DNA of 64,000 bases from assembly GCA_030704615.1 (NCBI GenBank), contig CM060732.1:31062001-31126000 (forward strand), in the 5' to 3' direction. Both the position numbers and the translations under genes were made by a program. Positions 1 through 64,000 of this stretch are shown here, piece after piece; position 1 is the stretch's first letter, and the number at the start of each line of letters is the position of its first letter. Below the pieces are notes generated by a model that did no database searches, had not been told where the DNA came from, and worked only from the letters and a program-made list of their open reading frames with translations. This stretch comes from Takakia lepidozioides (Eukaryota > Plantae > Bryophyta).

Positions 1-758
1 TTGTTTGACAGAAAACATACATAGACAACCGTGACGTGTTGTTTCTGCATGCCTCACTTTGTTTCGTCTTTTTTTGCGACGCTTAGGTGCTCCTTCAACT
101 TCTTCTTTCAATGCCGGTGGTGGTGAAACATCCAATTCTCTTGCATTGCATCGATCATCTTCCGGTCCCCATGCACAATGGTACTTACAACATCATATTG
201 CATATCGTTTTGTATTTCATATGTAAATACACATATCTAACTAGTTACTATATGTACAACCTTCTCGTAACATAAGTATGACAAATAAATCAGGTATTCA
301 CCTGCAATGAAATAGAAAATTGAAGCAAATCTATGCTTGAAGTCTTAAACTCTAAATGCAAGTTTTGTGTCAAATGACCTTTAGATACGTACTAAACTGA
401 CAAAATTCAAATAACAAACAAACTACAATGCATGCACATGTTTGTCACTCATCGATACAATTATCAAAGAAATATATGAACTTGAAACTCACCATGTATG
501 AGAAATGTAGTTCTCAATTGTGACGTGTAGGGGTGTAGACTTGTTCTTTCTTGTCTTTGTTGTACGGAAAGTGGTTGGTGCATTAGGGTTTTGACTCTCT
601 CCATCCTTGAAATCATCAACTCGATGCATTGGAATGTAAGCAACCATGCAATGTACTGATTTGCCTTGCCCCCATCGTGTGTCAGGAGACCAATGTAAAT
701 CCTCAGCTCTAAACACCTTCTTGCTTGGATTTTGTACCTCTAATCCCCATTGAGCCAT
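1..758 (-). CDS. N-terminal part of a plant SWIM zinc-finger family (transposase-derived-like) protein; runs off the window; possibly decayed
   Basis: Exon 758-493 reads MAQWGLEVQNPSKKVFRAEDLHWS...AYIPMHRVDDFKDGESQNPNAPTTF and ends at a GTGAG donor. The next exon (~184-1) reads YHCAWGPEDD...RHGCLCMFSVKQ. These match the recalled LPVQNP / IP.RVDDF..GE / YWCSFGPDD / RGC.C.F.VK motifs of the Arabidopsis AT4G13970/AT1G60560-type family. The in-frame acceptor reads AA rather than AG. Confidence 0.65.
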
Positions 759-1353
759 TGCATTAGAGATAGATGAGGGCAAATCAAAACTAAGTAAAGC
801 CCTAAACACACTAATCCAAGACAAAAGGACGTGAGTAGCTCGTCGAGCTACTCACAGGCTGAGGTGTAGGTAGGCGCCGTGCGACGGGCGGGCGGGCATG
901 TGGGCGGACGAGCGGGCGGGCCTTGGAGGGGCGGGCTGTGCAGGCGGGGCGGGGCGGGGCAGAGGGGCGCGGAACGGGGCACGTGAAACGAGGGCGAGGC
1001 TTTGGAGGCAGGCGGGCTGCCTTCAATGAGGGCAGCCTTAAATGCAAGGTGTGGGGCCCAAACCAAGGGGTCTACGTGGGGACCGGAAGCGGGCGCATTA
1101 ATAGCCTGGCTACAAAGGATTCCGGGGCGCCTTCTGTAATGCTTCATCTTTCCCTAACTTCTGAAAGTGAAAGTTTACTTTTTTTTTTTCAAAATTTGTT
1201 TAAAAAAAAACAAACGAAAAAAAAAAAAAAAAAAAACTATCAGGATTCGGAAGGATACACACATTTCTGGTCATTTTTCACCTTTCAATGACCAATTGAC
1301 CCCCGCCTTGATTATCATAAATTGTTCTTTTTCGTGCTGCAGGAGGGAGAGAT

Positions 1354-4300
1354 TTATTTTCGCCGTTTTGTAAGATAACAGAGTTTGAGGCCCTTCACGC
1401 CCTGATTGCAGAACTGGCAAACCTTCAAACACCTAATCAATGCTTTCTGCCTCTGGGAACTTTCTTCCGGCTTCTTCCTTGATATTTGCTGACAAGTGAT
1501 TCTGAGCATGCTGAGTTTTGCCAAGAAGCGCAAAGTAGGTGAAGTGTGGGGTGGCAATGCAGAGATCCACGCATTTTGAAGATCTTGGATGAATTGTGGA
1601 TCCTTGAGGATGGATGGGTTCAATTTAAAGAAGCCCCTCCCCCGCACCCTGCAGCCCGGTGCATTGAGCAGCAATTGAATTGCGGCATGATCAAACCCTG
1701 GCTGAATCGGCTCAATTTGAGTTCTCTTGGACCAGCCAATAAGGGAGGTTGTGCAGTAAAACCTGTCCAGGCGGGCCTGGCATAAATCTGGTGGCACCCT
1801 GTTATTGGACCAGGTAAACTTAAGCTCCCCGATACTTGGAGCGGTTGCATCCAACAAACCAACAGTCAAACAAAGTGAGTCCCAGGCATCTGTTGCTGCT
1901 GGTGAGAGACCGTGAGCAGACTAACCAAGTCTATCTACTTCATGCTCTACCATATTAAAATCGCCCCGCACAATCCAGTGCTGGATCTGTGGATGCTGAA
2001 GCATTTTGTCCTTGATTTGATTCCAGAGAAGCACTCTTTCATCCTCCTCATTAGGGGCATAAATGTTCAACAGTCCCACACTGCCCAAAGATTGACCCAT
2101 GTTCAAAACCAGAAATTGGACTCGACCTTGGACCCAAACATCATTTGAAAGGATAGACTGAGCAAGAGGAGGGGACACCAAGATTGCGGTACCCCCTCTC
2201 GAATTAATGACAGAGGGGTTCCAGAAGACACTTGGTGTTGGCCAGAACCCTAAGGAGGTGATTTTATTAATATCTAGCTTATGTTCTTGTAAGAAAAGGA
2301 TGTTGGAGGCTTGCAAAAAAGTGGAGGCCCAAGTTCTGATCTTTGCCCTTTTTGGGGCAGATTGGTAACCTCTCACATTCGAGGAGGAGAGGGAGAGGCT
2401 CATGACGGAGATTGAGGTAGGCCCGTGGGGTAAGCACGAATTGATGGCCAAATTGGTTTGAAGAAGTACCTTGTCCGCCTATCTATTGGAGGCAGGGTGG
2501 AAACCCACTTGAAGCCCTCCGGTGGGGTAGACAATTCAGGAAGTTTCCAGGTAAACACTGTTCTGGATCTCTTTCTTTTGCATTTTGACCTAGCAAGGTA
2601 AATTGGTTTCCCCCTTCTCTGAAATGAGTAAGATTTTTGGCATTCAGATTGCAGGCCAGGGTGGAAGAGAGAGAGAGGAGGTGAGAGGGAGAGGAGGGGA
2701 GGTCGCTACTACCCCACCCTGGGAGTAGTCTCTGCGAAGAAGGGTGAGTATCTATCAACAGAGTCCAAACTCTCTTGTGCTCAGAAACATGAGGCGTAAA
2801 GAAAATGAGGGGGGAGCAAGCAAGAGAATCCAGCTTGCTTACCGCTGGTGGAGACTCGACTGTCTCCTCTGGCAGTAGGAGCGTAATTGTGGGGTCCAGT
2901 GGCGCATTTGAAGAGCCATTGACTTGGTTATAAATCCTCAGCACCAGCTCCCTGTTCGTGTTCAGCTCTGGGGTGGGGGTTGTGATCTTCGTCTTATGCA
3001 TTTCGTAGTGTTCATCCACGAATTTTTGACCGACCTCCATGATTTTTTTACTTCTCGCCCACTCATTGGGATCCTTGACCCTGCATGACAGTTAGGTCTT
3101 ACACACCCATAACCACGAGTTATGATTCCTTGTCGTGTCTACATCTATGTTGTAGATAACAGGTAGATAACAGGCATGATATGAACAATTGCCAAGTCAG
3201 CGTGAGAGACATCATGCTCAACCATGATTCCTATGTGCTGAATGTGAGAGAGCGAGAGGTTCAGTTTAGGAAAATATTCCTGAAGAATCTATTGAGTGAG
3301 GGCCAGAATGATTTTCTTCCTTGCCAACGCCAAACTCATTGGCAATTGCCTCCGAGACCCAAGCTGATTGAAATCCATCCTTTACGGCTGATAGAAAGAA
3401 TGTTGTGTAGTCATCGATGAATGCATACAGCAGGGGGGTGATGCAGATCGCCGCTTGGTCTCTGGCAAAGGAGGTGTCGGGCTCTCATCCTGGGAACGGT
3501 CTGGATTTGAACCAATGAAGTTCCAAAAAGGTGATGGCCAAGCTGTTGCTGTCTAACTGGAGCAGCTCTGACTGTGTGAAGGGGAAAGATGCCCACGCCT
3601 CCATAATTCTCACTGGGAAGAAAGCAGAGGGTCGATTTGGGTGCTTCCAAGTTGTGATTTCTACATTCTGCTTCCTTTTTTTGGTAGTGTACAACTCCTC
3701 AATGTCCATGACCATGGCCTGCCCATTTGAATCAAAATGGTTAAGGCCACCTTCCTGCTGGGGGTCATTCCTGGGGTGACTGGATCCAGACTCCTTGATT
3801 GTTCCTTCATGTTTCTTTGATCCCTTCAGAATCGGGCAATCTACCTTGACATGCCCTTCAGCGTGGCAGTGGAAGCATATGACTGATAGCACTTCTTCCT
3901 TAATCGCCACTACAATGTATGAGTCATCGATCGTGGGCAGCTTGATGGAAGAGCCTATTGTAGCATTGGCAGGCATTAGAACAACCAGTTTTGGCACTCC
4001 ATGATCTGAGTTGTAATCATACTGAATTGCTTCATTATCAACACTCAAGACTTGATCTTGCACTGGCTCATACACATTTATGGCACCTATGTATGTACTA
4101 AAGCTTGCTCCGATCTCGGGGAGCAAGGTGAGGTACGTTGGAGGCAGAAATGGGATGACTATCAGACGCGGTTTCCACATGATACCCTTCTTGTGCCCCC
4201 AGTCTTGGGTCCAGGGGAAGATAAAAACCCTCGCCGAGGATCGCTGAGTGTTGAAACGAACAGCCTTATTAGCATCTGTGGAGGAACCAAACAGGATGGC

Positions 4301-5476
4301 ATAGAAGCCCTTGCCCATGGACAAGCAGAAGTGTTGCGCGAGTCCTCCCTCTGCACCGAGATGTTCATCCACCCAACGTCTGATCCATGCACGGGGATGT
4401 AGTTTGCCAGCGAAGTAAAGCAAAATGCCTCTCTGCGATAACTTTTGTGCTTGTGCTATCATTTTATCCTTGTTGAGGGTGAGAACTGGCTGTTCTGATT
4501 CAGCTGACACTACTATGTCTTCCCAGAGCACTTCTGCAGGTGCTGGGGAGGGATGGGGGAGGACTGCTACGCTCGGACCTTTACCCAGAATGGAACCTCC
4601 CGTCAAATCCATAGAGGTGGTTTTCGTGATCCACGTTTGGTTTTTGCCCATGCTTGAGTGCGATGCACCGCCGCGCTTGCTTCATTTGGAGCTTTCCCCT
4701 ATGGAGGCCATGAGTGCCAGACAGAAGATCTCTGCTTAACAAGATAGCACGATACAAACAAGCTGAGAATGCAGGGGTAAACAGAGAAAGGATGGCGATA
4801 GGCCTGTAGAACTGAGAATTCACAGGGCCATGATAGACAAGTAAGCAAACAAGAGAGATTTGAGAAGCGGAACTGGCAAAAACTTCACCACAAGACATCG
4901 GTGGAATGCCAATGCATAGAGTTCACCCTTGGTTTTGGACACTTCCCTTTGAGGCATTGGAATGTGTGAAGGGAGTAAAGACTGTCAAGTCTCTTTGCCA
5001 AAGGAGCCATTTTGCCATCAATCATAAAGCGAGCTGTCTTGTTGAATCACCTGCGGAGTAAAGGAAGCCTTCATTTTCTGCCACACTTTTCTGCCAGGAG
5101 TTTGTTTGGCAGTTTTGTCTTGCCAGAGATGCACAATGCGCCGCATAGCCAAGGGCGGCTCATAAACGTAGCAGAGGAAAAGGCGGGAGAGTGGAGATGA
5201 GTAAACATGTGAGAGCTGGCATAAAGCGCAGCATTGAGAATTTGTGACGAATGCTTTAAGTTCAGCAGAGACACTTAGGTAAGAATGCATAAGTGAAATG
5301 TGGGGATGATGAAAGCAGTGAGTATGGCCCACTACCATCTGCTTCCATTGCATTACCCATTAGCAGGATCATAGGAGGAGGGGAGAGGGTGGGAGGAAGA
5401 GAGGCGAGAGGGGGTGGAAAATGGCTAAGTCCCCAGGCGCATTCATCGCAAACTGCAGAGCCCCGGGGCACCTGAC
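1354..5476 (-). mobile_element. L1-clade LINE, 5' half (5'UTR, ORF1, endonuclease part of ORF2), minus strand
   Basis: ORF1 3485-4651 has a DUF4283-like region and a zinc knuckle (CFHCHAEGHVKVDC). An APE endonuclease lies at 1921-2451 and 1354-1869 (SSNVRG, FLQEHK, LNIYAPN, GDFN, RLDRFY, DH). The 5' motif at ~5417-5460 matches 37427-37470 of the second copy. Confidence 0.9.
3485..4651 (-). pseudogene. LINE ORF1 (gag-like, CCHC zinc knuckle), interrupted by stops downstream
   Basis: Contains CX2CX4HX4C knuckle CFHCHAEGHVKVDC. Homologous to fragments at 36070-36700 (AQAQKL, GKGFYAILF / GRGFYAVLF, IPFLPPTY). Confidence 0.85.
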
Positions 5477-5589
5477 ATTCCGATACGTCGCAATTATATC
5501 TATTTTTCTTAAAAGAGATCCGGCATGGTATTACATATGTATCATATTTGGGTATATCATTTTAAAATAATGTGTATCATTTTGAAATT

Positions 5590-8500
5590 TGGGTTGTCAA
5601 AGCAGCTCAAAGGAGAAACGCCACATTGGTACCTGCGCTGAAAGATCCAACCGCAGGGCTGCTGGTTGACAACCCAAAATCCATGGCGGGGGTTGCTGCA
5701 AATTATTTCCAAAAGTTGTTTTTGTCAACAGCAGCCCTCACAGGAAAAAGACCAGGCTAGAGCTACACTCATACAACATATTCCATGCCTCGTATCACAA
5801 AGGGACAAAACAGCGCTGGCTTCTCCCCTTGCAGTGGAGGAGCTGGGCTTGGCAGTGCAGAATGGCGTCAATGAAATCACCTGGGTTAGATGGGCTCCCC
5901 ATAGAATTGTTCAAGGCATTGTGGGGCACAATTGGTGATGAATTCCTCCTAATGGCCAATGACATCCTGGAGAAAAAAATGATGCCTTCCTAGATCTCAG
6001 AAGGTCTCATTACTGTCATCTTTAAGAAAGGAGAAACGGATAACATGGCCAACTATAGACCGATCACTCTCCTAAACTCCACCTACAAGATAATAGCCAA
6101 GGTGCTGGCTCTCAGGTTGCAACCTCTCCTCCCCAACATCATCAGGCAGGATCAAACAAGATTCTTACAAGACATGATGATCCTTGATAATATATTGCTT
6201 GCTCATGAGGCCCTCCATAGAGCTGAGGTAAACAATCAACCACTAGCCTTCCTTATATTGGACTTCGAAAAGGCATTTGATTCTATCGATTGGACATTCT
6301 TATTGCAAGCTCTAGAAAAGACAGGGCTAGATGGGCCTTTCCTTACTTGGGTGCACATCCTACTTCACTCAGCCTCAAGTAGAGTGATGATCAACGGGGT
6401 CATCTCTGGTTCCTTCCCAATTTCAAGATCTGTGAAGCAAGGGTGCCCCTTGGCACCCTTCCTTTTTCTCATAGCTGCGGACTTGCTCGGACACCTTCTG
6501 GACCACAGGCCAGACATTGTAGGGTTGCACCTCCCAACTTACCGCCCCGAAATGCTCAAGATATCCATGTGCGCAAATGACACAACCATGCTGCTTGACA
6601 ACTCATCGCAGGGTAATATTGATAGAGCATTGCAAGCCCTTCACACTTTCTGCTTGGGAACATGCTTGAAGGTCAATTGGAACAAGTCAGTGGGAATTTT
6701 GTCATTACTGCAGAATGGAGGTCTTGCCACTCATTGCCAACCATGGGGTCATGACATTGGATTAAGATGGCTCAGGGAGGGTGAAAACCATATGCTGTTG
6801 GGCCACCAGATGGGCCTAAAACTCACGCTGCAAACCATCATGAAAGGGGTCATGCAAAAGCTCAAAGCAAAATTGGCATATTGGAGCTCTATTATGCAAT
6901 CCATCGTGGGAAGTGCCTTGGTGGCAAATCAAGTGTTGCTATCAACATCCTGGTTCTATTTTGCAGTCTGGGACCCAGGACCAGCGCTCGTCAAGGAAAT
7001 TAAAGCGCTCATACGTAACTTTATTTGGGGAGCCACCCCATCGACTCCAATCAGACGAGCCCCTGTCTCTTGGGACCAGCTGTGCCAAAAGAGAAGCCAG
7101 GGGGGATTGGGTATAATAGACCCCGGCTCGCAGATTAAGGCCTTATTGGCAAAGTGGGTGCCAAGAGCGATCAAGCACTACAACAGCCCATGGAGCAAGC
7201 TAGCTCAGCCATACCTCATGGGAGCTACACCCACATCCTCCCCCCTTTGGGTTTTCTCGCTGAGATGGATAGTGCAGGGCAGAAACGCAAATGTCAGGTT
7301 GGGCTCCAAACCTTGGCAATCAATCTGGAAAGCTTTGGCACACACTTAGAGGTAGTATTCTTTTCAGAAATGCCTACAATTTCATGGCAACGTGGAGGTG
7401 GCAGAACGTGCAGCAAGCTACCTTCTCAAGAGGTTTCCACAGGACGCTGCAACCTATGTGCTGCTATCGAATATCTATGCCTGCGGCTGGCAGATGGGAC
7501 GATACTGCAAAGGTCAGAAAGATGATGAGTGGCAAGGGCGTCCGAAAGGACCCAGGTTTCTCCTGCATTGACGTCAATAATCAGGTGCACACATTTGTTG
7601 TAGATGACAAATTGCATCCGCAAATAGAGGAAATTCTTGTGGAGCTAAAGAGATTGGCTGGGCAGATGAAGGAAGTTGGGTACATGCCTGATACTCGCTT
7701 TGTATTGCATGATGTGGAGGAGGAGCAAAAGGAATTGTCACTTTGCCACCACAGTGAGAAGCTGGCCATTGCTTTTGGGCTCATCAGCACATCCCATGGA
7801 ACGCCTCTCCTTGTCATCAAGAACAATGTGACCCTGTCAGGCTTCACCCCTTTCACTATAACATGGACTCTGATTCCTTGCTAAGGCAAACCCCCTCATG
7901 AGCCTTCTGGGAGGGACAGGGTTTTACGCACATTGCAGGCACCAGATCTGAGGGCCATTTCCTTCAAGAGGAGGACATAGTTGGAATAGTGGGGCGCAGA
8001 AGGTCATCAGCCTGGAACACAATCATCTCAGAGATCCCCCAGTTCATGCTCCCACTGCTAGATGAGACTAGGGACAATTGCACTCTCCCTGCTTGGATGA
8101 CATCTTATCAACGCAATCCTGTAACAGTGGCTCTGGAAATTCTTGACATGGAGGCCACATGATTGGGTTTCATATCGGACAGCGTTGGCAACCTCGCATA
8201 CTTCGGTGAAATAACATTGGACAAGTGGAACCTATACCATGTCAGGGTGCTAGATATGCTTGGAAATGCCAACCCCTTGCCGCCGCAGGGAATGGAAATT
8301 CAATGGGCTGTCTATCAATTGTTCACCCGGTTTCTCAAGTGTTCATTGGCAGATCTGCGATTTGATCCCTATGAGTGGAATTGGATGGACAAAAAGCATT
8401 CACCATTTTTCGCCTACAAGATCAAGCTGGGTTACTCTCTCATCAACCCTCCCCGTTCTTTTTTGGCAAGATGGTCTTCAAATGAAGCAATATGTAGTTC

Positions 8501-9626
8501 ACCCAGTCTAACTGGGCCAAAATTTGGAAGGACGTCTGGAGGAAAGACAGGGCAGAAAAGGTCTCAGGTTTCCTATGGAAATTGACCCATAGAATCCTGC
8601 CAGTCAAGCTAACCACAGACCAAGACAATCCTACCTAGTGCCCTCTCTGTCTGTCAGAACCAGAGTCCATTGAACATTGCCTGTTGTCTTGCAATTTCTC
8701 GGGTAGTATCTAGAGAAAGGTTTTGGGGTTCTACTCTCATTGGGTCACCTACCCCTCCCCTCCTCCTCAGTCTTTGTTGCTTCTCAACATGGTGCCAGGT
8801 CAGGCGCAAACTCTCTGTCCAGTGTGTGCCTCGCTCAGAGCTCATACTTTATGGAATATCTGGAAGTCAAGGTGTTCATATGTCTATGAGGGCAAGCCCC
8901 CCAAAGGCAGATCTGTCTTGTTCCACACTTTCATGATCTGTTGACTGAGGGGAGAAAAGCGTGGGATTCATTGTGTGTAGCTATTTCCAGATCTTCTGAA
9001 CAACGAGGAAGGAAGCTATTTCAAGATTTCATGCAGTCCTGGGGCAAAGACAACCTGCTCAACACCAGTCTTCCCGACATGATTGGAAAGACTCCATCCC
9101 CACTCAATGGGAGGTCCCCTGGTGATGGGGAGGAGGCTGATTACAACTGCGTCACAAGAGAGCTCGAGTTCCAAAGTTAAAAACTCAACTGAAGTTCTGA
9201 ATCTGAAGCACCAATCGCTCGCCTCTCGGTTTGTAGCATCTGTAGCTCTGAACTCGCAGGCTGGAGCATCCCCCTCTAGTGGGCCTTTCTGCCTCCCCTC
9301 TTCTCGGTTCTAAAGCAGCTTACATTGTTCTTAGTGGCTCAGTAGCTGCAGCAGGGTTTCCTCTGCTTTGTTTGTTCTTACGCCATGTTCTACCCCCCCT
9401 CTTAGCATTTCAATTCCCTTCAAACACTAAAAAAACCCCCTCTGATCTCTCCTTCGCCTCTATTAGCTGATTTGCTACAATCACGGGGAAGTTTCTCCCT
9501 AGTAAGTCCTCATGGCCTCTACATTGGTTATTTTTTCCACTGATATGACTCTACTTTTATTTAATTTGATTAAAAGGGCCCCTATTCCCCTTTTATTTAA
9601 AATAAAATATAAAAATATAAAAATAT
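5590..9626 (+). mobile_element. L1-clade LINE, 3' half (RT, zf-RVT, 3'UTR, A-rich tail), plus strand
   Basis: RT motifs NYRPITLLN, LDFEKAFDS, QGCPLAPFLF and degenerate CANDT (YADD) in 6045-7349. C-terminal CPLC..EPESIEHCLLSC at ~8640-8690. The 3'UTR at 9470-9600 matches the reverse complement of 33550-33670 and ends in an A-rich tail. Confidence 0.92.
7380..7824 (+). pseudogene. PPR protein E/E+/DYW-domain fragment embedded in LINE ORF2
   Basis: Reads FHGNVEVAERAASYLL..PQDAATYVLLSNIYA/AAGRWD..KVRKMM..KDPGFSCIDVNNQVHTFVVDD..HPQ..GYMPDTRFVLHDVEEEQKE..HSEKLAIAFGLIST..PL.VIKN. It has one frameshift near 7480 and stops before the CxxC and DYW end. Confidence 0.92.
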
Positions 9627-11256
9627 TCCGGCATAAGCTCCACAAAGAACGTACCGTAGGCAGGTACGGTAGCTTCTATTGTAAAATGTAAAAGAATATG
9701 CTTATCAAGTGATATCATTAGGACCCTTTTTTTTTTTTGGTTTTAGGACTCACTGTGCCAAAATACCTATAAAATATTCTTAGAATTTTAGATTTTATAT
9801 AATATGAATTTCTCACAGCATTTCATCGTCATTTCGCATAGCAAACTTGACTCATGGGTTCAAATCCAAGTCCCCTGTTCTCAAAAAAAAAAAAAATCCA
9901 GACATGAAAGCTTCATCAGTCATTAGGGACATTGCTAGTCTCGCCTCCCTGGGCGTTGCAAGCTTAAATTTATTAGTGTTCTGACAGCGATGGATGTGAG
10001 AACAGTAGCAGTGAGAGGAAACGAGGTGTGTCTGGACGAGAGCTGGCCTTGCTGCTCATCATATGCAGTCGGCCTTCGCAATCAAGCTCACCAAACACAG
10101 AAGCCCACCATACACAGACTGTACGCCTGTAAATCATTGTGAATTTATTTCTCTTCTACCTGTTTGCCGGTATATTCCCTGCTTGATGATTGCCTACAAC
10201 ACGTGCGATCTGGCCGGGTCCTGGATCCAGATTCTAGGTGTTTTCACGAGACTTTTGAAATGCTGGTGCAGTTGATACTTGATACTTCCCATACTTATCC
10301 CAAAATGAATCATATCATGCTCTTGAGAATGGAAGACTCCGCGGCATTGCAGTGATTGCAGCAGAGATATAATTAGCAATGCAGGTTGAGGGGACACGGG
10401 CGACTTTGTCCTACATCGCGATTTTAATTTTCGTCCCAAGACTGGTCAACCATTATGACTGCACAATCATCATTTCTTGCACTAACTTATACCTAGTTCC
10501 GGGATCTGTACAAAGTCTGATGAGAGACGAGACGAGACATAATTTGGCATCGAGTTCAAGTTCGCAGTAATCAGCCGGCGTTCCTTTTATACCTATAGTG
10601 TCATCCATCTGACAGACTTTCACATAAAATTATGTTTATTTCATGTCTCAGATTCGCTTTCTCAGTACTGTTATACCCAGCTTGTTCAGACGTTCAGACC
10701 ATCTGTACAAGTCATCTGGTAACAACTTAAGTTAGATCACTCCTGTGTCTCTCTGACACGGGAGCTCAATCAGGAGTCTTGTCTCTGTGGCCTTCATCAG
10801 GCTGCGCTTGAAGGCCTCTTCATCGCGTCGTCAGCTGCAAATTGCAATGCAACGACATCGCAAGCGAGGCAGCTGCGGATTTGGAGTTTTCGGTGGAGGA
10901 ATGCGACCGCGTAATAAATGTAAGAGTAAATAAAATCAGGATAGTAATACGAAGTGTGTGATTCTCAGAGTTACCTCTCTTGTACTGCTGGTGGAATCTG
11001 CCCGGGGGCCCGTAGCTTTTACAAGGTACAGGTAGAATACGCCGAGGGGAAGCGCGGGCAGGATCGGGGATATTGGACGCTGCCCGCGGGCAGAGGAAAG
11101 GCGGGTAAGGAGCGAAGAGTGACAGGGCAGGTCGTTATCGCGGGGCTGCCAGCGACGCCATCGCTGCGCACCTACGCGCACAAACGCACACAGCGAGGGC
11201 GTGCTTGCCATTCTGCAAAGTGGGGGCAAGCTCGTCCCGCGCCTGCCCTTCTTGCA

Positions 11257-14200
11257 ATGGAATCCCTCAGCCCCTCTCGGTTCAAGACAGTCTGTGTGTT
11301 TTGTGGCAGTAGCATTGGCAAGAAGAGCATTTTCGGCAGCGTTGCGTTGGAACTCGGCCTGGATCTGGTCAGTTCTGGATCTCTTTTGGGATGGGATGGG
11401 GTGGGATGTGATTATTTTTGGGTTTTGGTGACGGAGGTGAATCTTCGGAAATCATAAGTTTGGTATTCTTCAAAGGCTGGAAAACCCGAGGGAAAACCAC
11501 GAGTCTAAAAAGTGCAGTGAAGTTTCCCATTCCTGCATGATCTAGTGTCTGCGTACGCATGCCATTGCTGTTCTTGAAATTACAGCATTCATTGCAATCT
11601 ACAAGGCTTGCGCGGTCGATTGTCAAGCAGTGGTTGGAGTCGTAAACATCTTATGCCGGCCGGGAATTGATTTGAGGCTAAATGACAGCAATAATTTTGC
11701 TTCTGTCAGGTTGTGCTCCACAAGGGATTCAGGATCAAACGTTCCACTAGTATAGGTTAAAGATTGTGCAATCTAACAGTAAATTGGGTGGAATCAGACT
11801 GTGTTGTCCCGTGTAAATTGGTAGCAATATATCTGGAGGGTGCATGTGACTTTAACGTCGCGTACTTGTGAGGCTGGTTCGAATGTGCTGCATGCATGTG
11901 TTTACTTCTCCTTCGATTTGTGGAGCTCATACATAAATATGACATTTGAACAGTGTTTTTCCTCACCCCTCTTCCTGACATTGTGAAGATTCAACATCTC
12001 TCAGGGGCTTTCGCTATGAAAGCTTACGGTTCAGAGTCGATCTTTGGCCTATGTGGTCCATTCAGTTGGCAGCACCGTGGCCACCTGCTCGCCTGCAGGC
12101 TAATCAGGCTTCTACTATGGACTTGTATGTGCGATTCTAGAATCCCATGTGATTTTAGTGCATAGTGTGCGAGGATTTGGGGACTCAAATAAGTGGCGGG
12201 GTCTGGCTCATTCCGCGGATTCGGACGTGGCAGTTGATGTCATGTAGTGGACCATACCCGGGGCCATCTTTTCCCTTGTTTTGACTGCTTCACTTATTGC
12301 TGGAGGAGTAGGAAAGTCTGTCGACCGATGGCTAGTGCTTATATTACAACAGTGCGAAAAGGAACGTTCCCATTTGTGGAATCTTCCACCAGAATGGCCA
12401 GTCCTGCACGTTAGAATGCAGATCCAATGTGCTAGGATAGGAACAGTCTCAGCTGCTTTGTTTGCCACAACAACTATGATTTCAACTTTGTGAAGAGTTC
12501 ATCCAGGGCCGTTTTAATGTGGGAACAGCTGAAACGAAAGATTGATCTCGTTTACGGAGGGGGCAGTGTGGGGCTCATGGGCCAAGTCGCACGAACTGTG
12601 CACGCAGGTGGTGGTCATGTTACAGGGTACATGCTCTCTCTGCACTACCTATGCATATTCTTCTGACCTCTCCGTCGGTTTTGATTACTCAGAGTGTGCG
12701 TCTCACTGGGTCTTCTGTCAAAATCGTAGTCTAACCTGCATATTAACTGAGGGGTTTGCTTAAGGTTTGCATACGCCTGTGTTCTTGGTACGCACGGCGA
12801 TGCTCTTGAGTGTGGTGAGCTCTTATATTAGACCGCATGACTAAATTTTCTAGAAAGATCAGTAACAATTGGGCTCTTGCTTGCAATGAGTTTGTTTCAT
12901 TGTGTGTTCCAGCCGTGGAGATACGACGGACATGTGTTTTGATCACCTACTGACGGGGTAGACTGTATGATCCTTTTTCCAAGTGTGACATGGGACGTGG
13001 TTGTGGCTTGGTTGGATGGATTGCAGCGTGATTCCCAAGGCGCTCATGCCACAAGAGGTACGTTTTGAACAACAACATTTGTTGTTCTCAGACCAACACG
13101 TTCCCTGGCATTTTCTAAGTAACTGCACTCGCGTACGTATTCCTCTTTATGGTGGTGTCTCCTGTAGGGTCATATGAATTCGTTGGAGAAGTTTAGAGCA
13201 ATCCGAGAAAGTTTGACTCTGTATCCTAATCACCGGGTTGTCCAAGCAAGGTCGTGGAGGTGCTTACGGGTGCTTACAAGAGGAATTCTGACTTCAGCGC
13301 ATGGATAATCTCTTCAGCATGAGGAGCCATTATAAGGAGATGGCCAAGTGATTTGCTTCTTGTTTAGGTTAGCAGGGACTTGAAAAAGTGATTCTTAATT
13401 TATTTACAACTCGTGCATATGAACTTCAGATTTCTGGTCAGACAGTGGGAGATTTGGTTGCGGTGGCTGACATGCATCAACGGAAGGCTGAAATGGCTCG
13501 CCAAGCTGATGCTTTCATTGCACTCCCAGGTGTGCCCACATTCCGGTGCTTCATTTGGACTTCCGGCTTTGTGTTCGTAATGGTGTGCAGTAGGACTAGT
13601 CCTAAGATCGGTCGAAGGATCCATTATATATATGTATATATATATTCCTGAAGACTAATTTATCAGCAAGCAAGAAGTTTGCTTCAATTTGGCTTCGTTG
13701 ACGTTGGTTTGTATATACTGCAGGAGGATATGGCACACTGGAGGAGCTACTGGAGATGATAACCTGGTCACAGCTTGGTATCCATAACAAGCCGGTATGC
13801 TGTTTGCTCAAGCAGATTATGGAAACTTTTGAAGGTTTGAACCTGTGGCGGCATTTATACTGAGACCTATAAGTCACTGAATGATCTGCATTATGCACAA
13901 TTGATGGACAGTTTTGAAGATACTGAAAATACATGGATGCTTGGAGTTCACATCCACCTCACATGCTTAACTAAGCCGAATTCATGTTAGTTTCCACCGA
14001 CAAAACTCCATAACGGACCTCTCACGTTCGGAGGTATTTAAGCCGACCAGCTTAAAAGTCTGCAGTGCATTTTCCGTTCTCAGTGTTCAACTAAACGAGG
14101 TAGTAAGTACATACATATGTTTACATAATAATATTTTGAGCACTGTTTTTCCTGGTCCTCCATGGAACAGTTCATGACAGTACCGTTCTGACTGCACAGG

Positions 14201-14968
14201 TTGGGCTGCTGAATGTGGATGGTTACTACAACTCACTTTTAGCCTTGTTTGACAAGGCTCTCGAAGAAGGCTTTCTCAAATTATCAGCCCGCAATATTGT
14301 TGTCTCAGCACCCACTGCCAGTGAACTCCTTGACAAGATGGAGGTGAGTATCCGTCGGTTTTATGTATCTCGGATTTTGCCTACATCTGCTTGCAGCATG
14401 GGATTTAATGCTCCATTTTTCCATGAACTCATAACGAACATGAGTGTGACGTTCTTGAGACTGCCAGTGTAACAGTTGAGATGTAAATGGCATGCTGTGC
14501 ACAATAGTGAGACAATAGTTCCACTCTGTAGCGAGGTATGTTTTTTGGTCGACACAACGAAGTGCTGATCGTATGTAGACCTGCTCAGCTCAATCTGTCC
14601 TAGCCGGTTCCGTAGGTGTCCAGACTCACCGTCAATTTTAACTGCCAGCTTGCCCACTAAGTGCGAGCCGGACAATAGATCTCTGTCGCAGTTCCTCAAG
14701 AAACAAATCATATTAGTTACTGATTTTGTCTATGTACAGTGCGTGTCAATCAGATCTGAGTTTTGAACTATTCTCATCACTACATTTCCTCTCCGCAGCA
14801 GTCCATGACTTGAGCACTTGAAGTGTGGATCTCACTGTTATGTGTGGGGCGTGTCTGCAGGCGTATGCGCCAGTACAAGATAGAGCAACCCCAGCGCTGT
14901 GCTGGGAAATTGAGAGGTTGGGCTACACTGCTCCAATTGTGACCACCCTCAAACAGCGATCTTTGTGA
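11257..14968 (+). CDS. LOG: LONELY GUY cytokinin riboside 5'-monophosphate phosphoribohydrolase, 7 exons
   Basis: Exons ~11257-11367 ([12 protein letters not shown]), 12529-12626 ([13 protein letters not shown]), 13027-13057 ([10 protein letters not shown]), 13430-13529 ([19 protein letters not shown]), 13724-13794 ([11 protein letters not shown], the PGGxGTxxE motif), 14200-14343 and 14861-14968. All introns are GT-AG. Confidence 0.95.
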
Positions 14969-16030
14969 TCAACGGTGCTTCCTGTTGACCAGATACTAGA
15001 TTCTATTTTACTCTTCGATCATGCCAGTGGGTTGGATGGCGGCCTTCAATCTGTTCTTCAGGAGAAATTTTCAAGAGCCTTCGATGATCCACATTGCCAT
15101 CGTGGCCATCACAATATATGTAGTCAAAAGTTCGTTCCTGAGCTGCACTGGACATCACTTTCCACATACCCTATGCGCGTGGACTCCTTAGATGTTAATT
15201 AGAGTGCACGACAAATAGATCATAGGACCTGGGAAAAGGATCGCCATGTGTATGTATGTACATTGCTGCTTGTATTATAACTCGTATCCTCATCTACAGT
15301 TACTCAGAAGTATCACAGAGTAAGGCACTTGAATTGGTGTAGGCTGTTGCTTCAGGCGCCCAGGCCAAGACTCAAGAACATGAACATCTTCGGACAAGGT
15401 CAGTTAAGAGCATTGCCACCTGGACTACCAGTAAAGCACTCTGAGTCCTCTTGGAACACAATTAATGCCGGCTTTAATATTCCTAAGTCAGGTGAAGTCA
15501 GAAGAATGTGATCGCGCTTACCTCACTTTCCAAACTTTGCCCTGAACACTCCCGACTCCCGAGCATTGCCACAGCGAGATTGGCTTCATTCGCCGGTCCA
15601 TACTCCATTGCATAGAGGAAAGGTTTGTAGCGTAAATCAGGTAGCTCAATCCCCATGCCGCTGTCCCTCCCCGCTTCTCTATGTCTTCGTCTCAGGGTCT
15701 TTCTCACATATGTGGGTTCCTGTGTGATCGATCTGCCCTGTGTGGTATCAGTCGTCCCAAGGACGTGGTTGAATATGCAACGCAGCATCTATGTAGGAGG
15801 TGCAATACGCCACGGGGATAACCTACCGCCGTCCAATCTAATGAAGTGGTGCGTTGAAGGAGGAACCGTAACTTAATTTGGATCCCGGAAAAATGGCTCA
15901 GCTCCTATTCTCTTCCTCGCACTGAGTAGACACGAATACAGGCCTAGGATACTGTGTGTGTGTGTCACTCTCTCGGATGATCACCCGCAGTCCACACACT
16001 GGTCCCCCTCCTTGCTCTCTCGCGCCTCTA

Positions 16031-16337
16031 TCAAATCCTCCCCACTCTTACCCGGAGTCACTATTATTGGAGATTGGCACGAAGCAAGGAATGGTCCCAT
16101 GGTAGGAAGGCGTTGGCCATAGCGGCCAGACAAATAACACTGGATATAGTGTCACCTTGGTATAACCCCCTCTGATGTTATTCTAAGTTACTCCTCCCTC
16201 AAATATCATTTTGTCTATGCTTGCCATTTTTCTTTGCACAGTCTTATAACTTCGGCGTCTCCCCATTTGTCACATGGGTGTCTCCCCTATGTCATACCAA
16301 TCTGTGCCATAGTAGAGAAAAGGTGGGGAGGATTTGA
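16031..16337. mobile_element. TA-flanked MITE (Tc1/mariner-type geometry)
   Basis: 15-bp perfect TIR TCAAATCCTCCCCAC (16031) / GTGGGGAGGATTTGA (16323-16337), with TA on both sides. Confidence 0.6.
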
Positions 16338-16444
16338 TAATACAAAATCCAACGGACGTGGCATGTCGGTGCTATTAGAGGTCGCGCACTTGCATAACGG
16401 GTATCAGTAAAGGGATACGAAGCTGCCATTGGGAGCGCTGTTAA

Positions 16445-17199
16445 CCCTTAAAGGACCGAGCTATTTTTTGGTAGGCCCACCAAAAAAAGGGTGCATACCC
16501 TTATGGAGGAGGTTGTAACTTCTTACCCCCCATCATCCAGGGGTATGAACCTTATACTTATCTGCATATCTACTAGATCCATGTCCTGTCAAAAATACCC
16601 CAATTTGTGAATATATTCAAAAATTGCATGGAAAAAACTGTTTGACCACAAAATTGAAGTATCTAGTTGAATCTTTCCAGACAAAGACCCTCCATAATCT
16701 GATTATATGGCACCTAAACTACCGCCTCCCCAAAAAATCAGACCAAAATTCCAAAAAATTCAGATAGGCTGCTTTGTATGTGAAATCTGGGGGGTAAATT
16801 ATTTTGTTTTGGCTTCTTTCCCGAGTACACCCATGATTGACATTTGTTTTCCAATTCCTCTGGTAACTAACTGCACAGTAACATTTCATGGTGCCTTGTC
16901 CAAATTTTTTGGCATTATGATAACTTTTCAGCCCTAGATGTTATCTTGAAGATTGCCCATTTGGCTGCCACGTATGCAGGTCAATGGTGCTCTAACACCG
17001 GATTTCCTGAAACCCTAGCACTTTGCAAAATTCTAGGGAGCAGAGCTTTTATGATTTTTAGGCGCTGTAGATTCCCACATGTGCTCCTCTCTAACATCTA
17101 CAATTAATCTTTAAAGGTTCACTTCCATCCACTATCATCCATGTGGAGCGTGGCAAGTGATCTGACGCGACCGATTCGGGTCGCGTTGTCCTTTAGGGG
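16445..17199. mobile_element. piggyBac-like MITE (TTAA TSD, CCC...GGG ends)
   Basis: TTAA-CCCTTAAAGGAC at 16441 and GTCCTTTAGGGG-TTAA at 17188-17203 (12-bp TIR, one mismatch). Subterminal hairpin ACGCGACC..GGTCGCGT at ~17166-17186. Confidence 0.65.
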
Positions 17200-18868
17200 T
17201 TAATGAAAATAATCTGCGACTGTGAGCGGGCTACGGAGTGGCAGATTATTTCCATGACAGCACGACCTAGGGTGACTACCCACGATGAATTGGGGGGAGA
17301 GTTGAAGGTCAGGCAACCCCACACTGTGGGAAGAGCCAATCAGTGGGGCCGACGGGAGGCTTGGAGAGGAGGGAAATGGCTCCATAGGCTGCACACACCT
17401 GTACGCATAGAAGTAGGGGTTACGGGGTCGATGGGAGGTAGACACGGGTTTTTTATATAGAGGATGGGATGGGGCCCACCTTCCAGAAGCAGCGGTGGGC
17501 CCCCTTCTAGAAGGCTCCACCACCGCCTCCAAAGACTATATAAGGAGGGTAAGGGTTCCATTTTGAAAGCCCTGACCTAATTTTCCCTTTGTGTTTGTAG
17601 GGCACCTCCCCAGGCAGAAAACCCGCATTTCAGGGGGATTTCGGGCTGCCACCCTAGCCCCAGGGCATTCACACTCTGTTTGAAGGCTGCCCTCCACGAG
17701 GCTGGTCAGCCCGAATACAGAGTGAATGCCCGAGGGCCACCCCCTTACCCACGGCCTCCCGACCGCCACCCACAAAGCGCACCACTTTAAATACCCAATG
17801 GAGTCCTTAAGTAGGGCAACCGATATGTACTTAGGTAGCGCACTGGAGCGCGGCCGACACGGGCCTTAGCAGGAGCTGTGTGTGGCGAGACGCGGGAGCG
17901 TCCAGCCAGTCACAGCGACCTGCTACGGCCCGTAGAGGTCGCGCTCCAACACATAATGTCACTGTCGCTAGGGATGGAGCAGGTCATAAAGTGACCTGTT
18001 GAGTAGGTCTTTCAGCCCTGTCACATCATAAAGGACACACGAAGGACACAAACTACGAGATGAAAAGAAGAATGCATGCTACAGGAAATAGCAGGCCTCC
18101 TCGTACGCAATCGAAACCTGCCACGTCAGCGTGATGCGCACGGCAGTGCATTACGGGATAATAGGAACGCTGAAAGAAAAAAATCGCGGTCACGGGCTTT
18201 ACATAGCGGGAGTCTCCACCCCTCGGTATATCTTGGTATTCGGGTCGTACGCCCTCGGGCTACGAACCCTCACACTGCGGAAGACCCTTGTAGCGGGGAC
18301 TCCCCCTATACGTAATTTGCTATTGGGAGAGTTCCCCGTGTTCCCCCTAACTTCCCATGTTCCCCAACTTCCACAAGTTGAATTCTATCCGGTGCGCATT
18401 TGGCGAGAATAACGGGTGGCAGGGCTAGAAAAATGGCTCTACTGGCACGTTTTAACTGGTCCACGTCTGCAAAAATTAGGCTCCTAATTTCAAGTATGGG
18501 TGCTTTTTGGCGAAATTTTTGGATTTTACCCCCTGTAATTCCCTTTGTGCAAGTAGCTAATCCATTTTCCAGGTCGAAATCTGGCCAGAAAAGAAACACT
18601 TCGCAAGGCTCTAGTAAAAAATGAGCTGCTACCCCACTAAAGGAAACTCAAGGCATTTTTTTTTCCCATTTTCGCCAAAACCTGAGAAAGAATGACGAGC
18701 CTGTCGCAGCCTGTTCTCCACTAGGCAGACATGTGGCGCCATCCAGTGGCTGCCCTGGACAGGCCAGAGATTGAGGAGGATTGGGGTGCGACGTACTAGA
18801 GAACGGACCATGTTTGGCCGATTCTGCCCTGTAAGCGACCTTTGGGCGAGCCTGTTCACTGGCGTTAA

Positions 18869-19141
18869 AAGCAGGTGTGGCGGATTCTCACTGCTATGTG
18901 GTGCAATATGATTGAGGTTCGATTATCACATATCGATTGCCCAGATTCAGAGTCCCGGAGAGGATATAAACAGGGCGAGCCTCAGGGGAAGGCGGGTGGG
19001 TTGATGGCTGATGACACGGGCCTCGGTGGTAGGTCTGCCGTCCTCCGTGTGTAATCGGCCATCCCTGCCGATTCTGCCCTGGGTGGCTGATTCGGCCTGA
19101 GAATTAGGCCGAAAAAGTGGCAGAATCCGCCACACCTGCTT
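18869..19141. mobile_element. TTAA-flanked MITE with 20-bp TIR (Kolobok-like geometry)
   Basis: TTAA-AAGCAGGTGTGGCGGATTCT ... AGAATCCGCCACACCTGCTT-TTAA, a perfect inverted repeat. Confidence 0.65.
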
Positions 19142-19451
19142 TTAACTTACTAACAGTGAGTAGCCAGACCCTCGCTATGGTGGAGGAGCCCGCCACTTCC
19201 ACCTGCAAGGAGTTAGGTTTCGCCAGCATACATCTTGAGCCTTGCATTAGCCAGCAAGGAATGAACGCAGGGCCTTGCATTAGCCAGCAAAGAATGAACG
19301 CAGGGCCTGGCATCATTCGTTCATTGTTTGCAGGCATCATTAGGGTGAACCATTGTTTGGCTGTACATTAGGCATCACCCTAATGTCTGCCTGTACAGCC
19401 TACTGAAAGATAGAAGGATGCTAGACCACTTCTAGACTTGAGTGGAAGAAC

Positions 19452-19454
<3 letters not shown>

Positions 19455-19489
<35 letters not shown>

Positions 19490-19526
19490 GGTGGGTAAAT
19501 TAATATTTTTAAATTAATAAAGTTTT
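19455..19526 (-). mobile_element. Very short retro-insertion (poly-A tail plus ~40 bp) with target-site duplication
   Basis: Poly-T run of more than 30 nt, flanked by the direct repeat AGAACGAGTT at 19447 and 19527. Confidence 0.65.
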
Positions 19527-20033
19527 AGAACGAGTTGCATATAGCAATAAAAGATTTAATAGTTTATCTTTATATTTAAATCAGTTTTTTAGTTATTTTT
19601 AGTATTCATCTTTTTAGTCATAATCTAAATTAGAATCATTAAAAGTTATATTACTGTACGAATTAAATCAACTCATATTTACTATTAAAAATAATAAAAA
19701 TAATATTCAAAATTTAACTTTTATACAACCACTCACTTGTAACTACACAATGTTCTTAAACATGTAACAATGAAGTATATTATATAAATATATATATTCA
19801 AAAATCTATCACACAACATTCAGTCTCACTTTTATTTTCTAAATATCTGAAGATCAGACATGTAACAATCCGATTCTAAGTATATCTATTTTTTCTTTCT
19901 ACTGTAATTAATTAAGAGAGTTGGACTATAGGCAACATTGTCAAAAACTGTGAAAGAGGCTAAGCGAGATCATGTGAGACTTGAAAACTCTAAAAGCAAA
20001 GAATATTTTCTGAGGGAAATAGAAAAAATATAA

Positions 20034-21911
20034 ACTACTATAATAAATGTATCAACTTTGGTTATTATATTTATGAATCACATATACTATTTATTGGTAT
20101 GTACCGACAAAATTGGTAGGTTGTCATCATTTATTATAATTAAAACAAAACTTTATTTTTGATAAACGTTTATACATCCATTTGTAATGCACCGACATCC
20201 TTTTTTGAAATAAACCTTTACATGTTAGTACCTATGTTAGAAATAGAAAAATAATAAGATATGTATTATTATTTATAACTGCCCTTAGGACTCCTTAGGA
20301 CTGCCCTAAGGAGTCCTAAGAGGGGGGAAAATGGAAATATATAAATTATTATTTATAATTATCTTTAAGACACCTAAGAAGAGGGAAAATGCAAATATAT
20401 ACATGATTATTTATAATTACCCTTAGGACTTCTTAGGACGGTCCTAAGGAGTCCTAAGAGGGGAAAAATGAAAATATATAGATTATTATCTATAATTACT
20501 TTTAAGACACCTAAGAGGAGGAAAAATGAAAATATATACATGATTATTTATAATTACCCTTAGGACTTCTTAGGACGGTCCTAAGGAGTCCTAAGAGGGG
20601 AAAAATGGAAATATATAAATTATTATTTATAATTACTTTTAAGACACCTAGAGGAGGAAAAATGCAAATATATACATGATTATTTATAATTACCCTTAGG
20701 ACTTCTTAAGACAATCCTAAGGAGTCCTAAGAGGAAAAAACTGGAAAGATATAATTATTTGCCCTTAAGACCCGTTTAGACAGCCTAAGGGGTTATAAGA
20801 AGGGGAGAATGGAAACATATAAATTATTATCTATAATTACCATTAGTAAGAAGGAAATAATTGAAAGATGTAAATTATTATTTATAATTGCCCTTAAGAC
20901 TCCTTAGGGCGGCCCTAAGCAGTCCTAAGAGGGAAAAATGGAAATATATAAGTTATAAGAAAATAAAAACATATATATTATTATTTATAATTACCCTTAG
21001 GACTTTAGGATAGTCTAAGGAGTCCTAAGAGGAGAAAAATGGAAAGACATAAATAATTGCCCTTAAGATCCATTTCGGCAACCTAAGGAGTTATAAGAGG
21101 AGGAAAATGGAAATATATAATTATTATCTATAATTGCCCTTAGGACTCCTTAGGACTGCCCTAAAGAGTCATAAGAGGGGGAAACGGAAATATATAAATT
21201 ATTATTTATAATTACCCTTAGGACTCCTTAGGGCAGTCCTAAGGAGTCCTAAAAGAGGGGAAAATAAAAACATATAAATTATGATTTATAATTACCCTTA
21301 GGACTTCTTAGGACAGTCCTAAGGAGTCCTAAGAGGAGAAAAATGGAAAGACATAAATAATTGCCTTAAGACCCGTTTCGGCAACCTAAGGGGTTATAAG
21401 AGGAGGAAAATAGAAACATATAAATTATTATCTATAATTGCCTTTAGGACTCCTTAGGGCCGCCCTAAAGAGTCCTAAGAAGGGGAAAATTGAAAGATGT
21501 AAATTATTATTTATAATTTCCCTTAGGACTCCTTAGGGCGCCCCAGAGTCCTAAGAGTGGGAAAATAAAATGATATAAATTATTATTTATATTAGCCTCT
21601 CAAGATGAGTGAAAATGAAAAGATGTATTTTGTTTTTTATAATTGCCCTTAGGACTCCTTAGGGATTAGGGCGGCCCTAAGGAGTCCTAAGGGAAATAAA
21701 AATAAACAAAGTACTATAATAAATGTATCAACTTTGATCATTATATTTAAAAATCATATGTACTATTTATTGGTATGTACCGACAAAATTTGTAGGTGAC
21801 ACCATTTATTACAATTAAAACAAGATTTTGTCCTCGATAAACGTTCATATAGCTATTTGTAATGTACCGACATCTATTTTTAAATAAACCTTCATGAGAG
21901 TTAGTACCTAT
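20034..21911 (+). repeat. ~200-bp diverged direct repeats bracketing the minisatellite
   Basis: ~20034-20235 and ~21711-21911 share ACTATAATAAATGTATCAACTTTG...GGTATGTACCGACAAAATT...GATAAACGTT...GTTAGTACCTAT. Confidence 0.8.
20265..21700. repeat. Degenerate minisatellite of ~60-80 bp units with an internal inverted repeat
   Basis: Recurrent unit ATAATT(G/A)CCCTTAGGACTCCTTAGG-n5-CCTAAGGAGTCCTAAGAGGGGAAAATGGAAATATATAAATTATTATTT. Long units alternate with short hairpin-less units in the left part. Confidence 0.9.
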
Positions 21912-22069
21912 TTAAAAAATGTGTGGGATAAGGTTAATAAATAACAACTTTTCATTCTGTTTCATCAAATTATTTTTATTTTCATTCATTCGTTTTAGAC
22001 TGTACCTCATTTTTTTCCCTATAAGTATAGAAAACGAGGATTATTTTCTTCTCTTTCTACCTCAAGTTG

Positions 22070-23000
22070 TTTGCAGACAATAGAACTGTTTCTTAGTTTT
22101 GCTCTTTTACCTTTGTTTCTCTGTTTCTTCTTTGTTTCTGTTGTTTGTTTATGTTTCTCTGTTCTTTCGATTATTTGACAATGTTTTTTAGTTTTTCTCA
22201 GTAGTTTCATTTGTCTTTGTTCCTCAGTTTTGGTAATCTGTTTATGTTTCTTTGAAACCTCTATAGAACGAGGATCATTTCCCTCACTTTCTTCTGCAAG
22301 CATGCTTTTTGTATAGAATAGAATTATTCTGCTCCTTTTGTTTCGTTTGTGTTTTTCTTCTTTGTTTCTGTTGTTTGTTTATGTTTCTTTGTTCTTTAGA
22401 ACTATCTCTTAGTTCTTCTCAGTAGCATTCATTTGTTTTTTCCTTTCATTTTTTGTTCTTTGTTTATGTTTTTTTTTATCTCTGTTCTTTGTATTTCTGT
22501 GTGAGTTGTTCAATGGAATATAACTTTCTATTCGTTATCTTTCTTTCGTTTTGTTTTCTTTCCTCTTTGTTTGTGTTTCTTCTTTGCTTTTGTTGTTACT
22601 TTGTTCTTTCGGTTCTGTGGCAAAATGAACTGTCCCCTAGTTCTAATTCCGAGTAGCCTTCATTTGTTTTTTTCCTTCGCTTTTTGTTCTTTGTTTATGT
22701 TTTTTTCCGATCTCTATTTTTTGTATTTCTGTGTGAGTTGTACAACAAAATAGAACTTTCCGTTTTCTCTTTCGTTTTATTTCTTTCCTCTTCGTTTGTC
22801 TTTCTTCTTTGCTTTTATTGTTTTTTTATGTTGCTTTGTTCTTTCGGTTATGTGGCAAAATAGAATTATCTCCTAATTCTTATGAATAGCCTTCATTTGT
22901 TTTCTTTATTCACTTTCTGTCTTTGTTTATATTTCTTTTTTATCTCTGTTCTTTGTATTTCTGTGTGAGTTGCTCAACGGAATAGAACTTTCCCTTCTTT
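22070..23000. repeat. T/C-rich degenerate tandem repeat (~240-bp higher-order unit)
   Basis: Repeated blocks such as TGTATTTCTGTGTGAGTTG..CAA..AATAGAACTTTC (~22490, ~22720, ~22950) and TTTCTTCTTTGTTTCTGTTGTTTGTTTATGTTTC (~22120, ~22350). Confidence 0.8.
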
Positions 23001-24120
23001 CTTTCTCTACCATTTTTGACTTCGTTCTTTTTCTTTTTCTTTTTCGTTTCTTCTAACTTATCAGACACACTATCAGATAACTAACAATATCTTATATTTC
23101 CAAGAAATCATCAAAATTCATCACACTGTGATTATGTCACTTGAATGTTTACATCATAATCTATAGTACATATGATATTCAAGCATGATATCAATATAGT
23201 ATATACAACTGAGAGATTATAAATATTTAACTATAATCATAATTATATATATTATAATATAATATAAATAAGTATATAAAAACGAATATTGTTTTACATT
23301 AAGTAAATAAATTTAATAATAAATAGATGTATCTTAAAATCTAGCTATAACCTAACGACATCACCACATAAATCAACTATCATTCTATCCATCAACCAGT
23401 CAATTATCATTCCATCCATTATCATAAATCAATCATTATCAGTTACAATCATGTGTTATTTTACTTATTACATAATTTTTATTCATATCAGTTTATATCT
23501 TATCATTACATTTTCATATTTTAAATTTCAAATAGTTATATTATTTCTATAAATAAACATACTAAAATATTTATTTAAGAGAACTAAAATTATTATATAT
23601 ATAAAACATAATTATATATATAATATATTATAAGAATAAATATATTATCAATTTATATCATGCTTTCAATGTCAGATTCATCATTCCAATTTAAATCTAA
23701 TCAATCAAGTTATCGATTATATTACATCTCAAAAACTTCAAATATTTCAAATATACTGTTTATATTAACAAATTGATTTAAGAAATAAAATTTAAAAATG
23801 GATATATAATAATATAATATGTATTAAATACTTAAAATATAAATCAATATATAATATAATGTATAATGTATATTACTATATTATATCATATTTTCAACCT
23901 CAGATTTCATCATTTCAATAAATTCAAAATCCACTGCATTTAATCAAATTGTTTATCATATTACATTCCAAAAACTCCAATTTATTTAACCCGTATGGTT
24001 AATCTTAAATGCCTTTCTGCCATAATTTTGTATGCTATAATGGATAGCTATAAGGGTTCAAATCCCTATACAAAAATGAAGTTATTATAAATACCAAAGC
24101 TGCGACAAGGAATATCGCAT

Positions 24121-24176
24121 GGCGCGGGGTCAATGGCCACAAGGCTACGACAAACCATGTCTTATGAGTGCATTCT
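24121..24176 (+). mobile_element. 3'-terminal remnant of the LINE family seen at 43872 and 57549
   Basis: GGCGCGGGGTCAATGGCCACAAGGCTAC...GTCTTATGAG is nearly identical to 45133-45180 and 59704-59749. Confidence 0.8.
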
Positions 24177-24271
24177 TTGCAGAGCATACCTGCCAGATTG
24201 AAGAAAAAAGTTGATCTCAAGAAACCATTTAAAAAGTTGTTCTGAGTCCTGTGCGTCAAAATTTTATAATT

Positions 24272-24524
24272 GCAGTTCATTGTCAAGAATGTGAGCTACA
24301 GCCGTAAGCACCGGCATTTGAACTCTATACTTCGGAGCCAATGCGATGACCACACCTCCTGTGGCAACACCCTCCCCTGCTCCACTCATGGAGGACAAAA
24401 TGTCTTCAAGTTTTTTACCTGACCCCTGTCTAACCCATTTTGCACCCATATTTTCTGCCAGCCATCTAATTTCTGCGTAGCCCTGACCAACAAGAGCCGC
24501 CATGCAATTGTTCCTAAGCTTCAT
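24272..24524 (-). pseudogene. Fragment of NAD(P)-dependent glycerol-3-phosphate dehydrogenase (GLY1/SFD1-like C-terminus)
   Basis: Reads NNCMAALVGQGYAEIRWLAENMGAK / VRQGSGKKLEDILSSM..EGVATGGVVIALAPKYRVQMPVLTAVAHILDNEL. It is intronless and lacks the GLSGTGDIMLTC..SRN segment. Confidence 0.8.
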
Positions 24525-27507
24525 TTTTCTTCTTGATCATGGTTGACTGTTGAGGGCATATGGCACCCTTTGGGATTTAATTCTTTTTTTCCCCTTCAAT
24601 AATTTAACTCTTAACAATATATTTATTTGGCTACCAAAAATGTGACATTTTGGCTAAGCAAACAATGTTCATGAATTTTGATGTCTTTACTGGCACTATA
24701 TACATTTTTGCTTTGCTAGAATGGACTAATCTTGCTTCACAATAATTTTGTTTCCTGGTTGCTTTTTGGTGCATGTTGGGTGGTGTGGTTGAGTGGTGTG
24801 GTGTTGCAGGCTACCCTACGTTGCAGTGGGCAAAGTCTTTATGACTGAAGTTCAATTCCTCCATACGGTACTTTATAGATTAGACTCCTGTCAACTGTCT
24901 TTGTGTTGTGACTTCTAAGTTCTGCGCTTCAATGGTGCTGGCAATACTGCATTTGTATGTTGCCAAATTACAGCCATCAGCAGTTCAACCATAGCCTAAA
25001 TGAGTCAGTACTTAACGGATTTCCATTCGCCAAATTACACCCACCAGCACTTCAACAGTAGCCTGAACGAGTCACTACTTATGGATTTCACCAGCTTGTG
25101 TCTACAAGCAAATGGTGCCGCATAATCCAGCCACCAGACTCAAACTCTGTAGCCACTCTTTTCGGAATCAGATTCTCTGCTATAGCCACACCAACTGGAT
25201 CTTCCCCTCCCAAGGTGCCACTCGTGCCTCATTCAAAATTCAAGAAAAAAATCCCTGCCTAGCAATTGACAATTATTCACTATGAGACAACGTTGTTTGA
25301 TGTGTTAGTCATCATCACTTGGCACTGGCCACTCAGTTGCACTCATATTTGCAATTTGAATGTCCCAGCTAGGCCGGCTGAAGCTTGATCAGCCCAACTT
25401 GTAGTGCTTCAAAGGCGATAATTCCACTTGAGAAAGAATAATGTGGTGACGAACACAAAGGGACCCTTCCCTGGTGCAACAAAAGGCATGTATATGGCCT
25501 TCCCTTCTCGTCAGTGCCAGCTTTGGAACCTCCTTGGATATCTGGGGACGGGTGAGAAATGTCAGACCTTAACTGTAACTTTCTATGCAGTGAGGACACT
25601 TGTCCCAAAATAACCCAGCACTGATTTCACTCGTAAACCTGTTACTGGCGAGAGCTGCATGTAGTGACTTAAATGGATCTGCTGCCCCTACCTTACACCA
25701 TTCCCCACTGAGAGAAATCAAACACTGGAAATTATTTGCAGACCTGTGAGGTAATCTCCATAATAAAATTCTTTCATTGCATGATTATACTTTCTCTCCC
25801 CCCCCCCCCCCCCCCCCCCCCCTTCCCTCTGCGTGGAACCTGCACTGTAAAGCAAGAAGACATACTTTAGCTTGTGCAGCAGTAGTCCATGTGTAAGACA
25901 CAGCGCTCTGTACAGATTCTGTCTGGGGTTACACTACTCTTGGGGTTGGTGGATTTAAACCAAAACAGGAGCCTGAAATTTGGTGGTGTGCGCTGCAGCA
26001 AAACATTCCCAGAAGGCTGCTACATAGCATCCAGAAGTGTATCATAAACTCACTTCCTATAGCAGGATTGTTGTTGGCTATGTGTGTTATCACAATTTCG
26101 TCATGAGTCTCATATACCCATGCCAAAAATCCACAGCCAGCACCAGCCAATATGAACTACACCCCTTAAGCTACAAATTAGGCAGTCCGTTGGGCCAATG
26201 ACGCAATGAGGCCATCTCTCGAAGGCTTCCGCCACCAATATCTCAATAGTTCATCTATCACAGATTTCAGGGCGTATGAAGTAGCCTTGTAGCCTTCCCT
26301 CATGATCTAACCCCACTGATTAGATGATGTAACAACTGTGAGGCGCTGCTAGTGAGGGATTTGCCACGGGGGGGGCCTACGTGCCAAGGAGACAGTGGAG
26401 GGAGAGAGAAAGGAAAAAGGAGAGAATTTCATTGCATCTGGCAGATGCCCACAAGGCCACAAGAGAGGAGAGAGAGAGAAAGACAGCGAAGCTTGCATGC
26501 GCACCTCATCCAGAAGAGACAAGGGCCCCCAGTGATCATCACTCCCAAAAAGAAAATATATTTGACTGGTTTTCTCTCAGAAACTCCCGGTCCAGCTCCT
26601 TTGGTAGCTTTGCATCCACCAACATGGAAAACAAATCACATGAGTGTTAAAGACGTGCATAAGCTTTGTAACTATGATAATGTACAGCTGGACTTCTCAA
26701 GGCTTGAAAGGGTTTCAACACTGGCATCGTAGCCAGGCTGCCTTTGTGCGTCAATGGTTAATGGTGTTTATTTGGCACTAGCAGCCTACCCCACATAGTT
26801 TCCTTTCAGACTGTCCTGAAATGAGTGGAAGACTTCTAGCTACATCATCTCAATGCAAACAACACGCGATGTGGCCATGGAACATATTTAACCATTAAGA
26901 TTTACTTGTTGGTGAGACTTTCTTTGTGAAACATCTGGGTGATAATGAAACTAATTTCTGGCCTGTCAAACTACAGGTCCATTGTACTGAGAATAGACAT
27001 TCATGTTAACCATGGCCAAGGTGTCATTTCTCTGGCTATAGCACAGTGGAAGATAGTTTTCATCAGGTTAACATCTACAACCTGATTTCGCAATAAACTC
27101 ATTGCGATCAACTTCAACCCTTACCTTGGCGAATTCCGTTCTTACCATGTACAGAAAATTGCGCACCACTGAAGACTGAAGATCACAAAACAGACAGTCA
27201 GGTACCATACAACTCCAAATAACAATTGCTACGTTCCCAACCATGTGAGCAACAAGTTTCAATAAGAAGTGATGCCCATAGTCTATGACCTCATTTTCCC
27301 AAATATCTTTAGCTCGCAGAGAGAAAACAAAGGCCATAAACTTGGGCATGAAGGAAAAAAAACCTCATCTGAAATGAAGGGATGAACACAGTGACGACAG
27401 CCATCACAAATGTGAAAATGCTGAATTACAGCCGTGGTTAGACATAAACTTTGTGGATCTGCACATGATCAGCTGTGGCCGTTACAAGGGAACATCATTA
27501 TCCCTTT

Positions 27508-30500
27508 CTAAACCACTCCCCTAACTTTTCCTCCTACTTTGCGCTTAAGAGATCCTACAAGAAAAGAAAGCTCTGCCTTCCGCTTCCGATCTGTGTTTCC
27601 CATCTGAACCCCATCTTCAACATTTGCAACTTTTCTATTCTGTAACCTTTGAACCTTGTCTCCTCCATCTAGCCTAGTCTCCAAACCAGCATCAGTTTGT
27701 TGCAGGCGGCGTCGCTGAACCTCAGCCAGTATTTTAAGCTGTGCAGCAGATTTTCGAAACCGGGGGTCTGTGGGATCAATGGCGAAATGATGATTTGAAA
27801 ACAGAGATGCGAACCGTGGGTCGTCCAGATTGGCTGTACCCATTTTATCCTCTTCTTCTTCGTCTCTGGTTTTACTTCGAATACCCTTCTTTTCCCCTCT
27901 ATCCTTTTTTCTGCTTTTGTCTTTTGTATGCTTTAGGTTGAAGCCTCGAAGGCCTGCTTGAAGGCCATGGTCATCCATGAGAAGTAACTCCAGTTCCGCT
28001 CTGTTTCCCTTCTCTTCCTTCTTTTTCTCAATTTCCTCTCTCCTTGCATGCTCCCCATCAGTAACCCTCTTACCAGTCCCCAGAAGGCCATCTTCAGCTC
28101 TCTGTTTGTGCACTCGCCGCCCCTCTTTCACTCCTTCCCCTGGAACTTCACCATCCGTAGCAAAGAAGGGGTCATCAAACCCATCTTTATCATCAGTGAC
28201 GAAAGGATCTGAATCCAAATGGACCCTGTAAGAAATATCTGTCTCATCGTCAGACTCAGGATCCGAGCTATGGTTACCACGGCTCCCCTTCTTTCTCTGT
28301 ACCTTTCTCTCCTTCTTCTTCCTCAAGTAAGCCTCCCAAACTGTCTCATCCCCACGTTGCTTTGCTTCCTTCTTCTGCAATAACCGCTCACTGAGGTCGT
28401 CCAACCCTGTGTGGAACGTGACCTCCATATCCACATCACCCTTCCCTGACTGCTTACTCACAGGAGAATCATCCGTGGTGTCTCCAACAAGCAAAGCTCG
28501 ATATTTCTCCCTCACTTTCGTGGGTCTGCCTTCCCCTGGTTGTTGGTCGCCAGTAACGCCCCCTACCTCTGATCCCCCAGGCTTTACCCGGTCTGCATCA
28601 TCATCCACCTCTTCTTCCTCTTCCTCAGATTCCGATGCGAGGTAGGACCTGAAAGGTGGGAAAACGTCATGAACATGGACTACTCAAAAGCCAAAAAGAA
28701 AATTTTAAGATCAACTTGGTACTAACCTGAAATCCATTTCATTTAACTGGTCAGCATTGAACTTCCGCCGCAGAGCCGTCACACGGTGGGGTTCATCGTC
28801 GTCCCACGTCAGCTTCACATTGCTGTGTTGTAGAGCACGTGTCTGAAACTCCGGAGCCCTGTACTCCTCTGGGACATCCTTTGCTACATCCCGGGGAGCC
28901 CTCTCAAACTTCATATGATGGGGAATGAAACGTAAGTCGAGGGTATTCGATGTTCGCTCAAACTCCATTCCATCACACTGTTGGTAAAGATAATTGGAAG
29001 TTTCCCTTGAATCACACTCCACAACCGCATAGTAGTAGCGTAGCTTGTTCTTCTCATACAGCCGCAGCTTTTCCATGTCAATCTCATCAGTTTCCTCTTC
29101 CTCCTCTTCCTTCTCAAAAATGGCCCTAGGTCCATGAGCCTAAACATTTCATGACAACAAAAATCAGGACTGCGATCTTAAACCCTGAACCCTAGGTTGT
29201 CCGCTTAATATTTGTTATTACTCAAAAGGAATGTTACTTCCTCTCCATCAGTTCCCTAACTGGTTCCTCTATGTCTGTGGAGGGAGAGATGTTATATTCT
29301 TGAACATAGGCCAATTCACTAAAAATGAAGTAGGGGATTTGTAACCCCAACTGACCCAGGCCACTCAACCATTTCAGCATACTCCATTGGGGCAAACATT
29401 GCAACTTTCAAGCACACTGCTCCATCATTCAGTATTCCAAAGTAAGCAGATCAGGAAGCTGAATTACATGAATATATGATTACCTCCTCAACTTCCATTT
29501 GCTGCAAACCAAACTCTGACGGGTACACCGCCACAGACTCCACACGTCCAACCTTGGGGATGAAAGACTGCATTAGCACCAATAGATCCACAGCCAATAT
29601 GTGCTCCCAGTCCATATTCATTATGGCCAGCCTTCGCGTTTCCTGGTTTGTGGTAGGCACCTTCTCCTCTTCGTCCGCCACTTTCTCCTCCCTGTCACTT
29701 TCCCCTTCTGAAGACGAAGAAGATGTTTCCGCCTCACTATCAGAGCCCCACTCTGAAATTTCTTCTGAGGAGGAGGGCTCCACGCCATCCGCCATCGACA
29801 AGCCGCTCTTCCTCCCTCGTGTAGCGGATGTCAAACCTTCTTCACCACTCTCACCTTTCTTAGCACCCCCGTCGTCTGATGTCCAGGCTGATGATGACTC
29901 TGTGCCCTGTGCCTTATGACTCTTTCTGGCAGCCATCGCCCTTGCATCGACTTCCGAATTTTCTTTACTTCTGTCTGGAGTCAACACTCCCACCTCTTGC
30001 TCGTTGTCGTCTTCATCCAGAACCAGCTCCTGCTCGCTCTCTTCGTCGTCCTCTTCAAACTGTGTGTGTTTTCTTCTTCTTTTCTTCGTTGTGGAATCCA
30101 TTTTCTCTTCAGTTTCCTGCTTCTTCTCGCCTTTAATAAAAACACGTTGCGACTTTTTCTTCTCTGCCTGACTTGCCTCGCGCAGTTTCTTACCTGTCTT
30201 ATCCTTCACCCTGTCGAGCTTCTTCGACTCCACGGGTTCCTCCCTCTCAACCACCTCATCATCCTCTCCCTCTCCATTTCTCCTCCCCGCGGAGTCATCA
30301 TCAACTTTGTAGTAACGACGTAACAGTTGGTTCTCCTTCTTCTTCTTCACTCTCCCTCTCTTATCCACTCCAAGAGGATCCTGGAAATTCCTGTCAGAAA
30401 ATATATGAGAGAAGCGGGAATCAATGGAAACCTTGGCCTTACCCTTCGGCATCCTCTGAAAGCGCGGGTCCGAGTGCAAACGACTAAACCTTGGATCGGC

Positions 30501-30536
30501 AATAGCAGCAGGCCGAGGTCCAGCCTCCATCTTCAT
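27508..30536 (-). CDS. ESF1: Pre-rRNA-processing protein ESF1, 3 exons
   Basis: Exons 30536-29484 (DPRFSRLHSDPRF, TRRLAIMNMDWEHI, VAVYPSEFG), 29139-28727 (LRYYYAVVECDS, DLRFIP, LTWD) and 28648-27508 (NUC153-like DDPRFASLFSNHHFAIDPTDPRF). GT-AG introns are in phase. The start codon is uncertain. Confidence 0.92.
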
Positions 30537-30773
30537 TGTCTTGGCCGTGCCTTCCTCCAAGGTCTCTCTTGTTTGCCTACTCGCTCTCTCTTCTCTCCCT
30601 TTTCTCTCTTCTCCCTCGTCCGTCCGCACTCGTCGACGATAAAGCTGGACGAACAACGCTTGTGAGATTCGTCCGACACGATCTTACTTACACTCTTCTG
30701 CTTCTCCCCTCATCTCTCTCTCTGTCTGTCTCGCGACTGTGTAATCAGTATTCAGGTACTTCAGGGCATCGTA

Positions 30774-32090
30774 ATGGGGCTTGGAGCAGGGTTGCAAGGA
30801 GTGGTGGCACCTAACAGGATTGGGCTCTGTTGTGAACCGGCTTCTCACTCTTGCAGCCCCAAAACTGTAGCTGTGGGGTGCTGTTTGGCCGAGAGAAAGA
30901 TGCATGCATTTGTTGGTATTTCCTCTGTCAAGCTGCAGTCGGTGTTAATCCCCCAGGTCTCTTTTAGTGTGTCGTTGCACAAGAAGAAGAAGATGGGCAG
31001 GGTCATGACACCCCAGAGAGGGTCTTTCAGCATCAGGAGCTTCGCGTCGGACCCAGATCAGCTCAGAGGTGCCCGAGAAGATATCAAGACTCTGCTCAAG
31101 GAAAAACATTGTCACCCAATTTTGATCCGGCTGGCCTGGCATGATGCAGGCACCTACGACAAGAACGTTTCGGAGTTCCCCAGAAGGGGTGGGGCAAATG
31201 GGAGCCTGCGGTACTCGATAGAACTTGACCATGCCGCGAATGCAGGTCTAATCGGTGCTCTTAAGCTGCTGGAGCCAGTGAAAGAGAAGTTTCCCAACGT
31301 CAGCTATGCAGATCTTTTCCAGCTTGCAAGCGCCACTGCCATTGAGGATGCCGGGGGCCCGAAGATTCCAATGAAATACGGACGTGTTGATACATCTGGA
31401 CCTGAAGACTGTGTCAAGGAGGGTAATCTACCTGACGCCGGTCCTCCAAGTCCTGCATCCCATCTTCGCAATGTGTTCTATCGAATGGGCTTAGGTGACA
31501 AGGAGATTGTGGCTTTGTCAGGTGCGCACACAGTGGGACGGTCGCGGCCTGAGCGTAGTGGGTGGGGGAAACCTGTCACAAAGTATACGAAAGACGGGCC
31601 TGGATTGCCTGGAGGTAGTTCATGGACACCGGAATGGCTCAAGTTTGATAACTCATACTTCAGAGAGATCAAGGAGAAGAAAGACGAGGATTTACTGGTT
31701 CTACCCACTGACGCCGTCGTCTTCGATGACCCAGACTTCAGAACGTATGCAGAGAAGTATGCCCTAGACGAGGCATCCTTTTTCAAGGACTACGCCGAAG
31801 CCCATGCCAAGCTGAGCGAGCTGGGCTCTAGTTTTGATCCTCCTGAGGGAATCTACATCGACGAGACCGAGAAAGCAGCACAACCTCAGAAATTTGTTGC
31901 AGCGAAGTATTCTACTGAAAGTGATAACAGGAAAGAGCTTTCTGACACAATGAAAGCCAAAATCCGGGCCGAATACCTGGCTATTGGGGGGAGCCCTGAC
32001 AAGCCCCTTCCAACAAACTATTACCTTAACATCATCCTTGCAATCGCCGTTCTTGCTGTGTTAGCGTCGGTCTTTGGTGGCATCTCATAG
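30774..32090 (+). CDS. APX: Chloroplast thylakoid-type L-ascorbate peroxidase, intronless
   Basis: Single 438-aa ORF with a transit-peptide-like N-terminus, [10 protein letters not shown] (distal His), ALSGAHTVG (proximal His), plastid-type [13 protein letters not shown], and a C-terminal [29 protein letters not shown] membrane anchor. Confidence 0.95.
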
Positions 32091-33288
32091 CTACCTATTG
32101 CTCATATGCAAGTGCTCTGGGACTGGGATCATTGTAATTGCGATACATTAGTGAATGCACAAATCTAACTACACAAAATTCCTTGCTAGAAGAGGAGTCA
32201 CGTGTATATGAAGCCTCTGGGCTTTTGTATGTTACTGCTTATATGGTTCTTGTCAGAGAAACCAACAACAAGACTTGGATGAGGTATTTCTCCAGAAATG
32301 TTTGATTACTCTGCTGGCTTTGTGTCTGTAGGGATGTTCGTGGAGACACTATGATGGGAATCTAAGCCATTTGCTTTGATGCGGTTTGCAGGGATTAGAG
32401 TCCTTGAAGAAGCTGCTCTGTAACCCAAATGGTGCTCAGGCGGAAGTTGATGAATAACTGAGTGGATGATATCAGATTGCCCTGACTGGGGTGAGCACAA
32501 AAACTGTAACACACCCTCACTATCCTTGCAATGTCTCACATCAGGTTTGGGACCTCCCTCTGGTAGCAGCAAGGGCAAGAGCTTTCTGACACTTGAGTTT
32601 AGTCACGTTATTCAGAGATTTTGGAAATGTTTGGAAAGACCAACTGAGATGATGGCTGCACCTAAGATTGTTGCAAGATTCCACTGAAGAATTCTTGATA
32701 TTTGGTCCAGTGGTGTAGATGAAGATGTCCGATTTTCGGTTTTGTGGGTCCTAGTCTTGTATCCTATTAGTTAGAACCTTTGGACACTATAGACCGCCTG
32801 GTGGATGTAATACGGAAGTGGACATCAGCTCAGGGGACTTTGGTGATGCCTAAATTGCCATGGAGGGTTTCAAATCTTGCGTCCTCAAGGTACAGGTTTT
32901 TATCACAAAATTGAATACCAGTCCACATCAATCCTCTTCATGTCATGTTTACTACTAGCCTGTCCTGCAGTTTACTGCCGAACATTCACTCAGGCACTAC
33001 AACTGCTTATATTTTGTTTCAACAAGGTCCCTCATTAGTCTACTGTCGTGCACCTGAGATGTGCAGTGTTGGCTTGTCTGATTGTGAGAGATTCAAGCAA
33101 AAACTTCAACATTCTTCCATCAGTGCTGCTCCTGTCCTGTCTGCATGTGACTTCCACACATTTGCAAGCAAGCAACTAACAACGATTTTATTCAAATTTC
33201 CTAAGGAGTGGGAATATGGAATGCTTGATGAATGTGTAAAACCCATTCAGAAACTATACATGGCTCCAAAGACCTAAAAAAGGTGCAA

Positions 33289-36200
33289 CTAGGGTAGCCT
33301 GTGCCGGTGGCCCAAGTGTCAAAATATGAAGCAAGCCATATCTAATCATTTTTTTTCCGCAGAGCCTACAACCAGATTTGAACCGGAGACCTTTCCCTTG
33401 ATATCTCTCATGTGGAGGCTCCAATCTTGTACAGTGACCAAAAGTACTTGAAATTCGTTTTAGCCATATCTCATCATTTTTTCCAAGAGCTTACCACCAG
33501 ATTTCAACTGGAGACCTTTCCCTTTATATCTTTTTTTTTTTTTTTTTTGGAAAGGGACATAGGCCCTTTTAGTCAAATTAATTAAAAAGAAGATGTCACA
33601 TTGGTGGAAAAAAATAACCACCCAAAAGGCCATGAAGGCTTACTAAGGGGGAACATCCCGTGGCCGTAGCAAACTTGCTAACAGTAGATAGGGAAGGAGT
33701 GAATAGTGGTAAAGCAGAGGGTGCGAGAGAGATAACATGCTATGCTAGGGCAGGGTGAAAGGGCAGTAAGAAAGATCTATGCAAGAGAGACTTGTATGCA
33801 TTGTTCCGAGAATGGTTTTGATTAGAGAGGTAGCTAGCTACTCCTTGAGATAAGAGCACAAAGGTCATGCGAAGATGAGGTGCGGAGCTGATCCGGAGTT
33901 GACGACCTGTGAAGACAAGGAGTTGGAGAAGATCTGCAGTGGCAATGTGAATGTGAAGACAGGTTCAGTAATTTAGAACTTGAGCTGAGTTCTAAATTTA
34001 GGATCTCGACTTTTCTTATGCCTCCAATTGAAATCTGCCTCGTCTCCATCACCAGGGGACTTCCCATTGAGGGGGGATTGATTGATTCCAGGTAAAGTGC
34101 ATGTTGGGAAGACTGGAGCCGAGCAAGTTGCCTTTGCCCCAAGAGTCGGCGAAATCTTGAAGCAGCTTCCTCCCTCGTTGCTCCGAAGTTCTGGGAAGAG
34201 CTGCACAAACAGTGTCCCACGCTTTTCGCCCCTCAGTTAACATATCAAAATATATGTGAAAGAGGATTGATCTACCCCTGGGGGCTTTTCCCTCATAAAC
34301 CCAATTGCATCTGGCTCTCCATAGATTCCACAAGGTGTGGGCTCTAAGAGTGTTCCATACTGAGCAAACACTCATTGTTAGACCAGGCAGGAAATTTAAA
34401 AGCAGTAGAGATGGAGGAGAAAGGGCTGGGAAAGAAGCCCAATGAGAGTAGAACGAGAGAACCAGCCCCCAGATTCTACTTGAAAGATTGCAGGATAGCA
34501 GACAATGTTCTATGGATTCCGTTTGTGAATGGCAGAGAGTACAGGTAGGGTTATCCTCATGTGTTCACTGCCTGACTGGAATGATTATGTATACAAGCTT
34601 CCATAGAAAGGCTGATATCTTTGCAGGCCTGTGCTTCCTCCAAACATCTTTCCATATCTTGTTCCAGATCCTTTGGGTAAGGTTGTTGTTGCCCCATTTT
34701 GCTGACCATTTACCTCTAAAGGATTGGGGTGGGCAGGCCAAGGAGTACCCTTTCTTCACTGTGTATCCAAAGAAAGGGGTTTTCTTCGTGTCCATCCATT
34801 TCTACTCCTCTGGGTCAAACTGCAGATCTTCCAAAGGGCACATGAGAAACCAGATGAGTGTTTCATGACGGGCCCATGGAGCCTCCATCCCTTGAGGTGG
34901 CAAGGGGTTTGCATTTCCTTTGCCATCAAGCACCCGTATGTGGAACAAGCTTGTTTTAGGAACCTCCACCATCCCTGTATAAGAGAGGTCACCCTCGCAA
35001 TCTGTGTGAAACCCCATTCCAAATGCCATTGGTCCATGAGTTTCTATGACCAGTATCATTGTCTTTTCATTGTCTCTATTGCAAGCCATCCAGACAGGAG
35101 CCATCCAATTCTAAGCTTGTTGCTCTAGCAGTGGGGTCAAGTATTGCGGGATATTGGCCAGAAGAGCGCCCCATGCCCTGGATCTCCTCCTGCCAAAGGA
35201 TCCTGATATGCCCTCTTCTGTAAGGAAATTTTCCCCTAGCGCATTGCTACAATGTGAGTGAAACCCTGCCCCTCCCAGAAAGCCCAGCGAGGGGTTTGCG
35301 TGAGCAAGATAGCAGAGTCCATGTTGTAGTTTGCGAATAGGGGTTACCGAAGACATTCCTGCCGGCTGGTTGACATTCTTTGGGTAAGGTTACCCCTGAT
35401 GCTTTGCCAGGCTCTCCAGATAGATTGCCAAGGTCTGGAGCCGAGAGCCACTGTTGCGTTTTTGCCTTGAACAATCCATCTAGTGATTGAGCCCAAAGTT
35501 TTGATGTTTTTGGCACTGAGCCCATCAGGTAAGGTTGAATGAGCTTACTCCAAGGGGAGTTTCTATGAGTGATGGCTCTGGGAATCCATTTTGCTAGCAA
35601 GGCCTTTATTTGAGCTGTAGGATCGATGATTCCCAGACCACCCTCGGTTTTTTTCTAGCATGGTTGATCCCATGAGAGTAGTGCTCTTCTCACTTGTGAC
35701 ATTTGAATCCTTTGGGAAGGGGAAGCAAACATGGAAGTTTCCAGGTGTACACTGTTCTGGACCTCTTCCTTTTGCTATTGTAGTTGATGGGAAGATATTG
35801 GTTTGCACTGTCTTTGTGGATCGAAAGGTTTCTAGCAGAGATGTCCCAAGAAAGAATCTGAGAAAGAAAAAGAAGTGCCGATGGGGATGAGGGGAGTGCT
35901 GTGGAGTCCCACCAACCTGGCAGGAGTTTTTGGTGAGTTGGTTGACTGTCCAGCATGAGGGTCCAGACCCTTTTGCTGTCAGTAGCATGAGGGACACAGA
36001 AACAGAGGGGGGAGCAAGCATGGGAGGACATGCTCACCATTGGAGGCAATTCAATGGTCTCCTCTGGTAGCAGGAAAGTGATGGAGGTGTCAAAGCTTGC
36101 TCCGATTTCTGGGAGTGACGTGAAGTAAGTGGGTGGCAGGAAGGGTATCGCTATCACCCTTGGTCTCCAGAGAATACCTTTCTTGTGTCCCCAGTCATGT

Positions 36201-37800
36201 GTCCAAGGGAAAATGAAGACCTTGACTGCGGATTGCTAGGTGTTGAACGCCAGTGCTTTGTCCACATCTGATTTGGAGGAGAACAGGACTGCATAGAAGC
36301 CTCGGCCCATGGAGAGGCTGAAATGATGCGCGAGTCCACCTTGGTGTCCGAGATGTTGGATTACCCAGCGCCTGATCTCAGCTCTAGGGCGGGGTTTTCC
36401 AGGGAAGTAGATGAGGATTCCTGTTTGAGTCAGTTTTTGCGCTTGTGCGATCAACTTGTCTTTGTTCAAAGCGATAACAGGTTGTTCTGTCTCCACTTGC
36501 ACCTCTGTATCTTCCCATAACACCTCAGCGGGCCTGGGGGATGGCAGTGTGGCATTTGTAGTCGGGTCTTTTCCAAGGATGGAGCCAGAGGCCTCAAAGG
36601 CATTTTTCTTGGTCCATACCTGGTTTTTGCCTCTTCCTTGAGTGGAGGCTCCTCCGCGTTTGCCATGCTTCGAGCTTCCTCATCTGGAGTCCATGACAAT
36701 ACCACCAAACGACGATGGTCAGCAAGTCACTTAGACTGGCGCTCCGCTGGGAACAGTGAGAATGAGAGGATAAATTTTAGAATTGAGAAGAGGATCGGGG
36801 GGGGGGGGGGGGGGGTGGTAGTTGGAAGCTGCGAATGCAGCTGAAGCAGTGAGAAGTAGTGAGAAGAAGGATATTCAAGCTGATGTTGAGGGAACACCTT
36901 GAAGCAAATGAAAAGAGTGTGAGTGAAAGAGACAGAGAGATACTAGTGCCTGGTAGATATGAAGTGAGCATGTAATTTGTATCACCCAAGGGGTTATGGT
37001 TGCTTCCCTGTCAACTTCTTTAGGCCAGGGTGTTGAGCTTGTGATAGGCAGCAGGCCCAGTCCCATTTGTTGCCCTTCCGTCTTTGTGCCGTCATTCATA
37101 AAGAGAACCTGTAAACTTGAATTTTGGCAGGAATGAGTAGCCCTTTCATTGTGATCACAGCTTCACTGTCAGTTGTAGTGTCCAGAGGGGGCAATGCGCC
37201 GGTAGCAGGGCGGCCCATTAGTGGAGTGAGGCGAAGATGCAGAGAGTGAGAAGGAAGGATGCTTTGTGAAGTTTATGAATGAATGATATTTTCTGTGAGA
37301 AGTTTCTTGAGAGAGCAAGGTAGAGACAAGTGCAGATGATCGTAAGTGTTGATGAACGCTGGGTCTTGGCGTACCTCAGTCCATCCTTGAATACACAGAT
37401 CATTGCTTAAGAAGATAGGGGGAAAGAAAGTGGCTAAGTCCCTGGGCTCACTCACCGCAAACTGCGGAGCAACACCCATCCCCTCCCCCCCCTCGACCCC
37501 TCCCAAAGTTAAAGTTAAACATCCGCCTGATATCTCTCCTGGAAAGGCTCCAACCATTGTCCTAGGAATGCCCACTTTGCTATTTTTCGTGAATTTCCAA
37601 CGACCAAAAGTACTTGAAATTCCACATCTCCAACACTGCAGGTCCCAAAATCATGAGACCAAGCCTGTGCACTCCTCCTCGTCGAGGGCTTTCCAATGGT
37701 ACCAAGCGCTAGGGCTGGGGCCTCGCGGTGTGGGACATCTCAACGTGACGAAACAAAACAAAACAAAACAAACAATTGTTTTGTCATCTTTTGCAATAGA
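33289..37800 (-). mobile_element. Non-autonomous Helitron-like element, interrupted by a LINE
   Basis: The minus-strand 3' end is a GC-rich subterminal motif followed by CTAG|T (33289-33320). The sequence GATATCTCTC..GGCTCCAA..GACCAAAAGTACTTGAAATTC occurs on both sides of the LINE (33400-33456 and 37530-37622). An (AAAAC)n tract lies near the putative 5' end. Confidence 0.55.
33531..37529 (-). mobile_element. Internally deleted L1-clade LINE (second copy) with poly-A tail
   Basis: Poly-T at 33531-33548. The ORF2 C-terminus (GGLGIIDP.AQIKALLAKWIPRAI..; WKDVWRK..KISAFLWKL) and ORF1 fragments are homologous to the first copy. EN and RT are missing, with a junction near 35655. ATATCT flanks both ends. 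Confidence 0.88.
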
Positions 37801-38422
37801 CAATGTTGCTTGCAACCGTCAACAAACACCTTTATTGGTACACTCTACTGGTAGTCCATAGAGGATAGGATTTTCCAAGTCAAGCACATTTTGAGCATTC
37901 ATATCCTCCCCAAAATATGGGAGATGAAATGAGTATTGGAGACATGTATGACTACAGTGAAGCTTTCAGCCTAGAGAGAATTTCCTTTATTTTGCACTTA
38001 GTGCAAATAATAGTCACTTGGCCAAACCTTTGGTTCATTTTCTCGCAAATTTTGAATACCACACTTCACAGCACTTTTGATGGCCAAGGGGCACACATCA
38101 TAGGATATCATCTTCTGTTAAAACTGCCTGAACCTTGCAACTCTCAATGCCTTGAGAGGCCTCCTTGCCACAAATATTTGCCCAAGATGAAACGAAGGTG
38201 GCATAGAACTGGAAAGCTTTCAGCCTAAAAAAGAACTTGCACATGTAGACAAGATATGTCAGTTGGTAATTGTCTACTGTCCAGTTTTCCAATATCACTT
38301 TCCAGCTCTTTGAATGACCACTGTTGTTGGTGCTTTGGTCTATCCAGGCCATTCTGCTTCAACATACAGTACAAAATGCTATATGGGAGGTTGCATCTTC
38401 AAATAATAGATGTGGTCATGAC

Positions 38423-39235
38423 CAGTGTTGTACCGGTATATAGGGTATTCCCTGGTATGTGCACAGGTATATGCAATGGTATCAAGGACCCCACCTAGAC
38501 CCCACCAGCCTGATATCAACCAAGAGAAATACCCCCGCTATGCACAAGTTACCCCCAATAAGTCCCAAATTAATACCCTGGCTTCTACCATACCAGTATG
38601 GTATTCATTAATGTCATACCCTTGTAGATACCAGTACTTCCCCCTCGGTGTGGCGAAGTCCCTAGAGTATTTGTATAGCATAGGTTGGGGGAGGGGGTGG
38701 GGGGCTTCTTCAATGTCCACTGTAGTGGCTGTAAATTTTACTGCAGATGCTGATTTGGTTGAGGATCATGAAGATGAATTGCAAGAGGCTGGATATTTTG
38801 ATGACTTGGGAGATTAGACTTCTTAGCATGCTACTAATGGGATTGATTCCATCTGAAATTGAATCAAATTCTGCAACCACTCAATTGTTCTAGAGGCACT
38901 TACAATTGTATTTGTGGCGACTTCAAGAAAATACTTTGATTTAAAATATCTATTCAGGGATTTTGTTACAACAAATTTGCTCTTATTATTTTAAGGTCTG
39001 CAATGATCTTATTTAATACCAGACCCGGATATATGTATCACTGGTATCGCGCAAACAACTACTCTATTTATACCAGATCAAACAAAACTACTCACTTCTA
39101 TTTATTTATACCAGTCCAGTATCTAATTTTTTTAAATTAATCTAATACCAGGACCTGCCATATCTCAAATTTAGTCCATAATTCACTACCAGTACTAGTC
39201 TGGTATGCCCAAATTTTAATATTGGTACAACACTG
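38423..39235. mobile_element. Non-autonomous hAT element
   Basis: 12-bp TIR CAGTGTTGTACC / GGTACAACACTG and a perfect 8-bp TSD GTCATGAC (38415-38422 and 39236-39243). Many subterminal ATACC/GGTAT motifs. Confidence 0.88.
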
Positions 39236-39465
39236 GTCATGACGTCCAATATGTCAATGTGTGACTGGACTAGCTTGATTTACCCTTGCAGAAAAGGCCC
39301 AACAGTACATTGCAATCTCTACTAGTACATATTCTTTACAATCCGAAAGGACTCTTTCAACGTACTCTTTCAGCAATTGAACTTTGGACCCTCAGGTTCT
39401 AAGATCTAAGATCTATTAGCATGTTGTATCAGAGCATGTGGACCATAATCCTCTCAAATGGCACC

Positions 39466-42400
39466 TCAGGATGATGACACTTTGGCCAGGTGCGCAAAAA
39501 CTTGACCACGGTGCTCAAAATTCTGGAATTCATCAAAACTTGCACATGCTGGACTTAGCAAAACTGCATCCCCTGCATCATGCAAATCAGATTTCAACAA
39601 ACAATTTTTTTTTGGTGGAGCACAAATAGACACATCGAGTCTCATATTACCTGCTAGGATTGAAATGGAAGACCAGGAGAAGGAACTTACCAGGCTGTGC
39701 TAGAGTACGGGCTAGGTGCACTGCATCCGCCAAATGCTGGGTCCGTTTGCATGGGATGTCCAGACCTGCTGCGAGCAGTTCCTTCTCTATGGCTTGCCCT
39801 GATGCCCCAAACTATCCACAGTCACCACCCTACATTAACTCCATAGCTGTAGCCAGTGCCTTAGTTTCCATCTCATGTTTGAAGAGCAGTAGATCTAACA
39901 ATAAGTATCACCAAGTTATCTCTTCTTGTTTTGTAGTCAATCTTGTCCCAAGAAAATAGTCCAATCATGACCATGCACAAAGTGTTCAGTTTAAGAGCTT
40001 TGCATTTCTCCCCCACTCCCTTTCTCAGTGTGGAACTTCCCATACTCCAAGCCAGACGGATAACGGCAGACAGACGGCATGTTCATTTGGACATAAGGAA
40101 AACTCTACTCACAAGGATGACAGCTCTGTGAGCTTGCAAAACTTCCACAAGTAGAGTAAAGCCAAGATCACTGTCTCCTGGGCCTGCCTGCACCCCAGGA
40201 AGCTCACAACTTCTATCACCCAGTTGTATGTAGTTTCCAAAAGTCACCTGCATTACTCTTTCAAAGGTTCTCCAAACTTCCTGGTACCTACACTCCTCAG
40301 CTGACTAACAATAGAAGAGGCTGCGTTGAGACGAACCAGATAATACAACACAGAGTAATATTGAGGAACTCACACATCAGCAATTTATTGTCCAACTAAG
40401 TAACCAAACAGCAACACCACCTACTAGCTCAAAACTGATCACCTCAGAATGATCATTGGTCTGTCTGACAGATCAAAGTGTAATGATTCCTAACATTCAC
40501 TGTCTAGCTCCCAAGCCTACACCAGAAGCTATCTAATAATAGATGTATTAAATCCAGGAAAGATTATAATTGTGAACAGATTTGGACCCAACCTTTGCAA
40601 GTCCTCCAAGCAACACCACCGCCTTCCACCCAATAAAACTTTTCACTCCTGTGTAGGTAGCCTCCACATTGGTAGCTTTGCTGTCGTTTACCCACATCAC
40701 GCCGCGATCATCACGACAAACTGTATCCGCCCAACTTTTGCTCGATAATAGAACTGTGACTCTGAAACTATGGGTCCACAAGGCACAACACCTCTGCCAA
40801 CTGAGATGGCTCCCTCTCAATGTCTATAAACTGCCAAGCCCCTGCCACCTACTTAGAAGACACTATGGTTCTAACTGAGTCAACAGAAGATCAGTGACTT
40901 TATCAGACCCTTGTGCGCTTAGGGACACCTATGTATCTATTTAGAATGAACAAGTGTCAGAAGGGAGGAATATAAGGAAGAGCTTACCAATTTCCATCCG
41001 ATGAGGTAGTGGCTGCAGGAGGGGAAGCGCAGCCTGGATATCAGCAGGCTGCACACCGAGGTCCAGCGACAGTGTGAGCAGCACTGCCGTGCCTGCATTG
41101 TGTGCATTATGTGCACCGATGGCTTGGAGCCCACGAAGGTATAAGCGTGCCTCCATACCCGTTGTGGGCACCACCACTATAGCACGTTGTGCATCCTTGT
41201 CCAGCTTCAGCAACCACAAACAGTCATCACATTTATTCCCCCTTCCTTCTTTATGGCCGTGCACATTGTTGCTGAAAAGCAGCTCACACTCCGAAAGCAA
41301 TGAAGTGGTGGGAAACATGCAGTCTCACCTGGACTCCCGGCAGGCCTCCCAGCCACGCTCGGGTGCAGCTTGACCTCCTTTTTTGAACCAGTCTTCTTAA
41401 CAAGGCATCAGCTGCACAATCAGACCTTGATAGCATGAACGAATCACAATCAATGCACTTGATCACACACACGAAGGTACTCTTTAGGTGCGGAAAGATT
41501 CAAGACCATTCTGTATATTTTGATAAATTGAAATTTTGGAACAGAGCATGTAAAATTCCACAAAGACACTGTGATCTTTTAAAGGACTCACTGGATCAGT
41601 CTCTTACAGTGAGGAATAACACCCACATCAGAAGGGTCCATCTGTGCAAACACTCTACATTTCAGCATGCCATAAGCTTCCATTGTCTTGTGCCTCTCCA
41701 GATGATCAGGTGTCAGGTTCAATATCACAGCAACCTGCAACCATGCACATCATCTTAGTTTAGACATCCACAACACTACGTTTGTTAGTTCATGTTTGCG
41801 GGGAGGAGAGAAACATGGGAAGATAGAGGAAACCTGGCCATCCAACCATTTGAGAAGTCAGAGGTAACAAGGGGATAGATAGCTAGATTGGAAACAAAGC
41901 TCCCTGTTCCCTACCTGGTGTAAGTGATACCATGGTCTTCACAGATAGGCATTTGTGAGATCCCAGCCACAAGTCAAGTGGCAGGTTTGAAGATAAAACA
42001 CACCTTGGGATGAAAGAGGCCAGGGAGTTCCATTTGGTAGCTGCTCACCTCCACTACTGCAGCCTGTGTGACATCTTGCACCAGATTTCAGGCACTCATC
42101 AGCTGCTATGCTAAATCTTATAAGAGAATTAACATTCTAAAATCTTAAGAAGAAACAGATACCTATATGGGTACTTGAAGCTCCAATGGCAAGTGCTTTA
42201 CATAGACAACAGCACCCAACCTGTTCATAGAAATACAGACATGATTGGGGCTGCATAAAAGTCATGTGATTAAAAGCCTTTGCTGCAAAGAGGAACTTCA
42301 AAAGGATGCTTAGAAGTTTTGAGCACAGAGTTAACCAAAAGATGAGGTACTTGCATGGTACGGAGGATCGTCCACTGGAAAGGACATACATTGCAAGGCA

Positions 42401-45400
42401 GCCTCTGACAATGGTGTGCCAAGGTTCCCACCCATGAATGTACGCACTCCAGCATGCTTCAGCAACTGCTCCCATTCATACATCAGACAATCACCAAATT
42501 TGGTACATCATTAGTGCATGTAACACCATCAAATCCTAGTGGAAAGTGCTGCAGAAGAAGCACAATGCATGCAGGCCCCTCTGCAGAGCCAGAATTCCCA
42601 AGATCACTTGATCATATCAAACCAAGACACAAGTTCCTGCAAGAACCTTGCCAACCATTTACTGTTGAGAAGACATAGGATGTCAGCAACCTGTGTTTGG
42701 TTACTCAGAAAGGCCATCAGTTCGACCATCTGCCCTTCCTATGAATCACATGCCCAGCCTAAAAAGAACTGCAATGGCTAAATGATAATGCATGATTTTA
42801 CCAAAACCATAGGTATCCGCAAAGTTGTAAGCTATGTATGGGGGCTGACACTATGAAAAACTTAGACAAGTTTCCAAAGGCAATCAATGTGAACTAAATT
42901 GGGACAGCGTTGGCTTGCAGTACAGTGAGCCACAAATTTCACATCTGTAAATTGGTTTGGTAACAAACTGATGAGGGTAGGTGCATTGCTACAGAGTGTG
43001 GCCTAGCATTTGTGGTGGAGAGGTCGCCTACCAAAACCCGTTAAGAGGGACATATGGGCAGCACCTGGCCAGTGAATGTGGTAACGGTGGATTTGCCGTT
43101 GGTGCCTGTCACAGCAGCAATCTTCACATGTTTGGGCAATGCAGCTGCTGCAAAGCCCAATTCTGATATAGCAGGGACTCCCTGCATACTTAAAACAAGA
43201 TCTTCCATCATGATATGATAGAACCAAGCTCAGAACTCAAATGCAGACAACTTGCAAGCAGGGAGCAGCCTGAAATTCCCAGGCCTCAGCTTCCTCTGGG
43301 CTCTCTCCATAGTGGAATCACGGAATCCACTCTATGATGACATGGATACCAAACATTTTCTGATGCAGGAGACTGCTGAAAAAAAGGCCCTTTGTTAATG
43401 CATAAAATGGATGTATCACTGTGCCTATTTTTATTAAGTTTGAGAAGATTGAAAGTTGTGAATCTCCTTGCATAATTCTGGGTGATTACTTTCGAGTCAA
43501 ATTCATGCTAGACTCTAGCTCAATCTGCAGAACTCTATGTATTCAGGTACGGTCCACTATTGTAGAAAGCTTTCAGTGACTGGTAAAGATAAGTTGGGCC
43601 AGGAAACATAGCTCCACATACGTGAGCTACAGCCTGGTACATATTGAATCTGAGCTTTTGGAGCCTTTTGATGAACAAGCAAGAAGTCAAGGACACTGGT
43701 AAGGCCTTTCCTGTGCTGGACAGCTGATTCTCCCCACAAGAAGGCTGCCCACCTGTGGAGCATAATCAGGGAAGAGGGGAACCATTTGCCTACTCTGGCC
43801 GCAAGTCCGGACCCCTATTGCAAGTAAAAACCTCATATGTCTTCCTTTCCCTCGGTCTCTCTCTCCCTTCTCTCTCCATGCCAGCCCTTATGTTTGCGGA
43901 TGACTCCGCAGGCATAGGGGAGACTCCAACCAATCTCCAGGAGTTGATTGATTGCGCGAAGAGATACTTTGATCTTTGGGGGCTAGAGGCTAATGTCAGC
44001 AAATGTGCAGTGGTAGCATTCAATGGCAGAGGAGAGGGAGGAAGTGATCTTAAGTGGCAGTGGGGTAGCCAAGAGATCCCGGTCCTCCCTTCCTACACTT
44101 ACCTGGGCGTTGAGTTTTCCTCCAATTGTAATTGGGATGCACATATCCGGAAAGTTGTTCAAACTGGCAAGGGCAAAGCTCTGGGGCTCACTAAATTTTT
44201 CCACTGCAGAGGGGTCAACTCTGAGGTTAAGAAAACCATGCTTTGTCGCATTATTAGACCTGCCTTGGAGTACGGATCTGCAATGTGGGTTGATAGCTCC
44301 AACCAAGCTAAGTCTCTAGAATCCATTCAAGTGGGGGTGCTTAAGGAGTGTATGTCGGCATGCTCCAAAACAGCCAATGTGGCTGTTCGGGGTGAGTTTG
44401 GCATTCCGTCCTTAAGCTCCTGACGAGATGAATTCAAGGTCAGATGGTGGGGTCAGCTGCAACATATGTCCAACACCAGATATCCTAAGTTAATCGACTC
44501 GGGAAACAGGACCGCCCTGTCAAACAGGCTAAGTCCTGGCAGAAGAGAGTAGAAGAGATTCTCAAGGACCTGGACCTGGAACCGCAAGTCTTGACCCTGC
44601 TGCATGAGATTGTCTGATGAAAATGAAGTTAGGCAGAAAACTTCCCTGAACTTGTTTCCAGTCAGTGACATGGGGGAGGACTTGGATGACCTCAAGGGTC
44701 TACCCACTCTCGGCACTAGACTGAAATTTAAACTCAGGGCAGGAAGCCTACCTTTGAACAGCAAACAGAAGCAGAGAGGAAAGGGAGAGTGCAATTGCCC
44801 GTTGTGTGGGCAATCTGAAGACAGTACTCATTTTCTGATACACTGTCCAGGGTTCTCTCACCAAAGAGACGCTCTCTTCAAATCTATCAAGGGAATTGTG
44901 CCTGTACCTCTGTTTACCAACTTTGAAAGTCTCGAGGCTGAGCCAAAAGCCCAGGCCCTCCTGAGGCCTAGTTATTGGACAAATCACACACAGCAGATTT
45001 ATGCTTGTGTGAAGGGATTTCTAGAGGATATCTGGAAAACCCGGATTAATTCTATATATGAAGGTAAGTCTTACTACCAACGTCAGCCCCTGACAGAGGT
45101 AGGTTCTGTCCCTTTTGTTTCCGCTCAAACTGGGCGCGGGGTCAATGGCCACAAGGCTACGGCAAACAACGTCTTATGAGAACAATCTCTCTCCCTTCTG
45201 TTGAGTTTATCTAACTGATACCTAGGCGATACCCCCACTAAGAAGCCCTGTAACCTCAACAAACTGGCGCAAGCCTACTCCCATACTACCCTCCCCTCAG
45301 ACATCCTCAAACTCCTCATCGCCTTATTTCAGTTGACTCACTCATATTACTCCAGCCCACTAACCTGCCCCATGGAGCTCTCCACATACAGCAGCCCACA

Positions 45401-47849
45401 TCCACGTGACTGCTCGCTCACCTGCCCGCAGGGCCACTTGCACACGAGGCCCTTCAATGGGCCCGCCAGGCTACACACTCCTCCCCTTCCACCTCAACCA
45501 TCCTCATCCTAACTCAACAAAAAATGCCTGACCATCACCACCCCCTTCTACAACTCCCTCCTGACGTTACTCCTTTGGTGGCCATTGAACCCAAACAACT
45601 TCGATACATACGCAACCCACCCTTCCCGAAGAGGAGACTCATATACACTGGTGAGGCCCTACAATTGTGAAGCTTGCTGCTAGCAGCCCAAAGTTCATAA
45701 CACTCACAGCTTGGATGGCAGCAGCAACGTCAGGCTGTGTGAGAGGGATGCCAGGAGAAAGAACAAGCTGTGATGAATTCAGTAAACTGTCCCTCTGATG
45801 CCGTCCTAGCTCTGTGTGCACTCTGCTCAAATCATAACCTTCAAATGCTCGGTCCTCCTGCAGTCCAAAAAACTTTTGAAAGGGAGGAAATCATCTTGTA
45901 CAACGCACTCAGCTGCAAATAACTTCAAATTGAGGAGGTGGACAAACAAGCAGACTCCTACCCCTCCTCAAAAGAGTCACAACTGGCTTAGTATTTTCAT
46001 GTTTGACTCCAAGTTCCTGGCATAGTGACACCTTAACAAATCAAGTGCTAAACTATGTGTTTCCTTGGCATATTGGCACTCTCCAAAACCTATGTGCTCG
46101 ACTTTGCTGTCATATGGCGATTGTAACACCTTCTTTTGAAAAGGGGTAGTTACTGGTGGAAGACCACCACAGCCTACCTTTGGAGTACTGACTGAAGGAC
46201 CTCTCTTTTCTTTGTTGTATAGCCTGCTACAAGGACGACTTTGGTAATAAGTGTGAACGGGTTTAAGCCTGGGGTTTCAGGGATCACTAACCTGTTGGTT
46301 TGTGGGTTGGCTGTGATGGATCCAAGTTATCACTTCACCTTCTTTTGTTGCTGAGATTGTTGATAGCGCAAGAAAGGACCAAGTCAAAACCCACTAAAAG
46401 TCTTCATGCATTGTTTTTGTACAGAAACAATCATTGTAATATGTTTTGATTGGTTGTAGGAAGAACTAGGAGCTTGTGGTAAAATGGAAGCATGCACTTT
46501 ACACTTGCTAAAAGAAAGTAGGGAGGAAAACTTTTTTCTGAGACCCATTTATCTGATTACCACTTAGAACACCCTACACCTAGTTTTCTGGCAAGCATGT
46601 GGGAAATTTCAGGGTGCCTAAAGCAGGCTGTATGATGTCATGAAAAAAGGTAGACACAATGTCGTGGCAGTTTGTGGTGTCTAGCTTCGCCATGCTGTCT
46701 CTGTTTCATTGTTGTTCTACTTGAGATGAGAATCAAAGTATCCATAGACAGAACCAGATACATCAAACTTCCCACAAATGAAAACTGAGTGCTACAATCA
46801 TCCACAACAAGCGCAGAAAAAATGATGGATAGATAGCGGAGGTTCACAGCCAGTCCCAACTAGGCTCTGCAAAGTCCCGGACAACAAGAGGCAGACCTCC
46901 AACGGGAGAGAGGACAGGTTGGAGTCCATGGCAACCACATCTGCACCGCGTGCCAGCGCCAGTCTCACTGCAGCGCGCCCTGATGCTCCCAGCCCCACCA
47001 CCTACACCCCCTCCCCTCCCTTCAACTCCCTTTCCCTCCCCCTCGCCCTTGCTTGTAACGAGTACTATATCGTCTCTGAGGAAATGCTTTCTCCATTGTC
47101 TCAAACTACTCTAATTCCACCCAACCACCCAACAAAATTCTTGACCCGATACTTCGGTTAGACAGAGAGATGTGATGAAACTAGAGTTACTGGTTTGATC
47201 CAGCAGTTTTGACACAGCTTGCCCATTGGAGATTTTTTCATCCTCCTTCCGCTACTGTTTCTCTCCCACTCTAACAGTGCACCGTGAATAGGAGACCCCT
47301 TGAACTACGACTTCCCATTGCCGGACAGCTGTGCTCTCGTTTCTCATTTTACTATTGTCAGCAATACCACAAAACAGGGGCTCGCGAATGCTGAAAAGCG
47401 AATAGGAAGGTCAATTTCCGTTCAAAATTCAAAGAGATTCGCCTGCGATGTACAACAATGGCGTTGCACATACGAACTTACAGCAACAGTCGTCCCATGG
47501 AGATCCTGGCGACTCTCTACGACTGCTCGTGCTGCCAGCGCTCTATGTTTCGCCCGTCTCCCGGTGCCCTTCTCCACACCCAAGCAAGGACAGCATATTG
47601 TTGGCTTTAAAGACAATCCTGGCCACAGGCGGGAAGAATAATCAGCTGAGAGCACATGCAATCCATCGCACAGTCATGGAAAAACGTGGAAAATGTTCAG
47701 TTTGTCTGTTTCGCACCTTGCAGCCTTTCCATGTGAATGAGTCCACACATGCCCCCCGCAAATGTCATGCAGATCGTGGTAGAAGCTCGAGCGAATGCTT
47801 GGCAAGGCCAAGCGCAAACACTCCACACTGCAACGCCATTGTGAACCAT
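39466..47849 (-). CDS. murD: UDP-N-acetylmuramoyl-L-alanine--D-glutamate ligase (plastid peptidoglycan MurD), multi-exon
   Basis: Exon-encoded motifs in order: [16 protein letters not shown] (47481/47001), VLSPGIP (~45770), [12 protein letters not shown] (~43100, P-loop), GGNLGTP (~42430), EVSSYQ (~42045), [11 protein letters not shown] (~41710), LPHRME (~41000), WVNDSKATN (~40690), [21 protein letters not shown], then stop at 39466. The first exon and start are tentative. Confidence 0.92.
43872..45185 (+). mobile_element. 5'-truncated LINE (RTE/RTEX-like RT plus C-terminal zinc motif) in a murD intron
   Basis: [20 protein letters not shown] and [16 protein letters not shown] motifs. 14-bp TSD TCTCTCTCCCTTCT at 43858-43871 and 45186-45199. 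Confidence 0.85.
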
Positions 47850-47942
47850 AAACCCTAACCCTAAGCCCTCGAAATGGACGAAACATGAACGACGAGAAGC
47901 TTTACGTTGGGCAGACATTTCCAAGATTCACTCGCTGCCACA

Positions 47943-47962
47943 GACACGTGGCTGACACGTGT
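47943..47962. promoter_or_regulatory. Tandem G-box/ABRE elements in the murD-CBS divergent promoter
   Basis: GACACGTGGC and GACACGTGTC within 20 bp. A telo-box AAACCCTA lies at ~47850. Confidence 0.45.
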
Positions 47963-48185
47963 CGAGCGGTGAGCAAGCGTCCACGAAGCAAGCCAAGAAG
48001 CATGCAGTTGATCCTTGAGAGCACGAGAGAGAGAGAGAGATCTTCACAGACAACAGACAGACAGATTGATGTGCTTGTGTTGGTGGATGCAGATTAGTAT
48101 CGTTGTGTAAAGATCAGAGAGCATTGTGAAGAAGGCAACGCGCTAATCTGGTGGCCCGGCACGGCAGAAATCTTGAACGGGGAGC

Positions 48186-51017
48186 ATGACGCAGGGGGAG
48201 GAGAAAGCAGCAGTGCTGCGAAATACCAAGGTGCAGCAGTTGGTGCAGAGCAAGGGGCGGCTGGTGGAGGTGCCATACACGGCCACCGTGAGTGACACGC
48301 TCAACGTATTGCTGGCGAAGAATATTCTGGCTGTGCCCGTGGCTGCACCACCGGGACAATGGATCGGAGCCGGCGGTTCTATGATAATGGAGTCCGATAA
48401 GAGCACGGGGACCGTGCGCAAGCAGTACATTGGCATGGTGAGCGTGCTGGACATTTTAATTCATGTCGCTGAGGAGGAACAAGGTGATGATCGTCTCTCA
48501 ACACCAGTGTCCGCCATCATTGGCCACTCGCTGGAGGGCCTCAGCCTTTGGACGATTAGTCCCCATACCTCGTACGTTTCTTTCTCATGTTTCTCCCGGT
48601 GTTGAAAGGCATATGATCTTAAGGGCATCTTACACCTACTGCTACTTGTCGATACTATGGGCTCTACAATGGAGGCTGGGTATTGCTTCATCTGTCCACA
48701 TTGCCATTCTTTCGCCGGAGACTGCTGAATGCGCTGTAAATTTTCGAAGTTATGGTTCAACCTGTGGACATTTCCCAGTTGGCGTGTTCTCAAATTTGCT
48801 GACTTATGAAGGGTTCTGTGTCGTCTCTTCAGTAGATCTACTTACATTGACCTTTGGATCAGGTTCTTCCCTTCTTTGAAAGAAATGACATGGTTACGTC
48901 ATAACTACTGTCTGTGTGGTGGCTAAACTCGCCTGCATCTGGCAAACGTTGTCATTTCCTGATGTACGAGACAGCCTCAGCCGGTTTCCATAGTCTCAAT
49001 ACTTGTACTTGAACAGCAAGGAATTTGAGGAAGGAACTCTTCCTTTGAAATTTTCTGTAGCAATGTTTTCCAGGATGACCTCCACTGTTGGAGTTTGCTT
49101 CCATGACAGTTTGGACATCTGTACCCGTTAGACTGGGCGCCCCCTGAACCCATCACCCCTGTCACAAGAGAGCCACGGCCAAGTCTAAATCTGGCCTCAA
49201 CTTGGAGACCATTCTATAAGGCTCAGAAATAGAATGCTTCCATTATGACAAAATGACTATTACTCTCCTTTGATTCTGCCCTTGATCTTTAGAAAGCTCA
49301 TGGTCAGAGCTCATAGTCAGGCCAGAGATGGTTTGACCCCTTTCAAATTGGACTGAGTTTGCACTGCCACTCAAAAGCGCTGCGGCTAGGTGTAAGCATA
49401 CACCCTTCTTATCTTTTGACCTTCTTCTTCCTCTCTCAACTTTGTAGATTTGGGATGATTAGTGGTATCCTGTTGGCATGGCTGCTCCTTGAAGATTGTT
49501 GGTAGGACCAGGCCAGTGATCTGAATCCCCTTCACACTTTTTTCGGTTTGATCTCTCAGCCAACCTCTCCTCCTTAATTTCTCCAAGCTGAATGTAATAG
49601 ATTGCTGCATAGTTGGTGGTGGGTTCATGGCTTTAACATCCACAGAGGTCATCTCTAAAACACCATCTGAACCTGTGCAATGTGTCTAGCAGGGGCATGG
49701 GAGGTTACTGTAACAAGCAAGATCAGAACCTCTCTGCACTTCGTATTGCGGTTTCTTAATCCTATGCATTCTCGCCTTCTACATTCAATAGTCATATTAG
49801 TTTCTAGGGTCAAATGCATCAAGGGTTCCCTTCACCACCAACTGCCACTATTCCATTCCAATATAAGCTTTGCCTTCACTGCTTTGAGGGTCCAATAGGC
49901 CTCAAACCTTTATTAGCTGGTGGATCATGGTTCTCTGGTCCTATCAAGCTTCCAAAACTAATTCTGATATCAGTGACCCGCCGCTCCCAAGTGTTACCAT
50001 GAAGGAGGCAGCAGTCATAGGAAATACATCCCATATGAATTAGGGTATCCCTTTTCATGACCTTCTACGCAAGATCATTTATGCCAACAGAATAACAGAA
50101 ACCATGTGGGACCATCCATCAGACATTGAGCCTTTCTTGAGGTTTTACTGACCTGGTGGGGTAGCTACTAGCACGAGAGGGTTAACAAGAGGCATCATGA
50201 GTGGATGGCAGAGTATTTGAGGCCATGGAGCCCATGAGTAAAGGCATCCATCGTGTACTGGTTCCAGTGGAGAGTCAAATGGAGCATGTGTCAGGTGTGG
50301 AGCTGACAGAGTCATCACCAGGCTACCACATGCTCACACAGACAGATATGGTGGACTTTTTGCACAAGCAGTCCAAAAATTTGTACTTTGTGACCGGGTG
50401 CACTGTGAGTTCCTTGGGGGCGGTGCAATCCAGTGTGTTTGCAGCACCAAGCTGCATGAAGGTTATGGATGTTGTCAAATGCATGCGAAATGCATCTTTG
50501 ACGGCGGTTGCTATTGTTGAGACAACACCTGACATTGATGAGGAGCCCATTCTCGCCATTGTAAGTAGCCTTCGCATCTTGGTTTGTCTTGGTTTGTACT
50601 ACTGACTTTGGGGAGCAGTTTTATGCCTCAACAGTGTCATGACCTTATGCATTTTTTTTGGTTAAGCAGGGCCATGGTAGGAAGCTTGTGGGCACTTTTT
50701 CAGCGAGTGACTTGCGAGGTTGTACGCCCGAAATGCTGCGAGCATGGTCCTCCCTGTCGGTCATGGACTTCTTCTGCAAGGCAAGTGTGGCGCGGCGCTT
50801 TGGGATGGGGGCTGCACTCAATGCTGGCTATCATGAAGCTAGAGAGTTAATGCAGCCTCCTGTAACTTGTTATCTAAACACATTGCTGGAAGAAGTGGCA
50901 TTCAGAGCCGTGGATAAACGAGTGCATCGTGTGTGGGTAATCGATGAGCAAGGGTTGCTGGTAGGTGTTGTAGCACTATCTGACATACTCAGGGTAGCGC
51001 GTATCTGCTGTACATGA
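48186..51017 (+). CDS. CBS-domain protein, SnRK1 gamma-like PV42 type, 3 exons
   Basis: Exons 48186-48571 (LVEVPYTATV..ILAVPVAAPPGQWIGAGGSMIMESDK..YIGM), 50212-50560 (MEPMSKGIHRVLVP) and 50670-51017 (GRKLVGTFSASDLRGC..VHRVWVID..GVVALSDIL). Introns are in phase. Confidence 0.9.
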
Positions 51018-51706
51018 CACCTTGTCAACACCACACCTGCTAACCAAACCTGCCACATTAATTTTGCTTAGGGTAGACACAATGACAGTTAATACATACA
51101 GCTTGTACAGGAAAACGGTGCAGATACTTCTCTTTAATGGTAAGGGATTAGCATGTGCTGACAGACCTTTTTGCAAATGTCAGTTTATGGACAGACATAC
51201 TCATTTTCTCCATCTATTTGCTTAAAGTTGTTCAACATTTTGGTAGGGCACTCCGTTGCCACTTCTGTCACTTGATTTAGTCAGTTGATTGTAGGTAGTT
51301 ACAGTAATTGTGCTCAAGAACCATGTACCTTGTATCTTTCTCAGTATGGATCTCTTCTTCATACCACCTAGTCCACATCAGCCACCTTGAAAATGACTAA
51401 ACAACCCTGTCATCATGACATCAATCCTGAGGGTAATTGTACAACCTCCTACACTATGTGGCCATGTGGACAACAGCAGCACCAGCCTAATGGTGAACAC
51501 CTAAGAGCGACTCTTGCCCTACTTCCTAGAATTTTTCAGTACATATCAGTGTTTTTTTGTTTTTCTTTTAAATTAAACAGGGGAATTGTTTTGGTTTTTT
51601 CCTTAGAGAGGGAAATAGCCTGGACTGGCTCACTGCCACTGCTATAGAAATATTTGTCACTATTTAATATCAGCTGGTTCCACTGCCAATTACTCATAAA
51701 CTTTTA

Positions 51707-51796
51707 CTATCTACTGATTTTCATTAGAAGCATGATTTTTATCTGTGGACGGGTCCACAAATAAAAATCACCCTTCTAATGAGAATCAGCAGATAG
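51707..51796. repeat. ~90-bp near-perfect palindrome (foldback)
   Basis: CTATCTACTGATTTTCATTAGAAG..GATTTTTATCTGTGGAC-GG-GTCCACAAATAAAAATC..CTTCTAATGAGAATCAGCAGATAG. Confidence 0.8.
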
Positions 51797-52489
51797 GATA
51801 GACAGGGTTAGGATGTGCATCCCCTTTGTGTCCCCACACCTCAAGGCAAAGGGCCCGACACACACCCCTACCAACAACAACGAGTTGATACTTGATACCC
51901 TCATTGACTTGGCTAATTTCAAAGTTGCAGCCGCTTTGTGTCTTCACTTTTCTTGCTCCTTGAGGGGGAGGGCCGCAACATGGAGGTTGTTTTTACAGAC
52001 ATAATCGCCTATGTACTATTTATATGTGCATCAGATGTTTTGCAAATATATGGTATTAAGATTGTGTCTCCAACTGCTCGTGTAAAAGAAGTGGATGATG
52101 GTTGTATAAGCATCATTTTGTAAATGTTGATGTGCTTTATTAATCCCTTTCTAACTGTTAATTCGTTAACCTTGTCTAAATGTTATTTTTTCTTTATCTC
52201 GAACATTTATCCAACATTTATCTGGGGCACATTGTGGTGTGTCAGTTCTCTTATAAAAGAGCTTTTCATCAACAATGGTAGTATTAGAAGATTACAAACA
52301 CATATTTCCAGAGGACATCATTTTGCTGCAGCTCATGAAGACTATGTTCTTTTCTCTTTCTCATACAACGTTTTAATTCTTTTACACTAAGCAAAGGAGA
52401 AAAAGGAAGAGCACGGCTACCTTTTATCTCAAATATCTTGCCTGAAAACAAAGTTCCACTCACCAATCCTCGCTTGCAGGCCACAACTG

Positions 52490-52650
52490 CATCCACAGAT
52501 GTTAGAATCTAGCCACTGCATCCCCAAGATGCAATTGTAGCGAGCTCCATCCCAAATTTCAAAGGTGGCACTAGTTTGAATCCCTTGGACCGTCATAGCA
52601 ACATCAGTCATTCGAGAATTTGTTGTCTCTCCATTGCCATTAGGCAACAG
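52490..52650 (-). pseudogene. Ty3/gypsy-type retropepsin remnant
   Basis: ..PNGNG..VAMTVQG....TFEIWD..YNCILGMQWL matches the C-terminal D/N-x-ILGMxWL motif of retrotransposon aspartic proteases. Confidence 0.5.
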
Positions 52651-53324
52651 AATATGAGATTGATCAACTTGTTCTTCAACAAATCAGTTAACGGAGCTAC
52701 AATTCATGCAAAACCCTTAACAAACTTTCGCAAATAACTTGCTAGTCCAAGAAAGCTTCCTACCAAAGAACAAGGGAAGATGTACCATTGAACATACACC
52801 CTGCCTTACTTCCATCGTTTGGTGGTAAAGGGTATTTTGGAATGAAAGTTCACGAAGTTGTCATCCGTGGTACTCGGTAAGTCATCAAAAATGATCTACT
52901 CTTGTATTCATGTATTAATAATGCATCAATAGTCACACAACTAATAAGAAAGGAAAAGATTCACAACAGCATGCACTAAAGACTATAGACAATTTCAACC
53001 AAGAAGTAAGTCAATAGGCTGTTATAGACCAAGCCATACCAACTTAACTCTATGAACACTCAACAGAAACAATAACAGTGACACGTTAGGCTGGAGTTGA
53101 ACCACCGTTAGATTTATCTATTTGTTTAGATACTGGTGTGACAGGCTCAGATATAAAATTTTGTTATCAAAGGCAGTCCTCAAACAAACTGTGAATATAA
53201 ACATCACTATACACACAGGCCAGTAGCGTGGCTAACCTATTCCTGACGTATTTGGCTTTTGCTTTCAGCATTGGCTATGATTCCATGCTGATTATATCAA
53301 AAGTTAGCTCGAACAAAGGCTTTT

Positions 53325-54429
53325 TATATTTGAACAGAGTGTTGTGAGGATGACTTAAGACGAGGAGGTAAAAAAGAATAAGGTTGTAACTACACCCAAG
53401 CAAACACCTCTGAATAGCCTGTAGTATTGACACCAACCGCACAAGAGTCCTCACACGAATACACCACAATTGTCCCCCAATCTAGGGAATCTAGCCCATC
53501 GTCAAGTTCCAAAAAGCTAAACAGTTGGGGCATGATCTGAAGCCCAAACACACGGCACTTGCCACAATGAGGGCATGGAGGAATGTGAGCGTCCTTTGGT
53601 TGTCCCTTTGATGAAACCCACAAGGACTTAGCCTCTGGTGAGCTTGAGATCATCAATACTTGTTCAGGTGCGCTTGCAATTGTCATCTCAAAATCTGCCC
53701 ACATCTCTTCATCTAGAGACGATTCTTGGATTTCCTCCATGTCAATGGCTGTGAACTCCTCATCTGCCTTTTGCACATAATCTCCTAGAAGCTCTTGCAC
53801 CCTTAGGCTATTTCTTGTTGAATTCAAACTAGACTCTTTGTTGACAACTTCATTTTCTACCACTCACATTCGAAGAAAAGCTCCATTTCTGGCCACGATT
53901 TCTTCTCTGTTACTGACTTGAAGTTGTTTGAGAGGCCTTTGTGCACAACACCACTAGATGATGAGTTTGTTGGATCCAACAATTGATTCCAAACCACTTT
54001 TATGCTTCGACAAGGTTTTTCTTCCAACTGCTTGCACTGCTCATATTGGTCTTGTTGTAAGCATCTCATGTTTAGACATATGAACACAAGTAGAGTGCAA
54101 TACACATGAGATGCAGGTTCTTGTTCAAGCACATCATCAGATACTTGCATAAGGAACTAAAGTGCACCATGACAAATCTCACAAACAAAACTTGGAGATG
54201 ACCATGTGGAATTATTCACATTGTTCAATGGAACCAACCAATTGGGATGCCCACCAACCTTGCTCATAAGAAGGTGCCCCTCCACAACCTTCTTTTCTGT
54301 AACTTCAATGGAATCTAAGAAACCTAGCAATACATGATTGTCATCAGTGGTCTCCTTGTCACCTTCTGAATCTGATTCAACATGATCATGGAGGCTCAAA
54401 TGGTTCAACTGATCCAAGGTGCTATTCAT
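53325..54429 (-). pseudogene. Processed pseudogene of PDCD2 / TSR4-like protein
   Basis: Reads VLLGF, SKVGGHPNWL, C..C..L*FLMQV, TLLVFIC..C, IPPCPHCG..RVFGLQIMPQL, LDWGTIVVYSCEDSC, EVFAWV*. It is intronless, with TAG stops at 54157 and 53390 and a frameshift near 53860. Confidence 0.85.
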
Positions 54430-54892
54430 CTTGTATTCAAAATCTAATGATGTCTATGTATGTCTATGGGTGTCTGCATCAACCTATGAGAACAAAATGC
54501 CAGTGTAAAGTATGATCGGAACACAATGTTTTGCAAAATTAAATAACAAGTGTAAATATCATAGTGTTGATTGAGCTTTTGTGTAAGAGAGTGTTAGTAT
54601 TTTAAGCCTTGCTTGATAATTTAAACAAAAGTAGAACCATGCATAAGCCTTTATGATTGGTGGATCATTTATAGATAAAAATAAAACCAAGTAAAACGGC
54701 TAAATAAATTATTATTTTTGTATTTTTGGTTACTTTTGGAATAAGTGATAATCTTGGAATATACCAAATAGATTGTTATATATAAAATAAAATAAATTGG
54801 ATTAAAAGTAATAATTAAATTAATTTTTTAATAAAATATTAAATAAATAAATATTAAAATGTAACCTATAATAACTGTAAATTTTTACTAAA

Positions 54893-55400
54893 TCAAGAGC
54901 TTTTTCTCCAGCCACGGGGTTCTAGTTTTTTAACTTCTAAGGTGAGTTTGCACACTAATACTAAGAGATTCTGACAAGCATTCTGACAAGCATAGTTCCT
55001 GGGCCCAGTTGCATCAAATGTAATTCGCCCAGAGACATTGCGCCATTGCCCCAAGTAGCATGCTGATGAAATAAGCTTCACCTTGGAGGGATTATCTCTA
55101 ACAGGTCCTTGATGAAGGATATCGTCAAACTCTTTCATTCTGGATCAACCCCCACAAGAATTGCAGGATTCTCCAGTACATACTCTCCATGCGCAAATAG
55201 CAATAAAATCAACCGGTCATTCTCTTTCATGCCAAAGACTATACGCTGAAGTTTCTCCTTGTACCTCTGAATGAGACAGTGCTCAGGACACGCTGTATAG
55301 AACGCCTCATCATCTTCAGTCAAAACTACCATCCTCTTGTCCTTCAAATAATGTGTTCCTTGGCATTTTGCTTCGCCAACCAAGTCTACACATGTCAACC
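54893..55400 (-). pseudogene. Fragment of a clan CD (caspase/CHAT-like) protein of unknown family
   Basis: DRLILLLFAHGE and KLISSACY motifs resemble the His-Gly and Ala-Cys catalytic dyad strands. The reading frame is broken at ~55135. Confidence 0.35.
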
Positions 55401-56269
55401 AATTTTGTTCACAATGAACATCCCTATAGATATGATGGGCTCACACTCACATCTCCCACACCTTGTTTCTGGACTCCGCGTCTGTCTCACACTCACATCT
55501 CCCGCACGTTGTGTCTGGACTCCGCGCCTGTCTCACACTCATCTCACCCCTTTGCCCCAGCACCGCCATGATGCCTCTGACACCTGCACCAACACAAAGT
55601 CGCCAGCTGGGCCCCGCTACTAGGCAGCAAACCAAGCATCATCATCATCCGGTGCAGCCTCATGATTTCCTAACAAAGCTAAGAGGATGGTTCTTCCATC
55701 ATTGTACTAGTTGAGACGAGGTTGACTAGCGTGAGATGCAAACAGACATGCATATTCTGCATGTTCCTAAAAAATCTTAAGAATATGCGACAGTGAAACG
55801 AAAATGCGCTTATGCGACAAAATTGCAAAACATGTTCACAATTTGTGGTTGAGTATAGGGACAAGAGGTTTGCTGGCGAAACTCTTTTTCTGATTTTCTG
55901 TTTTTATTTTATTTTTTTTTTTTTCGTTTGTTTTGCCAGCGAAATTGTGTCTAACTCGAATATTCATTTTGCTAGCAAAATATTGCTATTTATAGTATCT
56001 TAATATTAAAAGTAATATTTCACTATTAAATGTTTGTATTTCATTGTATGTCGGGAGGGTTTTATCTAAAATATACTCATAGACCATCTAACAACTATGT
56101 CCGCTTATGATTTGTATTTCCGTTTGTTAACATATTTCCCCCATAACCATGGATTGTGGTTTTTCTGTTTGATACCCCATGTTTTTCATTTCGCTATGGA
56201 ATGCTTGTGGATATTCGTGGAAGACTCCGAATATTCTCCTCTGCATATATGAAAGGGACGCAGTAGGTA

Positions 56270-56315
56270 ATTAGGGTTACGGTTAGCTCTGTTGTTGGTG
56301 CAAGGGTTAGGGTTA
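56270..56315. promoter_or_regulatory. Telo-box (TAGGGTT) motifs upstream of the eIF4E-family gene
   Basis: TTAGGGTTA at 56271 and AGGGTTAGGGTTAG at ~56303. Telo-boxes are known from plant translation-machinery promoters. Confidence 0.4.
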
Positions 56316-56384
56316 GCTGTGTTGTGTGGTGCAATCCAAGATAGCCGGTGAGTGTGTTGAGAGAGGGTTGTGTAGGGAGGGATA

Positions 56385-59300
56385 ATGCGGCAGTCCATGG
56401 AGGCAGTGCGGGAGCAGGAGAAGCGGGGTGGGGAAGGGGACAGCCCTGTCACTGCCACCACACGACTGGATGCTGTTGGCACCGATCGATCCCCGCTGCT
56501 GCCGTTATCTGCGGCTCTAGTACCTGACGAGCGTCGCGGCAAGGAAAATGATGAAAAGGACAGGCGGGCGCGGGAGGCTGAGGATCGGGATAGGCAGGAC
56601 CGAGAACTTCGCGCTTCTCTGCATCCCCTGCAGGTTGGATAAATTTTGCAACTCGAGTTTTGGAGAGCTCCAAATTTACTTATAAGCACTTCTGCTCCAA
56701 ATAACTGCTATTGTGTTCACTTTTCATTTGATTTTAGACTTGGAGTTAGGATTTAAAGTGGAAAAGATGTCGCTAATGCTTGATAGTCTGAAGGGAAATG
56801 GAAATTACGGCGGAGGAGAAGTAGGGTGTAGAGAAGGGAATGCTTTGTGGAATATCAGAAGACAGCTGAAGATTGGCACGCTTATGTTTTATGTAGATTG
56901 TTTTTCTCCCCTGTTATGTTACGGAGCTAGATTCCATGTAGTTAAAATTCATTCAAAACAGGGATAAACATTCTCTTATTAGGTTTCTTATCCCCAACTA
57001 CAGATTTACGTTTTTAGCTGTGTCCTGTTCTAGCATTGTGGTGGTGCTCTAAGTCTCGAATCATGCTCTGCCAGCAAGTGGACTCTTGTAGATGTTCAGA
57101 TTTGGTTTTTTGCATTGTTAGTTATTTAGGCAAAATTGAGGGCGATTAAACAGTAATTTCGTCCTTGCATGCTACTCTCGTGAAGGAAAAAAAACACGGA
57201 AGAAATTCATGGGTAACGTATGTCTTCATGGGGCCATGCTTGTGCTGAGTACCATTTAATTATGAAGGTTTGTGTTTGTCGGTCTTTTGCAGCACAGGTT
57301 TTTGTTTTGGTACACCAGAAGGACACCAGGCATCCGGTCACAAACCTCATATGAGGACAGTATGAAGAAAATTATCGAATTCAGCACTGTAAGCCACCCT
57401 ATTTGCTAAGTCAATTTATACATGTAGGGAACCAGTAGTCAAGGAGCAGACATATGCATTATTTTTGTGCCTCTGATTTCTTCGGTGGGTGACTGAACCT
57501 GTGCCTAGTCCACCTGTGCAGTCCCCTCTCTCTCTCTCTCTCTCTCTCAGGCTTATGACAGTGTGGAGAGACGGTCTATGGCTCTGACTCTGGTCATGTG
57601 GGATCAAGGGACAGATGTGGGGAGTTGTCCCTAACTTGTATGCTCACACCAAAAGTTGTGTCACTGTTAATGGACAGAAGTCTAACTTCTTTGACATAGA
57701 CCAAGGTGTGGCTTAAGGATGTACCCTCTCCCCTCTGCTCTTCAATGTTTTCATCAATCAACTCCTCAAGGATGTGGAAAGTGAGGGATTTGGGCTAAGG
57801 GTGGGTGATGCCACCATACCAGCCCTTATGTTTGCGGATGACTTTGCATGAGTTGATTGATTGCGCGAAGAGATACTCTGACCTTTGGGGGCTAGAGACT
57901 AATAATCTGCAGTGGTGGCATTCAATGACCGAGGAGAGGGAGGAGGTGATCTCAAGTGGCAGTGGGGAAGCCAAGAGATTCCGGTCCTCCCTTCCTACAC
58001 ATACCTCGGCGTTGAGTTTTCCTCCAACTGTAATTGGGATGCACAGTTCAGAAAGTTGTTCAAACTGGCAAGCGCAAAGCGCTGGGTCTCATTAAAATTT
58101 TCCACTGCAGAGGGAGGTCAAGAAAACCATGGTTTGTCGCGTTATTAGACCTTCCTTGGAGTACGCATCTGCAATATGGGTTGATAACTCCAACCAGGCT
58201 AAGTCTCTAGAATCCATTCAAGTGGGGGTGCTTAAGGAGTGCATGTCAGCATGCTCCAAAACAGCCAATATGGCTGTTCGGGGTGAGTTTGGCATCCCTT
58301 CCTTTAGCTCCCGACGGGATGGTCAGGTGGTGGGGTCAGCTGCAATATATGTGTAGTATCAGAAGTTAATCAACTCTATATCTTGGAAGCAGGATCGCCC
58401 TGTCAAACAGGCTAAGTCCTGGCAGATGAGGGTAGAAGAAATTTTCTCAAGGATCTGAATCTAAGTCAGCAAGTCTGCACCCTGCTGGATAAATCTGACG
58501 TAGAGGCTGAAGTGTCCAAAGTCATGTCTGTTGCCAGGAAATTGTCTGATGAAAATGAAGTTAGTCAGAAAACTTTCCTGACCTTGTTTCCAGTCTGTGA
58601 CATGGGTGAGGCCACCATGGATGACCTCAAGGGTTTACCCACTCTCGGCACTAGACGGAAATTTAAACTCAGGGCAGGAGGCCTACCTTTGAACAGCATT
58701 TGTGAATGCCTGTTGTGCCCACAACCTGAAGAAAATATCCACTTTCTGATTCATTGTCCTGGGTACGGGCGGTGGTTTTCTGAAGGGTTTCTAACAAACC
58801 CCACCACCGACCCCAATCACCCAGAAGTGAGAAACAAATCAGGAGCAAGACTGGTTTAGGAGAAGGGTGATGGTGCCTTGCAATTCAAGCTGTCTTGTCC
58901 TGGTTTGTTAAAAAACTTTCTGATCTGGTCAAGTTCTGACAGATCCTTCCTTGTCGTGACAAGACAAGCCCTATCTCTCTCTCTCTCAGTTTGGCATACC
59001 TGTCTCTCTCAGTTAAGCTCTCTACGAGATGAATTCAAGGTCAGATTGTGGGGTCAGTTGAATTGCATGTTTAATACCAGATACCCTTAGGATTTTCAAT
59101 TATTTGAATATTGGTCCAGAAGAACAGACCCTACTCGATGAAGCTGACCTGGAGGGGTTGTGTCCAAAGCCATGTCTGATGCCCAAAGACTGTGATGAAA
59201 ATGATGTTAAAAATGAAACTTGTTTCCATTCTGTGATATGGGCAAGGACCTTAAGGATGATCTCAGTGGATCACCTACCCACGACACTAGACGAAAATCT

Positions 59301-61852
59301 GAACTCAGGGCAGGGAGCCTACCTTTGAACAATAAACAGATGCAGAGAGCAAAACGAGATTGTAAAATGCCTGATGTGTGGACAACCTGAAGACAAAATC
59401 CATTCTTTGTTTCGTCGTCCGGGGTATTCTCACCAGAAAGTGACCCTCTTCATGAACATCAAGAACATGGTTCCTGCACCCCTGATCACTATCTTCGAAA
59501 ATCTCAGGGCTGAGCCTAAAGCCCTGGCCCTGCTGGGGTCTAACTTTTGGGCTGCTCACGCACAAAAGATTGATGCTCGTGTGAAGGGCTTTCTAGAGCA
59601 TATCTGGAAAGCCAGAACTAAGTGTTTGAATCAAGGTAATTTGCATGACTGGAGTGATCCCCTCACAAAGGTAGTGTCTATTACCTGTGTTTCCGTACAA
59701 TCTGGGCGTGGGGTCTATGGCCACAAGGCTACCAACAAAGTCTTATGAGTACATTCTCCCACAGGCAATAGGACACAAGCCTCCTAGCATGAAATGCAAT
59801 GTAATCATAGTTTTGCTTTATCATTTTTGTTAAATGGTCAGAGACTAGGTGTCAATTAGCACCATGATCCCTCTTACAGCCTCTGCTTTTATATCCAAAC
59901 GATCAGAATCTGTAGTAGTGAAAGATGTCTGATGTGCCAAATCTAAGAATCTGAACGGAACGAAGTTGAAAGTCGTAAGCTTAGACCCTTCCATTTCATG
60001 CACTATCTTGAAGTCTGAACTGAACCTCTATAGTCTAGTAAATATTTAGTCAACTCATTTTGTGCATTGGATGAAATAGGTGGAAGGATTTTGGGGCTGC
60101 TACTGCCACCTGGCACGGGCAACCACCTTGCCAAATCCTACTGATATTCATCTGTTCAAGGAGGGTATTCGTCCACTATGGGAGGTACTTGTCTGCATTC
60201 CAGTCTCAAACATCTCAACAATTGATCTCATGTGGAATGGTATGCAGGTTGTGCAGTTTTACACGTGGGTTACCTACAGCCACAACTGTAGATTCCATGT
60301 GTTGAAATCCCCCATAGATGAAAGCAAGGGTTTTATCTGGAGAGTACTCAGGGACCTATGAACTTCCAGTTGCTGGGCTTCTCTTTGGAAGTCGCTGCTT
60401 ATCCATTCAGAACCGTGAATGTGCATTGTATCAAATGTAATGTTTCTAGGTGTGGTCAATGTTGAGGTTTTTGGTCTAGCAAGGAGTTTTGTTTTGGTAG
60501 TGACTCGAAGATGAAATTGGTTGGAGGCACATCAGAACTAAGGGAGGTATTTTGAATGCATGGTTGTGCAGGACCCAGCAAATCGGAATGGAGGGAAATG
60601 GATTATTCGATTCAAAAAGCTTGTTTCAGGCCGTTACTGGGAAGATCTGGTACATTCCTGCTGTTCCCCTGTTATGCGATTCAGGGTCAGTGTAGTGATC
60701 CCAAAATTGTAAATGGGCCTCTTTAACCTGGAGTACATCATTGATGGATGGTCCATGGGTTACCTTAGTGAAAATGGTTGTAGTGGAAATATGGTCATTG
60801 GGGACCCCCTACGGTCCAAAAGAGTTTTTTGGTTTGTTCATTGGTGGTTCTGCTGGATACACCTCTCAATGGTACAGGAGAAGTTGCAGGGTTGAGCGGT
60901 GTATGTTAACCCGTATAGAGGCTGTCAAAGTTAATATTTTAATCACTCGGTGGAAGCTCCAATAAAAGATGACCAGTCTGTCTTTCTGTCCCAATGGTGA
61001 GAAGAAGAATATGGCATGCGCAGTTGAATGAGTATCTTCTATCTCCTGTCTCAATCTGGAAGTTGTGTCCCCAACTTGATTTGCACAGGTTCTGGCAATT
61101 ATAGGAGACCAATTGGATTATGGGGATACTGTGTGTGGTGCTGTTTTGAGCATTCGATTTGGGGAGGATATTCTCAGTGTCTGGAACCGAAATGCCTCTG
61201 ACAACCAGGTGGTGATTACTTCATTTTCAGTTACAGTTTCAATATGCAGTACAGTGTCCCCTTTACAACATGGGAAGTCTTGCAAGCTGTTTTGAGTTTT
61301 GATTGGTAGTATCTTGTACATTCCCAGTTGAATGGATCCTTGATGTGACTAGTTCATGCAGCCTCACCACAGGAACACACGTGGTGGGAACTAGAGCATG
61401 CCTTCTGACCTAGGTACTCCCTGGAGTTGCAGCCATGTTTACTATGGGTTGCTTGATTGTAGTGATAAGTGACTTGGGAGTTTTCATTTGTACTGGCCGG
61501 TCACTGCTGTTCTAAACATGTGAGAAAAAAACTGACCTGGAAGTAGCATCTGGTGGTTAGGTTTGGCTCAAGAGGCTTGCAGCAGGGCTAAACCATGAAA
61601 AGAAGATGCTGTTATCACACTGGCTGTAATTACTAATATTGCAAATTTGTTTTTCACAGTTATGCAAATTTTGATGCATTTGTTAACATGGAATTGGGCT
61701 TGCTTGGGTGCAAAGTGCAGGCAGTCATGTCTTTGCGAGACTCGATCAAACGGTATCTTCAACTCCCACTTGGTTATGTGATGGAGTACAAACCCCACGA
61801 TGCCTCGCTACGTGATAACTCTTCCTTCCGGAACACCTGGTTAAGGGGTTAG
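56385..61852 (+). CDS. nCBP: Eukaryotic translation initiation factor 4E-type novel cap-binding protein, 6 exons
   Basis: Exons 56385-56633 (..LHPLQ), 57293-57388 (FWYTRRTPG..SYED), 60080-60184 (VEGFWGCYCHLAR..HLFKEGIRPLWE), 60572-60649 (DPANRNGGKWIIRF), 61089-61208 and 61721-61852 (MEYKPHDASLRDNSSFRNTWLRG*). Confidence 0.95.
57549..59757 (+). mobile_element. Two decayed, tandem or nested copies of the RTE/RTEX-like LINE in nCBP intron 2
   Basis: Highly similar to 43872-45185 ([43 protein letters not shown]). A second fragment restarts at ~59015 after another (TC)n tract and ends GHKATNKVL*. Confidence 0.85.
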
Positions 61853-63633
61853 ATGCCTGCTTTTCGTAGGTATGGAGGTATTATGCATATTATGTTGGGA
61901 GTTTAAGGCACAGGGAAAACTGGAACCTCACCTGTAGGAATCCCAATTGTTGCTCACAGACCATGTTCAGCAATAACAGCTGTCGAAACTGTGCAACATG
62001 AAGTACCTGTGTAAACCTACCGCTGGAAACTAGTTGCAAAGCTTTTCTAAAGAAGGTGGACAGCCTCAGCATGGGGTGCAGAAGTTGATGATGCTCCAAA
62101 GGTTACTGAAATCCCGACACAGCTACATTTATATGGGAAGATCTGCATACCCAGCCCACCTACTTCTCTATGAGGCCTGAGATATGTGGTTCTCAACATC
62201 ATCCTGATCCTATCCCTCAGTCAACTGTTTGAGTGCCCATGAGGCCTGTAATGGTCCCCAGCAAATCCTCATTGGATTCCTGATATTGGAGGACAAGTCC
62301 AATGGAGTTGTAGATTTGGAGGTGGCTGATGCGGCCAGATCTAATCCACGAGGCGCAATTCACATGCTTTGGCACCGGGGTCTTTTTCCTGCTGTCTCTC
62401 TAACTCATTTTCTCTTCGTTTGCTCTCGAGGCCAGGCCAAGCTTGTCTAACCCTGTCTGCAGGTTCTGGTATTGAAATATGTTTACTTTGTAATACCTGG
62501 TTCCATGGTATTAGGGTATTTACAATATTTTGATGGTTCTCAATAGAAGTATGAATTGTTTTTGTGGATTGGTATCAACTGGATGGTATTCCAACTGTTG
62601 ATACCAGCTGGTCATCAACCCGGGCATAAATAATCAATAAAGTGGCAGCCAAAACATGATGCAATTTCAATTTACAAATGTGGCACATGCTCTCGGTTTC
62701 CACTTGCAACCATGGCAAATGACATTCTGCTTAAGATTTCTAATGCTTACTTAAGGAGGCAACTCGACCTGTTTGCAGCTACATGTCGTGGTGCTCGATT
62801 TGGGATACCTGGCTCGGCTTGGATCTCATGCTTTCTCATACAACCCATTTTCAGCAATCTTCAACTACATACTCAGACTCTGGCCTCCTATTCCAAGCGT
62901 TGGGTTGCCTGGGATTCGGTGGGTCTCTCCACTGTCCATGACGTGTATGCAAACCTCACTAGCTTCCTCTCTCAGCAACCACAGAGTGGTGGTGCAGGGG
63001 CTGGCCAGTGATCTCGGCTGCAATCTTGTAGCGTTGGGCTCCTGTCAACAGCCCGAGAGAGAAGGCTGGATAGCCCCCGCATGGTGTGGCTACTTGGCTG
63101 CAACACCCTGTCACATTGTTTTATCGCCTCCACTTCAAACAACATTGCCTGCTGTAGGAGAGAGAGATGTGAAAAGTGCAGCTCAGACGCCTGCGTGATC
63201 GATCCTGGAAGCAGGACGATCGTTTGTGCCTGCTGTTGCAATCCTGTCTTGCATCCAGGTTGCAACTACTCATTTCATTCTGCCTCTTTCTCGCTCATCA
63301 CAGTCGGGGATGGCGGGGATGGCAACGTCTTCCCGCGTTCTCCCGACCCCGCATGCAGACTCTACACCTAAGGCCCTGTCCTCTCGTTTCGGTGGTCATG
63401 TGCGAGGCCTCTGGGATGTGGAGCTGAAATCTGCATCCCCCTTGGCAATGCGCAGAGGCCGCAGTTCCTTGCATGTGGCTGCTATGGCGCCTCGCCAACC
63501 TTCAGGGATCCCATTCAATTTAGGTCATAAAGTGAAACACTTTTCCCTTTCCGCTGTGTGCTCTGGGCAAAGAAGCATGAAAGCACACCTGGGAGTTAGA
63601 CAAGCCCGATAATTGGTATATCTGGGATATAAG

Positions 63634-63962
63634 TCAACGCTGGAAACATGGAACAGCGCCGGCAGCAGTTCTTGAAAGATCCTTCACACTGGTGGGACTG
63701 CAGTGTTGACAAGGTGAGCTTTCTTCATGTAGGATGTGACGGAATTTCACTGAATTTCGCTGTACCCCTGCTTGTTGAGTGTAGGTAGAATCTCGCTTTG
63801 CTCTGGAAAATTTGCTTCTACTGTCAGTGCCATAGGTTGTCCTTCCTAAGCAGGGCATGAAAGTAGGATGCTCAAGGTCTTTGCAAGGTACTTGGGAGGG
63901 TTGAGACTGTGGCTGCTCAGCTGCTCCTGGGTCGTTTTCACAGACCGCTCCAAAATCTCTAG
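63634..63962 (-). CDS. Possible last exon of a gene starting beyond the window; product unknown
   Basis: Open frame of about 110 codons after a TGTCTGCAG acceptor-like site. No recognisable motif. Confidence 0.2.
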
Positions 63963-64000
63963 ACTGCAGACATAAGCAGCGCACACAAGAGGGCTTATTG

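Follow-up and report, generated by a model that had tools for sequence, protein, structure and literature searches.

We detected a 445-nt piece of PPR-DYW coding sequence (7380-7824, + strand) inside the ORF2 of an L1-type LINE of Takakia lepidozioides. The piece contains the E and E+ motifs, followed by the N-terminal half of the DYW deaminase. The window is the whole stretch of DNA that was analyzed (64,000 nt of contig CM060732.1, assembly GCA_030704615.1), and all positions refer to it (Table 1). The PPR piece is an insertion into the LINE ORF2, and it is a gene fragment rather than a functional PPR-DYW gene. The best reading, to which we give a probability of about one half, is that DNA or cDNA was captured or copied at a break in the already integrated LINE; the repair mechanism and its timing after the LINE integration are what we infer from the anatomy of the locus. 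The insert is most likely a one-off scrap from break repair and no working cargo.

Table 1. Features of the PPR insert, its host LINE and the second LINE copy (window positions)
Feature	Position	Strand	Description
LINE copy 1, whole	~5570-9626	+	5'-truncated L1-type; host of the PPR piece
LINE copy 1, left part	5570-7379	+	ORF2 with RT, without endonuclease domain
RT ORF	6045-7349	+	RVT_1, E=6e-27 (Pfam)
PPR fragment, first part	7380-7482	+	frame 3; end of last PLS repeat and first half of E1, ..HGNVEVAERAASYLLKRFPQDAATYVLLSNIYA
PPR fragment, second part	7483-7824	+	frame 1; remaining E1, then E2/E+, then N-terminal DYW half
DYW deaminase N-terminal half	7678-7824	+	ends ..VIKN, before LRVCGDCH
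HSE (deaminase HxE motif, zinc and catalytic)	7750-7758	+	from sequence and alignment
LINE copy 1, right part	7825-9626	+	C-terminal ORF2 region, 3' UTR, A-rich tail
Degenerate A-rich tail of LINE copy 1	~9596-9626	+	
Candidate TSD of whole LINE copy 1, TCCGGCAT	5519-5526 and 9627-9634	+	8-mer, weak
LINE copy 2	35690-33503	-	same family; 5'-truncated, 18-A tail, without PPR piece
Empty site in LINE copy 2	~35367-35358	-	counterpart of the PPR insertion point

Identity and extent of the PPR-DYW fragment

The Pfam E_motif match is divided between the two reading segments of the fragment. Profile positions 1-33 of 63 were found at 7383-7481 (E=1.9e-6) and positions 35-62 in 7483-7824, i.e., after the 1-nt frameshift produced by one extra base near 7482; the E_motif score was 28.5 bits against a cutoff of 27.3. 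The second segment additionally matched Eplus_motif (profile positions 1-18, 22 bits, slightly below its cutoff of 24) and, with E=1e-14, DYW_deaminase (1-49 of its 93 profile positions). Both segments are free of stop codons.

The alignment with six public PPR-DYW proteins extends from ..HGNVEVAERAA.. to ..GTPLLVIKN. PPR homology begins at ~7380, with the final residues preceding E1, and upstream of the E motifs the LINE ORF2 is found in place of a PLS-type PPR repeat array. The alignment ends exactly where the relatives go on with LRVCGDCH, and tblastn with PPR proteins placed the end of the homology at exactly 7824. This bears out the statement of an earlier note on this DNA that the fragment has HSE and is cut before CxxC. 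HSE is the sole catalytic element kept. The fragment shares with PPR-DYW organelle RNA-editing factors the E1, E2/E+ and DYW N-terminal motifs, including HxE; unlike these factors, it is frameshifted and does not have PPR repeats, the CxxC zinc ligands or the C-terminal half of the deaminase.

A 197-aa ORF (7291-7884) spans both joins only because 34 codons at the start of the PPR piece, as well as the LINE flank to its right, are read in the wrong frames. Its use as query in a word-based protein search produced 232 matches, and all 120 listed were PPR E/DYW proteins or fragments. Among the matches listed, identity to the PPR fragment was 60-75%, the closest public relative having 75% over the PPR part (E=9e-50). 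At each of the two joins, the frames of the PPR piece and of ORF2 differ by 2 nt. The earlier note had correctly placed a PPR E/E+/DYW fragment inside the LINE ORF2 in the orientation of the LINE: the Pfam matches, the alignment and the RVT_1 flank agree, and both elements are on the + strand. It had also raised the possibility of a LINE subfamily carrying deaminase cargo. This cargo reading fails on function because the domain is a half domain without CxxC, the RNA-binding PPR repeats are missing, and the piece is both frameshifted and in the wrong frame relative to ORF2.

The PPR piece also contains a 16-nt inverted repeat (7595-7610 / 7811-7826, 14 of 16 positions complementary), for which ~0.06 pairs per 700 nt are expected by chance. 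The second arm terminates exactly at the 3' junction. A fold-back at the join is one possible source of the repeat, coincidence the other.

Host LINE and the insertion site

LINE copy 1 is an old, broken, non-functional retrotransposon, with ~8-9 disabling mutations in 3.4 kb by hand count. Public ORF2 relatives align to 5859-7340. The relatives of its RT ORF have at most 45% identity, and all 120 listed are plain RT or ORF2 proteins; Exo_endo_phos and zf-RVT are among their domains, and one is named LINE-1 ORF2. No endonuclease-coding sequence was found upstream of the start of copy 1, the 5' boundary at ~5570 being approximate.

The 8-mer TCCGGCAT is the candidate target site duplication (TSD) of the whole LINE, and its second occurrence stands directly after the A-rich tail. 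The chance that windows of 180 and 200 nt share some 8-mer is about one in two to three; because a shared 8-mer is this common, it is only the post-tail position that supports TCCGGCAT as a TSD. Some 45-65 AT-rich nt of unclear origin separate the upstream TCCGGCAT from the first clear LINE homology.

LINE copy 2 is colinear with copy 1 on both sides of the insert, with ~69-76% identity; blastn aligned the copy 1 segments 7855-7938, 8262-9207 and 9460-9621 to it. In copy 1, ..PWQSIWKA is followed by a 1-nt frameshift (near 7334), by WHTLRGSILFRNAY and by the PPR piece, to the right of which stands CDPVRLHPFHYNMDS..AFWEGQGFTHI. Copy 2 reads through the same region in one frame, as ..PWQSIWRAWQSIRGNLTQRMSTSRQECLR*PLFANYNMDS..AFWEGQGFTHI. 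Five public ORF2 relatives (P0122, P0125, P0127, P0141, and P0146) are likewise uninterrupted at the site, some of them ungapped and others with small gaps, and have in common the pattern W..I..AW...R..L, ~10 residues, E.LRQP.F.N. As copy 2 and the five relatives are contiguous at the site, the PPR piece is an insertion, as had been claimed from copy 2.

The anatomy to the right of the insert differs from the earlier description, in which ~30 bp of filler followed the PPR piece. The 35 nt at 7825-7859 align to 32 nt of copy 2 with a score of 19.5, compared with 2.0 +/- 4.4 for 2000 shuffled sequences, none of which reached 19.5, and they retain the family residues R..P.F..N. This segment is therefore diverged LINE sequence. 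Copy 2 had been said to have about 10 codons between the LINE landmarks; we found ~13, and most of them survive in copy 1.

The arrangement is extremely unlikely to be an assembly chimera. Both joins lie inside one colinear LINE copy, and a mis-join would not usually lead back to that element at the position where it had left it; we found no point in support of it.

The segment around the insertion site is 79 nt in copy 1 and 84 nt in copy 2, and the LINE picks up ~0-10 nt from where the PPR piece interrupted it. One alignment has an ~8-nt gap at the insertion point. The LINE has a native repeat at this site (two occurrences of GAATGTC, in copy 2 with a spacing of 23 nt), and an alternative alignment via this repeat gives ~11 nt (AATG..) on each side of the insert. 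Because of the repeat, an 8-nt loss and an ~11-nt imperfect duplication are indistinguishable by alignment. The joins are placed to ~10 nt at best, the comparator copy 2 being just 69% identical.

The ~11-nt flanks bear on a possible retroposition in trans, in which target-primed reverse transcription, primed internally on the A-rich ..AAGAACAA, would have placed part of a PPR transcript in the existing LINE DNA, as in a processed pseudogene. The flanks in that one alignment would be TSD-like, and the 3' junction is A-rich. For hornworts, Takakia, and lycophytes, a 2026 survey traces the PPR expansion mainly to retroposition-associated dispersed duplication; retroposition is held largely responsible for PPR expansion in early land plants (PMC13386178). 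We rejected the flanks as a TSD by hand comparison: the two halves agree with each other at 5-6 of 11 positions, whereas each agrees with copy 2 at 8 of 11. The insert is also without poly(A) and without a 3' UTR, and it stops in the middle of the DYW domain. We consider retroposition in trans improbable.

Nor were terminal inverted repeats (TIRs) or a clean TSD bracketing the insert found at the joins in a search of 7250-7950. PPR coding homology spans the insert from the first to the last codon, and there is therefore no space for transposon termini. These results speak against the PPR piece as the remnant of cargo from another transposon (Pack-TIR, CACTA or Helitron2) whose ends were deleted later: TIRs, hairpin ends and TSD are all missing, PPR coding homology extends to both joins, and the loss of both termini with the LINE flanks intact would take two precise deletions. 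The relevant passages of a 2026 review on how plant transposons capture genes describe LTR retrotransposons and DNA transposons and give no LINE case (PMC13317346). Gene-capturing elements of plants (Bs1, Pack-MULE, Pack-CACTA, and Helitrons) share with the present locus a non-functional host gene fragment inside a mobile element; unlike them, LINE copy 1 gives no sign of ever having moved with the PPR fragment. Such transposon cargo is a doubtful source of the insert, about as improbable as retroposition in trans.

An Rfam scan of 5000-10000 found no structured RNA.

The window also contains other retroelement relics and host genes. Just upstream of copy 1, on the opposite strand, a 388-aa open ORF (3485-4651, -) has a weak zf-CCHC match (E=0.005) as its sole Pfam match; it looks gag-like, or like a domesticated retroelement protein. 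Further diverged RT remnants were detected at 43755-44423 (+) and ~57627-57848 (+) by a weak RVT_1 match and by tblastn of the LINE relatives, and the window therefore has at least four RT-bearing relics. Two long exon-like ORFs at 27508-30656 (-) with ESF1 RRM and NUC153 domains represent a host gene homologous to the ribosome-biogenesis gene ESF1, adjoined by another host gene, an uninterrupted 438-aa haem peroxidase ORF (30774-32090, +). The ORF at 10954-11457 (+) contains a stretch that is presumably similar to the beginning of a LOG-type cytokinin-activating enzyme. The GC content falls to 25-30% at 20001-24000, compared with 43-51% in the remaining window.

Proposed break repair and possible RNA-level origin of the insert

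We suggest that a chromosomal break arose within the already integrated, non-functional LINE copy, and that its repair brought in 445 nt from the interior of a PPR-DYW editing-factor gene or of the corresponding cDNA. A loose fragment may have been captured by end-joining. The other route would be synthesis-dependent or replicative copying, with an ectopic PPR locus as the template and a subsequent return to the broken end. In either case the outcome would be an inert scrap, namely half a deaminase without the RNA-reading PPR repeats, frameshifted and mismatched in frame to ORF2.

Several properties of the locus are consistent with such repair. LINE sequence is colinear to the left and right of the insert, and copy 2 and the five relatives have the interrupted segment in one piece. 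The LINE resumes ~0-10 nt from where it stopped, so that the 84-nt segment of copy 2 corresponds to 79 nt in copy 1. The insert is PPR homology from end to end, with no TIR, clean TSD, poly(A), or 3' UTR. Filler insertion at a double-strand break classically leaves such a footprint, a single break point from which a few bases are lost. Filler DNA and templated insertions at repaired double-strand breaks have been reviewed for plants (PMC8871565). The locus shares with plant filler insertions a point insertion of a few hundred bp of unrelated genomic or cDNA sequence, at most a few target bases lost, and the absence of transposon ends and of poly(A). The footprint at 7380-7824, known from the insert and the target only, is compatible with this class, short of proof.

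Three points weigh on the other side. The sense orientation of the insert would have just a 50% probability in break repair, whereas it is obligatory for an RT origin. Alignment does not separate an ~11-nt imperfect duplication at the site from the 8-nt loss. The insert does not look clearly younger than its host, with one disabling mutation in 445 nt compared with the ~8-9 in 3.4 kb of LINE. Relative dating by disabling mutations was rejected as uninformative, the density being ~1 per 400-450 nt in insert and LINE alike.

Alternatively, the chimera could have been made during LINE retrotransposition. The RT would have jumped from the LINE RNA to a PPR transcript and back, or cleaved LINE RNA and a PPR mRNA fragment would have been copied end to end or ligated, and the chimeric cDNA would then have integrated. 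The orientation of the insert is the one that this model predicts, a single candidate TSD (TCCGGCAT) flanks the whole composite, and insert and LINE are similarly decayed. A precedent is the tripartite pseudogene of Magnaporthe, for which double template jumps of a LINE RT were proposed (PMC2104539), and LINE-1/mRNA chimeras have been catalogued in mammals (bioRxiv 10.1101/2025.02.02.635956).

Template switching would have to take place twice inside the PPR mRNA and to land back on the LINE RNA at most ~10 nt from the point of departure. Such a return is improbable for undirected switching across several kb of template; cleaved LINE RNA with its halves held in one particle could account for it. 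In most of the mammalian chimeras, a truncated LINE has the foreign RNA joined to its 5' end, i.e., by one switch (bioRxiv 10.1101/2025.02.02.635956). Template-switch chimeras (U6/L1, mRNA/L1, and Magnaporthe) share with the present locus a sense-oriented foreign cellular sequence joined to a LINE and one candidate TSD around the entire composite. Unlike in most of the mammalian chimeras, the foreign piece is internal here; one LINE flanks it to the left and right and has lost next to nothing of its sequence. No second chimera in the window and no RT+DYW protein among the listed public matches were found, which also counts against this origin.

The earlier note had proposed RT template switching or break repair onto a PPR transcript. 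The capture itself is real; the anatomy favors break repair, and the RNA-level origin is less favored. We regard the latter as unlikely, and as somewhat less so than retroposition in trans or transposon cargo.

Search for further copies and significance

By blastn and tblastn, the 64-kb window contains no second chimeric copy, no other PPR sequence and no PPR donor. RT and DYW were not found together in one protein in any of the 240 listed public matches (120 for each of the two queries, the 7291-7884 ORF and the RT ORF); this is a weak negative, the searches having covered proteins of 0.55-1.75 times the query length. The low best identities (75% and 45%) also show that the source genome and its near relatives are absent from the protein collection.

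Exact junction searches of public metagenome contigs detected no homologous chimeric copy. The 24-mer at the 5' junction had no exact match in them. The 24-mer at the 3' junction had a single one, within a 29-nt identity to Ga0310697_10013002 (L001:5612-5640 vs window 7808-7836) that encodes the same peptide, LVIKNNVTL. The match sits inside a 1045-aa prokaryote-type surface-protein ORF, and the remaining contig is dissimilar. The identity is probably a coincidence, though long for chance.

The proposal of the earlier note that LINEs provide a direct route for shuffling editing domains thus gained no support from the absence of a second chimera in the window and of RT+DYW proteins among the 240 listed matches. 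A chimera made at the RNA level that went on to retrotranspose, leaving additional copies that share its junctions, is very unlikely in our view. If it were true, the LINEs of Takakia lepidozioides would spread E/DYW-domain pieces genome-wide, and the spread pieces could give rise to novel combinations of domains, or to small RNAs directed at PPR genes. If several LINE copies shared the junctions, they would represent a rarely described internal LINE chimera and a retroelement route for DYW-domain shuffling.

The type of event is already known, and the PPR insert in the LINE is a further instance of it. As found, the insert is of little consequence, a further dead gene fragment within a dead transposon. 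It is a data point on the scattering of a hugely expanded editing-factor family, probably via break repair and not via the transposon machinery.
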